Part shown: positions 1 through 64,000 of the stretch, piece after piece
Position numbering within the stretch: the stretch's first letter is position 1
Layout: every line of letters starts with the position of its first letter
Assembly: GCA_964304625.1 (NCBI GenBank)
Contig: OZ199838.1
Span: forward strand, 15,490,929 to 15,554,928
From: Kudoa neothunni
Lineage: Eukaryota; Animalia; Cnidaria
Direction: 5' to 3'
DNA length: 64,000 nt
Translations under genes and position numbers: made by a program
Notes under the pieces: generated by a model
Database searches by the model: none
What the model saw: the letters and a program-made list of their open reading frames with translations, nothing else
Told to the model about the DNA's origin: nothing

Positions 1-793
1 AATCCAATATTAACTATTTCAAAATGTGGTATCTCAACATATACATAAAACAATTTAATATTTTTGTAATACGATTTTTTATTTTACTAGTAAATAAAAA
101 TTCATCAAAAAATGAAATGTGGTTAACACAACATGATTAACCCTCTAACGGACTTTGGGGTGTGTGGGACCCCAGGTTGTTTTGTTGGCTTAATCTAACT
201 AAATAATTATGGAAATGTGATCCTTAAATTATTGCGAAATTCTATCGACACAATATTTAGAAAATCACACTTTACTTAATAAATTAATCCTCAATAATCC
301 GATCTGGCGCTACTTTGCAGTCACGCACAATGAATATAAATTTGCGCACTTGGAAGAATGATAATCAAATATATTCACGTATAGGTTTATTAAAAAAATA
401 GGTTTACAATATCAATATTTTTTTATTATTAACAATTCAGTTGTTTATTGGAAGTAAGATTACAATATACATGCTCACACATTAACAATGTGATATTTTC
501 ACCCTATCGTTTCCGTACAAAATTTGCCACTTTTTGTTTGAGTTTTATTTTATTTATCAGTATATACTGAAATCAGTTCTTATATAATTATTTTTGTTTA
601 TAGTTCTTTCCAATTGTTGGGCATACAAAGTTAAAACCAACTCCTTTAAGAAATCACACCTTAACATATTTTTCTCCTCGAAGATATGTTTATATAGACA
701 AATACAATCGACCAATTTTAAGTTTAATATATAGAACCCACCATAGGCCACATTCAGCTAAAATAGCTGAATTCATAGGCATGTATTGCTTAG

Positions 794-3024
794 TCCTCTA
801 AGGTTTTTGGGGTGTATTACACCCCAAAGCGACATTAAAATAAGCATATCTCTCTATGCAAATAACTGACCAACTGATAACTCATTTTATTTCTATAAAA
901 ACATCTATAATATAGGATAAAATATGAAACTTAAAAATTAATTGAATATATACATTTCTATCGGAAGATTATCTTCTAAGGTTTTTGGAGTGTGTTTAAC
1001 CCCAGATTTTTTTGTGTTTAAAAAAACAAGTATATTATTTTAAACATAAAATTAAAGTTTCGGTTGTTTTAAACTGGTAGATGACTAAAAAAATCATGAT
1101 TGAAATTGAAGTTTTTTGAATGCCCATGCGCAAAACGGGTTGTTGAGCATTTAGCATGAGTGATTTAAGCGACATCAATGATGAATGTGGTTCATATGGT
1201 AGCGAATATGACGATTTTATTATCGGAGATTTTGAAACCAGTGAAGAGAGTATTGGAGAGGTTGTAGTCCATAGTAATATTTAATAAGGAAATTCGGCAT
1301 CACATGGAGCGATACAAAGCCACCTGCGACAAAAACTATTACCGCAAACATTATGGAATCTGCTCCTGGTCCTACTTCACATGCGTTTTTAAAGATAAAA
1401 ACAATTGTCGACTGTTTTTCGCTATTTTTCAATGAAGAATGATTTGACGTAGACATTGTTGAATTTAAAGGTTACTTGGGTCTCCATATACTGATGGGAA
1501 CGCATAGTGATCGGCAAGAGCATTTATGTGAACATTTCAGTGTCAAGGAAGGCAAAGAAATATACAGGAGGCTTTTTTCACTTCGTCATTTCAAACAGAT
1601 TAATCGATCAATCCATTTTGATGATTTTGAAACAAGGATTCAGCGAAAAGAGGCGGACAAATTTTACCCCATTCGTGAGATATGCGATAAGTGGGTAACT
1701 ATATTGCACAGGTGCTTTGCTCCAAACCAAGATGTAACGATCGATCAACAACTAGTGTCATTTCGGGGAGGATGCCCATTCAAACAATATATGCCAATGA
1801 AACCGGAAAAATATCGCTTGAAATTTTTCATGTTGGCAGATCCGATCTCAACCTATGTCTTGAATATTAGTATCTATTTGGGGAAGAACAATTCCGACAA
1901 TACGAGACAATGTAACCTTGGTGAAAGCATAGTTCTCTCTTTGTCAATACTTCTTTTTTATTCTGGCCGAAACGTGGTGGCTGATAATTTTTTTTCATCA
2001 TTTTCGCTCGTCGAAAAATTAATGGATAAAAATCTTACTTTCTTGGGAACGCCGAGAAAAAATAAAAAGGAAATCCCAAACGGTCTATTTCATTCTCCGA
2101 GAAAGCATATTTATAGTAGCCACTTTGTATTTTACAAAAATTGCATGATGGTTTCATATGTATGTGAAAAATCGAAGGCTGTCATTCTTTTGACAAGTGG
2201 CACTACCGACGACTCTGTATCGGATGAAAAGTTTAAATTCAAACCCAACGTAATATTGAATTACAACCAAACTACCAAACCAAAAGCGACGTTGATAACA
2301 TTGATAGAATGCTTGCATTTGTTTCAGTTCGCAGGTTTACGAGGAGTTGGCCTATGATGGTGTTTTTCAATATGGTTGATCTGTCCTTAGTTAATGCGTT
2401 TGCGTTATTTAAAGATATTTTCAGTGATTCAAAGAAGAGCAGGCGTGCATTTCTGAAAGAAATTGCTCAATGTCTTTACGATCCTCTTCTCTCCAGAAAT
2501 ATGCCAACCAAAATCATAAAGAATTTCCCAAAAGGTGATCGTTTTCCGAAGAAAGCACCTCCCAACAGTCTGAAACAATGTAGATATGAATATTGCGAAA
2601 GAAAAAAAGACCGTACAACATCGCAATGGTGCAAATCTTGTTTCAGATATTACTGCTTGTATAATTCATCTAACACTTGTTTTAAATGTGTAAAATAATG
2701 TCTATTATCATTAAATATATTTTTTTTCTCTTGCGATTCATGCATAGTTGGTTAATTCTCTTAGAACAAAAAATTAATGTTATATCTCAACTAACGATAT
2801 ATATGAATGGTGCGTATAACTTTAATAAATCGGATTAGAATAGGATTAATGCACATATATCGTTATGTATTTATAGGGGTTCCCCCTAATAGATTCGCTT
2901 TATAGTTTATGAATAATATTTTTATAATTTTTTGCATATATTCCAAAAATAAAAATGTGGGGTTAATTACACCCCAAAAACCTTAGTGGGGGGGGGGGGT
3001 ATCGACTTTTGGATCGTTAGGGGG
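794..3024 (+). mobile_element. piggyBac element nested inside 141-3881
   Basis: Left end TTAG|TCCTCTAAGGTTTTTGGGGTGTATTACACCCCA, internal repeat at ~973-1004, inverted subterminal copy at ~2958-2990, right end GATCGTTAGGGGG|TTAA. Encloses the transposase. Confidence 0.85.
1156..2698 (+). pseudogene. piggyBac transposase pseudogene (stop, internal deletion, frameshift)
   Basis: Acidic N-terminus from ATG 1156; motifs VTIDQQLVSFRGGCPFKQYMPMKP, VADNFFSS, DVDNIDRM (shifted frame), RSWPMMVFFNMVD; C-terminal Cys-rich domain (ORFs 1476-2357 and 2309-2698). Confidence 0.93.
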
Positions 3025-4380
3025 TTAAATGAGCATTTTCCTTTGAAAGGTAAAACTGCCTATCAACAATAATGTATTCTGAGCTTTCTGCAAACAAAAA
3101 GCAATTGGGATAGGATCACATTCCAGGATATTCTACACTGAGTTTCTTGAAGATGGTGGCTTAGTTAAAAATTATTCCGCTTTTGTTGCTTGTAGAATTT
3201 ATTGATAACTTGGCTCCTGGTATTTCATTCGAACATTTAGATACTTCAAATGTTGTTTTATCAAAATCACTACTGAAGGATTGGAATTTATCGCTGAAAT
3301 AACGAGAACAACTCATCGTTATCAAATACACCAGTTATCAATAAAAAGGGAAGATGTACTAAGTGAAACACTATGAAATGCTTCAAAAATTTAACTTTAC
3401 TTATTAGAATTTTGTTAATACAAAAAATGAAGTGAATATTTTTAAATTAACGCATTTTTCTAGTTTATAAGATGGAATTACAAGCAAAAGAAAATGTGAT
3501 TGGAATGCCGGTGTAACGACAGATTACGAGTCTCCCCGACCGAATTATCAGGGATTAGTTCGTACAGTGATCAACGATTTTCTTGATATTTCATCGATAG
3601 AATTACTTAATACTTCGAAGATCGCATGTTCATAATGTTTCAATTAGATCAAGCAAAAAAGAAAACCAATGGGTTCCCACAGACCCCCAAATCCGTTGGA
3701 GGATGGATTTTTATTTTCGTGTTATATAATAACAGTTATAAGGTAAAAAATACATCAAGATATACTTTGCATAAATATAGAAGAATAGCCAAGGTTACAT
3801 ACTTGAACGTTATTTAGAAAATATTTTATGGGAAATATAATGTGACGCTGGGGTCCCACAGACCACAAGTCCGTTAGAGGATTAATAGTTATTCTACTAT
3901 TTGCTTTCTAACAAACCACATTAAAAATGGATTAATTATTAAGCGTCACTTCAAAATATTACAACTAAACTCACAACAAACATTGTAACACATTGCACAA
4001 CAGTAAATATCATAAACAAGTGAATTTGATTGAATTCTAATTTATTGTTGTAAATGTCAATAGAATAACATCCAGTTGTTTATATTAACTCCATATATAT
4101 ATATATATATTATCCAAAGTGAATAATGCCTATGTAATTAATTTCACATCATATAAGTTCTAGAGAATTGTAGAATGAAGTCACGAGTAAACTAGCACCT
4201 CTAGTATATCTCATTACTCTTTGTTTGTTGATAATTCTATTATACATAACGAATTATGTGTTAAGCTGCTTTATTCGTTATGTTGGTCCATTTGTTTTAT
4301 CAATTAAATTAAGGCGCGACTGTTTTATTGAATGAGTAAATACCGGTTTCAACTGAAAACCTCTAAATGTTCTGTTTGGC

Positions 4381-4415
4381 GTTGCTATGGAAAACAGAGT
4401 AACACCATAGCAATG
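4381..4415. promoter_or_regulatory. RFX X-box-like motif(s)
   Basis: GTTGCTATGGAAAAC at 4381-4395 plus an inverted half-site CCATAGCAAT; compare the RFX consensus GTTGCYATGGMAAC. Confidence 0.45.
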
Positions 4416-4925
4416 TCTAAGCTATAAATATCCTTCACAAGACAAAAATACTTTGCCAAAATAATTTTATTTTTTAATCTGAATGTAGAAATTTAGGAAG
4501 ATGTAATCTTCATTATTGAATAATTAACCTAAAGTGCAAAAACCACTACAAATATACCCGATAGAATTAATCGCAAAATTGAGACATTAATCGAAGGATT
4601 AGGTTGCGAATGAATAAATTCTATTATTAAATGTCTAGGGAGAATTAATCAAACCACAGATGGTTGGTATGTAATCAAACAGTGGTTGAATATTGATTAC
4701 GATCCCTAGATTGGATTTGTAGAGCAAAACTTAGAATATTCCCCCAAAAAATTAAACACTATTTTGATAATATAATCTTTCTTTGAGTTGCTACTTGCGA
4801 AGCGATTGCACAGTTTTCGCTGCCCACCTCAAAAATTAAATACCAAAAGTTAAGTCATAAAGCTACGGGATTATAGAAATTTGGCTAAGCTTTGTTATAC
4901 GTTGAAAGCAACGCACTGACCTGGT
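4387..4925 (+). pseudogene. Decayed spliced C2-domain gene resembling the C2CD3/SAS-1 N-terminal C2 domain
   Basis: Short GT-AG introns are still visible (~4602-4638, ~4667-4708). Spliced reading gives ...LIAKLRH*SKD*|GELIKPQMVDWICRAKLRIFPQKIKHYFDNIIFL*VATCEAIAQFSLP...KFG*ALL, comparable by eye with C2CD3 VRVRWWGE..GTLFCP..RCGPKQFTSYLTD..LEV..KLGELQV. Multiple in-frame stops. Confidence 0.4.
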
Positions 4926-4996
4926 AACCTGTTCCCACCTGTAATTACTACAAGTAGACCAGCACCGTGTGCGTGAAAGTTGATTGTTGTCCTACG

Positions 4997-7900
4997 ATGA
5001 TGGAAGAAGAATTACACCTACCCGAGGATAGTAGACTTAAAAAGTGTCTTCAAGGCTCAATTCGAATATATGGTTCTTGGGATGCAAGCGATAATTCACA
5101 CTACGGCTTTATATACAGGTTCCCCAAAAGGATTCCAAATTTTATTCCTAACATTTGATATTTGATATCTGTGTAGGACGGCATTGTTGGAAATAACAAA
5201 TATAAGTTTCAATAAGAGAAAACAATCAGAACATCCTTCCGAAACTTCTGGTTATTTGAATACATGTGCATTCAGTGAATGCCATCCAACTTCCAATGGA
5301 TTGACTGATAGTGAGTATTATGTTTGTCTGGAAATGAAGGTATTAAAATATACAATCGTCAATCGAGATCAGAATCAAAATTTCAACTATAGAATGTTAA
5401 ATGTTATACTCTTCGGTCGTTGCCATTCAAAATAAGTTTCAATAAAAATGGACGATATGAGTTGCCAACCAACATAGTGATGTGTGTAAAGGTGAGCTAT
5501 TATACTCCAGTGAGGTTTAGATGAATGGTTGGATTTATAGTATCCCCATTTCAACCACCTCAAAGCCAATTACATGACTCTCTCAATACAAAAGAAAAAT
5601 AAAAACAAACCCAAATTATTAAATTTTCATCAGATTGTTGCACACGTTCATATCAATATGGAATACGTAACTAATATTTGAGGTTGTGCGAATTTGTTTT
5701 AATGCGAGCTTTTTTAGGTATTACAAAACAATCGAATTAATTCGGTCACATTGGACTGCAACAAAAGCAAAGTGTTTGACAACTGTGAAATCCACTTTAA
5801 AAGCATATCAACGTAATGGATTTTTCCATATTAAATCCGTATTAAGTTTTATTATTAATTTAGAAACGCTATTCCCATAACAACAAAATCCATGAAAAAA
5901 TCTTTCAAAAATCGTTGGCAAATAAAAGGTAAATCTACAGATAGGTTTAGATTGACTGACTGACCGACCTCATTTGATTGTACTCATTTATTCTATCTCA
6001 TGTTAAAATGGGTTTAGGTTTGCCGTATCCACAAGTACACACTTAATTTTATGTAGTTTCTATTGATAACTATAATCTCTCACAACTAGATGAATTTTAC
6101 CAGAATATTTTCACCTAAATTAAAGAGAAATTTCTCCTACACTAAAAATACCAACGTTTTTGTATAATTAATATTGGTTATTCTACTTTAAACTATGTGT
6201 GTATTTGGTTTAGAATGTTGCTAGTGGATCAGACGAAGAACGAAACACTCTTTGTTATGGTGACAGCTCAGATAGTGCGAATGACGAGTCGCTAGTTGTA
6301 AGCGAATCTTCTCTCGATGCCACTCTTGTGGACAATCATGATGACACTAATATCGACAAAAACACCAGCTATGTTAGTTCACTTGTGAACACACCTGAAC
6401 TAACTCCAGGTGTCATGATGCGACTGATTTCCACTCATAGTAACAGTAATTCTCAATCAGTAGTCGCTGAAGAGAGTAACAACTATGCAGCTTGCAGAAG
6501 AAATCCTGTGTTCACTGAATCAATTACCACTCCTCTTGGTGGTACATTTTTAAATGATTACACGATTTTCAAATACATCGAAAATGTAGTAATGTTGATT
6601 TTCTAATATAGTTTCTACCAATGGTAATAAAATTGTAAAACAAACTCTGCACCATTCTAGCTCTAATCCCTCAATTGAAAGTGACGATGGCTCAACTAAT
6701 GTTGTCGTAAATTTTAGCTGATTTCCTTCAAAAATAATTATTGGAAAATAGTTTGCTTCTAAAAACGGTCCTCATTCAATTTGCAACGACAACTATTCAG
6801 ATAATTCAACGGAGAATGATGATTCATCTTTTGTGATGCCAGCAAATATATTGGTTTTTATTTCCGATGGTATTTCAGCCATTCCCAAGGTATATCAATG
6901 CCGGCTTTTGTTGTTTTAATTTTATGGTTTCTACTTGGTTGATAATAAACATTAATATATTAGAATTATTTGATTTTTGGAAAAATTAAAATTATCTTAC
7001 TGACAAATACTTATAAATGATTTGCAATCATTTTTGGTTTCAGAAGTCATCAATTCTTACTTTAAATTAGTTATTAACTATCGTAAAAATAATTATTTTA
7101 TTCATAATTACGGTTTGAGTGTTTTGAATTTAAATCCAAAATGCGATAATTAAACTGTTATATTAATTATAATAAATTCCAATCACAATTAATTTTAATA
7201 TATTATGTTCAATTTTTCTTTGTTATCATAACAAAAATATTAAAACTCTAACTTAATTGAATCTTTAATAACAAATTATATTTCTTCGTTTGGACGTTTG
7301 AGAATCAAAATAACTATTTGGGAAATAAATTATTGAATTTTTTATCCCTTTTCCTTACTGTTATAGTTCTATGAATAAATTGAAATTTTTATTGACACCT
7401 AAATATCAATAGCTTTAATGTACTTATTATGCACAATGATTATTAAGTATGTATTCGGTTGTTTAACAACATACCATTTTGGATTTATAAACACCAAATC
7501 GACTCCCGAATCTTACCTGCGTTACGTTTAATATAATTTTAATTACTTTAATTTTTAATAAAACCACATGTGAACAATTTTAATGTGGTAATATTCGACA
7601 TATTAAAGATGTGATTGCCAACAATATTTATCTCAAATATATTTGATCTAACTTTTTTTCTTATTTCCTTTTTAACTAATATAATATTTCAATATGATAT
7701 TTTCTAATATAATTTTATAGAAATTGTACGATATGTACAGCTGTCATGACCATCCTGAAATCAATTGTGTTCATTTGCAAAGTTTTACTTGGATTCGTCA
7801 ATTTATTGAAGAATGGAATTTAATTGTGAATTCAGAGTAATTATTTTTCCATTAAAATTCATAGCTATTAATCCTCCGGGACCATATCGAATATTTCGAT

Positions 7901-10055
7901 GTTTTAAATTTCATACGCTCGCTTAAAAAAGTCCATAAAAGCCGTCTATTTTCCCAATAATGCATTAAAACTTTATATCTGAAATATCGTAAAAGAATTA
8001 CATTTTTTGTCATGATAGTACGTTTAATTGATTTATTCTTATGTTCCACCTTCTCTATGTAGATCCATTCAACGAGAAAACTGCCCATTTCTCTCCATTT
8101 ACTTCCAATTTCAAGTTTTTGGGGGGAGATTTTGAATTTTTCAAAATTTCGACGACTAAAATCGATTTTAAAATAAAATTGCGATCCCTACTTATTATCA
8201 CACTGGTTTCCGAATGTGTTTGGACAATGGTGGTATTTTCATTTTCATTTTCATTTTCATTTTCATTTTCATTTCCATTAATATGGTTAATAATGTTATA
8301 AATTTTGTGCATTTATTATTACATGAATTGCCGTTCAATCCATTATGTTTTAAATTAACCCAAGAAACTTAAGGTTGGAAGGGAGTAGCAGATTTTAAAA
8401 TAGGAGGCGGCTATTGATACGGTAAATAATGTTGAGGTGACTCTAGTTTTGAGTATATTTATTTCTGGCGCACTTCTTCGCTTTTAGGGATCAGAAAAAA
8501 TTAATTATAGCAGATTCTAAAAAATTAAATCTATAAACAGCCTGTGAGCTTGTAAGTAAGAGTTTTGGGGATTAAATTTTACCGACTCAAATATAACTTC
8601 TCTATTCCAGCGTTGCCAACCCAAATCGGGTAGCTGACTAATCAGAATTTTTTGTAAAAACGGAACTGATATTGAATTACATGTATTAATATTGTGTTGA
8701 TTTATAATTAAATCGGAAACTTCAAATTTGTCTTCATTTGATGGATGTATTGAAAAATTTCTTCATTCGAACAAGATCATCTAATGTAGAACACAACACT
8801 CTGTTTCTTCTGATGTTTTTGATATTTCCAGGAAAAAATTCTTAAAAAGGCGATTGTTAATAATTTTGTTTTTGGGGCCTATTCAATTCCTTTAGTTTCA
8901 AACAATTTTATTACAGTATTTCTTTCGATTTTTGAATAAAAACCTAACAACTATATTTGGATGAAGTTATATGTTTATATACGACTATTCGTTCATTAAA
9001 ATTAAGAAAAATTAGTCACGTAGATAATATTTAGTTAAATTTTAGTATATTCAGGTTTTAACTAAAATTAGGAATTTGTTGTAAATTGATAACACACACA
9101 TGTAATGAAACTTAGCATTGGATATCATCAACATCAGAGTTTTTTTAAAATTCGAGCATTCAGAATTCCGACACAAAAAAAACTTTTCGTGATAATTCCA
9201 AATTCCAAAATGGTTCATGATTATAATAAAACTATGACAATTGCTAATGATGGACAAAAAATCCAAATTGTTGATCTTGGCGAGAGCATAACATATCAAA
9301 ATCTGTTTATTTTCATAAATTCTTGGCATGTTTTTTTGTCTTAATTTTTTTATTACGGGGGATTTAAGAATTAATAAAATGTACTGTTGTAATTTTCCTC
9401 TATTGAACTTTTATTCCAGATATTTTAATTTTAAATAAAGCGTTGTTCCAAGTATAAAATTATTCATCGAAGATTCCCTCTTAATGAAGTCGACAATGAT
9501 TAAAATTGAATTTTTTTGTGAATTTTGCAATAACTTCCTGCCTTTGAAACATGATTCTGCGGTTATGCAACCTTTCAAAGAACAAAAGGAAAAATAGGAC
9601 ACAGTTGGCAACGCTGCTCTACTCTTGTTCATAATTTCCCAGTATATTTTGTTATAATAATTACGAGATAGTTAGCTATTTTGTTTATATTCCGATAATG
9701 GAAGAATATAAACAGAAATAGATATATAGATATATGTGGTCAAAATTACAAAAACGGTTAAATTTGATTAGTAATACTTCACTGTATTTCACATTAAAAA
9801 ATGTCTTATCTGATCAATAAAAGACCCTAACGTCGTGTTATTTTCAAAGAAAAATATGTGTAATTAAGTTTTAACAAATAATCCTTCCAATCCAATAAAT
9901 AAATAATTAGATAGACCAAAAGATTAATCAATTTAATATTACACAACTTTTTATTAGTAAACACGCGATTTTATTGTATTGGCATTTTCTAATATCTGAA
10001 ATTAGTTTACGACATTATTATTTTGATTATTATTAACGATACGAATCCCCAATTA

Positions 10056-10090
<35 letters not shown>

Positions 10091-11376
10091 ATATATATTA
10101 TATATATATATAATAAATATATATAATTATACATAATTGGTTTTCATATCGAACAGAAAATTTATAAGATCAAAATTTAGAGATGCATTTATTGATGCGA
10201 GTTGTCAAGCGAGAGTGCCGAATATTCCTTTTTGGTAACGACAAAACCATCAACAACTATATTAAAGAGCTAGCTCTTTGTAAAAATATCCCAATCTCCA
10301 TCGAGCCCTTGTCGTCAAATCAGTGGTTTTACTTCCAATTTAACTTGAGTTTCTATTTATACCCATTGGTAAGTTAGCGGTTGTTATTAATAAATATAAA
10401 ATAATTTTATTAATTAGAGTTTCCCAGTTGTTATTTTGATCATATTTCTAAACTTACCTCATCTCCGTCATTCAACGATAATTTTGGTGGTAAATTTTGG
10501 CGAGAATTTATCGCAAATGGAGTTCCTATTTCTAGTACACGTCGACTCATTAGATATTTTAATCTAAAAATTTTATTCTAGGTTCTCAAAAATCTTATGA
10601 CCATCTCGTTGATTTTTATTACATCTGACTATTACGAAATTGTTCATTGTCCTCTTGGAAAGGCTGTGTTTTGACGACGAACAGAAATGTTAACGAACAA
10701 CTATCTCTTAAAGACACCGAAGGATGTTTTGTTTTGCATTTGTTTCATCATGCCAAATAATAAACTCACACATCAAACAAACATCTCTTCCCGCCCAAGC
10801 TGGCCACCCAAATAATCTACCCTCTAAGTTTGTTATTGAGTACGAGGCTGTAGGTGACGACTCTAATAATTCTAATAATTGGAAGGTAAAATGTGGCACC
10901 ATTAACAATTAACAACATCTTTTATATTATCTTTATTTTTAGAAAATAAAAGTTAAAAAATCCTGCAAAAATTATTTATCACCTCCACAACCGCACATAT
11001 TGAAATATCAATTCACGCATCGAATGATCGTTACAGTCTTTCAAAAATAATCTCAAAGAACAGTAGTTCTAGTAGTTGCATGTTTGTGTGGACAACAGCT
11101 AAATTCGCAATTGTTTATTTTTTAGATAGAAAGGTGTTGATAGCTAAAGGCGCCAAAATTTTCCGATACTCAAAACAAAAAAATATAAAATTTGATGGTA
11201 TTACTCGCATTTTATCTCATTTGTGAATAATTTTAGTGTGCGTTGACGGAATCGTTCATCACAATATCAACTACCTGAGCGTATCCTACGAGTGGAACAA
11301 ACTGGTGAAAACATTGCCCCTGTGCTCACCCACCACACCATTATTAGACGAACAAAATAAAAACAATTTTATATAA
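4997..11376 (+). CDS. PACS: Phosphofurin acidic cluster sorting protein (PACS1/PACS2 homolog), multi-exon
   Basis: Furin-binding region SIRIYGSWD..FIYR|TALLEIT, TLRSLPF and YPHFNHLKANYMTLSIQKKNK..INMEY (cf. PACS1 [20 protein letters not shown]..INMAE). Acidic/Ser middle region at ~6215-6890; MPANILVF; RIFLFGNDKT..FYLYPL. C-terminus VCVDGIVHHNINYLSVSYEWNKLVKTLPLC (cf. VxIDGVEWSDVKFFQLAAQWxxHVKHFPIC). The junction across the ~7840-10180 intron is unresolved. Confidence 0.85.
8236..8277. repeat. (TTTTCA)n microsatellite
   Basis: About six tandem TTTTCA units. Confidence 0.9.
8409..8595. mobile_element. ~200-bp TIR MITE (GGCTATTGACACGGTAAA family), copy 1
   Basis: Starts GGCTATTGATACGGTAAA; internal similarity (ATAGCAGATTCTAAAAAATT, GTAAGAGTT) to the copy at 31505; right TIR degenerate. 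Confidence 0.65.
8608..9616. mobile_element. Non-autonomous hAT-type element in a PACS intron
   Basis: Perfect 13-bp TIR CAGCGTTGCCAAC / GTTGGCAACGCTG; 8-bp TSD CTCTATTC / CTCTACTC (7/8); second copy at 61819-62985. Confidence 0.9.
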
Positions 11377-11380
11377 AAAA

Positions 11381-12434
11381 CTAAAACAATATCTCATAGA
11401 TGTATTCACTCAGAGCTTTTCCTAATTTTCTAAATTTGGTGTGCACATTAGTGTTATTGTATGATGATGGTTAGTTGAGAAAAATACTTGCCGTTGCGTA
11501 GCTGAATGTCAGCTAATAGTAGGGATTTTGAGTCTTTATTGTTATTATAATTATCGTTATTGTTCAGCTCATTATTGCTATGGCTTTGTGTGTTAGAACG
11601 AATTTTAGCAGCTCTTTTCTTTTTAGCTGGTTTCAGGGGAACAAAACTTGAAAATGCTTCGTATAAACTATAAAAAATTAAATTCCTAATTAGCCAAATA
11701 ATCGAATATTACGCTGTGAATGTTGGATAGAGGTTGGTCACTGCCAAAGCCTTCTCGAAGGAAACCCCTTTTAACTGCATTAACAATGCCATCATCATCT
11801 CTTTGTTTGTTAATAACTAAATAATTATTATTAACAATTGTGCAGTATTTCATTTAAGTTATACCTTTGTTTTCTGTGATTGATCATTGAATACACTGAA
11901 AGGTATTAGTTTATTTGTGCCAATTTCAATGGAGGCTTCTATATCAACCTCCTATAAAAAATTATGTCTATTATTAATTGAGAGTTGAAAATACTTGGTA
12001 TTTTGATTCTAGGTATTTGGTCATATTGACCAAATAATTAACTGTATCGGGGAATGATTTCGTTTGTTTTATTAAAAATTTACTCCTGACCTAAAAGCTT
12101 ATGAGACTGAATCGTAGGAGAAGCTAAAACTAACGATAGTATTTGAAATAGCCTGGAGAAGATAGGTTTCAGGTAGTGTTCCATTTTGGTTGCAGCTGAG
12201 GTTACCTTCAATAAGATAAATAGCCTTCCTGATGTTACTAGTATGCGCTATTCTACACTAAAAGCAAAAATACATGATTAAATAAAACGGAATTAGATTA
12301 GGCAAGCTACTTTCTGTTCGTGAAACCTTCCATCAATTATACTACTGGAAAGATCGGCAATAGTTTTCCGCTCGACCAGACAATCCAACACAATCTCACA
12401 AGCTAAAAGTATCTCAGTAGGTTCACATTAGCGT

Positions 12435-12478
<44 letters not shown>

Positions 12479-13603
12479 GATACAATTTGAAAGCTTTGAC
12501 TTGGCTATCCAAATAAAATCCCCGATATTCAATTTTCGAATCTCGTATTTTATTCTATTCGCCAAGAGAGACAGAATTTGAGGATTGTTGTTGAGCTCGA
12601 TTTGATCGACCAAAAGTAGAATCTCGAAGGAACCTTTCTCTAAGATGTATGTGTGATTCCGATTATCGAAGAGTGATGACATTGTTGAGCTGTTGGGTGG
12701 ACAGTGAGATTGACTATGAACTTCATTTTGAGGATTGCAACCAGTATTTGGGTCTCCGCAGAGTTGCGAATGTGCATGAAACAATTTTTCCGCCAATTCT
12801 ACACCCGCGTCTGTTAGCACATATCTTGAAATTGTGGTCAGATCAAAAATGCACCACAATTTCCGTGAAAATACCTAACTATGCGATCAGCTATAATTTC
12901 AATTAGATTCTTTTTAATTAAGGTATTGGCTGTGATTTGAAACTTTGTGGCATTCATATCACCATATTGTTGCCCATGCATTAGAATTTCGGCCCTATTT
13001 AAATCTGTTTTCCTTTCTGAACCCGAGTCCCTCGATGTGTTACACAACAAAGCCAGCAACACACCATAACCCATAGACTTGTATTTTGGTATGTAACTCT
13101 TCTTAGAGGTGGTGTTCTTTTTCGGCTGTAACCAAAGTTGAATTAGTTTGTAAGCAAATATATTAGAAATACATTAGTGGAAGCTGTGGTTTCAGTCGCT
13201 GTGTTAGCAGAGAAAAGTCTAGGAAGTGGAATAATGTTCGGATGATCTTGGATATACTTTTTCCAACATTTTTCCAATTTTTCGGCAATTCCGGGCCCTA
13301 TCCAAAAACACAATCAAACAAGAAATCATTCCTAATTGCGCCCCACCAACTGATTTCAATATGGTTGCTTCCTTAGGACTCTCTAACGGCAATGGATATC
13401 GTAACAAAGAATCGATTGCCTATTGTTTAAAAAATTTCTTTTTAAGAAAATTAAAGAGCGACTTTAGCGTAGCAGTATTGCGAATTGAGATCCCTTCTTT
13501 TAGCTTCTATGTGCCATTTTTCTAACCACCCCAAAAATAAAATATTTGGAAATGGAACAGTTAAATTTTTATTGCTGATTAAAAAGCGCTTTTCATTGCT
13601 CAT
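11381..13603 (-). CDS. MUS81: Crossover junction endonuclease MUS81, multi-exon
   Basis: N-terminal PNILFLGWLEKW..LLRYPLPLESPKEATILKSVGPGIAEKL (HhH); winged-helix YIPKYKSMGYGVLLAL..RYVLTDAGVELAEKL; ERCC4 nuclease LNIGDFIW..VERKTIADLSSSIIDGRFHEQK; C-terminal HhH ending KLGKALSEYIYEILF*. Confidence 0.95.
12437..12474. repeat. (AT)n microsatellite in a MUS81 intron
   Basis: Perfect AT dinucleotide run. Confidence 0.9.
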
Positions 13604-13625
13604 GCTCGATATTCGATGAAGGATC

Positions 13626-13647
13626 TTTCGCGCAAATTTGCGCGCGA
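13626..13647. promoter_or_regulatory. E2F-like palindromic site upstream of MUS81
   Basis: TTTCGCGC overlapping the 16-bp palindrome CGCGCAAATTTGCGCG, ~25 bp upstream of the MUS81 ATG, in CpG-poor DNA. Confidence 0.5.
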
Positions 13648-13938
13648 CTTGATGAACACTTTCAATAATCTCGCGAATGTTACGATTAGATTAGCGCTTC
13701 TCTACATATTTTGCATCTGTGTCCTCTTGCTATTATCTGTGCTCATTACGTACATCCTTAAATTATGGAAAAGTCAAGGCTTAAATTTAAATATGAAGTC
13801 AATTTTTATATGTACGCGAATAAATAATCCCAATGAAAAATGTTTAAAAATTATAAAATTGATTATTCCAAGTTACATTCCAACTTATGAATTTTCATAA
13901 TTATTTCTAAATAAATCAATTCGTTACGCATAATTTTA

Positions 13939-13973
13939 CCCTCTAACGAACTTTGGATGTAGTACACCCCTAC
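13939..13973. mobile_element. piggyBac-type terminus; partner end uncertain, possibly 17290
   Basis: TTTA|CCCTCTAACGAACTTTGGATGTAGTACACCCCTA resembles the TIR at 141; only a short AGAGGG|TAAA counterpart at 17285-17294. Confidence 0.5.
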
Positions 13974-14318
13974 TCGACTTTAATCCTCTCGTAAAATCTA
14001 TAATTTTCTTTTAAACTTCATGGAATCTTCTCTATTCTCCTAAATAAATGATATATGCCAATTCGAAAAGTTCTGAATAAAAATAAATATGAACAAAAAA
14101 TTTATCTTCCGACAAATTTTGTTTTGGTTTGGTTTGGTTTGGCTTGGGGTGAAAATAACCACAGATTTTTTTGAATGAGATTGAAGATAAAAATAAATTC
14201 TATGGATGGATTTCGGAGAAAAATCATAAATATTACAATTATTAATCTTTCATAATCCGATATTGTGAGGTCATTGAATAATTCGTCGGGATTCACATAA
14301 AACTAACTGCTGTCTTAA

Positions 14319-16581
14319 CCCTCCGATCGCCCTAGAAAAGACCATACACTTTCCTCCTTTGGGATAAAATTTTCCCCAGACGTTTTACACATTAAATTTA
14401 TGCTAGTTTCCTTACATTTTTTTAATTATAGAATTTTTTCTCATGAGAAATAAGAAAAAACGAAAAATATATGGAACGGTTTAATATAACTATACGAGAA
14501 ATCATTAAATATAGTGTAGACTCATCAGAAACAAATGGAAATTATTCTATTATGGAAAAATTTTCGTGTTTCATGATTTTATTTTTTCCTGCAATTACAA
14601 AAAAATTATTTCTCGTTGAGCATTGTGCGAATAGAAACAAATTAAACTAACGGGCCAATACAAATGCAAATATATGTTACGACAAAATTTACTTAATTTA
14701 AGAAGACATTTAACACAAATAACGTTTGAGTGCTCCTCACAACAGTTTGTCTTCCAAACTGAACAAATAGATCTTGTTTTTTGTCGCGGTTTCTCTCACA
14801 TGGGCAACACCTTTTTCTACTTCGACTTGAACATTCCATAGACATATTTGCTCTATCTTCTCATTATTAATGTTCACAAAATCTGCTACAAGACTGTCCG
14901 CGAGCATTTCTAAATACTTCAACCTAGAGCGGTTAGGGTCAACGAATATTTTTTATAGATATAGAATGAGTTAATAAAACTTATGTCAACCATATTATAA
15001 AAAAAACTGCAGTAGGCCAACGTTTCGTGTATCATTTAACGCTAGCTGTGGCAATTATATGATCAACTGTATCGACATCTACCTTTCACTTGTTATCATG
15101 AAGTATGGTCTCATATTTATTAGTAACATTATCGTCAACATTTGTATTATAAGAAGACGTTGTTGGAAGCAAAACTGATTATTTTTTGGAACGTATGAAA
15201 GCAACATCAAATTTGAGTAAAATAAAAATCTAGGACTGTTTACTTCTCTATTTCGGTGTTTCTTTAGATACTCTGGAGTGTCTCTCTTGTTACTTTGGAT
15301 CGTACCAAACATAGTCATCCCCTAATTCAAAAGCTTTTCGGCAACAGGAATAGAACCGAAAAAATTGTCAAATACAATATTTCTGCCACTGTCATTAAAA
15401 TTAGCAACGAGTTACAAAACCACACTTTCACCAACATTTTTGACTCTCTCGCTATAATTTCTTCCCAAGTAAATCGATATATTGTGGGTTTATTATGTAT
15501 CAGGGTCGGCGACAAGGAAAAATTTTATAACGCATACAGCAGGTTTTGACGGCATGTATTGTTTAAAGGGACACTTACCTCTAAATGCAACAAGATGCTC
15601 GTCGATGGTTAAAATTTATTTGACTCACGTCTTGCTTCACGAATTCCAAAATCATCAAAATGAAGAGACCTTGATATTTGAACAAATCTCTTGAGTGGTA
15701 TTATTTTTCTGAATATGCTTCTCCCATTGTCTACACTTCAAAGTAATTTTAAGGATTCTAATTTTAATTTAAATATGAACCTATAAATTAGTAATCCAAG
15801 ATAAACTTTTAAATCTCCCCGTTTTATAGATTCCGACTCATTATTGTAATGAAAAAAATCCAAATTTGTTTGTGTTGGAAGTCACACTAGAACAAAATAA
15901 TATGTCAACAAATATCAAGAATGTATCCGATATTTCTTTAATTCTTGTTATCGCGTAGGCGTTTAAACCTGGGATCGGATGAAGTATGTTATCCTTGTGT
16001 GTTTTTGTGATCTTTGGTACCACGGAAGACCAAGCTATTCCATTTTTGTCGAGGAATGGGTTGTCAGGTTTTGCGTTATTTCGTCATCAGAGTTTCCAGA
16101 TTCGGATATTGAATCAGATAATTATAGATTTTCGTCTACTACACTTGCTTCGGAATCATTTTCTGAACAGAACTCATACTCAAAATAGCTAATTTTCAAA
16201 ATGTATTTCCCCATCGATTTTAGCGAATCTTCTTTAAGTAAGTTTTTGGTGTTTATTCTTTATATTCTAAGGTAAAATACTCTCATAATTTGATTTGATT
16301 TGATTTAATTTAAACGATATATTTTTCTTTGAGACAAGGTGCATGTATTTTTACGTTTTCCTAAAACAATTGACTGAGGTCAATTGGACTCCAAAGAAGC
16401 AATGTGTATTTTGATTATTTCATTACCTAATGTATTAATCCTAAATTTTTTATTACTTTAAAATGAAAAAACATACTATAGGAGAATAGCTTGATTTTTA
16501 AAATAATTGAGTCTTCGAGGCAACATAAAATACATCACAAAATCGCTTGGTGTCAATTTTATCCCAAAGACACTAGGAAGG
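14319..16581 (-). mobile_element. piggyBac element with degraded transposase on the minus strand
   Basis: TTAA at 14315-14318 and 16582-16585; ends CCCTCC... and ...GACACTAGGAAGG share the CTTTGGGATAAAATT box. Minus-strand motifs TIDEHLVAFRGKCPFKQYMPSKP, GRNIVFDNFF, GTIQSNKR, DVDTVD, KRWPT, with stops and frameshifts. Confidence 0.88.
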
Positions 16582-16972
16582 TTAACGACGGTTGGAAATA
16601 AACATCACTTGATTTTAATTTCTGTCAGATTTTATTATTTTTTGTATATAAGGAAATTTTAACATTAGTTGATTGCCGAAATTTTTCAAAATATTTAATT
16701 CAGGGGTAAATTTTAAATGGCAGGAAGTAAATAAGGTGACACCAAAATTTGATAGATGCAATTTTTGCACAAAGGGGTTTGTGACTTAAGGATTTCTAAG
16801 GAATTAGATTATTCAGGGATATTAAACTCAATAAGATTTTGGTAGAAATGCTTAAAATGTTTTAAGGAATAAGTGCTTAACAATTATTTTTAAAAATATA
16901 ATCGGTCACGTCCTTATATCTCTCGTTTATTTTTTAGTGATGGAGTCTAATAATAATAATAATACTTAAAGG

Positions 16973-17193
16973 AGCTATTTTCATGGTAAATAATATTTGG
17001 ATATCACTAGTTTTGACTGCTTTTAATTATGCCTGGGCCCTAGGAACAAAGGATTGGGATAGTAATAAATTATAATAGCAAAATCTAAAAGATAAAATTT
17101 TTAGACAGCTTGCAATTAAGAGTTTATGGGATTAAAAAATGTCATTTTGCAAGCGTAAATGCCTTTAGGATTAGAATTTAACCTCAAATAGCT
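16973..17193. mobile_element. ~200-bp TIR MITE, copy 2
   Basis: Termini AGCTATTT...AAATAGCT; colinear similarity to the copies at 8409 and 31505. Confidence 0.6.
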
Positions 17194-18699
17194 TCTGCTG
17201 TAGTTAAACCAGTATGAAACCTTAGAGTAAAAATGTTATTGGCTTAGAAGCTAAGGACGTAAATTGATATGATTCACCAGGCCGAGAGGGTAAATTTTAA
17301 CAGTTGTTGAGAATTCCTGATTAAATAGATTCGCCCATCCGAATTAGTAGGATTAAATTAAACATTAGTTGAGGTTTTCCCCAAAATTTATTCGTTGGAA
17401 TTTTTTTGTATTAAACAATTTAAATTAAAATAAGTTGTGGGGATATTAATTGAAAAAAAACAGAGTTTATTTTCTTCTCAAAGATCGCCGGTGAGTGGTC
17501 GTTTTCAAATAACTTAGAGCAGTGTTCCCCTACAAATTTTACACTCGTACTTTCATCCTAATTTCCGCGTTAACTTCGCACTTCCTCCTCCATGTGAATG
17601 TCAAGACTCAATTATACTTTTTAATTTAAATGCGATAATAATACCGATGAAAAATGTCCTAAAATTAAAATTTTTATTATTTTAGTTTATATTTTATCTT
17701 CAAATTTTCCCATTTAGTTCTAAAATAAATTAAAACCAAAATGTTTTGGTTAGCTCAATTTGCTATGAATAATTGAAAAAGGATGAATATTATCTTTTCA
17801 CTCCTCATGACTTAACACACGATGATTGGAGCTATTATTCATTCCTGCTTACACATACCATTTTTATGTAAACTAATAAATAGTTCTAATAAATTATGTC
17901 ATTATAACTATTCCAAAATATTAGACGTAAAAAATAAATATAAACATAATACTAAACTATAAAAAGTATGGTCGTTTAAATAAGTTTTGTTTTTAAAAGT
18001 GAAAATTAAATAGGCCAAATAAAATTAACAAATCACTATAATTCACCAAAAAACAACGACAAAAAATTGCCAGTCAATGGAATTTTCATGTCGTCTCCTA
18101 ATTATTATTATTATTATGATTATTAAATAAAAATGATAATAATTAAAATTGAACGTCATACAAGGAAGAGTGAGTTGTAGTAAAAATTTTTTACTCTCTC
18201 ATTACTAGTGTACATATAATTCAACTATAACAAAAATGGGCCTCACCCAAAGGAAAGTGAACTCTAATAAACACTTGAGGAATTACCATTCAATGGTCCC
18301 AATAATTGTATTATAAATTTATTTTAAAATAATTTCTATTTAATTATTATATTATGTTTAGAATATGTAAGAAACATATTTCATTCATTCATTATTACAT
18401 TACAGTATAGCGTTTTGTAGACAATTTCAGTTATTTTAACCATCGTCAATATATACATATATTATTTAATTTTTTTTATTTGTTTAATGAATCCTCCTTT
18501 TCTTAATATTATTATTATTATTTCTAGATTGTAAATTTTATTCAATTATTTTTCCCATCAAATAATGACGAAATAAACTATTTACAGAAAGATTTTATTT
18601 ATTTTTTTAAGAAGTTGAATTTTCAAAATTACACATTGGTAAAATAAAAAAATTAACAAAGATAAACTAATTTTTAATAAATCATATACATATGGCAAC

Positions 18700-18920
18700 G
18701 GTTATTTACACTGATCATAATATCCAGGTCTGTGTTGTTTTGACTATATTTAATTTCAGTAGGTTTCTAGGAATAAAATCGATTGACTTCAAATAATTAA
18801 ATACAGCGGATTCTAAAAATAACTTTATAAATTACTATGAATAGGATTCACCTGAATTAAAAATGGACATTGCACAAGCGTAGATGCCATTTTGAATAAA
18901 TAATTCCCAATTCAATAGCT
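18700..18920. mobile_element. ~200-bp TIR MITE, copy 3
   Basis: GGTTATTTACAC...TCAATAGCT; shared internal blocks TTTTGACTATATT, CAGCGGATTCTAAAAAT, CAAGCGTAGATGCC. Confidence 0.55.
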
Positions 18921-19708
18921 AATGTCTACACAATACTTGAAAATAAAGTTAGTTAATTCGGCCTACCTTTTTTCTGTTGATTACAAATAATTGTTTTTAT
19001 ATTCGGTTGTCGACGGGATCTCAAAAATGATTGTATCGAATACGGTTTTCGAATTGTTACGTTGGGAATAATCCGGGAGAAAGCGGGATCGCAGAAATGG
19101 GGCCGCGGAGACCTGGGTGTTCACAGTACATCTAACTGGAATCATTTACTCTCGCGGTAAAGATTGAAAATATATATAGAAACACTGAAGAATTAAGGTA
19201 ATGGGCTAAAAATGATTATTTTTAAAATTTAATCTACTCTCTTATAGACAACTATCAGGCAAAGAGGGATGAAAAAAACTGAAAAATATCAACTTTCTAG
19301 GTAGCACTTTCCAAAGATATTTTAGAAAAATTACATAAACTTATAATTAACTGAAATTTTGTACCTTTAAATATTATTCATTTTATCGTTAAACTAATAA
19401 AACAGCAGTAACAAATGACAGAGCCCTAGGATTTGAATTTACAAGCATACACTTGAAATAGATAGTAGAAAATCTGTTTTTGCACGGTCGTTTTATATAG
19501 ATATATTTATTAATGCGATATATATTAACCCTCGAAGGACCAACTTAAAAAAATTAATACGAGGAACTAACTGGGGTCATTTTTGACCGCAAGACTTTTT
19601 CTTGTTTTTAAACAGTTAAATTCTTTTACTCCATCCAGTTGTTATACTTATTGTATGTATTTAAAAAATTAGATGATGAGATTTCTACTATTGCTAAGTT
19701 ACTATTGA

Positions 19709-21959
19709 CCCTCTAACGATTTTGGGGTAAATTTTACCCTCAGGCGATGTTGTATTCATTGTATCTTTTTGTCTCAATTATTGAATCTCACCAAATTTTC
19801 GGTATTCCTGCAACTTATAATGATCTTTGTTTTTAAACAAATTGAAAAAAAAACTAATGAATAAAAAAGTTTTTATTTAAAGATTATTATCTAACGTTTT
19901 TTTGGTAAAATTTACCCCACTTTTTTATTACTTTAATGCAAAGAGTATAGTGTAAAAAGTGGAATAGTAAAGTTTTAGTTAAATTAAACGAGTAGATTTT
20001 AAGAAAACAACGAACAAAATGACTAGTTGAGACAAAGCGCATGTGCGCGCAGTACATAATTCTAAATTAATGACGTAAGTGATTTCATTGACGAATTTAC
20101 CTTATCTGGAAGCGAATTTGATGATAAAATTATTGATGAAAATGATATATGGGATGAAGAAATAGATTCGATTGAATCCAATGATAATGCTTTAAAAAGT
20201 AAAGATGTAATTCGTTGGACTTAGTTAAAATCATCTTCGAGGAAAACCTGTGTCGAAAATATAATGAATTCCATTCGTTGAGCCACATCATATACGTTGT
20301 TAAAAATAAAATCATTCATAGATTGTTTTTTGTTATTCTGTACTTCAGAAATCTGTAGCATTTTTATAAAGTATACAAATATGTTTGGGAATTATTATTT
20401 CAAAGATGAGTGGCAAGATATCGATGAAGTTGAATTTAAGGGTTATGTAGGTTTATTAATACTAATGGCTATTCATAAGGATAGGCAAGAACTGTTGTGG
20501 GAATTTTTTAGCGTCAATGAAGGAAAGGAAATTTACAGACGATTGTTTTCACATCAGCGTTTTACTCAAATTTCAAGATCCCTTCCTTTTGACGACTTCA
20601 ATACAAGATCGTAACATAGAACAACTGATAAATTTTGCCATATTCGTGAGATATGGGATATATAGGTTGACATACTACCAAAATGTTTTGCTCCAAACCA
20701 AGATGTTACAGTGGATGAGCAAGTCGTCTCTTTTAGGGGAAGATGTCCCTTCCGTCAGTATATGCCCATGAAACCGGCGAAGTATGGCATTAAATTTTTT
20801 TTATTGGTGGATCTTACTTCCAACTATGTTTCGAATATCAACGTGTATCTGGGAAAAAATAATTTTGAGGGACCGATGAAATGTAATGTTGCGGAAAGCG
20901 TTGGTCTTCCCTTATCAAAACCTTTATTTCATTCTGGTAGAAATGTTGTGGCCGATAAATTTTTTTCTTCCGTTTCACTAACTCAAAAATTATTGGAAAA
21001 ATTTGTTTACGTTTTTGGGAATCATTCGTAAAAACAAAAAAGAAATACAATCTTGCCTTCTTCCTTCAAAAAAAGATCACTCTACATTAGTAAATCTGCT
21101 TTTCACGAGAAATATACGATGACTTCATACGCTTGTAAAAAAGGTCAGGCTGTCATATTGTTATCCACAGGTACCGCTGATGATACTGTCACCGATTCGT
21201 CTAAAAATTTTAAACCTCGTACTATAATCCAGTACAATGCAACCAAAGTTGGGGTTGATAATGTGGGCAGAATGTTGGGATCAATTTCTACGAGGAGATT
21301 TACAAGAAGATGGCCATTTATCGTCTTTTACAATATAATTGATATTACGTTAATTAATGCGTTTTCATTATTCAATGACATATTTAAACCAGAGAAAAAA
21401 CTAAGAAGAAACTTTCTGAAAGAGATTGCTCAAGAAGTGTACAATCCACTTTTAAATAGAAACTCTAACAAAGTTATTAAGAGCAAGTCAAGCGTATGTG
21501 GTGATCAAAAAATAAAACCAAATTTCAACGGGAAATTATCACGCTGCGATTATTACGAAAGAAAACCTCTAAATTGTGCTTAAACTGATATAGGTTTTAT
21601 TGTCCTACTCATGCCTCGAAATTGTGTTTCAATTGCCGAAACTAATTTTGTTGCTTATATTTAGTATTTTTTAGTTATCGCTTATCGTTTATGAGTTTTT
21701 TACTGGCTGATAACGTTACTTTTATTTAATATACACTTACGGAGAATATCGATATATTCCATTAATGTCATAATCAGGATTAATTGGAGAGTATTTCGTG
21801 TAATTAACTCAATATTCCAATGAATCCACTCGTTAAAATTTAGCGATACTTTGTATTCCTCGATTAATTATTTTTCTACATACAATGGCGCAATAAAAAA
21901 GAGGGGCGATTTTTACCTCAAAAGTGTTACAGGGTACTATTTTTGAGATCCTTAGAGGG
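19709..21959 (+). mobile_element. Near full-length piggyBac element nested inside 19529-22770
   Basis: TTGA|CCCTCTAACGATTTTGGGGTAAATTTTACCC, internal repeat at ~19890-19920, right end GAGATCCTTAGAGGG|TTAA. Confidence 0.9.
20064..21645 (+). pseudogene. piggyBac transposase pseudogene
   Basis: VTVDEQVVSFRGRCPFRQYMPMKPAKYGIKFF, VADKFFSS, YNATKVGVDNV, RRWPFIVFYNIID and a Cys-rich tail, split by stops and frameshifts; related to the transposase at 1156-2698. Confidence 0.92.
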
Positions 21960-23011
21960 TTAAATGCTTACTCCGCTCCATAAACCATTGTCCATGTTAC
22001 TCGTATATTAATAGCTATAATGTATTAAATGGGGATGGATAGCACTATTTCGGAATAGTTCCAAGGAGTAAACGATAATAATAAAATATCTAATTGGGTA
22101 TTGATGTGAACTTTGAGCATCAAAACCCAAGAATTTGGTGATAACCATCTCCAGTGTGCCTCTCTAATACGCATATGCAACTGTAGATTATGATTTAATT
22201 TTTTTATTAAATGGGGGCCTTCTTTCTAGCTAACATGTAATTATTCAGTTGTGCAGACTATTAAATGTAGTTTTAATAAAAAATAAATATATATTTTAGA
22301 GCTTCCAACTAATTTGATTGACTCTCCTTTTTAATTTAAAGTAGAAATTTGATGTATGCCTCCCTTTATTAAATTCATTTTGAAGACTCTTCTAAAGGGG
22401 AATCTCTGGATAATCCCCATAGCCGAACGGAATCCATCGGTGCAAAACCAAAAAATGTAACTATTACGTTTCTAAAAATGCTCTAACACTTTTTAATCAA
22501 ATTTAATTCCATTAGATAACTTAATAATATTTATTATTTTGATATGGATTCGCAATAAATACGTTTAAATGAAGTAGCGGGCATATCACTTATTAAAGTG
22601 AAATATTTAAATCAGTAAATATATTTTTTTCATGATAACTTTATAATTATCAATTACAAACTATAATTAAGGAATCCAGAACTTTTAAGCCCTCACCTTT
22701 ATTTCGACATGCGAAAAAGTCAAACTATCGAAATTGGGGCCACAAATGACCCCAGTTGACCCCTCGAGGGTTAATCACTAAATGACTTAGAAATTATTAT
22801 CTCAACAAAGAAATGAACACGCGAGTAAATGATGAAATATTACCAAACCGTTAAAACTCATAAAAAATATAAATCTGCCACAATTTATATAATATATATT
22901 TTCTTTTGTCTGATTATTTTTTGGCAAACTTGGTGGCACGTCTGTCGACGCAACATATATTTGCAGAATAAAGTCGCCATGATACTTCGTAAGTGTTTTT
23001 TTAAGATGAAC

Positions 23012-26000
23012 TCATTTAAAGAGCTGAGGATCATTCTCTTTGGTGCATTCTTTATCTTCTGATTTAGACGAATGTTTTTTTCGTCTATATGTGGTCTTAC
23101 GTTTCCAACACATTGGATCCTCCTTCATGCGTTGCTTTTTAAGCTCTTCGGCCCTTTTTCTGTATTCCTGTTTTAGTTCCGTCGATAACATGCTCCAGTC
23201 GCTGCCAAGCATTTTTGATATATATCTTTAAATGAATAAAATATTATAATAAATAAATATAAATAAAATAACCTATTATCTTTTCCTGGGTGTTTTTTGA
23301 GTAGAAGAGGTCTTTTTTCTTGTGAATATAGAAAAAACCCATTCATAGGTCGTCTTTTTGTCATTGGAACGTTTGTTTTTAGTTTATTTGTTATTTTAGG
23401 TTTGGATGGATGGTCACAAAATGTAGGAGAGTGATTGGAACTGATTTGGATTGAAGGAATGATGGGCTGCTGGATTGATGCCACATTGACACTATTCACC
23501 GTAGGATCTTTTGAGCGGAAATTGTGGTAATTGCTATTTAAAATATAGAAAATTTATGTTTAATGTATAGTTATTTTATAAGCCATATAATAATACTGTA
23601 TTAAGCAAATGAACATACTTGAATAGATTTTTTCCCCTTGATGATGTCCATAAAGTAACGTTTTCGGGTGAGGAAAATGATGACTGATTCTCTAGTAGAA
23701 CGTTTGACGTATTCGTTGTAAAAGTTTCGAAAGTTCTGTTGTCAACTAGGAATGGATAGACGTATGCAGGAAGAGGTTTTGGCCATGCCATAATTGTGTC
23801 ACCAACTTGTAATATATTTACATTCATTCTTTCAAGTTTGTGGAATGAGCACCAACCTAGGTAATAATGATTGGATATCTCCATTATTGGATTAAATATA
23901 TAGATTTTAAATTACCATTATCACTAGTATAGAAAAGATGATTATGAGGACAATCTACGTATAAATTTATAAGGTAGCGTCCCGTGAATATTGGTATTTT
24001 TATTTTCACAATATATCTTGGCTAAAATGTAGCATTAATAAATATTTCACAAAATATACACACAACAGCAAGGTTATATCGAAAATAGTAGCAAAATAAT
24101 AAAATCACTTACCATTATATATTTATCGAGGTAATCGCTCAGTCCAATGTCATATATTTGAAGCCTCTGTCCCACTTTCCAGATCTGCATCAATTGCTGG
24201 AAATAAGCATTTCCGAAAATAGATTTATCACTGCAAAACCACGTCCCTATCAATTTTCCTGAAACTTCAATCTATTAACATTTGATGAAAAGGATCATGA
24301 GGACATTAATCTATAAAATAGAGTGTTACATTGATCATGCAATCTTCATTGAACGCCATAATAAACGGCGTTTTAGTACGCGTTATACGATAACTAGGGT
24401 ATCTAATAGGGTCAGAATTATAATTTTGGTCTAATTCCTCTTTATGCTGAGACCCTGGCGTTGAACTTCCTTTTGGTCTCATCGCACGAATATTAGTAAA
24501 ATTTTCTTTTAGTTGGTCTATGATTGACGCCTTAAACGAATCTGTTGTAGTTTCTCCTTCGTCATTTCTTGTACTAATTGGAACAGTTGGAAAGCATGAC
24601 TTAAAGGAGTGGTCCGTCGAGCAAAAGTTATTGTTTATGTTCGAATTTTCGTTGTTAGGATTTATATAAAATTTAGGGTTGGGATAGGAGTTGATTGTTT
24701 CAATTTTAGGAGTAGAATGAATAGAACCGATGTTGGAATTGGTGTTACTGTTGTGCGTGTAAGAAATATTATCCATGTAAGTGTTGGTTGTGGGGTCAGA
24801 ATTTCCATACATATTGGTTGTTTTTGAAATATTACTGGGTGGATTTTTTGGGATTGAATAGGGTCCTCCTGGTGCTATGTCGTTGGTGTTAGCAAGTGGA
24901 GGGAATTTATAATTTGGATTGATTTTTTGGTTAAAATATGGCGATCGGAAATTTCTTTGAAAACTGCGAGACGATGTATTATCACTTTCACAAAGGATTC
25001 TTGGAAAAGACATGTCATGATTGTATTGGTGTATTATTTGTTTTGATTCTACAGGAAAGGTGACATCGCCTCTAGTCATATGATGATGAGCTGGTTGTGG
25101 ATGTCGGAGGAATACATCATAGGGATAATTCTGAATTTCTCTAGGTAAAGTGTTGTTCATGCTAGGCATAGAAGCAATCGCAATGAACTCCGGAGGTTCG
25201 CCTCCATGATTAATTAATTTTGTTTGAATTAAATTTGGTGGGGTGGTGTTTTTATCATTAATTATATGAAAGTTTTGTCCCAGATCAACAAGAAGACGAC
25301 GTCTTTTGGGGAGGTTTTGGTTGGGAACAGCCTCCAATGAACGGTTAGGGTTGTTTTGATTGATTATCGAGGAGTTATTAGTAGATGACTTGTGAGTGGG
25401 ATCTGGATTATATGAAGTTACAGATGAAACACTGTAGACGACAGTTTCCTAAAAATAATAAAAAATATGAATATTCAATTCGAAATAATAATCTCGGCGC
25501 TAATTTAATCAAATTTATTTTATAAAATTACCATCTCACTCATTGTTTCATCCATTCGTGAATGGGTATTCAAATCATTGGAAATTGTAGTAGAATGATT
25601 TTGAGATTTAGACCTAGCTTGAGAATCGACGGCCTGTTGGATCCATTGTGTGTTTGTAGAATTTGTTTCGATTGGTGCATTTATATTCATATAATAATTC
25701 CCAGATTGAATACCATCGGAAATGCCGTAGTTTAGATAAAATCTAAAATCGGTTTCTGCTTTTGGAGGACCAAGGAATATATTAGGTTGTATGTTATGAC
25801 TATAACCATAATTTTGTATTTGTGGACAATCCCTTTCATCTTTTACTACAAAAGTATAGATTAAGATTATAAAATTGAATTCTTTTCTATTTATGATATA
25901 ATGGTTCATATTCAATTAAAGTCCATTTTAGCTCAACATGAAAGATAATTTTAGAGTTACCATCGATCACTTAATCAACTTATTCGGTAAGTTGTGTGAG

Positions 26001-26204
26001 ATCGTTGATTATTTAGAAATTGCCCAAAACAGTTATAATAATATTATTCTATATTGTACTATAGGATGTATCTATTCATGAGAGCTAATGATGTTTAACA
26101 ATTATATATAAACTATTAGAAGATTTAAAAGTGTTACAAACGACTCAATAAAATTTACTTAGGGCATTGGGGTTGGTTCCAAAGAACGGATCGTCTGGAG
26201 ACAT
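23012..26204 (-). CDS. HBP1: HMG-box transcription factor HBP1 (AXH + C-terminal HMG box), multi-exon
   Basis: HMG box KRRPMNGFFLYSQEKR..HPGKDNR|DISKMLGSDW..DPMCWKRK (cf. HBP1 YPGKDNRAIS..NPDCWKRK); AXH motif DCPHNHLFY..GWCSF..LQVGD; long N/P/S-rich N-terminus. Proposed first coding exon MSPDDPFFGTNPNAL (start less certain). Confidence 0.88.
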
Positions 26205-28767
26205 GATGAATTTTTGACGTGTTTGTTTCCGACCTTTGATTCAATGGATAAAATCTTATCTGTTGTTATGGGTGTGGTATAGGCGTTCAAATCTTCAACA
26301 AAAAGCTAACTTAGTCCTATATTTAGGTCAATTTTGAATGTTAAAATGTGTATCAAGTTAAGGTCTGTTTCCAGAAAATCTGCTTAAACGTATGATCTAT
26401 TTAGCTATTTAGGCGTTAAACGTGCCCGATGCTATTCATGTTATTCAGTTCTACCACCACGCCGATTTTAATTAATTCTTAACAATAATGAGTGGACTGA
26501 ATGGATAAAAAAATTTGTAAAATTATGCTATTTGATACAATAAATTGATAAGCATGTGTTATAATACTTTCTGTTTTGTTCTAAGATTGGTTTGAGGACC
26601 ATGTGTTAAACTGATTTTAAACTCGTGGTTGGAACTGCAGTGAGCTTGCAAAACATTGTATACCAGAATAGTTAAATAAACACGTAAAAGCAACCATTAC
26701 ATTTCGTATACAAATCTTTAATGATTACTTTCTATTGATGTTGATTGGACACTATAATTCTTGAGAAATCGAATATTTTCTACTCCTTTAATGATAATAA
26801 TATTATGCGGCTGGAATGTCTAAGAAAATTCGTAACGATTTTGATTATACCGAGAACTATCCAAAATACTTGTCTCCACAAAGTTGTTCTCAACGATTCA
26901 AAGATCTGCTTTGGCGATGTAATTAAGATGAAAAACAATATATCAGACAAATAGTTATGTAGAATTTGTGCTACCACTGTTATAATAGATGGGTTATTAT
27001 TTATAGGCAATAAAATTCGATACACAACCTCTTATACGTGTTAAATATGAGATTAGTGGTTTTGATAAATGGAAGAAAATATACGCCTAACTCCTACATC
27101 AATATGCTCGGTTTTGACTATTATAATCTCCTACACGTTACATTCCCTCATTCTCATACTTATTCAAAATATAAATATATTTTAATTGGTTGATAATTAT
27201 ATAGAAGAAGCTTACCTATAACATGCTCTAAATAATTTTTCTAGATTATCAATATCTAGTGTGTGTAATCAGGGGCAAAAAAAAGATCACTATAACAAAT
27301 AGCAGTATTATTATATAATGTTAGATTCATATAAGTAAATATTTATATTTGAAGTGACTTTCTCAGCTCTAATCAATGAAATGATTGAATTGTAAATTTT
27401 TCTTGTTTAATCCTATATAAGGTTTATCCTAATAATTCAATATTTTTAATATTAGGTTTCTGTAGAAGCAATAAATTTACCGTTTTAATTGGTAAAATAA
27501 TTGATTTTATCTGTTTGTAATACATTTTAAAACAAAATTACAAATTCTTACGCTCATATAGACTCTTTGCCTCTGACAAACAAATCTATATAGTTAACAA
27601 CTGGGTTCTTATATAGAACATTTTATTCGCATTAATATTCTTTTAGAATTTTTCCTATTATAATGAGTTTCACATTATGCCAAACAGACCTATTTAAGCT
27701 TCTAAAGCTTAATACTTGCGTCTATTACACAGAATTTTATAAAACTCCAAAATTAACGTCTAATTTTTTGATGGAATGTAAAAATGCATCAATTTCATTA
27801 TAAAATCTTGTGGTATATCTATTCAACCATTCATTCATTCTATTAAACTCATCAGTTGAAAAACCCTTAACTTTAATCTTATGTTATCTCATTAAAATGA
27901 TGAAAATTTGATTACCGTAATCTAATTACTTGTTTATGCCATACATTATTTAATATCTGCTAATTCCAAATCATCTTCGTAAAATCACCAAGTTAATGAA
28001 CTATCCGGATATAATATTATTGATTTTATATGAACTTCTCCCATTATATGACATACATTCGATTATTTCGTTATGATCCTAGTATAGCAATTACCGTTAT
28101 GTAATAAAATAGTTGCACTACATTAATTTTGATTCGTGATTTCTGTAAGATTGGTATCTCTTTTCTTTTCAATTAATTGTACTTCTTGTGACCATAACAA
28201 CTACCCGAACGATGTCATACCTTGTTATAGCACTGAGTTACGTATTATTTATAGGTCATAAAAAATCTGTGACTAATTTTTGGACGGTGCAGGAGAGCAT
28301 GGACCCTAGTAACCTCTGGACGAGTGCTTTTCAACCTATTTGTTTAATGTACTCCCTAATAGCTAAGCTAAATGAATTCCAACCCCTGATTATATTAACC
28401 ATGTATATTAATATTTGTGTAATTTTTTGTTTGAATTATGCTTTGAAAGTTAGCTTATATTATAGTCAGGAATTCACGATACTAATTTACAAGAGAAAAG
28501 CTTTTCATGTACCACCTCAAATTAGTGGGGACTCTACGTTGAGAAATTCTATTTTATATAGTAAATGTTTGATTAAGTGTGAGATTTAGACAAACTTTGT
28601 CTGAAATTTAAAAAAATCCTCTATAATCATTATTATAATGAATATAGAATGTATTAAAGTAAAAATAATAAATACCTAATCTTACCACCTGAAATGGAAG
28701 GGATCAATCTGCGTTTTAAGGAAGTATAATATTGTAACCTGTAAATTATTTAACTAAAAAACTTCTC

Positions 28768-28810
28768 AACAATTCGACATCGAAATATAAAATTTCGGTG
28801 TCGAATTGTT
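28768..28810. repeat. Near-perfect hairpin (19-bp stem, 5-nt loop)
   Basis: AACAATTCGACATCGAAAT-ATAAA-ATTTCGGTGTCGAATTGTT, with one T.G mismatch. Confidence 0.85.
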
Positions 28811-28822
28811 TCTGGTTTCACC

Positions 28823-29307
28823 TTTATTTTGTTTACGAGGTCAAACCCTTGCCACAACTTGTTAGGTTGTGAAGTTCGGGCTGGTTAGGCCTTTTTCACG
28901 TACACTCTGAGCATCGCATTGTCACATTAATGGGACTTAAATTTATGCGGTAGTGTGAGATATTAAACATTCTCATTTTAGAGTAACTACCATCCCTAAA
29001 CATACCATGGACTAACCCCGAATCAGTCTGGGAAAGTTGCCTGAATGAGGACGTAGGCTCTACGGAAACCTCCTACTGGGTTTTATTTCGTTTCTGTATC
29101 CCGACGTTTATGAGCGCCTTAGATCTACCCCTCCATCAGACTTCCTTCCCAAATGCGAGTCAAACCACGATAAATCATAGATTCCTGTGATTATTACAGC
29201 CTTTCTGCTCAATTTCGGATTAGGAATGCAGGAACGCCCAGATCAGGCATCGAACACGCAACCTCACAGTTTGCTATCCACACCTAACACACGATGCCAT
29301 ATTGCCC
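28823..29307 (-). mobile_element. Probable tRNA-derived SINE
   Basis: 72-nt minus-strand head (29307-29236) with A-box-like TGGCATCGTGTG and B-box GTTCGATGCC at tRNA spacing, but no acceptor-stem pairing; followed by a GC-richer body and an A-rich end. Confidence 0.55.
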
Positions 29308-29849
29308 AGGCATTAATATTAGAATGAGGGAAATTGATAACTTACAAACTCAACATTTTCAACTATTTTTACATTAGCTTTGTGACATCGTTGTCGATAT
29401 TACAATCAACGATCACTAATGAATTCCATAATGGATGAGGTGTGGCTCTAAAGTTATTTAATCGTTTTCTCCTTTCTTACGGCATAATTGTCGATTATAA
29501 TACCGCATATCTCCAATTATAAGACCTAATGGTATTCTTGAGTTAGTGTTTAGTATAATACTTACAACAAAAATAAGACCCAATGCCCCTTATTAAAGAA
29601 AAAGAATACTTTTTTTATTCGGGGAAAAAAGGTATTTAGCAATATGTTTTATCCAGCGTTCATCTAACACAATTGCCTAACATATAAACTTAATGTTTAT
29701 GAATCATTTCTCAATCTAATTAAAATAAAAACTTCAGGTAAAACGCATTAGAATATGGATTCAAAACTAATGATATAACGGGATTAGATTTAACACACAT
29801 GTAATGTCTTTTTTGCCCCATAAAAGATTGTTCGTCATACACATTTGAA

Positions 29850-31397
29850 CCCTTTAACGATTTTGTATTGAGTATATCTTTTTATTTCATTTTTTAAATC
29901 TCACCAAATTTTTGTTATTCCTGGATCTCATAAAGATTTACCTTTACCAAACAAATTTGGAATAAATAATGAAAAGAAGAAATTTGATTTAAATATTACC
30001 CTCTAACGTTTTTTTGGGGTAAAATTTACCTCACTTTTTTATTATTTTAATCTAAAGAGTATCTTGTAACTGATAAAATAATAAATGATCAGTTAAATCA
30101 AACGCTTAGATTTGAAGAAAACAATGAAAAAGACTAATTTTGGGAATGCTCATGCACGAGATGTGCATAATTCTAAATGAATGACGTAAGTGATTTTATT
30201 GGCGAATATACCTCATCTGGAAGCAAATTTGACAATAAAGTTATTGACAAAAGTGATATATTGGGTGAAGAAATAGATCCCATAGATATTAATGATAATA
30301 ATTTAAAAAGTAAAGGTGGGATTATTTGGAGTTTATCAAAGTCATCTACGGGAAAAACCTGTGTCGAAAACGTAGTGAGTAGCATCCTTAATGCCACTTC
30401 ATATGCTGTATCAAAAATAAAACCATTCATTTATTGTTTTTTTTGTTATTCTTTACCCCATAAATCGGTAGTATTATCATAAAGTACACCAAAACATGCA
30501 TGGAAATCACCATTCCAATGATGAATGGCATGATACCAATATAATTGAATTTAGAGGTTATGTAGGCCTTCTAATATTAATAGCTATTCATAAGGATAGA
30601 CAAGTCCCACCGATAATACTGTGGTATATGTGTCTAAAAATTTTAAACCTCATACGATAATGCATCATTACAATGCGACCGACCAATGGTGGGATTGATA
30701 ATATGGATAGAATGTTGGCATCAATTTCTGTCCAAAAGTTTAAAAGAAGACGACCGTTGATCGTCTTTTTTAACATGATTAATATCTCGTTGATCAATGC
30801 ATTGGCATTATTCAATGACATATTTAGTTCAGAAAAAAATTAGGGTGAAACTTTCTGAAAGAGATTCCTGAAGAATTGTACAGTTCACTGTAAACAGAAT
30901 CTCCAGAAAACTATCAAAAGAAATTTAAGAAAATCTTATAATCGAATAAAGGACTGAGTTTAAATAAAAATTCGTCACGCTGAGACTATTCTGAATGATA
31001 GAAAGATAAGAGAAACTCTAAATGTTGTCATAATTGCTGCAAGTTTTATTTCTCCACTCATATTTCTAAATTCTTTTAAAGTGCCAAGAATAATTGTTGT
31101 GCTTATTTTAGATATTTTTTATTTTTCAATGAGTCTATTTTTAGCCGATAACGTTACTTTAATTTTTAAAAACTTACGGAGAGCGTCGATATATCCCGAC
31201 AATGTCACAATCGAGATTAGTTTGAGATTATTTGGCGTAATTAATGCAATATTCTAATGATTACACTAGTTTAAACTTAATAATATTTTGTATTCTCCAA
31301 TTAATTATTTTTTTGCACACATCGGCATAATAAAAAAGTAGGATAATTTTTACTCCAAAAGTGTAACAGGGATACCGGTTTTGAGATCGATAGAGGG
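29850..31397 (+). mobile_element. Internally deleted piggyBac copy of the 19709 family
   Basis: Ends TGAA|CCCTTTAACGATTTTG and GAGATCGATAGAGGG|TAAA; colinear with 19709-21959 except that ~0.68 kb of the catalytic core is missing at ~30605. Confidence 0.88.
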
Positions 31398-31504
31398 TAA
31401 ATAGGTTTTAAACCCAATCAAAAGATGCTAGAGGTTGTTGACTCTCAGCGATACTAGCGTTTATATTCCCTCCTTAGTAAATAAAAAGCTCTTAAAAAAA
31501 TAAT

Positions 31505-31712
31505 GGCTATTGACACGGTAAAAAATATTAAGGTCATTACTTTTGACTATATTAAATAATTTCTGGCTCCTAGCGACAGAAATAATCAAATATAGCAGAT
31601 TTTAAAAAATTAGATCTTTATACGACTTACGAGTAAGAGTTGTTAAGATCGAAATTTAAAATTGCTTGAATGTAAATGTCGTTTTTGATTAAAATTTACT
31701 GTGTCAATAGTA
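31505..31712. mobile_element. ~200-bp TIR MITE, copy 4 (best TIRs; Merlin-like GG terminus)
   Basis: GGCTATTGACACGGTAAA / TTTACTGTGTCAATAGTA. Confidence 0.7.
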
Positions 31713-32082
31713 ACTGCGTTAACGAATTTTTTCAAATATAATTTAATCTGAATGTTTACAATAAACCAATTAAAGCCGCACCCTTCAAAATCCAATGCTT
31801 TACATCAACTCGTTTACTTAATACATATAATCCTCAACACGGTAATGAAAAAGTCTTGTAACCCTCAAAGACGTATAATACGAAATTTCTTCGTGTCAGA
31901 GGATAGAATACGATTTAGCTAATAATGTATTAAGATTATCTTATTTTATTTACTTTTTACTGGAAGTTATTTTAAATTTAAAATCTCAACTAAACTGATT
32001 AGGTGGGCATAATTCAGGGAATGCATTCATCAAGAGATAAATCCAAAATGGAATAGCAAGAATAACGTAATAGTCGTCACCG

Positions 32083-32118
<36 letters not shown>

Positions 32119-32924
32119 GCCTTATTTATTAATTAAAATTTCTTATATCACAACGAATGAATAAATTTCAAAAATTTAATGAATAAATTAATCTTCTAGC
32201 CAAATCAAAATTCAAAATTGTTATTAAGAAGCTGTATGAGGTGTTTGATAGTATTAATGTCATAATGTAAACAATTAAACAAATCATTCTCGTCAGAATT
32301 TGATTTAAAATGTTTATATTTGTTTAGAAAATTTTAATTTTAAAACAATCAAACTAATATATATATATATATATCAATTAAAATTTATTAATTATTTATA
32401 AATGTTTAAAAATTAAAAATTGCGAAACAATATTTATAATTTAAAAGATTATTTATGTGACGATGTGGTTTATAATTTGAAATAATGCTTCAGCCTTAGC
32501 TTTTATAATCCCTTTAACGAATTAAAATTTTCGAACGATAGTTGATTGAACTTTCACTCAACGTTTTTAAAGTTATCATGATAATTTAATGTGATAACTT
32601 TGGCATATAATAATTATAATATACATTTTAGTGATATTTGAGAGTGTCTATATGGTAACCTATCGGGAGTAGCAAACACATTATAAATTAATATCTAACA
32701 TGCGTGCACAGTTATAAAGCCACCTGAGGTTTAATGAGAATATCTGATCAAACATTGAAATCATACTGATCAAATAGTTCGATAAAATTTCTAAAAGTTA
32801 TTATCTACTCTAAAAATAATATTAATTGTCTCAACATTGTACTTACCTGATGATTGGATTGATTTAGATTTATTAAATTCAAACAATATAATCATAGCAA
32901 CATACTTCGAATATTTGTAGCTGG

Positions 32925-34271
32925 ATGCTAGTGTCACACACAGTAAAGAGAACGTTTCATGAACCTAATAGCGTACCTTAGAGTTGTTTTTGGAAACGCG
33001 GAATCAAGTTTGTTCCGGTTTGGCTGCCCTATTTCAAATATCGGCACGCATCATCCATCTCCGGAGATACTGTATCAACACCTTCTAAATCGTGTAAAGT
33101 AGATGAAAAGATTATCAGAGATGAGAATAATGTTGCTTGGAGACCTCGACGATATTTTTTCCACACATTGCCATTCTACTACGCCAGCGCATCGAAACTA
33201 AGACTGACAAGTGTCTAGTTATTTATTTAAAAGATTGACGACTATAAATTATTGTTTTCTAGGTATGGTTGTACTTTCGACTATTGGCGGATGTGCAATC
33301 GCGCCAATTCCTTTTGACCCCCCAGTTACCTTCGTTATGGGTTTGTCGTCGTTTCTCTTGAGTTCCTCTGCGAATTCTATCAATCAAGTAGTTTTCGATG
33401 CTAATCTAGTTGATATATTAATGATGCGACGTGTTATTTTAGCTCATGGAATATCCTCACGATTCACAAATGCATAGAACCAAACAGAGATTGTTACCTC
33501 TGTGTGCAGTTAGGTAGATTTTATGTTTGTTCTGATCGTTGAACCCAGCTTCAATTTTATTATAGCCCATCTCAAATGCTAATGTTTGGACTAGGAAGTG
33601 GAATGTTAGGTGCCGGTTTGCTGACCTATTTCACTAATCCAATTACTGTTGCTCTATGTATGCTTGGTTTTGATTGGGGAGAATTTTGCGTTATTTGTTG
33701 GTATATAGCTGTATTTAACTTGTTGCTATATGTCGGTGTTTACACTCCACTGAAACAAATGTCTATATTCAATACTTGGATTGGCTCAATTGTGGGAGCT
33801 ATTCCACCATTGGCTGGCTACACAGCCATGACTGGCCACATCGACATTAGTTCATTATTTCTAGCGTTGGTGTTGTATTGTTGGCAGTTCCCTCATTTTA
33901 ATTCATTGAGTTGGTTGCTGAGAGAGAATTACGCAAGAGCCGGCATCAAAATGATGTCCAACTATGACGTTTCTCTACTCACAAGAGTTACTATTAGATA
34001 TGCTGTAGTGACAACGCTAGTTTGTAGTGTCATGCCTGTTGTGTGTGGTCTCACCACCCCAAACTTTGCAATCTCATCTCTACTGGTGAACTTTCCAGTT
34101 GTTTATCTGTCCTACAAGTTTAAACTTGGCCCGACAAACTCAAATTCCTTGTCTCTGTTCAAAATGAGCCTGGTTCAACTGTTTTTATTGATTTTATTGT
34201 TGATTATACATAAAAAACCTTTGTCATCCTTACGTTCCATAGAAGAGGGTGGAGATAAAACATCTAATTAG
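32925..34271 (+). CDS. COX10: Protoheme IX farnesyltransferase (heme O synthase), mitochondrial, multi-exon
   Basis: Presequence-like N-terminus (..KYRHASS); SKLRLT|SMVVLST, SANSINQ|LMEYPHDSQMHRT, YVGVYTPLKQMSIFNTWIGSIVGAIPPLAGYTA, WQFPHFNSLSW..YARAG (UbiA/COX10 signatures). Confidence 0.95.
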
Positions 34272-37200
34272 AACTTGTATATTTAATAATTTATATTCAT
34301 TTTAATTAGAATTCTTTTTTGTATATTTCGTTTATTGTTCTAACCTAGGCTGCGTCATTTTAACATGACACTTAAATGATTTTGTATTATGAGATGAGTG
34401 GTTTTGTAAGGTGAAATATAAAATCGGCTAATTGTTTCTTGGTTCCGTTAACAGCGAGTTGTGAATATTTTAAAACTCTTTAGGTTTTATTTATTAAATT
34501 CTCTTTGTAGGTGTAATTTTATGTTAGCTACTTAAATTATTTGAATGCCATCGTGGTGTTGACATGAATTTCGTCTATTGAAACCTCAATTTTCTCAAGT
34601 TTCTGACCTTCATATTTAATATACCTTTGATCGGGGTGAACAAACTCAACCAAGGGTTCAATCCGTCTATTATATAGTTGTTTCGTGACCTCGATAAACG
34701 CTGATTAGGTAAGAATAGGCGGTGGTAAATTCTAGGGTTTTTTTTAAATTTTTTAAGTTTATCCGTACGTGCTAATAATAATAATGGAGTTTTCTTACCC
34801 GTTAAAATTTTCAAGGGTCGAGATATGGTCTTTTTTTAAAAAAGTATGTTCTTCTGCGTAAGATTTGTTAAAACTTTTTATAGTATATACGCGTTTGAAG
34901 ATAATTAATAAATATTAAAATAATTTAAAAAAATGTTGTGATAAATACTAACATACGCGATATGAAAAGTAATTAACGTTAACAATAATTGTTAAAAATA
35001 TTCTATTATTGCTTACGGATATTGATTGGGTCCGAATGAGAAAAAAAATTAATTCACATAAAATAAATTGAACCTCTACAAGATGAATTATTATTCAATA
35101 CGTTTTGGAGTTTCCGGTAAGCGGTAAAAGAGGAAGAAATGATTTTATTTTTACCTAATTTTCTAAAAAGAATAAGAAGCACACTCGGGCCACATGACTC
35201 GAGGTGTACAAAAGAGTGTTTTAAAAATTCTTTACGAACTTATTAGAAATAATTCCGTAGTTGCTTAATTTTTATATTTTTTTCTCCAATTTAAAAAATA
35301 TTTTATTTGACGAAAATTCGCGAATGACCACCCATCAAACATTAAAATTTTAACTCCTGTGCCTAGATTCACAATAGGATAGGAGAAAATCCAATGATTT
35401 TTGACGGTTTTACCTCTTAGTATATTCTTTTAATCACATTTTTAAAAATATATGAGTTTATTTGGGTGACGTGTCGTAAATTTTTGTTTTTAATCTCGAT
35501 TCCGTTCACCAAGACAATTTTTTCCATTTAAATATCTAATTGATTGATTAACAATAAGAACATCCCGAATTATATTTGTTTGTGATGTTGACAGCAGTTT
35601 CAAGTTGGTTAATATTTAAAACCGCTTGACTTTAAAAAACTTAATTCCAAATTTATGTTTCGCCAAAATTCGTATATTTCCAACGAGTTTAAAGAGTAAT
35701 ATTCCATTTTCTTGTGCAAAATTTTTTCATTTTGAACGGTCTAACTTTTTGTGTTAAAATATGACTAAGTATCATCGAATTAATAATTCTTATACAAATA
35801 TTTTAGGTATTCTACTTATAGAACTTTACACATTTCGAAAATAAATAGCTGAAGTATGATTCTTACGGGGTTTAAAACAAAAGGTCATGTGTTAATTTTT
35901 TTTATTTTTTCTAGGAGTAATCGGACGTTGATCCATAAGGCAAAAGTCTTTTTTTAGATTGAAAAACTTCAGACACAAATTCTTAAAATTTTATAGAAAT
36001 CTAAGAAGAACGTTTGATCATCCGCTAATGAAGGATTCTCTATTGAAAAATGATTTATTTCCCTTAAACCCCTGGATTTTTTTATTTATTCACAGCCAAG
36101 TAAAGCAACTTTATCCTTGTATATAACATGTCTCTTACACAATAAATACGCTTTTATAAAGTCCATATAATTTTAAAGTTTGATTCGTTCTGTTCTATAA
36201 GCAAATTATTGCACCAACTTTCCTTTAACAGAGTTTATATCCAATTATAGTGTTTTTTGTAAACTATATTATTCCCGAGAAATTAAATATTATATTGTAG
36301 ACATAATAGGTATCTCATTCATCGCTTAAACATTTCATTCATTTATTTTAAATTGAAATAGTCTTTAAATTAAAAAAAGTTTAACTTTTATATCTACTAA
36401 AATCAACGATACTCATGTCTATATGCTCGAATCGTGATACAATGATAAATAATAAAACAGGAAATATCCTCATTTCATCCCTTATTCCAATCGTCTTTTG
36501 AAGTGGTAGTTTTCAAAGTGTTTTAGTTTTAATTAATTAAATACTTTCAAGATCAGGAAATACTTTGAATGGTGATTTAAACATTTTAAGTAAACAATAC
36601 ACATATTATTTAATGATTATTCATGACTTATTGGAAATACCATATGTGAATCCTTCATTTGATAACCTAAAATATATCGAATTTAAGTTTTTTAACATTA
36701 AATTTGGTTTACTGACTTTTAATGGTTGATTATTTCACACTTTTCTTTGTGGCTTCATTGCACGCGAACATTCCTCAGTTACACGCTCTAAGATCTTGTC
36801 AGCTTAATTAAAGTCACGGTTATTTCGTCTATTATCGCTAATATTAAAAGATTTTCTACTGTTTTCTCAAAAAATTAAATCGAACTCATGCGGTGGATCT
36901 CAAAAATTTAATAAAGCTCTACATTTGTTTTGGATTTCTAATGAAGGTGATCTAAATTAGTTAGTATACAAAGTCAAATCTCCTTTACGTTTGGAGTAAT
37001 AATTTTAGTTCACTAATAATTCATTTTTTTATGGTACTGATTTTTGTTAATAATAAACATGATCATTCTTGTTATAACATTTTTTATTTGTAGTTGAGTT
37101 GACTCACGTTTATTTCAATGTACGAGATAAACTATAAAATTTTGTAAGGTAAAACAAATTACAACTTTTAAAAATATACGTTATATCATAGATATTGCAC

Positions 37201-37810
37201 TCCTGGTAAGGATTTTAGTGCAATGTAAAAATTAGGTGTGCTATATTCATTTTCATTCCATAACCTAAATGTACTTTTCATTTAACTTTTCTATAAAATA
37301 CTATCGATAGGTTAAAATTTCAAATACAAATATTTTTTATCATTCAGAACTAGAAATAGTGAAATTACAATAAAACACGCGCAATAATAAATCTAACTGT
37401 ATATATTAAATAACTGTTATCCTCTTTATTTTAAAATGGATTTTTTCAAATTATAAATAAATATATTTATTAAATGATTTAATAAAATAAAACTACCCCA
37501 CCAATATTTAATGAAGTTGAACAACGTAAATATTCAAATATTGTGTTTCAAACCTCATAAAACAAATAATTCTACGAATAAATTTTAAAAATTCTTCCTT
37601 AATTTAGTCTTGGTGGATTATCGTTCTCTAGTTGGATTAGAAAACACTAAGCTACTTTATTGTGAATAATTAGAAGCGCACATAAAAATATTCCTGGTAT
37701 AAAATTCAAAACCAATTCATTAGCAAAAATGGCAGTTCAACTATTTGTCAAATACAAGACCAATAGTTGTAAGAAGTGAGTTATTAAAAAATCCTGGACA
37801 GGAACTATTG

Positions 37811-40800
37811 TTAGGAATCGAAGATAGGATTTTGAGAGGGAGAACTATCATGAGACATTCCCTCATCAGCTGACACCATTTCATCAGTGCTTACATCTTT
37901 GTTGATATCTAGGCGGTCCATTTGATCGACAACCTCACTCATTCGTTCACTTTTGGGAGCATTACATTGTTCCAGCGCCTTGTGGAATTGCTCAAACAAA
38001 TGGGGAAATTTTGATGGCGAAGCGAGAGAGGCTGCATATTTATCGTTCAAAATGGCCACTTGGTCTTTCCATTGCTCGAAATATGACTCAAATAGTTGAG
38101 GATCGTATGTATGTGCAAAAAGAGCGGCTTCAGGGAACTTTCGAGATTGAGCCAATATCTGCACACATTCAGCAACACTACAGCCAGCCAAAAATTAACA
38201 CAAAATTATTTACTCCATATAGAATGGAAAAATTCGATTCTAATACTTTCCAAGAATGTGGTTGGCAAGGAACGAAACATTATAAAGTCGTTGTTCAAGA
38301 GTTATTGAGGCAACTTTTCGAATAGTTCCAGCGTCTCGCATGCAATAGCACAAGAAAATCAAGGTGGCAAAATCCTCAGCTTTCAACAAACTTTCTCTCG
38401 CAATGTCAAAGCGTCCGATTTTTATCGAATGGGTCGCCAACTTTTTCCAAATTTCTCTATCCTATACATACACACATACATACACACATACATACTTACA
38501 TACATACATCCATGCATACATGCATACATGCATACATCCATGCATACATACATACATACGTACACATAAACATACGCATTACAATAAAAAATAATTAATA
38601 ATAAAATTAATATTTTGAACAAGGTAAATGAAATTAGGAGAGAAAGAATTAAATTAGTGAAACTACTTCGAGAAGATGTGCCAACTGAAGTGACTGTTCA
38701 AATTCCTTCAACTTCAATGCCAAAGAGAATTTTTGATAGTTGTCAGTGGCGACAGATAATGCTTCACGATAATAGCCCCTGGTTTGTAAGAATTGGGCGA
38801 TTCTTGAACAATGTTCCTCTGGAATTTCACTCAACAATCTATAAACCAATTCTGTGTCTTGCACATTACCAGAGAGAATGAGTGTTTGAAAGTGAAGCAC
38901 AGATATATTCAACTTGTAGCAGATTATATCAAAAGACTTATCGCCCAAATAGATCCTGTCTTCATTTGGCACATAGTTCAAAATAAAATATGGTTTCTCC
39001 ATATGAGCAACCACAACGACTTCACTACCAATAGCGTAGCACAACTTGTTCACTATAGTCAACATGAAAACATTTAGATCGACAAAAATAATGGAGAGAA
39101 TAACGATAATAATAAATGATTACATTTGTTCACAAACAGGAAACAATCTCCAACCCAAATACCAGATGAGATGGAGCTATCATACTCTTCAACAAGGTCA
39201 AAGGCCCCTTCGATACCATCGTCGATCGTAACACACTCACCAACATCACCATTCATTGAATGAATTTGTTGGAGAGTATGATCAACTTGATCCACATTAT
39301 ATTTCAACACATAGAACGAATGTTCGCTGGCCAACGCACATAAATTTCCACCACTATTCCAATAAACCTGAACAAGGTAGAATTTAACGCCCAACCAAGA
39401 AAAGAAAATACATTGTAGGGAGTGATTTCCACTCGATGGATAAGATCTAGATTGGTCCAATTATAGAAATAGACCTCGGATTTGGTTCCTACGCCCAAAA
39501 GATATCCTCCATAGAGTTCTAGAAAGACTTAATTGTCAAGTAACAAACAATTATAACACACCCCCAGGATAGTATTTAAGTTTTAATTTTTTCTCAACTC
39601 GGAAATTTCTATATAGATTGAGAGTTTCGCTTTCGGTCACTGCGAATCTAAATAACAAAATTTCACAATTCTATTCAATATACATAATAATTTGATAGAG
39701 TTAATTCACAGTGATAAAATAATATAAAAAACTAATAAACCGTAAAATTACGAAGAAGAATCTGAAGACCAACAAAAGGAATCTGATTTGCCAAAAACTT
39801 TGCTTCTTAGCGCGAGTGCAGTGTACACTGTGAATTCGAAACTTCCGATCACAGCGACATACCTAATATCATTCAATTAAAAACATATCGTAGGGATTGC
39901 GCAAATTATTCAAATTACTTTCCATTAGGACTATGCAGTAGTTTGTTGGGGAAAATTTCGCATGTGCCTAGTTCCTTAATGATTGGAGCTATGATCTCCC
40001 CGTCTTTAATATCAGCAGCTAAATAAAATAAATACACACAACACTTAAAAAATAAATCCTAACGAATAGCTAGATACTTTGCATGAGCTTGGTGTTGGCT
40101 TGGACAATCTCCGAATTTTTACAAAGTAACAATTTCCCATTAGAATCCATCGATATTTTTGGCAAATCCTCTCCCAACTAATCATCCACACTGAATCAGT
40201 TGAAATCCACCTCAAATATACCTGCACGAATATGGATCCTTCATCGAATGCAATAGCTAATCCATTAACTCCTTTACGTAAACTTAAATCCCACACTCTT
40301 CCAAGGCCATAGTTGAGCACATTTTCCAATTTGTATGTGATTGCATTCCAAATTCTAATAGTTCCTATATGTGAAGTGACGATTTATTGGAGAAACAAAA
40401 TAAAAAGTTGGACAGGTGTTACCATCTTCGGATCCAGTGAAAATAAGAGGGAGTTCTGGATGGAATTTCGTTGACATGACATTATCACCATGACCACATA
40501 AAGTTTGAATGCAGGCTTTAGTCTACCAAACAAGGTAAATATTAGTTGAAACAAAAATTAATTGAGATTCACATGATAATCCCAGATTTTAATCAGCCCA
40601 TCATCTCCACCACTGATCAAATATGGTTTATCGCCACTGAAACAATAATCCACACAATTGGAGCCCTATATTAAAATCATTGTAACTGGAAACGAATATT
40701 AAAAACAAAATTACATGACTGTGTCCTTCGATGGTAAGGTTAGCCTGATTATGTCCAATTTGCCATACCTAGAAAAATCACTTGAGTTAACACATTGATA

Positions 40801-43800
40801 AGTAATGTTGAAATTATCTATGTATCAATAAATAAAAACATGGTGGGTTTAATTTAAGATACTCAATTATTTAGATTGAAAAAATAATAAAATTAATTGA
40901 AAATTATTCGTTCTGAATACTATCTAAAAATAATTTAAGGTGTATTAATTTATTTCTGTAATATCATTAACAATGTCGATTTTATACATATTTTTATAAT
41001 TGTTTATAAAAATATGACGTAACATAGAATTTAATTATTTTTGATGAAAGAAAGAATTTCTTAACGTTATTAAACCAATAATGATTTTATCATTGTAATT
41101 AAAAACATGAATGAGAGAAAAATTAATATATGAGTTTAATCTGCAAATGCCCGACGAATAAAAATATTAAATATGTGTTGGATTCCCCTTGGAATTAGAA
41201 AGAACTGAAATATTTAAATTTCGAAATAAAGCTTTAAGTATATTAATATCTTGGAATTTTGGTAATCTAAAATGTAAAGTGTTGCATTATTGGATGAATG
41301 ATTATTTTCTCTATGTACACTAGGAAAACTGGTTATTTCGAATAACCTGGGAAAGAATGTTGGCATCATTTTGACTGTTAGCAACTCAAATGTTACATTG
41401 TTTAAACCTCGGTCACATGCATGGGGTGCAATGGATCCCACATGATTTCAATATGCAAATAACTATCGTTGTATTTTTTTGGTAACACTAAAATGAAAAT
41501 ATTCATGTTTTTTACGTTTTCTTCAAAATGAAAATGGGAAATGGACTTGAGAAAATTTTGAAAAGATGATTTCGATGACTGTAATGATGAAAAAAGCAAT
41601 GATTCAAGCTCTGATGTATCATCAAAAAATAATAAAATAAACAAATATTTCTTAAATAAAGGGTTTAGATGATAGCGAACATTTGTTATACTCCAAAAAG
41701 TTTGAACGGAGCTCAAAGCCAGTGGGATTATTTTCAAGAAATGAGAAAACACGACATTATAACGGATAAACAGGGAGTAAAAATTCCTGATGATGTGGAA
41801 ACAGACTCTCAAATTTGGAGTTTGTTTATCACTGAGAATATATTAACTGAAATATTGCAATGTACCAATTACTACCTTCGAAATGTCCAACCAAATTACA
41901 AACGATCGCGAGATTGTATGGCATTTGATATGTGTGAATTAAAAGCTTGCATTGGTTTGCACTATTTTCTTGGCGCAAAGAAAGCTAATCTTACTCATTT
42001 GAATGAATTATGGGCAGATGACGACTTTGGTTTTCCAATTTGCAAAAAAATATTCAACCAGAATAGATTTTCCTTGTTAAAAAGATGTCTACGTTTTGCA
42101 ACCGGTTCAAGTAATTCAAATGAAAATAATCAAGATAGAATGTCAAAAATAGGAGATATTTTTAATCAAATAAATTCTAGTATCATCAAATATTATATAC
42201 CCACCGAATATTTGACGATCGATGAAATGCTTGGATCATTCCGGGGTCGCTGTATTTCAAAGAAGTATATGCCTTCTAAGCCAGCGAAACATGGGATTAA
42301 GATTTTTAACCTGTGTGATTCGAAAACTTTTTACACCCTTAATCTTGAATTTTACCTAAGAAACCAGAATAGCGCCCCATATAAAGTTGACAACTCACCC
42401 CATATTTTAGTGATGCGCCTGATTCAACCAATTCTGGGCTCAGGAAAACACATCACTGTTGACAACTGGTTTATATCAGTTCCATTGTTTCAGGAATCAT
42501 TAATGAATGGAACAACTGCTTGTGGTACCATTAGAAAAAAAAAGAAAGAAATACCTCCTGAATCTCTGGCTTCAAAAACCCATGAACAATACTCATCCTC
42601 TTTTACATTTACGAAATATCTAACGTTTGTGTCTTATGTCCCTAAAAGATACAAAGCCGATACACTGTGGAGTTTGTTTCACCACAGGTCAACCGTTGAT
42701 TTGAACCATCATAAAAAGCTGCCAGATATCGTCTCTTTTTACAATTCAACAAAGGATGTAGGAGTTGATACAATAGAACAAATGTGTGGGGACTACCCTA
42801 CTTATCGAATTACAAGAATACACTTCTCGATATTGTAGCAATAAATGCATATGTTATATATTGCATGAAGGTCGATAAAATTATTCGTCGGAAGGAGTTT
42901 TTGAAGTCGTTGAGTATGCAATTAATAGAGCCTCAGTTTAATAAATTGATAATTTTTTTGAACTTAAATTTAGTAGAAATCCAAAAACCTGCCAGTATGG
43001 AACCAAAAAGCTCTCTGGTTGACAGCGGAAGATGCTATTTATGCACCTGTCTACACGATAAAAAAAACAAGAACAAGTGGTCAGACATGCTCAAAATTTG
43101 TCAGCAAAATGCAATTAAATATCAATTGCATAAACTGTCAATAAAAAAACATTTTCAGAGTTCAGTCCGAAGAAAACCCAAAACTATTTAACGATATAAA
43201 TGCAGCGACTTTTGAGGCCACAGAAAATACATATCTATTCTTCACCAACTGATAATTGAATAAATTTCTTATAAAAAGCATACATTTTTTGAAATAAAAT
43301 AAAACCAAAACAAACATCATCATGAAATTAAAATAGATAAAGGAGGAATTATTTTAATACGTATAGAACTATTAAATATTTGATTATAAAATAACCATCA
43401 AAATTTTTGTTTTTTCGCATAAATTATATTTAAAGTTGCACAATTTTTGGAATAATCCAATTTTCAGAAAATAGTTAATTTATGTATACAATTAAGACTT
43501 AACTAACTTACATTAATTATCCAATCACCACTCAACAACAACAACAACAATAATAATCATCAATACATACCTTTATAAATTTATCAAGACACGCACTCGC
43601 AAAGATGTTATGATCTTTTGGGTTGAAACACACTGCCATAATGTAATGTTGATGTCCTTCAAAAGTACGAATGCATTGCCAATTTTTCTCCCAATCCCAC
43701 AACTTGATTACCATATCGTCTACAAAAATCAACTCTATCCACAATTTATCACCAATACAAATTCACCTCCAGCAGACAATACATAAGGAAGGTTGGGATT

Positions 43801-44322
43801 AACCGCGAGTGTACGTATATAGTCTGAATGTGCTTCAAAGGAGTGTACCTTTAAGTATTTTGTGAATTGAGTTGTTTGGTTGAGAAAACCATAGTCACAC
43901 AAATAGCACTAATACCTTTTCCATTGTGTTATAATTATACACTTGGATCTGTAGGTCATCACACCCAGTAATAAACCAGCATTTTCTAGCGACAAATCTC
44001 ACCGCTCGTACTACACCAACAAACTCACACCCAAATACACCCTGAATTAACTTATTACCTGGCATAACACTTATATTGAATGTTTTTAAAAGTGTTTCGG
44101 TGGCAAAATTCCAAATATTAACTGTACCATTGTACAAACTCACAATATACCAGCTCTCAGTTGGATGTACATCCACGGATTTAGCTCGATTTGAGGGTGC
44201 AGTGATTTTTTTCTAAAATCAGTTTCAAGATATTCATTAGTTTTCTAGCTTTACTTTAAAATCAAGCCTAAACGACTACAACAATATGAGTTATATTATC
44301 GCTAAATTAACCAACTTACCAT
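37811..44322 (-). CDS. COPB2: Coatomer subunit beta' (beta'-COP), multi-exon
   Basis: M|SFRLDFK|[21 protein letters not shown]; WD40 repeats ([52 protein letters not shown]); [33 protein letters not shown]. First coding exon is ATG only. Confidence 0.96.
38462..38580. repeat. (CATA)n degenerate microsatellite in a COPB2 intron
   Basis: Tandem CATA/CACA/CATG units. Confidence 0.9.
41406..43191 (+). mobile_element. piggyBac transposase relic, antisense inside the 2.8-kb COPB2 intron (40769-43570)
   Basis: 389-aa ORF with [34 protein letters not shown] and GVDTIEQM, then a frameshifted C-terminus with GRCYLC. Degenerate left end TTAA|ACCTCGG..TGGGGTGCAATGGATCCCA; right end not found. Confidence 0.88.
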
Positions 44323-44551
44323 TTCCTGAAGTTTAACGACGCACGCATAGAGTTTGGTGTTAAATATTGGTGACTGATTGATTGGTCAGCATGTATTAAA
44401 TTCGGTTATTTGTTGGAGATTATTTTGTTTATATGTATTTTTTAATGTGACTTTGGTGTGATGTGGTTTTTAAGGAGTGAAATTGTTGGCGAGTGCGTGC
44501 GCATTACACGTTGTCATTTATAAATTTGTGATTTTTAGCTTCTGCTTATTA
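44323..44551. promoter_or_regulatory. Bidirectional promoter region COPB2/PDCD2 with CCAAT boxes
   Basis: 229 bp between divergent ATGs; ATTGG motifs (TGATTGG) at ~44366-44386. Confidence 0.55.
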
Positions 44552-45784
44552 ATGTCGAGAATTATTTTGGGTTTCGCTGATAAAGTGGAAAATGCAGATT
44601 TTGATTTTATCCAAACAATGCCATCAAAAATCGGAGGTCAGCCGAAATGGCTCACTTTATCAAATGTGCCCACTAGTGAGTCTGTTGTTTGCGTAAAATG
44701 TGAAAATGCGATGCCATTGCTACTTCAAATATATGCCCCTCTTGATTCATATGGTCATGCGTATCACAGAATGATTTATGTGTTCTGTTGCAGAAATGCT
44801 GGTTGTCATAAGGCTCATAATTCTATTCCTTTCAAAGTGCTTCGAACAAACACCCATAATTTTAATTTGGATGTGGATGAATCTATAAAGGATCCCATAA
44901 AGTGCGAATTTTCTGGAGTTGAAAATTTAAAAAAACGGTTTTCTTATAGGATAGAACAACTATTGTTAAAAACGAATAATGTTGACCTGTGTGTTACATG
45001 CGGAGTCAAAGTGAAAATGGGAGAAACTTTTTGCTGCAAGAGACATGGAATTATTCAAAAATTATTAAATGAAACTAAAAATAAACATCAACCAGCTTTA
45101 TTCTCGTTCCCTCTGTATGAAATTGTTACCGAAGAGTTGGATCCCAATATGAAATCCAAGAACAAACAAAATAAATACTCATTGGAAAAAAAACTTTTAG
45201 CCGAATATGAAAAGGTTTGACTATAATAAGAAGATGGTTAATCGATCGTATTTATGTTTATTTTTATGATTAGAAAGGCCCCTTAGTGGATGACAACGAT
45301 GATGAATTAGACAAAGTGGCGGAAAGTTTGCTTGATGATAACCACAAATTCCATGAGAAAACCTTCGAACACTTTAGAGACTCTATGAGTGATTATCCAG
45401 ACCAGGTTTGTTCGATCCAATTTTGAATTTGATATAATTGTTATGTAGATTCTACGATATGCGATAAATGGCACGCCATTGTTAGCTTCAAGTCGTCCAC
45501 TTCCAATTCTACCTGCTTGTAAAAACTGTAATGCACCTCTTCAATTTGAATTTCAGGTTGGTTGACGTGATTGATTGGTGTCAATATTTTAATTCGGTTT
45601 TCAGATTATGCCTCAACTTATCAATTACTTATACCCTGAATCTATTCTCTCCGCCAATTCAAAATTCCAACCTGATGATTTCCTCGAATGGGGCACTTTG
45701 CTAATTTACACTTGCTCAAAAAGTTGCCTCTCTCCTAATCAATCCTATGTAGAAGAATGTCTAGTCAAACAAGATTATGATTAA
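44552..45784 (+). CDS. PDCD2: Programmed cell death protein 2 (PDCD2/Tsr4 family), 4 exons
   Basis: IILGF..PSKIGGQPKWL..CVKC..LLLQIYAPLD..YHRMIYVFCC; C-terminal domain PDQ|ILRY..CKNCNAPLQFEFQ|IMPQLINYL..EWGTLLIYTCSKSC..YVEE. Confidence 0.93.
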
Positions 45785-47728
45785 CTGATTGTTTTTATTT
45801 GATAGTGTAGTTAGGTTGTTTTCATTTATTTATTGTCTAAATGAATAGTTCGATTCGTTGCCTTTTTTAATTAATCTTCGTAAATTTAGCGTTTATTGGG
45901 GATGTATAAAAATGAAGTGTAAATTTTTTAAAGATTTTTTTGATTAATTTCATAAAATAATTAATATATAATTATTATAATATTTTATATATAACATTGT
46001 TTAATATAAATTTGAATTATTGATATTTATGATTAATTTAGCCACTTTTATTTTACTTGGTCTTATTATAATTTATTAATATTTGACTTTATTTGATTGA
46101 TTAATTAATTAATTTGGCGATTAAATAAATAATAAATAAGGTTTTTACGCTTTTTTATTTAATTGGGAATGTTTTAAGTTATTAACATTATCCACATGCG
46201 GGAATAGAAAACTATTTATATTAGATTGTGTTGGATTAAAATTGAATAATATTTTTAAAATAATCGTATTTTATCGTAATGAGAAATGAATATTTATGAT
46301 ATTTAATCTTATAAAAGCATTGATGTATTGAACACAAGATTTTTATTCAGCAAGTATACATTAAAAATATTACATTAAATCTTAAAATATTAATAATTCA
46401 ATTTTTAGTAAATGGATATTTAATATAATAATATAGTATTATCGTATTTTTCCTTCGCAATTGGCGGATCATCGCCAAATTATTAATACTTTCCTTCATT
46501 ATTTAAAACAGAAAACTAATTACATCCAGATTTGTAAATTAATTTATCTATTATATAATTTATTTCTCCAAAATATATCTATTTTATAGTGTTTTACAGA
46601 TTTCTGAATGTTTTAAAGGTAATAAATTCGCATACATCATTTTTGATTCAATTTGAGCAGTGTATAACGCAGAAAAATATAACAATGATTCACACGCCTT
46701 AGAAAGTAAATGTGCAAAATGACCATATGATTGTACAGATAAGTCAAGGGGAATCGTGAAAAATAATACATGAGGTGGATAGATTAAGAAACTGTAAAAT
46801 TGGAATAATCTGGAGTTTAGATGAACCCATAATTTTTAAATCATTAATTCTGAAGCAATTCATTGACTTTTAGACAGAAAATATTTTTGATTAAGAGTGA
46901 TACGTGATAATTTTTATACCTTTTTTCAAAGGGACTTTACAGTTAGTGAACATGAATGAACGAGATTTTCGTAAAGTTAACTTAAAAGTTAAACTGGTAT
47001 TAGTATCTTGGTATATATTTTAATTGATAGAGCTGAGTTTTTATCAGAAAGCACTGTTTATTCATACGGATGATAATATGTAATTAATTATTAATTTTTA
47101 CATTTACAAAATATATTTACAAAATATATTTGCATGGTATATTTAGCCCATTTATAGATTTATTTAGAGTAATTTAATTAGAAATAGTTTTTGTTTGGCC
47201 ACCTATATTAAATTTTTTGTGTGAATAACAAATATTTTATGATTTTAATTGAAATTGGAAATTATAATTTATATTTATGTAGTTCTAATTGGTTGTATTG
47301 CAATATAAATTACGAAAAGTGTATTTTTGACATATTTATTAATAGGTTCAATTAAATTTTTAAATATTAATTAAATTAGGAATGAATTATTTTAATGAAA
47401 GATTTCTTCGTAAACGTGTATATTAATTTTTCAATATTATTTTTTTAAAATGAAATAATAGAAATAATAATAAGACAAATTATTTAATGTGTTTTAAATT
47501 ATTAGTTCTATTCTTTAATTTTATCAATTGACAAATAAAATTAAGAAGCAAGATAATGATATTACTTTTTGTAGTGACTACTCGCATTCGTTAGATCAAT
47601 TACAATAAATTTGTGCCGAACGCCACATATATCATTTGATTTGCATAAAAAAACTCATATAGTAAACTAGTTGAATTTTTTTGAAAATTAAAATATTTTA
47701 ATTATCAAATTAAAAAACGAAGACAAAT

Positions 47729-49978
47729 TTATTTCTTTGACAAGACCAAGAAAACGATTCCACAAACAAGTAATGCCATTAAGGCCGCACCAACAATCAG
47801 TCTATAATGTCATTAGAACTGCTTGAAAATAAAAAATATTACAGGACTTTTGTTCCACCAACATTAGCACTAAATTAAAATTCATAATAGATATATTAAT
47901 CGAAGAAATAACTCTTACCCGTCTGATGTGCCTAAAAAGAATTACAATAATTATCTAGTTAATAGATCTTTTACCTTGTTTGGCAGTTTCTGGAGAGATT
48001 GAGTTTCCATCCCCTCCAATTTTTGCATCTCCGAGATACACTACGGTCGGCTCGCTAATGTATCTTGCCTGTACTTTCATTGAGCCCTGTTTGTAGGAGG
48101 CAGCGTTGTAAAATGTTATTTTTTGGTTGCATTTCCCTTCCCATCCCGTAGTTTGATCAAATAATCCATAGGTGTATTTAATTGCTCCATCTACTATTTC
48201 AGCAAATGTTATATCGCATATTTGGTCCGGATCCATTTCGGCCATGGTGGCTGTCACAATCAAGTCAGTGTTATTCCATGTGTGGGTAACATTAATTTTT
48301 TGTAGACTTTCAACTTAATTAACTTTATTTGAGAATTTTTATTTTTAATTACTTGTCGATACTGTTATCATATTTGCATCCAGGTCACTAATGTATTTAC
48401 CAAATAAATATTTGAATTTATATTCGGTATCAGGCAAAAGGCTTTTAATAGTGAGCGGTTGACCACATAAACCTGAACAGTCAACAGATTCCTCGCATTC
48501 AGATGGACTAAATTCAGTTTCGCCCTTCATTTTCTGTTTTATTTTACAATATACATCATTAAATAGAGGTGCGTTTGGTGCTATGGTCACTTTTACGTGC
48601 TCATAATAAGCTTTAATCTCTGGCTTTTGTGTTATGCTGTAGTCAGCTTAATTCAATTTTAGATTTTTTAATTTTTATTTTTTACCTGTTTTGAAAAGCT
48701 TCTCTGCACTATATGATACGCTTGGAGTGGTTTGAGTATACGTCACGTTTACAATATATTTTGTGTTTGGTTCGAGGCCGTGAATAGTAGCGTCAGTGCA
48801 ACCAGTCGGGCATCCTGCTGTCATATCAGCATTGCATTTGACGTCAAGTTTAATCTTAGGGAATTCCTGTTTTCTCAATTCAATAGCGCAAGTTGGGGTG
48901 GTTAAACTATCATTAAGCGCGGCAATAGAAAGGATTGCGCTAGTTTCTTTTGGGGCTACTCCGAGGTTACTTTTATCAACTATTTAGCCTATAAATAAAA
49001 TCATTTACATAAAAATAATTACTTCTTAAAGTTTTCTCTACTCCTTCATAGTTTCTTGTTGATACTTTAATGTTGAAATCTTTTTTGCTGGTATCAAAAT
49101 TTAGTTCCATTACAGCATCAGTGCAGAGTTGATAACATTTATCGCTAACATCCGGAACAGAGCAATTTGAAGAATAATTTTGATCACTCTTTTCTTTAAT
49201 TTCAAATTTGCATATTTCATCCCTCATATCCTCATCAAAAATAATATTTATTTTATTTTCTGCAGCTTTGGTAATATAATAAGGAAGTTTATCTAATGGA
49301 TTGAACTTCATCCATTCATTATTTTCTCGATGCATGTGTATTTTTGGTCGGTTGACTCCACAAGAAAGTTCGACTGATTCACCCATTAAATCGTATAATC
49401 CAGTTAGGTAATTTTCAGCGTTGCATTCAGTATTATAAGCAGGCGTGAACTGATCGATGACTTTTTCCCCGCTTGTTAATCTACAAGTTTGAGGGTGACT
49501 GCAGACATTTTTGGTGGTGAATACAATGGAGGTTGCATTTAACGAAAAATGAGTTTCAGATGTATTACCAGTAACTAATTGGATATCATTTAAATTTTCT
49601 TAATAAGAAATTACTATGGACTATCTTTAGGGTTTCAGTTGCGAATTTGGACTTTATTTGAACGTAATAGACTGGGAAAGCAGTTCCTGTTGAAATGGTA
49701 TATTTTCCAAAACAAGAAACGTCTTTAAGTTTTTCCTCTTCAAATTCACCATCAATATAATGATAGAAAAATTCGTTTTTTTCCAAAAATTTTATGTCGC
49801 ATTTAATTCCTGAAACTCCTTCAAGTTGTAGATGGATTTTATCTTCTTGATTAATTGGATCCCTTTCAACATAGTACTTGTGCGAGTGGGCTAAATAAAT
49901 ATATAAGAGATAATCCATCATCCGGCCAACCGTACCATTGTAGCAGAGAGAAAGGATCAGCAAACTAGTGAACAACAT
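47729..49978 (-). CDS. Unrecognised surface protein A: signal peptide, ~6 Cys-rich FN3-like modules, C-terminal hydrophobic anchor; 9 exons
   Basis: Spliced ORF MLFTSLLILSLCYNA...; modules with IHGLEPNTKYIVNV and KSLLPDTEYKF; phase-1 introns between modules; micro-exons of 13 and 27 nt; ends LLIVGAALMALLVCGIVFLVLSKK*. Confidence 0.8.
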
Positions 49979-52900
49979 TTTCGGTTCTTAATTAAAAAGG
50001 GCTTATTATTTGCAATAAGAATTATACAAACTAATGTAATTGTAGATATCAATAAGAACGGAAAAAGTAGATTAGGGACGATCCCTAAGAATGAATAGTA
50101 TTTCAATATACAATTGGCAGCTAACAAATAGTATTATATACGAAACTAAATCCTTGTTAACCTTATAGATAATTTTATTAAAGACAGATATTTTAAACTA
50201 AAAGTAGATCACTAGAAATCAATAAAAATTATTGGTTTCGAATTTTCGTTTCCAGAGTAATTCTAGATTAACCTATTGGTTGATCGAAGTATTTGTTTAT
50301 TAATTCTTCTAGGAATTTATAAACAGAACTGTCAACATACAGAAGTTTTATAATAAGTTTTTTCAATGTATTAATTGTCTGTAGACGTGTTATCATTTTT
50401 AGTACAAATATATTTTTGCATTGTGTATTTTATTGAAATATTTTAGTCCATTAAAATAAATTTGTTTTAAAAAATAATTTTCATTAAAATGTTGAGTAAT
50501 AAGTGATAAAAAAATTTGTTTAAAAATTCCTAAAAATAACTTTACATTGAGGAAAATATATATTATAATAAATGCGAATAATAAATTCTAAAACGTTAAT
50601 TGCTTTACCGATAGTGTATACAGCAGTATTTCCAGATCCTGGAACATATAGCTCAAATGTGGGTCATGGCATATTTAGGGTGAGTCTTTATAAATTTTTT
50701 GTCTAATTTGAACGGCGTAGGAAACGTGGATCCATGCAATGCGGAGCACTCTCGAGATAGAAAATTTAATTTTAACTTTTGGATTTGAGTTATATTGATC
50801 TAATACAAATATTACATTTAAGTTACATATAATTATTTTAAGAGTAACATTATATTTCAAGTTAGGAAATGATAAAAAATTTTCACAACATGCGATCTGA
50901 GATGATCATAAAGTGTTCCAATACGGCAATACTCATTATTTCGTTCAGTTGTTTTTATTGCACACGATTCAATATGTATATTAAAAATCTGACCGAGACT
51001 TGGGTTAATTTTTCTATCCATTAAATTTTACACACGTAATTGTTCATGTATTTCTTATCCCTGTTTAATTTCGTGATACATAGGGGTTTGACATTATAAG
51101 TTTCTCTATTTTTAATAAATTAATATTGAATAGAACTATTCCAAATATATCTAAGTGAAGCGAGCGTGTTTTGAAATAAGACTACGTGTCAAAATTAGTT
51201 ATTAATACTTGAAAATATTTTCAATTTCAGTTTACTCGACGGGTTCATAATCCTAACCGAAATATTGAAAGCACTAATCATTTGAAATTCTTTTACAGAA
51301 AGAATTAAATTAGATAATAATATAAATCTGTGTGAAATTAAATATTGCTATTGTACAAAATAATGTTCCTGTAGTTATTTCACGAAAATACATTCCGCAC
51401 GTTCCAAATTATCTTCTTTTTATCATCGCTATACGCAAATTTATTATACATAATAATCGAATAAAATTTTTAAATATTTTATGTAACAATAAAGAATTAT
51501 TAAAGAAATAAATTTAATTAATAAATAATTCGACCAAAAAAGACATCTTATAACACACAACATTAAAAAACTAATAAAAAATATATATATATATATAAAT
51601 CAATTGAAAACGAATAATTTTTAATAGCTTGAAAATGCATATTAGTTTTTCCCACGTGTTTTAAACGCATTTTTTTACTTTACACTAACGTATTTAATAA
51701 AGAAAACTGAATCGTTATTAAATCTGTTGAAAAGTAATGAATCGGAATCTTTTCATTACCCTCAAAATTAATAAATACTGAACCCCGAAATAATTTTACT
51801 TTAATAAAAAATTAACCTAAAAACGCAAATTTTTAAATCGTGGATAATACAACCTTATTATGTATATTATATTTGATGTTATCCCTGGATTAAATGATTT
51901 GTTTGCTTATATTTTGTTTGAATATTCTAAAATAATAGTTTTTTTATTAATGTTAATAAAAATATTTGTTATTAATTCTTTTTTTCATGTTAGAGCCAAA
52001 ATTTAAGAATAATATAATTAATGTTATCATTAACTAGATCTCTATTAAACTGGCGTTTTATTTGTTAATGTGATTACTCAAACCTTCATCAAAAAGTCAC
52101 TAGTATAACAACAATATTTAATACCTATTAATACTGATTTTTTGTATATTGAGTCGAACATTAGAAATAAAAATCTTTCAAAATATTAATTGATCTATTT
52201 AATTCAGATAGAATAGTATACTTAATATTAAAGGACTAATTTTTTATAATTTAAAGCAAAAATATTGATAATTTTAATAAATAATCTTCAAATTCTTGAA
52301 GTATTAAAGAGCATTGATATTAATTGATAAAAAGATATTTTCGAAAGAATTTGATTAAAATTTAAATTGACTGAACTAAATGAGATTGTGTTTAAATATT
52401 TTTATCTCATTTTATGAATTGAGGGAAGTTATTTGGGTATCGGTTTTTACGAGTGTTACTTCACACGCGTGATATGACGTGATGAGCGTGAAATGCATCA
52501 AGTATCACGTCTTTTAATCGAGCCCACCCTTTTTTGGAAACTATAAAAGCTAGAAAATTAGAATGAGGACAATAAACGATCGTACTTGATATAAAAAATT
52601 GTCGTTTTTATGAAAAGTAATGCACATAAAATCCTTTCTTCATCTTTAAATCCACTATGAATTTAAACTTAAATTAAATTTAAAAAAATTGTCGTAATTA
52701 TGTTAATTATTAGGATTGAGATTATATCGAACTGTGCTTTTGTAGTTGAAACTCGAAGGACCGCGGTTATCTCATTTTTACTTTAATTTATCCGTTTTTG
52801 AGTGTAACGAATACCACATTTATCATTTTGATAACATCATATGTCGTGCCACATCGCAACCACACTCTCGTTATCACGTTCACGCTTTTTAGGAATTCTA

Positions 52901-54029
52901 GAAATTATACATAAGAATATATTTTGCATTCGTTGTATTTGATACTGAAGAAAAATGTTATAAAATACTAATAGTTTCTATCTTTTTATGATGATAGTAT
53001 TGGGCCCTAAAAACCTAAATTCCTTAAAAGAACCAAAATAATTATTAATATTGTAAAATTATATCTAAACTACTAATTAAAATATGAGAGAATGGCGAAA
53101 ACTATTAAAAGCAAGAGTGATACGTCAATATAATACTGGCTTGAAAAAATCACCATAAAATTAGTGGTAAATAAATTTTTTAATTAATAACTTCAAAATA
53201 ATAATTATGACAACAAAATATAATTTTAATCATTAACGATTTTCATTATGTATAATACCGGATATAAGTATTATTATAAAATTAAAACTGTAAAACGTTA
53301 TATTCGATTGAACATTGATGATATTTGCGCGGATCACTGGTCTACCCCTTGAAAACCAAAATTGCTCAAAACAAAATTTATTAATGATGATAGAATACAA
53401 TGTATCCCAACCTTTTTTAGGTGTGACCTATATATTTTCAAACAAATATCCGGTGAGCCACGCAAATATTGTAAGTTTTTAATAGAATTAAAAGTTACGT
53501 TTTAAATTATATTTATATCCAGTATTATATATAATAGTTTAAATCGTATACTTTGTCATAATTATTTTTACTCTGTTAATCTAAAAATATTATTTAACAG
53601 TATTTTACTGGACTTTTGAAGTAATAATAATTTACTTGAAACCAATATTATTAAATCATAAAGGTACTCCTTTATTGATCTGTCTCATTAGGTTTTTAAT
53701 GATTTTCATGATATTCTCGCATTTTAATTATTTATAATTTAATTTTTCTGCCTGTAATATTTATTTTTAGTTATTTAAAAAAAACTTAGTTTTTAGGCTA
53801 AATGATATAATCAATGGAAATTTAAAAATTACCAGTATTTGTTGATTTTTTCCTCCATATCCAATGCAATTAACACTAGATATGTTTTAATTATAGCTTC
53901 TCTCTATCCATACAAAATATTAAGTAAAAAATTTAGCGTGCTTCTCTTAAATTCGATAAATTAAAATTTAACCTTCAATGACTTTCAGATAACGCGATTT
54001 CAGAATAATCTGGATTTCACTCTACTTCA

Positions 54030-54606
54030 CAGGGCGTCCGCCCGCTTGGGTTTTTCCCCTAGATCTTAGGATTTTTGTGGTCACCTTGGATTCTTGGTTT
54101 TTTTTATTTTACTTTAAAATCTTGGGTTTTTATTGAAAACCTGTAAACATTGAATAATAACACAAATATTATTATGTGCGACATTAATATTTATATTTTT
54201 AATAACGTATCCTACTCAGATTATATCGTTCAGGGTTTAAACATGTATGATATTGAACGACAGCACAATAGATTGTTTAACGTGACACGATTACACATTT
54301 GTTCAGTTAACGTTGTCGCACATTATTAGAAAATTTAACGTTATTTTAAAATATGCCTTGAACTACGAATTAATTAATTCATTGTGAGCATATTGATCTA
54401 TACTAGATATTAAGTTTGAATGAGTTTTTCCACCAATAAATTGCAATAATACGACGATAAATTTAAATTTAATATCTGTAGGCGTATTTGAAGACTCGAA
54501 AGATGATTAAAAACTTTAACAGAAATGATTCTATTTTTTTTGTTTTACTTTAGGCTAGCGTTTTTCTCGACCTTGGGTTTTTTCTAAAATCCCGCTGGCA
54601 GCCCTG
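54030..54606. mobile_element. hAT-like MITE
   Basis: CAGGGCGTCCG / CGCTGGCAGCCCTG termini; repeated CTTGGG(T)n subterminal motif, also seen at ~61141-61200; no clear TSD. Confidence 0.5.
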
Positions 54607-55347
54607 TACACGACGTTCTATTGACCCCTAGAAGCAGAATCTTCCCTGCCCTTCAAATACTTTCGGTTCCGCGTTCAAAATTAAAATGTGTTTACACTTT
54701 GATTGACAACTTTTATTCGTTTTTTTGAGTTTCAAGATAATAAATTTTTAATCTTTTATTTAAAGGAACACCAGACATTACACATTACGGAGTAACTCAT
54801 TTTTAATGATTCAACTCTAACCGTTAATCCCTGGTGTGTTTACTTTAAAAATAACCGTAGTAATCATGAACAATAGTGAGTATTTTAAAGCATTTTCAAA
54901 ACTTTCGTACAAAGAAAAATTAAAATTATTACTGATGGTAGACCTCCTCTAGAGCTTCCATAATTACAACAAAAGATAAATTGAATTACCAGAACATTCC
55001 AAACTATCTGGTACAACAAAAAAGAATAGATATATGGTTGTATTACGACAAATCAATTTTTTTTGTTCGTGCATACTTTTCTCAGCATCCCACGAAAGTG
55101 TCTGGGTGAATGAAGGGTATTATGACTTAAAAAACTTTTGACAGCTTCAAAACTCACGACGATCTAATACTGGGGTAAAATCGTTGAATGCTTACTCCCA
55201 GCAAATACCTACGCCATGTGTCTAATGTATATATACGTATATAACATTGTATTTATTGATGTATTAAATCCTATTGTTATACTCATTGAATACCAAGAGT
55301 TAAATCGAAATATGCAGTATAATCTGATTTACTCTCTGTACCACAAA

Positions 55348-58303
55348 ATGAAAACTCAGTTAGTCACAGTTAGTTTATTAATTGCATTTTCATGTAGTTT
55401 ATTTACATTATTTATTTTACTAAATTCCTGTAGATATTATTGGAAATCCTGCTGCTGAAAATAATCCAGCAGCCCAAACTCCTACAAAAATACTTTCATA
55501 TGACATTGTAGACGGCAAAATTCAATTGGTTTTGACTGGATCAGATTATATTAATATTGCGAAAAAATGCCTCATAAGAAAGGAGAAGGATGACGGAAAT
55601 GGATTTGATCAGATAGGTACTTGTGAGGGGAGAGAAGACGCTAGTGTGACTGACAGATGCATACGTGCTTGTGCAGGAAATAACAACAAAATAGAGTTTA
55701 ATGCGCTTTCACCCAGAAAAAAATTTATTTATGTTTTTTCCGGAGCGAGTGCTGGAACAATACAAGAGAGTAATACTGGTGGGGATGTTTTTGGACTTGC
55801 TATTCGTAATTTAAATAAAATTATTCATTTTCTTTAATAAAAATTAGCGCTATTGGTGAATCCAAAAATCACAATATCGATTGATGATAGTTCGAAAAAA
55901 TTAACACTTGCAGCTAAAACTTGTCCAAAAGTTGCCTGCCCCATTTTTTATAAAGGTATTCAATATGCGGCCGGCACAGGACAGGGAAATTGTGATACTG
56001 ATAACAGCGATAACAAAGTTGATTTTGACCTCATGATTCCTTACTATGAGATGATATGCACGAATTACCCGAGTTTCTTCTATCAAATGCCAAATCCGTA
56101 CATGAAAGAAAATATTGACATCTACAAACCACAATACTACGTTACTTACAAAAAAGATGACGCTGATAAGAAAAATTATATCCTGAAATTCACCAACTCA
56201 TTTCCTTCCGAAATATGTTTATTCAGTATTAAAGACGCTTCAAGTGCTGCTACAGAATCCACAAAGAATTATGCATCAGTGTGCGGAGGAGGAACTGATA
56301 AAAAGTGTTTTGCACCTTGTGATACTGTTGAATTAACACTAGCTGAGTCTAAACCAATCGTCGAAATATTAATTCAGACTAGACATCATAATTTACAAGG
56401 AAACAATGCAAAAATTGAAGGTTATGAAGAGAAAAAATATGGTATGATTTTTACTATGAAAACTTAGATATTTATTTATTATAGTTATCGAAGAGTCTGA
56501 CGATCCGAATACACTTTTAAGTGCGCAAACGGATGTAGGGATTACACTTGACCGGTCTGCATACAATCCAGCTTCTACCACACCAAAATTTGGTACGTGT
56601 TCATTAAAACATTTACCCGCCGATAAACTCAGGAAACCCGATGGAGAAACAACAAAATGCACTGATGGCGCTGGTTGTGGCACTACATGTTCAACACGTT
56701 CTGTTATACAGGACCTAACTGCGGGGAAAGCATATATAATTGAGATTACTCCGGCCGATCTTGGTACTAATTATGCAAATTTTAAAGAATACCTATTTTT
56801 CAGAACAAGTAAGAGAAATATTCATGCCGCTTATTGAATTATTCTTAGAAGAATCTAGTTCATCAAGCTTTGCTGCCACAGTTCCTATAGCAACTGACGT
56901 GACTGCTGCAATTAAAGCGGTTGAAGGTGAGGTTGGATCAGAAACAACTGAACCGACCTGCTCCTATTACGTCAGTATAAAAGATAAAAACACGTTTGTA
57001 GAAGCACAATGTGAAGACAGCAATCCATGTAGAGGATTTTGTAAAGACACCAAGAACTTGATAAATCTAAACCCTAAAACAAACTACGATATTAAAGTTG
57101 TTTCACACAAAGACTACGGAACCAAACTATTTGAAAATATTTCAACTAGTAAAATAATTTTAATTTAAGCTAATATAAATTATATTCTTTAGCTTGGTCA
57201 ACCATGACCCTTTCCCAAAGATTCCTAGATAAAGGGTTTAAAGTGGCTGGAACTTTGACATCCGTTTATCCACAAGCAACATGTCACTATAAAATAAGAG
57301 AAAAAAACGGAGACACTCTAAAAGATGTTTATTCCTGTCCAGAAGTTGTCCCTCCGCCGCCGTCTGTCAGTCCAGCCACTGAAGATATTTCTGATGCTCC
57401 TCCTTCACCTACTCAAACTCAGGAAACGACAGAATCAAGGCCGGTCAGCGTTTCAAGATTGCGTGGAATAAAAATAGCAAGAGCAGTTAATGCAGAAGAA
57501 GAGAATTCGACATCCACTGAGCCCGCCATTACTCAATCTAAGTTTCCACCATGCAGCAAACCACCACTCTGCAGCAATATAATAATTAGTGATGGTTATG
57601 AGGCTAATAAAGAATACCAAGTATTGGTGACGGCTGTAGGTCGTTCAGAGGAAGTTACAATCAATATTCCTAAAAGTACTATAACAAAATTAATACAGAT
57701 ATTTTCTAAATTGTCATATAAATATAGATTCACTCCCAGAACTATCCCAAGATACGAACAAACAAATTACGGTAGTTATAGAGAGAGTAGGAGATACGTT
57801 AAAAATCACGTCATTGCTTCCAAAAGAAAAGGATGATAATTCAGTATGTCGATGGATACTGAGAGACATCACTGATGTTTCCCAACGAATAGTGAAAAAA
57901 TGTGATTCCAGTAGAAGTAAAGTTTGCAAACTTCCAACTTGCAAATCATTTACTATCAAAGAGGTAAGTGATACCAATGATTATCATTTAACGCTTATTC
58001 ACTCCCGAGATTCCAATGTTAAAGGTGTTGGAATAATAAAACGAGGTAACTAACAATTCATAATAATAATTATTATTATTATTATAATTAATAATTTAGG
58101 AGAAACTTCGAATCAATCCAGGTAAAACTAATAAAATAATGTTTAATGTAATATATTTCTAGGGCGAGCACCTCAATGTATTAAATTTTGAGTTGATATG
58201 TTGGAATAAGTTTTCATTTAGGATTGTTGGAATCATTGTTCCAGTCGCTATTGTTATTGTAGGGGTTGGATTTTACTTTGGTTATATGAAGAATAAAGGA
58301 TAA
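55348..58303 (+). CDS. Unrecognised surface protein B, paralog of A: signal peptide, ~7 Cys-rich FN3-like modules, TM, 5-aa tail; 10 exons
   Basis: Spliced ORF MKTQLVTVSLLIAFSY...; modules with NLNPKTNYDIKV, QDLTAGKAYIIEI and GYEANKEYQVLV; micro-exons of 22 and 15 nt; ends IVGIIVPVAIVIVGVGFYFGYMKNKG*. Confidence 0.82.
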
Positions 58304-59774
58304 CATTGATTAACTCAGTTAAACATTTGGAACATTTACATTATTTCTTATTAGTTTATAATTTTATAATTGAATATATTATAAATATTTGTAAATTCAT
58401 TTACCAATAATTATCCATTTTATTTGAAATATTGCTAAATCAAGATTTGATATTAGTTGAAATCCATCAAAAAGTAAAATATAAATTGATGGAGATATTT
58501 AAATTTCTTCTCGTTTAAATCCGTAGGAAATTTTTAGGAAAGATATCGATCAATATTTAATTCATATGTAGATTGAGTATTTATCAATAAGAAAATTTAC
58601 GTTATTTTTTATTATTTTTGATATATTAATTAGATTTTAAATTATTTCAAAAAAATTACCGTTCATAAAGATACAATTTCTATGGAGGATTTTAATTTTA
58701 AATCAATGACTCAAATATCTATTTTTTCGCTAATTGGACAGAATAATATCAATTAGCCGTTGTTTTTATCTAGTTTGAAGCGATCTGCATTGTATGCTTA
58801 GTTAAACCTATCCAGAAAAAATAGTTCGTTGTATACGTCTATCTTTATTAGAAAATAACATTTTAACCGTATCTCCTCCGCGATTTGTGTGATAATCATA
58901 TATAAAATAACCGATTAATTCATAAATTTCTTCAGAAACAATATCTTTACGTTTATATTCAGATTGGTTCCCGTTTACTTCTTAGAATTTGTAAAACATT
59001 TATAACCTTCTAACTTAAATGTTCTAAATACAATCCGATCTAGTATCTACCGCGGAAAATGAGGTTCATTTTGACCCCAATTTACTTTGAAGGTTTCGAA
59101 TTGCACAAATACACTGAACTCATAATTAAATATATTAAAACATATTATTAAGAGATTAATACATAATAGTTAAAATGTAAAAGTGTGAGCCCTGTTGACA
59201 AGCAAATTTTTGAAAAATATGCGTCATAATTTCGTTTCGAGTCTATACGAACCCAGTTTTACTTACTAAGTTAATTATCATCAAAAAAATGTTGAAAATA
59301 ATATATTGTAATTTTAGTTCATTTTGCCATATAAGGGGTCAATCAGACTCACAAATACTCTTATAATGGGTAGTCATATTTATTTTTTCTGGTTCTATTG
59401 AGTTAAACTTTAATATTTACTAATAAGGGATTATTTTAAAAAAATTAACGCTTTATTACCTTCATAATCATAAATCCTTGGATTCGTTCAAATATAAACA
59501 AAATAAGGGTCATTGTTTTTGCTTAAAATAGATTTTAGTCCTCGAACTTTTAAAATTCGAAATCCTTCGAAAATGTTGAAATAATTAGTAACTGGAGAGA
59601 AATTGATATTTTTTTGTTGAATGGATCGATTTAGAAAAAATGAATTGTGAATTATACTGTGAATATTTAGAAGAAAAATTTTCTCAATAAATACAATTTG
59701 CGAGGAAATAAAGTCAAAGAAACATAATTAATTAAAAAAGACATTTCAAGACACTTCAGCAACTATTTTTTTAA

Positions 59775-59990
59775 CCTTCCAAGTGTCTTTGAGGTCCAAT
59801 GAACCCAATGGATGTTTGAATCAATTTTAGAGAATCTAATTTTACATCTGTGAATTAAAGATCATATCTATTATCCTGAAAATATCAGTTCTGTTAAAAT
59901 ATTACAGAAAATTTGAATTTGTACGTTCAGGTCACGAAGTAATCAAAATACTTACGCATTCCTTCTTTTTGGTTTCAATGGGCCCACGTT
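59775..59990 (+). mobile_element. piggyBac 5' terminus related to the 14319-16581 family; other end not identified
   Basis: TTAA|CCTTCCAAGTGTCTTTGAGGTCCAATGAACCCAA matches the reverse complement of the end at 16581 (CCTTCCTAGTGTCTTTGGG); degenerate internal box ~190 bp inside. Confidence 0.6.
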
Positions 59991-61818
59991 TTTTTTTTCT
60001 ATCAAACAAGAAAGAAAAATATGTTAAACAAATTTTGAGAATTAAATAAAACTTTATAGAGAAGAAGAAAAGATAATTTTAAACAACTATGTGTATGTCA
60101 AATACTGATCATTACAGACGAGCGAAATGCTGCCATAAATGATTCTTAGTGTAATGTTTTGAATGAAGTTGAATCCGAAATCAATGAATTTTATGATAAC
60201 TTTTGATAATTTTATTACTAACGTCATTCCAATGTTCTTGAAGGTAATAAAGGCTATTGAATAATATACGAAGATAAGGATGATGTGAATTGATTTTCTG
60301 AGGAACTTCAAATAACTAAAAGCTCTAAAAAAATATTTTTCAAAACTTCAAGGTTCACGTTCCTACACTTCAAACAGAATCAACTCCTAAACTGATACAC
60401 TCCTCATATTTTATGGCAAGTCTTTTTCTCAACTGTTATTTCAAATACTAACAACTTTGACAATTATAATTATCAGCATTTTTTGAAGACTTGGCAAACC
60501 AACAGTCATTGGTTTATATTAGAATCTTTGTCTATATGTTAATTTTCAGATCTAAATTATTATCACTCAAATTTCTTTGTCGCGAGTGATGTTGTTATTG
60601 TTCAAGATCTCGAGAGAGAAAAACGAGGAATTTTTTATGTTTGTAGAATCAGTTGTGATAAAATCTATTCAAAAGTTTTTTTCGTGGTATATTGTAACAT
60701 TAAAAACTAAAATAATATAAATATCTCGCATTTTATCTATTTTGAAACAATATGTATTGCGGATTTTATTGGGCGTGACTATTAAGAAATTAATTATGGA
60801 GTGAACAGTCTTTAAGACTTCGTTAATGCGGAATGATATATATTTTTATTAAAACCCATTAAATTAAAAAATAACTCCCACCCAAGTTTTACCGGAGGCA
60901 AAGATTGATAATCGCACTCACACTAGAATTTCTTGTTATTTAGTCTTTTTGTAGGGTAAAAATGTTGTCATTTAATAACTTCATGTATTGTTCAATTATA
61001 TTATAGATTTTCTTACTTTTAATGTATAATTGATGTACTCAGATAGATCAGTTGACACGTAAACATATCTTTTTTTTCTCAATGATATGTGTTGTCATTT
61101 GTTGTTTTGTGTGTTCATTATAAAATATGATGGTGTCTAAACCTTGGATTTTCCCCCAAGATCTTGGGATTTTTCTTCTAACCATGTATTCTTGGGGGCT
61201 TTTTGTTTATTTACAAAACTTTTAAATTATTGACTTCTTTGAGATGAGTTTATAAATAATATATTTAAGAATTCAGTAGAATAATCATATTTATTGTTTT
61301 AGTAATGGAGAGAATTAATATTATTCAAAATTCTAAAAGGATATCACGATCGTCGGAAACACAATGTTGTTCAATTTTTTAATAATTATTATTTGATCAA
61401 TTATTCTTATTATTCTGTGATTGTATTTGGATATTTCAACGCTGTCTTAAAATTTTCTAGTTTTTTTAATAACATATTTTGAAGTTACTGGCGTATATTT
61501 CTTTAAAATATGGGTGAAATTTCAAACAGATAAAAAAAGAGCGTGGGATAACATGTGCTCCAATCAGGATTGGTTAAAAGTAGACTTTAAATATTGGCTT
61601 GATTAATATGCTAATGAAATACATGAATAGTTACGTGTCTAAAATTTAATGAATAGAAAGATTAAATCGCATCTATGTCTGATTTTTATTTAAATTAATT
61701 TTCGTTTGTACCAAGAACGAACGAATCAACAAAAGAATGAGTATTGCCAGATTAGAAAACGTGTTGACCATTTCAGGTCGTTTGGTGAGTTAAGTTTTTT
61801 ATATTTTCCCACCTTGAT

Positions 61819-62985
61819 CAGCTTTGCTAACTGTGTCCATTTTTTTCACTCTTGCTCTTCGAATGACTGAATAATCGCAAAATTAGATTTCAAAAGTAAG
61901 AAGTTATTGCAACTTTACAAAAAATAGAAAATAATCGATGTTTATTTCATTACGAGAAACCTTCGAATAGATAATTTTCTATTTGGACAAATGCAATACT
62001 TCAAATTAAATTATCTACAGTAGAAGTTTAGAATAGGTAAGTTACAACAATACATTTAATAATCAATTCTTAAAGCCCCCATATCAAACTTGAGACAATA
62101 AAGTTGCCAAAATTTTATGAAAATAAATATATTTTAAATGTTATGCTCGAGTTGAGATCAACATTTTGGATCATTTTTCATCCTTTTTAGCGATAAGACA
62201 GTTTATAATGACCATGGACCATTTTGGAATTATCACGATGAGTGTTATGTACGTTGGAATTCTGAATGCTTGAATTTTAAAAAACGGCTCTCATGTTGGG
62301 TATATCCAATGCTAAGCTATGATTAAGAATGTATGTTATCAATTTTTAAACAATTTTTTAATAAATATTATCTACTTGATTATTTCAGTTAATTTGAATG
62401 AATGAAAAGTCGTTCATAAAAATAAAACCTCATTTAAGTATAGTTATTATATTTTATTCAGAAATCGAACGGAAGACAGGAAAGAATTGTTTGTAATTAC
62501 AGGCATGGGAAAAGCTCAAAAAAAGTTTATTCAACCTTCCCAGGCGCCTGAAGATCGACTTTACACATTCATTCTTTTGGAATCCAATGGACTCCAAAGA
62601 CGCTCGGGAGATTAATAAATTATCAATAATCGCTTCTTTGAGGATTGTTTATAGGCAAAGTAATTTTAATTCCATCCGAAAATATGGCACATCTTTACTA
62701 TAACTAATTATGATTAACGCTTTTCCAAAAAAGAGCATTTCTTTCCTGGAAATATCGAAAACATCAGAAGAAATAGAATGTTGTGCTCTACGTTAGATGA
62801 TCTTGGTTCGAATGAGGAAATTTTTCAACACATCGATCAAATGATGTCATAAATTTGAATTTTCTGAGTTAATTATAAATTAACATAATATTTTTACATA
62901 AAAAAATTAAATATTAGTTCTGTTTTTACAAACAATTCTGATATGTCCGATTTTGCGGGATATCCGATTTGGGTTGGAAAGGCTG
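61819..62985. mobile_element. Second, inverted and more diverged copy of the hAT element at 8608-9616
   Basis: Ends CAGCTTTGCTAACTGTGTCC and CCGATTTGGGTTGGAAAGGCTG; long colinear identity with the reverse complement of 8608-9616 (e.g. TTCCTGGAAATATC..CATCAGAAGAAA); TSD matches 5/8. Confidence 0.85.
62535..62611. mobile_element. 77-bp micro piggyBac derivative inserted in the hAT copy
   Basis: TCAA|CCTTCCCAGGCG...CGCTCGGGAGA|TTAA with one central palindromic box; absent from the paralogous hAT copy at ~8865-8875. Confidence 0.7.
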
Positions 62986-64000
62986 ATCTTGGCATATTCT
63001 ATGTTACTCATAAAAAAAAAAATATTGTAACTTAAATCAATATAATATTTTTGTTATATCAATATATCTTGTGTCAAAAAGTTAAATAATATTCTCCATC
63101 TAAAGTATCCTACACGGCATGGGTCCGCGTTTTCGATCTCCGTTCAAATTAGTCCGAAAATTTTTCATGACCTCAGGTTGGAAAACGCTAGTATAATGTA
63201 TCGATTAGGTTATGTTAATTTAATCTAGAATCATTTTCATAAAACATTCTAAAAATTCAAAACAACTCGATTTACTCGGAAGATTAAGTAGACTTGGTGA
63301 CAAATGGGCACGAACGATTTTATGAGACTTACACCCAAATTATTTTTGTAACGTAAAGATTGTATAAAATTAAATATGTCAACGTATTATCTTTTCTTAT
63401 AATAACAACAAATAATGAGGTAAAAGTAATGTCAATTTGAATAGTTCTATGTAATAATATGTAACTAATATGTTGTTAATAATAAATAAATATAGATGTA
63501 ATGTGCGAATTGTTTTATATCGATTAGAAATAAAAATTTGCAGTAGGAAAAAGTACTCAATCTAATTAAAACACTCTTTTGAAACTCCCCATTCCAAGCC
63601 CAAAATTAACTTAATATTTACTTATTACCTATACAATGAAAAAAAGATTGATTTTAAGTAACAGGATACCCTTTTTAATTAATACCTCATAAGTTTTAAA
63701 CTAGAATTATCGTTTATATTAAATAATTTAAGCTTTGACTATATTGTAATATTGTAAACCAAACAAGTTTTTTGAGAAAAATATCAGCCTAAAATAAAAA
63801 ATGGAAATAAAAATGGTTTTAAAACATAACATGAATTATATTCAAACTACATAATTCAAAATAGCAAGAAAAATCACTTACAAAAATAAACAAAATCTAA
63901 CAAAATTAAAAAATTATTCTAAAAGATGGTATAATTCCGAGACGAAGCGTAATATTTTGGGTCTTATTGAGATAGCACTATTCGAGTTGAGAGGAAAGTT

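What the first reader, a model, noticed from the sequence alone, without database searches (positions are those of the whole stretch)
47729..58303. Head-to-head pair of unrecognised modular surface proteins built from a Cys-knotted FN3-like repeat
Seen: two spliced genes of roughly 640 and 850 aa, pointing away from each other across ~5.4 kb, share one plan. Each has a signal-peptide exon, a phase-1 intron, ~100-aa modules, two micro-exons and a hydrophobic C-terminal exon. Most modules carry C-x-(I/F/Y)-x-I-K, a C..C-x3-C cluster and the FN3 tyrosine-corner motif L-x-P-x-T-x-Y. The double-module exon 3 aligns between paralogs (DLM..E..C; N.(W/Y)MK.N..K..YY.T; EIC.F.IK; NY.S.C..KC(Y/F)..C; I...TR) despite low overall identity. 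Known: canonical FN3 usually lacks disulfides, and 1-1 symmetric exons permit module shuffling. Inference: a lineage-specific, fast-diverging family of surface adhesins or antigens with no signalling tail, plausibly at the host or environment interface.
Basis: partly seen in the sequence, partly recalled or inferred. Interest (0 to 1): 0.8.

Follow-up and report, generated by a model that had tools for sequence, protein, structure and literature searches.

The report
Two Kudoa FN3-like surface protein genes
The two divergently oriented genes are real and intact; they are distant cousins within an apparently undescribed family of several hundred membrane-anchored, disulfide-bearing fibronectin-III-like proteins in the tuna parasite Kudoa neothunni, probably a surface adhesion or coat family, but their expression and function are untested.

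Summary
Gene A (47729-49978, minus strand, 9 exons, 636 aa) and gene B (55348-58303, plus strand, 10 exons, 851 aa) have complete GT-AG models. Each has 39-54 nt introns, a signal-like first exon, phase 1-1 module exons, two micro-exons and a transmembrane last exon with a 3-5 residue basic tail.

The genome fits the published Kudoa neothunni assembly. A 4-Cys module folds confidently as FN3 (VIA Z 8-9) and its profile finds titin and fibronectin. The double-module exon 3 folds as two beta-sandwiches.

A and B are colinear paralogs from different subfamilies. A-type has about 20 copies. B-type has at least 150 scored copies, out of 590 first-look candidates.

The "pair" is not shown to be a unit. 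The 5.4 kb spacer holds a dispersed repeat, and each gene's closest relatives lie elsewhere.

dN/dS is mostly 0.1-0.6, so selection is purifying. The modules flanking exon 3 are the most variable, and dS falls toward the 3' end, as gene conversion would give.

Only 22 unnamed metagenome or SRA fragments are related, and I found no paper describing the family. No RNA evidence could be obtained. An intron-less relative supports one splice junction.

This scan has already found the family on other DNA of this genome.

The parts
47729..49978 (-). Gene A, whole span (9 exons, 636 aa), A-type subfamily member
   Evidence: Model built. All introns are GT-AG, 39-49 nt. One stop codon only, at 47729-47731.
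49936..49978 (-). Gene A exon 1: start codon plus a hydrophobic signal-like peptide, ending in phase 1
   Evidence: The same kind of exon (M-L-x-I-x-L-L-I-x-S-L-C-Y-N) is conserved in 11 A-type paralogs.
49615..49890 (-). Gene A exon 2: 2-Cys membrane-distal module
   Evidence: Profile link to B exon 2: probability 62%, E=7.5e-5. Not folded.
49023..49574 (-). Gene A exon 3: 8-Cys double module, the family hallmark
   Evidence: BLASTP against B exon 3 gives E=8e-8. Seven Cys are invariant in the 62-sequence alignment A1. 19 paralogs at 57-68% identity.
48686..48979 (-). Gene A exon 4: 4-Cys FN3-like module with an exact L-x-P-x-T-x-Y
   Evidence: Pfam fn3 below threshold, E=0.007. hhalign to B4, B5 and B7 gives 94%, 95% and 80%.
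48353..48646 (-). Gene A exon 5: 4-Cys FN3-like module
   Evidence: phmmer against B exon 5 gives E=2e-7. About 20 paralogs. dN/dS 0.08-0.16.
47975..48313 (-). Gene A exon 6: 2-Cys membrane-proximal module
   Evidence: Only a weak profile link to the N-terminal part of B exon 6 (22%). Not folded.
47843..47931 (-). Gene A micro-exons 7 (47931-47919) and 8 (47869-47843): small-residue linker, phase 1 to 2
   Evidence: GT-AG borders keep the frame into the transmembrane exon.
47729..47801 (-). Gene A exon 9: 21-residue hydrophobic anchor plus the tail S-K-K and the stop codon
   Evidence: The anchor and a basic tail (..F-L-V-L-T-K-K) are conserved in 11 paralogs.
55348..58303 (+). Gene B, whole span (10 exons, 851 aa), B-type subfamily member
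   Evidence: Model built. All introns are GT-AG, 40-54 nt.
55348..55393 (+). Gene B exon 1: signal-like peptide, ending in phase 1
   Evidence: Comparable exons lie upstream of exon 2 in 18 of the 20 diverse B-type paralog loci scanned.
55434..55805 (+). Gene B exon 2: 4-Cys membrane-distal module, one of the two most variable
   Evidence: Mean pairwise identity 0.45. dN/dS 0.44-0.62. The junction to exon 3 is supported by an intron-less relative.
55848..56441 (+). Gene B exon 3: 8-Cys double module, the most conserved part
   Evidence: AF2 pLDDT 85.9, two beta-sandwiches. Nearest structures are tandem FN3/Ig receptors. 150 scored genomic copies, all E<1e-57.
56485..56808 (+). Gene B exon 4: 4-Cys FN3-like module, variable
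   Evidence: hhalign to A4 94% and to B5 68%. Mean pairwise identity 0.44.
56849..57148 (+). Gene B exon 5: 4-Cys FN3-like module, the one that was folded
   Evidence: AF2 pLDDT 84.6, pTM 0.72. All top PDB matches are FN3, Z 8-9. Its profile finds titin (2e-11) and fibronectin (7e-4).
57193..57675 (+). Gene B exon 6: module split by a roughly 70-residue Ser/Thr/Pro-rich (mucin-like) insert
   Evidence: maximum S/T/P content of 55% in a 40-aa window starting at residue 595. dN/dS 0.3-1.0.
57728..58045 (+). Gene B exon 7: 4-Cys membrane-proximal module, highly conserved within the array
   Evidence: 87-100% identical to the C1 16.3-16.56 Mb paralogs. dN/dS 0-0.24.
58100..58177 (+). Gene B micro-exons 8 (58100-58121) and 9 (58163-58177)
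   Evidence: Phase 1 to 2 to 2.
58222..58303 (+). Gene B exon 10: hydrophobic anchor plus the tail M-K-N-K-G and the stop codon
   Evidence: An anchor of this kind is found in 19 of 20 diverse B-type paralogs, most with ..G-F-Y-F-G-Y-(W/M)-K-N-(K/R)-x.

Best explanation
Genes A and B are two intact members of one very large gene family, and I found nothing that links them as a co-regulated pair. The family appears restricted to Kudoa and related myxozoans.

Each gene encodes a type I membrane protein. It starts with a cleavable signal peptide. The ectodomain is a rod of six (A) or seven (B) beta-sandwich modules, and a single transmembrane helix with a 3-5 residue basic tail anchors it.

The core modules are divergent fibronectin type III domains. 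They have gained four invariant cysteines around the C-C' region and the start of strand B. The hallmark exon 3 encodes two fused sandwiches with eight cysteines.

The tail is too short to signal. The proteins most likely act outside the cell as an adhesion or coat layer on the parasite surface.

The family grew by tandem duplication and dispersal, by gain and loss of symmetric phase 1-1 module exons, and by gene conversion between neighbours.

Shown here: gene structure, fold class, paralogy, family size, purifying selection, and restriction to a few unnamed relatives.

Inferred, not shown: signal cleavage, disulfide pairing, membrane topology, surface location, and any adhesion or host-interface role.
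For: - Complete GT-AG models.
- The genome matches the published K. neothunni assembly: 40.2 Mb, three chromosomes, N50 12.0 Mb, GC 30.4%, 49-nt introns.
- Module B5 model: pLDDT 84.6. All of the top 50 VIA matches are FN3, Z 8.1-9.0, with 78-92 of 99 residues aligned.
- The A2 profile finds titin at 2e-11, fibronectin at 7e-4 and Dscam at 1e-3.
- Exon 3 model: pLDDT 85.9, two sandwiches. The nearest shapes are tandem FN3/Ig receptors.
- Invariant Cys across 62 and 42 paralog sequences.
- A and B are colinear by profile-profile comparison.
- The architecture is colinear in 27/28 B-type, 11/11 A-type and 4/4 C-type loci.
- Signal-like first exons in 29 of the 31 A- and B-type paralog loci scanned, and transmembrane anchors in 30 of 31, most with a basic tail.
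- dN/dS is mostly 0.1-0.6.
- 148 of the 150 scored exon-3 copies have no stop codon.
- A relative's uninterrupted ORF runs gap-free through B's predicted exon 2/3 junction.
Against: - There is no transcript or protein evidence. Three RNA runs gave zero reads, which is no test because the parasite was not shown to be in those runs. The only holder of the stretch behaves as DNA.
- Pfam fn3 stays below its gathering score: 15.7-16.9 bits against a cut-off of 25.
- Modules A2/B2, A6/B6 and the N-terminal half of exon 3 are linked to the FN3 core only weakly. They were not folded separately.
- No signal-peptide or GPI predictor was available. The small-residue stretch before the anchor could be a GPI omega region.
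- Structures are predictions from paralog alignments.
Confidence: 0.65

Rival explanations
1. The family is a variant-antigen repertoire in the protozoan sense. One or a few of several hundred genes are expressed at a time on the plasmodium surface, and switching helps evade fish immunity. Genes A and B would then be two silent or active archive copies.
For: - Very large copy number: 590 candidates, 150 scored.
- Clustered arrays with mosaic similarity between neighbours.
- Variable distal modules beside a conserved core and stalk.
- A minimal cytoplasmic tail.
Against: - No exon reaches dN/dS above 1 outside the low-complexity insert.
- There are no expression data at all.
- Kudoa plasmodia in muscle grow inside muscle fibres (general knowledge), which would lower antibody pressure.
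- Earlier follow-ups on other copies also saw no switching apparatus. Those are leads, not evidence.
Confidence: 0.15
2. The proteins act within the parasite rather than toward the host. They would be homophilic or heterophilic cell-cell adhesion or recognition molecules between the nested cells of the plasmodium and the developing spore, or structural proteins of the spore surface.
For: - FN3/Ig arrays on a membrane anchor are the standard metazoan cell-adhesion design. The nearest structures are contactins, NCAM and Dscam.
- Purifying selection with a strongly conserved core double module.
- The family predates the species: one relative's SNF5 domain is only 44% identical.
Against: Hundreds of copies are hard to explain by internal adhesion in an organism with very few cell types, unless they form a recognition code. 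There are no localisation data.
Confidence: 0.2
3. The C-terminal hydrophobic exon is a GPI-attachment signal. The mature proteins would be lipid-anchored, like Toxoplasma SRS or trypanosome coat proteins, not transmembrane.
For: A stretch of small residues lies 5-10 residues before the hydrophobic segment: G-T-S-D-G-A-N in A and S-N-Q-S-R-A-S-T-S in B. The tails are very short.
Against: Most paralogs conserve the anchor sequence itself and end in basic residues (K-N-R-G, K-K-K-N, T-K-K). That fits a retained stop-transfer helix better than a cleaved signal. No predictor was available.
Confidence: 0.15
4. The two loci are decaying repeat copies that a eukaryotic gene finder would wrongly call genes. 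About 45.6% of this genome is classed as repeats.
For: The family is highly repeated. The region carries piggyBac-like ORFs and a dispersed 520-bp repeat. No transcripts were seen.
Against: - 9 and 10 exons stay open, with canonical splice sites.
- dN/dS is well below 1, even at dS of about 0.9 for gene A.
- The cysteines are invariant.
- The predicted folds are confident.
Confidence: 0.03

Closest known systems
Metazoan FN3-repeat cell-adhesion proteins (contactins, NCAM, Dscam, titin-type FN3; Pfam PF00041)
   Same: - About 100-aa seven-strand sandwich modules with a tyrosine corner.
- One module per phase 1-1 exon, arranged in tandem on a membrane anchor.
- Best structural matches at Z 8-9, and profile hits to titin and fibronectin.
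   Different: - Four invariant extra cysteines per core module.
- Pfam fn3 stays below its gathering score.
- No Ig-domain head and no cytoplasmic domain.
- Several hundred paralogs in a 40-Mb genome.
Disulfide-bearing FN3-like receptor ectodomains (class I cytokine receptor homology module, CD45 d1-d2, IL-17RA)
   Same: These are two-sandwich units with conserved cysteines. They are the top Foldseek matches to the exon-3 double module.
   Different: - The matches are marginal: E about 1e-3, TM about 0.3, VIA Z below 8.
- No WSxWS motif.
- Different Cys spacing.
- No signalling tail.
- No sequence match at all.
Protozoan parasite surface families built on Cys-stabilised beta-sandwiches (Toxoplasma SRS/SAG1, Plasmodium 6-Cys s48/45)
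   Same: This is an analogy of design only: large or expanded families, secreted and membrane-tethered, with disulfide-fixed sandwich modules and no signalling tail.
   Different: - No Pfam or PDB sequence match to those domains.
- This is a metazoan parasite with spliced, exon-modular genes.
- The fold matches are to FN3, not to the SRS fold.
- The anchor is probably transmembrane.
Surface-protein families reported for the myxozoan Sphaerospora molnari (VSP-like, RIFIN/STEVOR-like; bioRxiv 10.64898/2026.02.11.705288)
   Same: Lineage-specific, highly duplicated membrane proteins in a myxozoan, proposed to serve immune evasion or attachment.
   Different: Those families are described as resembling protist VSP, RIFIN and STEVOR proteins, not FN3 arrays. 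That paper has no occurrence of 'fibronectin'. Homology to the Kudoa family was not tested.

Membership tests
Fibronectin type III domain (PF00041, E-set clan) | An approximately 90-100 residue seven-strand beta-sandwith of FN3 topology | tested here: met
   Predicted, not solved. Module B5 model has pLDDT 84.6. All of the top 50 VIA matches are FN3 domains, Z 8.1-9.0, 78-92 residues aligned, rmsd 2.2-3.9.
Fibronectin type III domain (PF00041, E-set clan) | Sequence match to the Pfam fn3 model at its gathering score | tested here: not met
   Best scores are 16.9 bits (A exon 4) and 15.7 bits (B exon 5), against a cut-off of 25.
Fibronectin type III domain (PF00041, E-set clan) | Detectable sequence homology to solved FN3 proteins, centred on the E-F tyrosine-corner region | tested here: met
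   The profile of 42 paralog modules finds titin at 2.1e-11, fibronectin at 7e-4 and Dscam at 1.3e-3, aligned at profile positions 62-92. L73 and Y79 are invariant.
Fibronectin type III domain (PF00041, E-set clan) | All modules of both proteins are FN3 | tested here: inconclusive
   Modules 4, 5 and 7 are mutually homologous (65-95% hhalign probability). A2/B2, A6/B6 and the N-terminal half of exon 3 have only weak links. The N-terminal half of exon 3 matches generic Ig-like sandwiches, Z 6-7.5. The other modules were not folded.
Class I cytokine receptor homology module | WSxWS motif and a cytoplasmic signalling region | tested here: not met
   Neither protein has WSxWS. The tails are 3 and 5 residues long.
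Apicomplexan 6-Cys (s48/45) / SRS surface domains | Sequence match to the domain models | tested here: not met
   No such Pfam hit at E up to 1 for any of the 10 exon ORF translations scanned. No PDB sequence hit to them.
Variant surface antigen system | A large, clustered paralog repertoire | tested here: met
   590 first-look candidates. 150 were scored, all at E<=1.3e-63. Tandem arrays, for example at C1 16.44-16.56 Mb.
Variant surface antigen system | Diversifying selection on exposed parts | tested here: not met
   Pairwise dN/dS per exon is 0-0.62. Only the mucin-like exon 6 approaches 1. Site models were not run.
Variant surface antigen system | Surface display with mutually exclusive or switching expression | not testable with these tools
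   No RNA reads of the parasite were found. The published annotation also had very few mapped RNA reads.
Type I single-pass membrane protein | N-terminal signal peptide and one C-terminal hydrophobic helix followed by basic residues | tested here: met
   Judged by sequence and a hydropathy heuristic only. Both features are present in A and B. Signal-like exons are found in 29 and anchors in 30 of the 31 A- and B-type paralog loci scanned. No dedicated predictor was run, so GPI anchoring is not excluded.

The most novel reading that the evidence does not exclude
A metazoan (cnidarian) parasite has independently built a repertoire of several hundred variable surface proteins on a disulfide-reinforced FN3 scaffold. 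Neighbouring copies are shuffled by gene conversion and module-exon exchange. The repertoire is used at the fish-muscle interface for immune evasion or host-cell manipulation. It would be an animal counterpart of the protozoan VSG, var or SRS systems, and the published annotation may have missed it.
Probability: 0.15. Interest if true: 0.85.

Novelty: new variant of a known kind. Interest (0 to 1): 0.55.

Why it matters
Myxozoans are important fish parasites, and Kudoa species spoil tuna flesh and have been linked to food-borne illness. Almost nothing is known about their surface molecules.

If most candidates are real genes, the family would equal about 3-10% of the 5,316 predicted proteins of K. 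neothunni. Those gene calls were made without parasite RNA support. Part of the family may therefore be unannotated or masked as repeats, although I could not check the annotation itself.

The family is a concrete starting point for studying host-parasite contact, diagnostics and vaccine antigens. It could also help explain how a drastically reduced animal genome still invests in one expanded gene family.

These two genes add one point. Dispersed single copies from two old subfamilies remain intact and under purifying selection far from their arrays.

Tried and rejected
- **RNA evidence.** The one run search found four holders from one sample and study (X1-X4). X1, the only one laid, behaves as DNA: it covers introns and the spacer and shows no splice joints. 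Three metatranscriptomic runs with the same species label gave 0 reads on window 53000-58400. That is no test, because the parasite was not shown to be in those runs.
- **Pfam on the exon ORFs.** Only sub-threshold fn3, NDNF and purple-acid-phosphatase N-terminal hits.
- **ESM Atlas by features.** Best score 0.76, below any useful level.
- **PDB sequence search with the exon-3 profile.** No hit at E up to 10.
- **Profile comparison of the single module with the exon-3 alignment.** The cysteines align in register, but the probability is only 3%, so it is not significant.
- **Relics in the spacer.** I looked for a decayed family member, or the C-type partner that usually precedes A-type genes, in the 5.4 kb spacer and the rest of the window. 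None was found.
- **Cytokine-receptor, integrin-ligand and endocytosis motifs.** WSxWS, RGD and NPxY are all absent.
- **Disulfide connectivity.** Model coordinates are not exposed, so it was not determined.
- **Exact census.** The genome search scores at most 150 candidates per query, so only lower bounds are given.
- **Joined proteins.** No search or fold was run on the joined (spliced) proteins. Every database search and fold used single exons by reference. Joining was done only inside local scripts, for lengths, motif counts and one pairwise alignment.

Full report
**Where this is.** The window is G000:C1:15490929-15554928 of a 40,260,978-base assembly. The assembly has three large contigs (17.15, 12.04 and 11.05 Mb) and one small one. 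Size, three chromosomes, N50 of 12.0 Mb, GC near 30% and introns of about 49 nt all match the published Kudoa neothunni assembly. That assembly was recovered from yellowfin tuna sequencing data (PMC12239612). Earlier notes of this scan name the same species. The paper predicted 5,316 proteins from protein hints only, because very few RNA reads mapped, and it classes 45.6% of the genome as repeats. It never uses the words 'fibronectin' or 'gene famil(y)'.

**The observation.** I rebuilt both genes from the sequence.
- Gene A, minus strand: 9 exons from 49978 to 47729, 636 aa.
- Gene B, plus strand: 10 exons from 55348 to 58303, 851 aa.
- All 17 introns are GT-AG and 39-54 nt long.
- Each gene starts with a 43-46 nt exon that encodes a hydrophobic signal-like peptide and ends in phase 1.
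- Five (A) or six (B) phase 1-1 module exons follow, then two micro-exons that move the phase from 1 to 2.
- The last exon encodes a hydrophobic segment of about 21 residues and a tail of 3 (S-K-K) or 5 (M-K-N-K-G) residues.
- The start codons lie 5369 bp apart and the genes point away from each other.

The motif statements are looser than written. Of 13 modules, the exact C-x-[IFY]-x-I-K occurs in 2, C-x(5-11)-C-x3-C in 7, and the exact L-x-P-x-T-x-Y in 3. Relaxed versions occur in 13, 8 and 8 modules respectively.

**Fold and homology of the modules.** Pfam gives only sub-threshold fn3 hits. I aligned 42 paralogous copies of the module-5 exon. C37, C54, C60, G62, C64, L73 and Y79 are invariant.
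- AlphaFold2 on this alignment gives a confident model (pLDDT 84.6, pTM 0.72).
- Foldseek returns almost only FN3 domains.
- All 50 best VIA matches are FN3 domains: contactins, fibronectin, titin and monobodies, Z 8.1-9.0 with 78-92 of 99 residues aligned.
- The same alignment used as a sequence profile finds titin (2e-11), fibronectin (7e-4) and Dscam (1e-3), through the E-F tyrosine-corner region.

So the core module is a divergent true FN3 domain with four added cysteines.

The double-module exon 3 was aligned over 62 copies from four subfamilies. Seven Cys, one Phe and one Arg are invariant.
- It folds with pLDDT 85.9 into two sandwiches.
- The N-terminal half matches generic Ig-like sandwiches (Z 6-7.5). 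The C-terminal half matches FN3 domains (Z about 6).
- Whole-model matches are tandem FN3/Ig receptors at marginal scores: G-CSF receptor, TSLPR, IL-7R, CD45 d1-d2 and IL-17RA.
- It has no sequence match in the PDB.

Disulfide pairing could not be read, so 'Cys-knotted' remains a guess.

**Are A and B paralogs on one plan?** Yes.
- The exon 3 peptides align at 32% identity, E=8e-8.
- Exons A5 and B5 match at E=2e-7.
- I built one profile per module from 12-28 paralogs. hhalign links A3c-B3c (97.7%), A5-B5 (96%), A4-B4 (94%), A2-B2 (62%) and, weakly, A6-B6 (22%).
- Across positions it links A4-B5 (95%), A4-B7 (80%), B4-B5 (68%) and A5-B4 (65%).

The genes are thus colinear, with one extra module in B. 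Modules 4, 5 and 7 are genuine internal repeats. The distal, proximal and exon-3 N-terminal modules are too diverged to tie to them by sequence.

**The family.**
- B exon 3 finds 150 scored copies in its own genome, all at E<1e-57, out of 469 first-look candidates. B exon 5 gives the same picture.
- A profile of all subfamilies gives 590 candidates. The 150 scored are all at E<=1.3e-63, and 148 have no stop codon.
- Gene A belongs to a small subfamily of about 20 copies at 57-80% identity, on C2, C3 and elsewhere on C1.
- A-type copies are usually preceded in tandem by a third ('C') type about 2.7 kb upstream. Gene A has no such partner, and the window holds no other family exon or relic.
- Gene B's closest relatives (77-90%) form a same-strand tandem array 0.9-1.0 Mb downstream, at C1 16.31-16.56 Mb.
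- Module order is conserved in 27 of 28 B-type, 11 of 11 A-type and 4 of 4 C-type loci.
- Signal-like first exons (29 of the 31 A- and B-type loci scanned) and hydrophobic last exons (30 of 31), most with a basic C-terminus, recur across paralogs.

I see no evidence that the head-to-head arrangement is a unit. The two genes come from different subfamilies. The spacer is longer than the genome's median intergenic distance of 3.6 kb. It contains a roughly 520-bp dispersed repeat with at least 40 copies.

**Selection and mosaicism.**
- Pairwise Nei-Gojobori dN/dS is 0.19-0.29 for A exon 3 and 0.08-0.16 for A exon 5. dS is about 0.8-1.9, so gene A is an old and constrained lineage.
- For gene B against the array, dN/dS is 0.44-0.62 (exon 2), 0.15-0.29 (exon 3), 0.26-0.53 (exon 4), 0.18-0.59 (exon 5), 0.3-1.0 (exon 6, which carries a Ser/Thr/Pro-rich insert) and 0-0.24 (exon 7).
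- dS falls from 0.55-0.8 in exon 4 to 0.06-0.17 in exons 6-7. The nearest paralog differs from exon to exon. This is the mosaic expected from gene conversion. Earlier follow-ups on other copies also reported it.
- Family-wide, exon 3 is the most conserved part (mean pairwise identity 0.57-0.63). The modules on either side of it are the least conserved (0.44-0.45).

'Fast-diverging' is therefore only partly right. The distal modules are relaxed or diversifying, but positive selection is not shown.

**Relatives elsewhere and splice support.** The profile search of 1.84 billion representative proteins found only 22 hits.
- The 20 hits I looked up are all unnamed singletons from ENA or Logan assemblies. 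The six whose contigs I fetched come from four samples: ERZ795007, ERZ28624939, SRR31175926 and SRR33849685.
- They are 25-71% identical to the sampled K. neothunni copies and most keep the module-2 C-x(13-22)-C-x(5-8)-C-x3-C spacing.
- Two longer contigs keep the B-type module order.
- One contig also carries an SNF5 gene whose domain is only 44% identical to that of K. neothunni. The family therefore predates this species by a wide margin.
- One relative has an uninterrupted 333-aa ORF. It aligns without any gap across gene B's predicted exon 2/3 junction, including the split Pro codon. This is comparative support for that splice site.

Direct RNA evidence could not be had. I found no paper that mentions both Kudoa and fibronectin type III.

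**What it most likely does.** The sequence and models show an extracellular rod of 6-7 disulfide-bearing sandwiches. It carries 8 (A) or 3 (B) N-glycosylation sequons and, in B, a mucin-like insert. It sits on a single-pass anchor with no signalling tail and has no WSxWS, RGD or NPxY motif. This is the design of an adhesion or coat molecule. I rate a parasite-surface adhesion or coat role as most likely. A true switching variant-antigen system and a parasite-internal cell-recognition role are the main functional rivals. GPI anchoring is a structural alternative. Decay or artefact is essentially excluded.

**Novelty.** FN3-array membrane proteins are a known kind. The four-Cys module, the fused eight-Cys double module and the expansion to hundreds of genes in a roughly 5,300-gene animal parasite are, as far as I could find, undescribed. 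This scan has already reported the same family on other stretches of this genome (s1-701596, s1-687407, s1-711974). The present finding adds two dispersed members and the A-type/B-type relationship, not a first discovery.

Noticed in passing
window 54086-54628: A dispersed repeat of about 520 bp lies in the spacer between the two genes. At least 40 scored copies at 80-92% identity sit on all three chromosomes, out of 215 first-look candidates. It is probably a non-autonomous transposon, and it shows very high k-mer depth in run X1.
   Followed up: partly
window 1476-2357, 21053-21583, 41669-42838 (+): Three ORFs match the piggyBac-type transposase domain DDE_Tnp_1_7 (E=7e-46, 3e-7 and 1e-58). 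The region around the two genes is rich in transposons.
   Followed up: no
G000:C2:8150887-8154067 and at least six other loci (e.g. C3:8156893-8160125, C1:2779971-2783212, C1:6036504-6040743): A-type genes are regularly preceded on the same strand, about 2.7 kb upstream, by a third ('C') subfamily gene. That gene has the same five-module plan at 31-44% identity. Gene A in this window lacks this partner.
   Followed up: partly
L118 = G000:C2:10199224-10202824: In one B-type paralog, exons 3 and 4 are about 1.85 kb apart instead of about 45 nt. This is probably a transposon insertion in the intron, or a broken copy.
   Followed up: no
L109 (SRR33849685 contig), 163-1026: A relative of gene B (27% identity in exon 2, 43% in exon 3) has no intron between the exon 2 and exon 3 equivalents. 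This is an intron presence/absence difference at a phase-1 module boundary.
   Followed up: partly
L155 (SRR31175926 contig) 1350-2798 and 6001-6609; G000:C3:1355653-1362282: In a distant relative, a family gene lies about 3 kb from an SNF5/INI1 gene. In K. neothunni, the SNF5 match also lies about 6 kb from a family member. This may be chance, given the copy number.
   Followed up: no
window 24306-25337 (-) and 44477-45220 (+): Two long ORFs (343 and 247 aa) have no Pfam match. They were not examined further.
   Followed up: no
window 33576-34271 (+), 38649-39065 (-): Ordinary housekeeping gene fragments lie upstream of the pair: a UbiA prenyltransferase domain and the COPA/B TPR and beta-propeller domains.
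   Followed up: no
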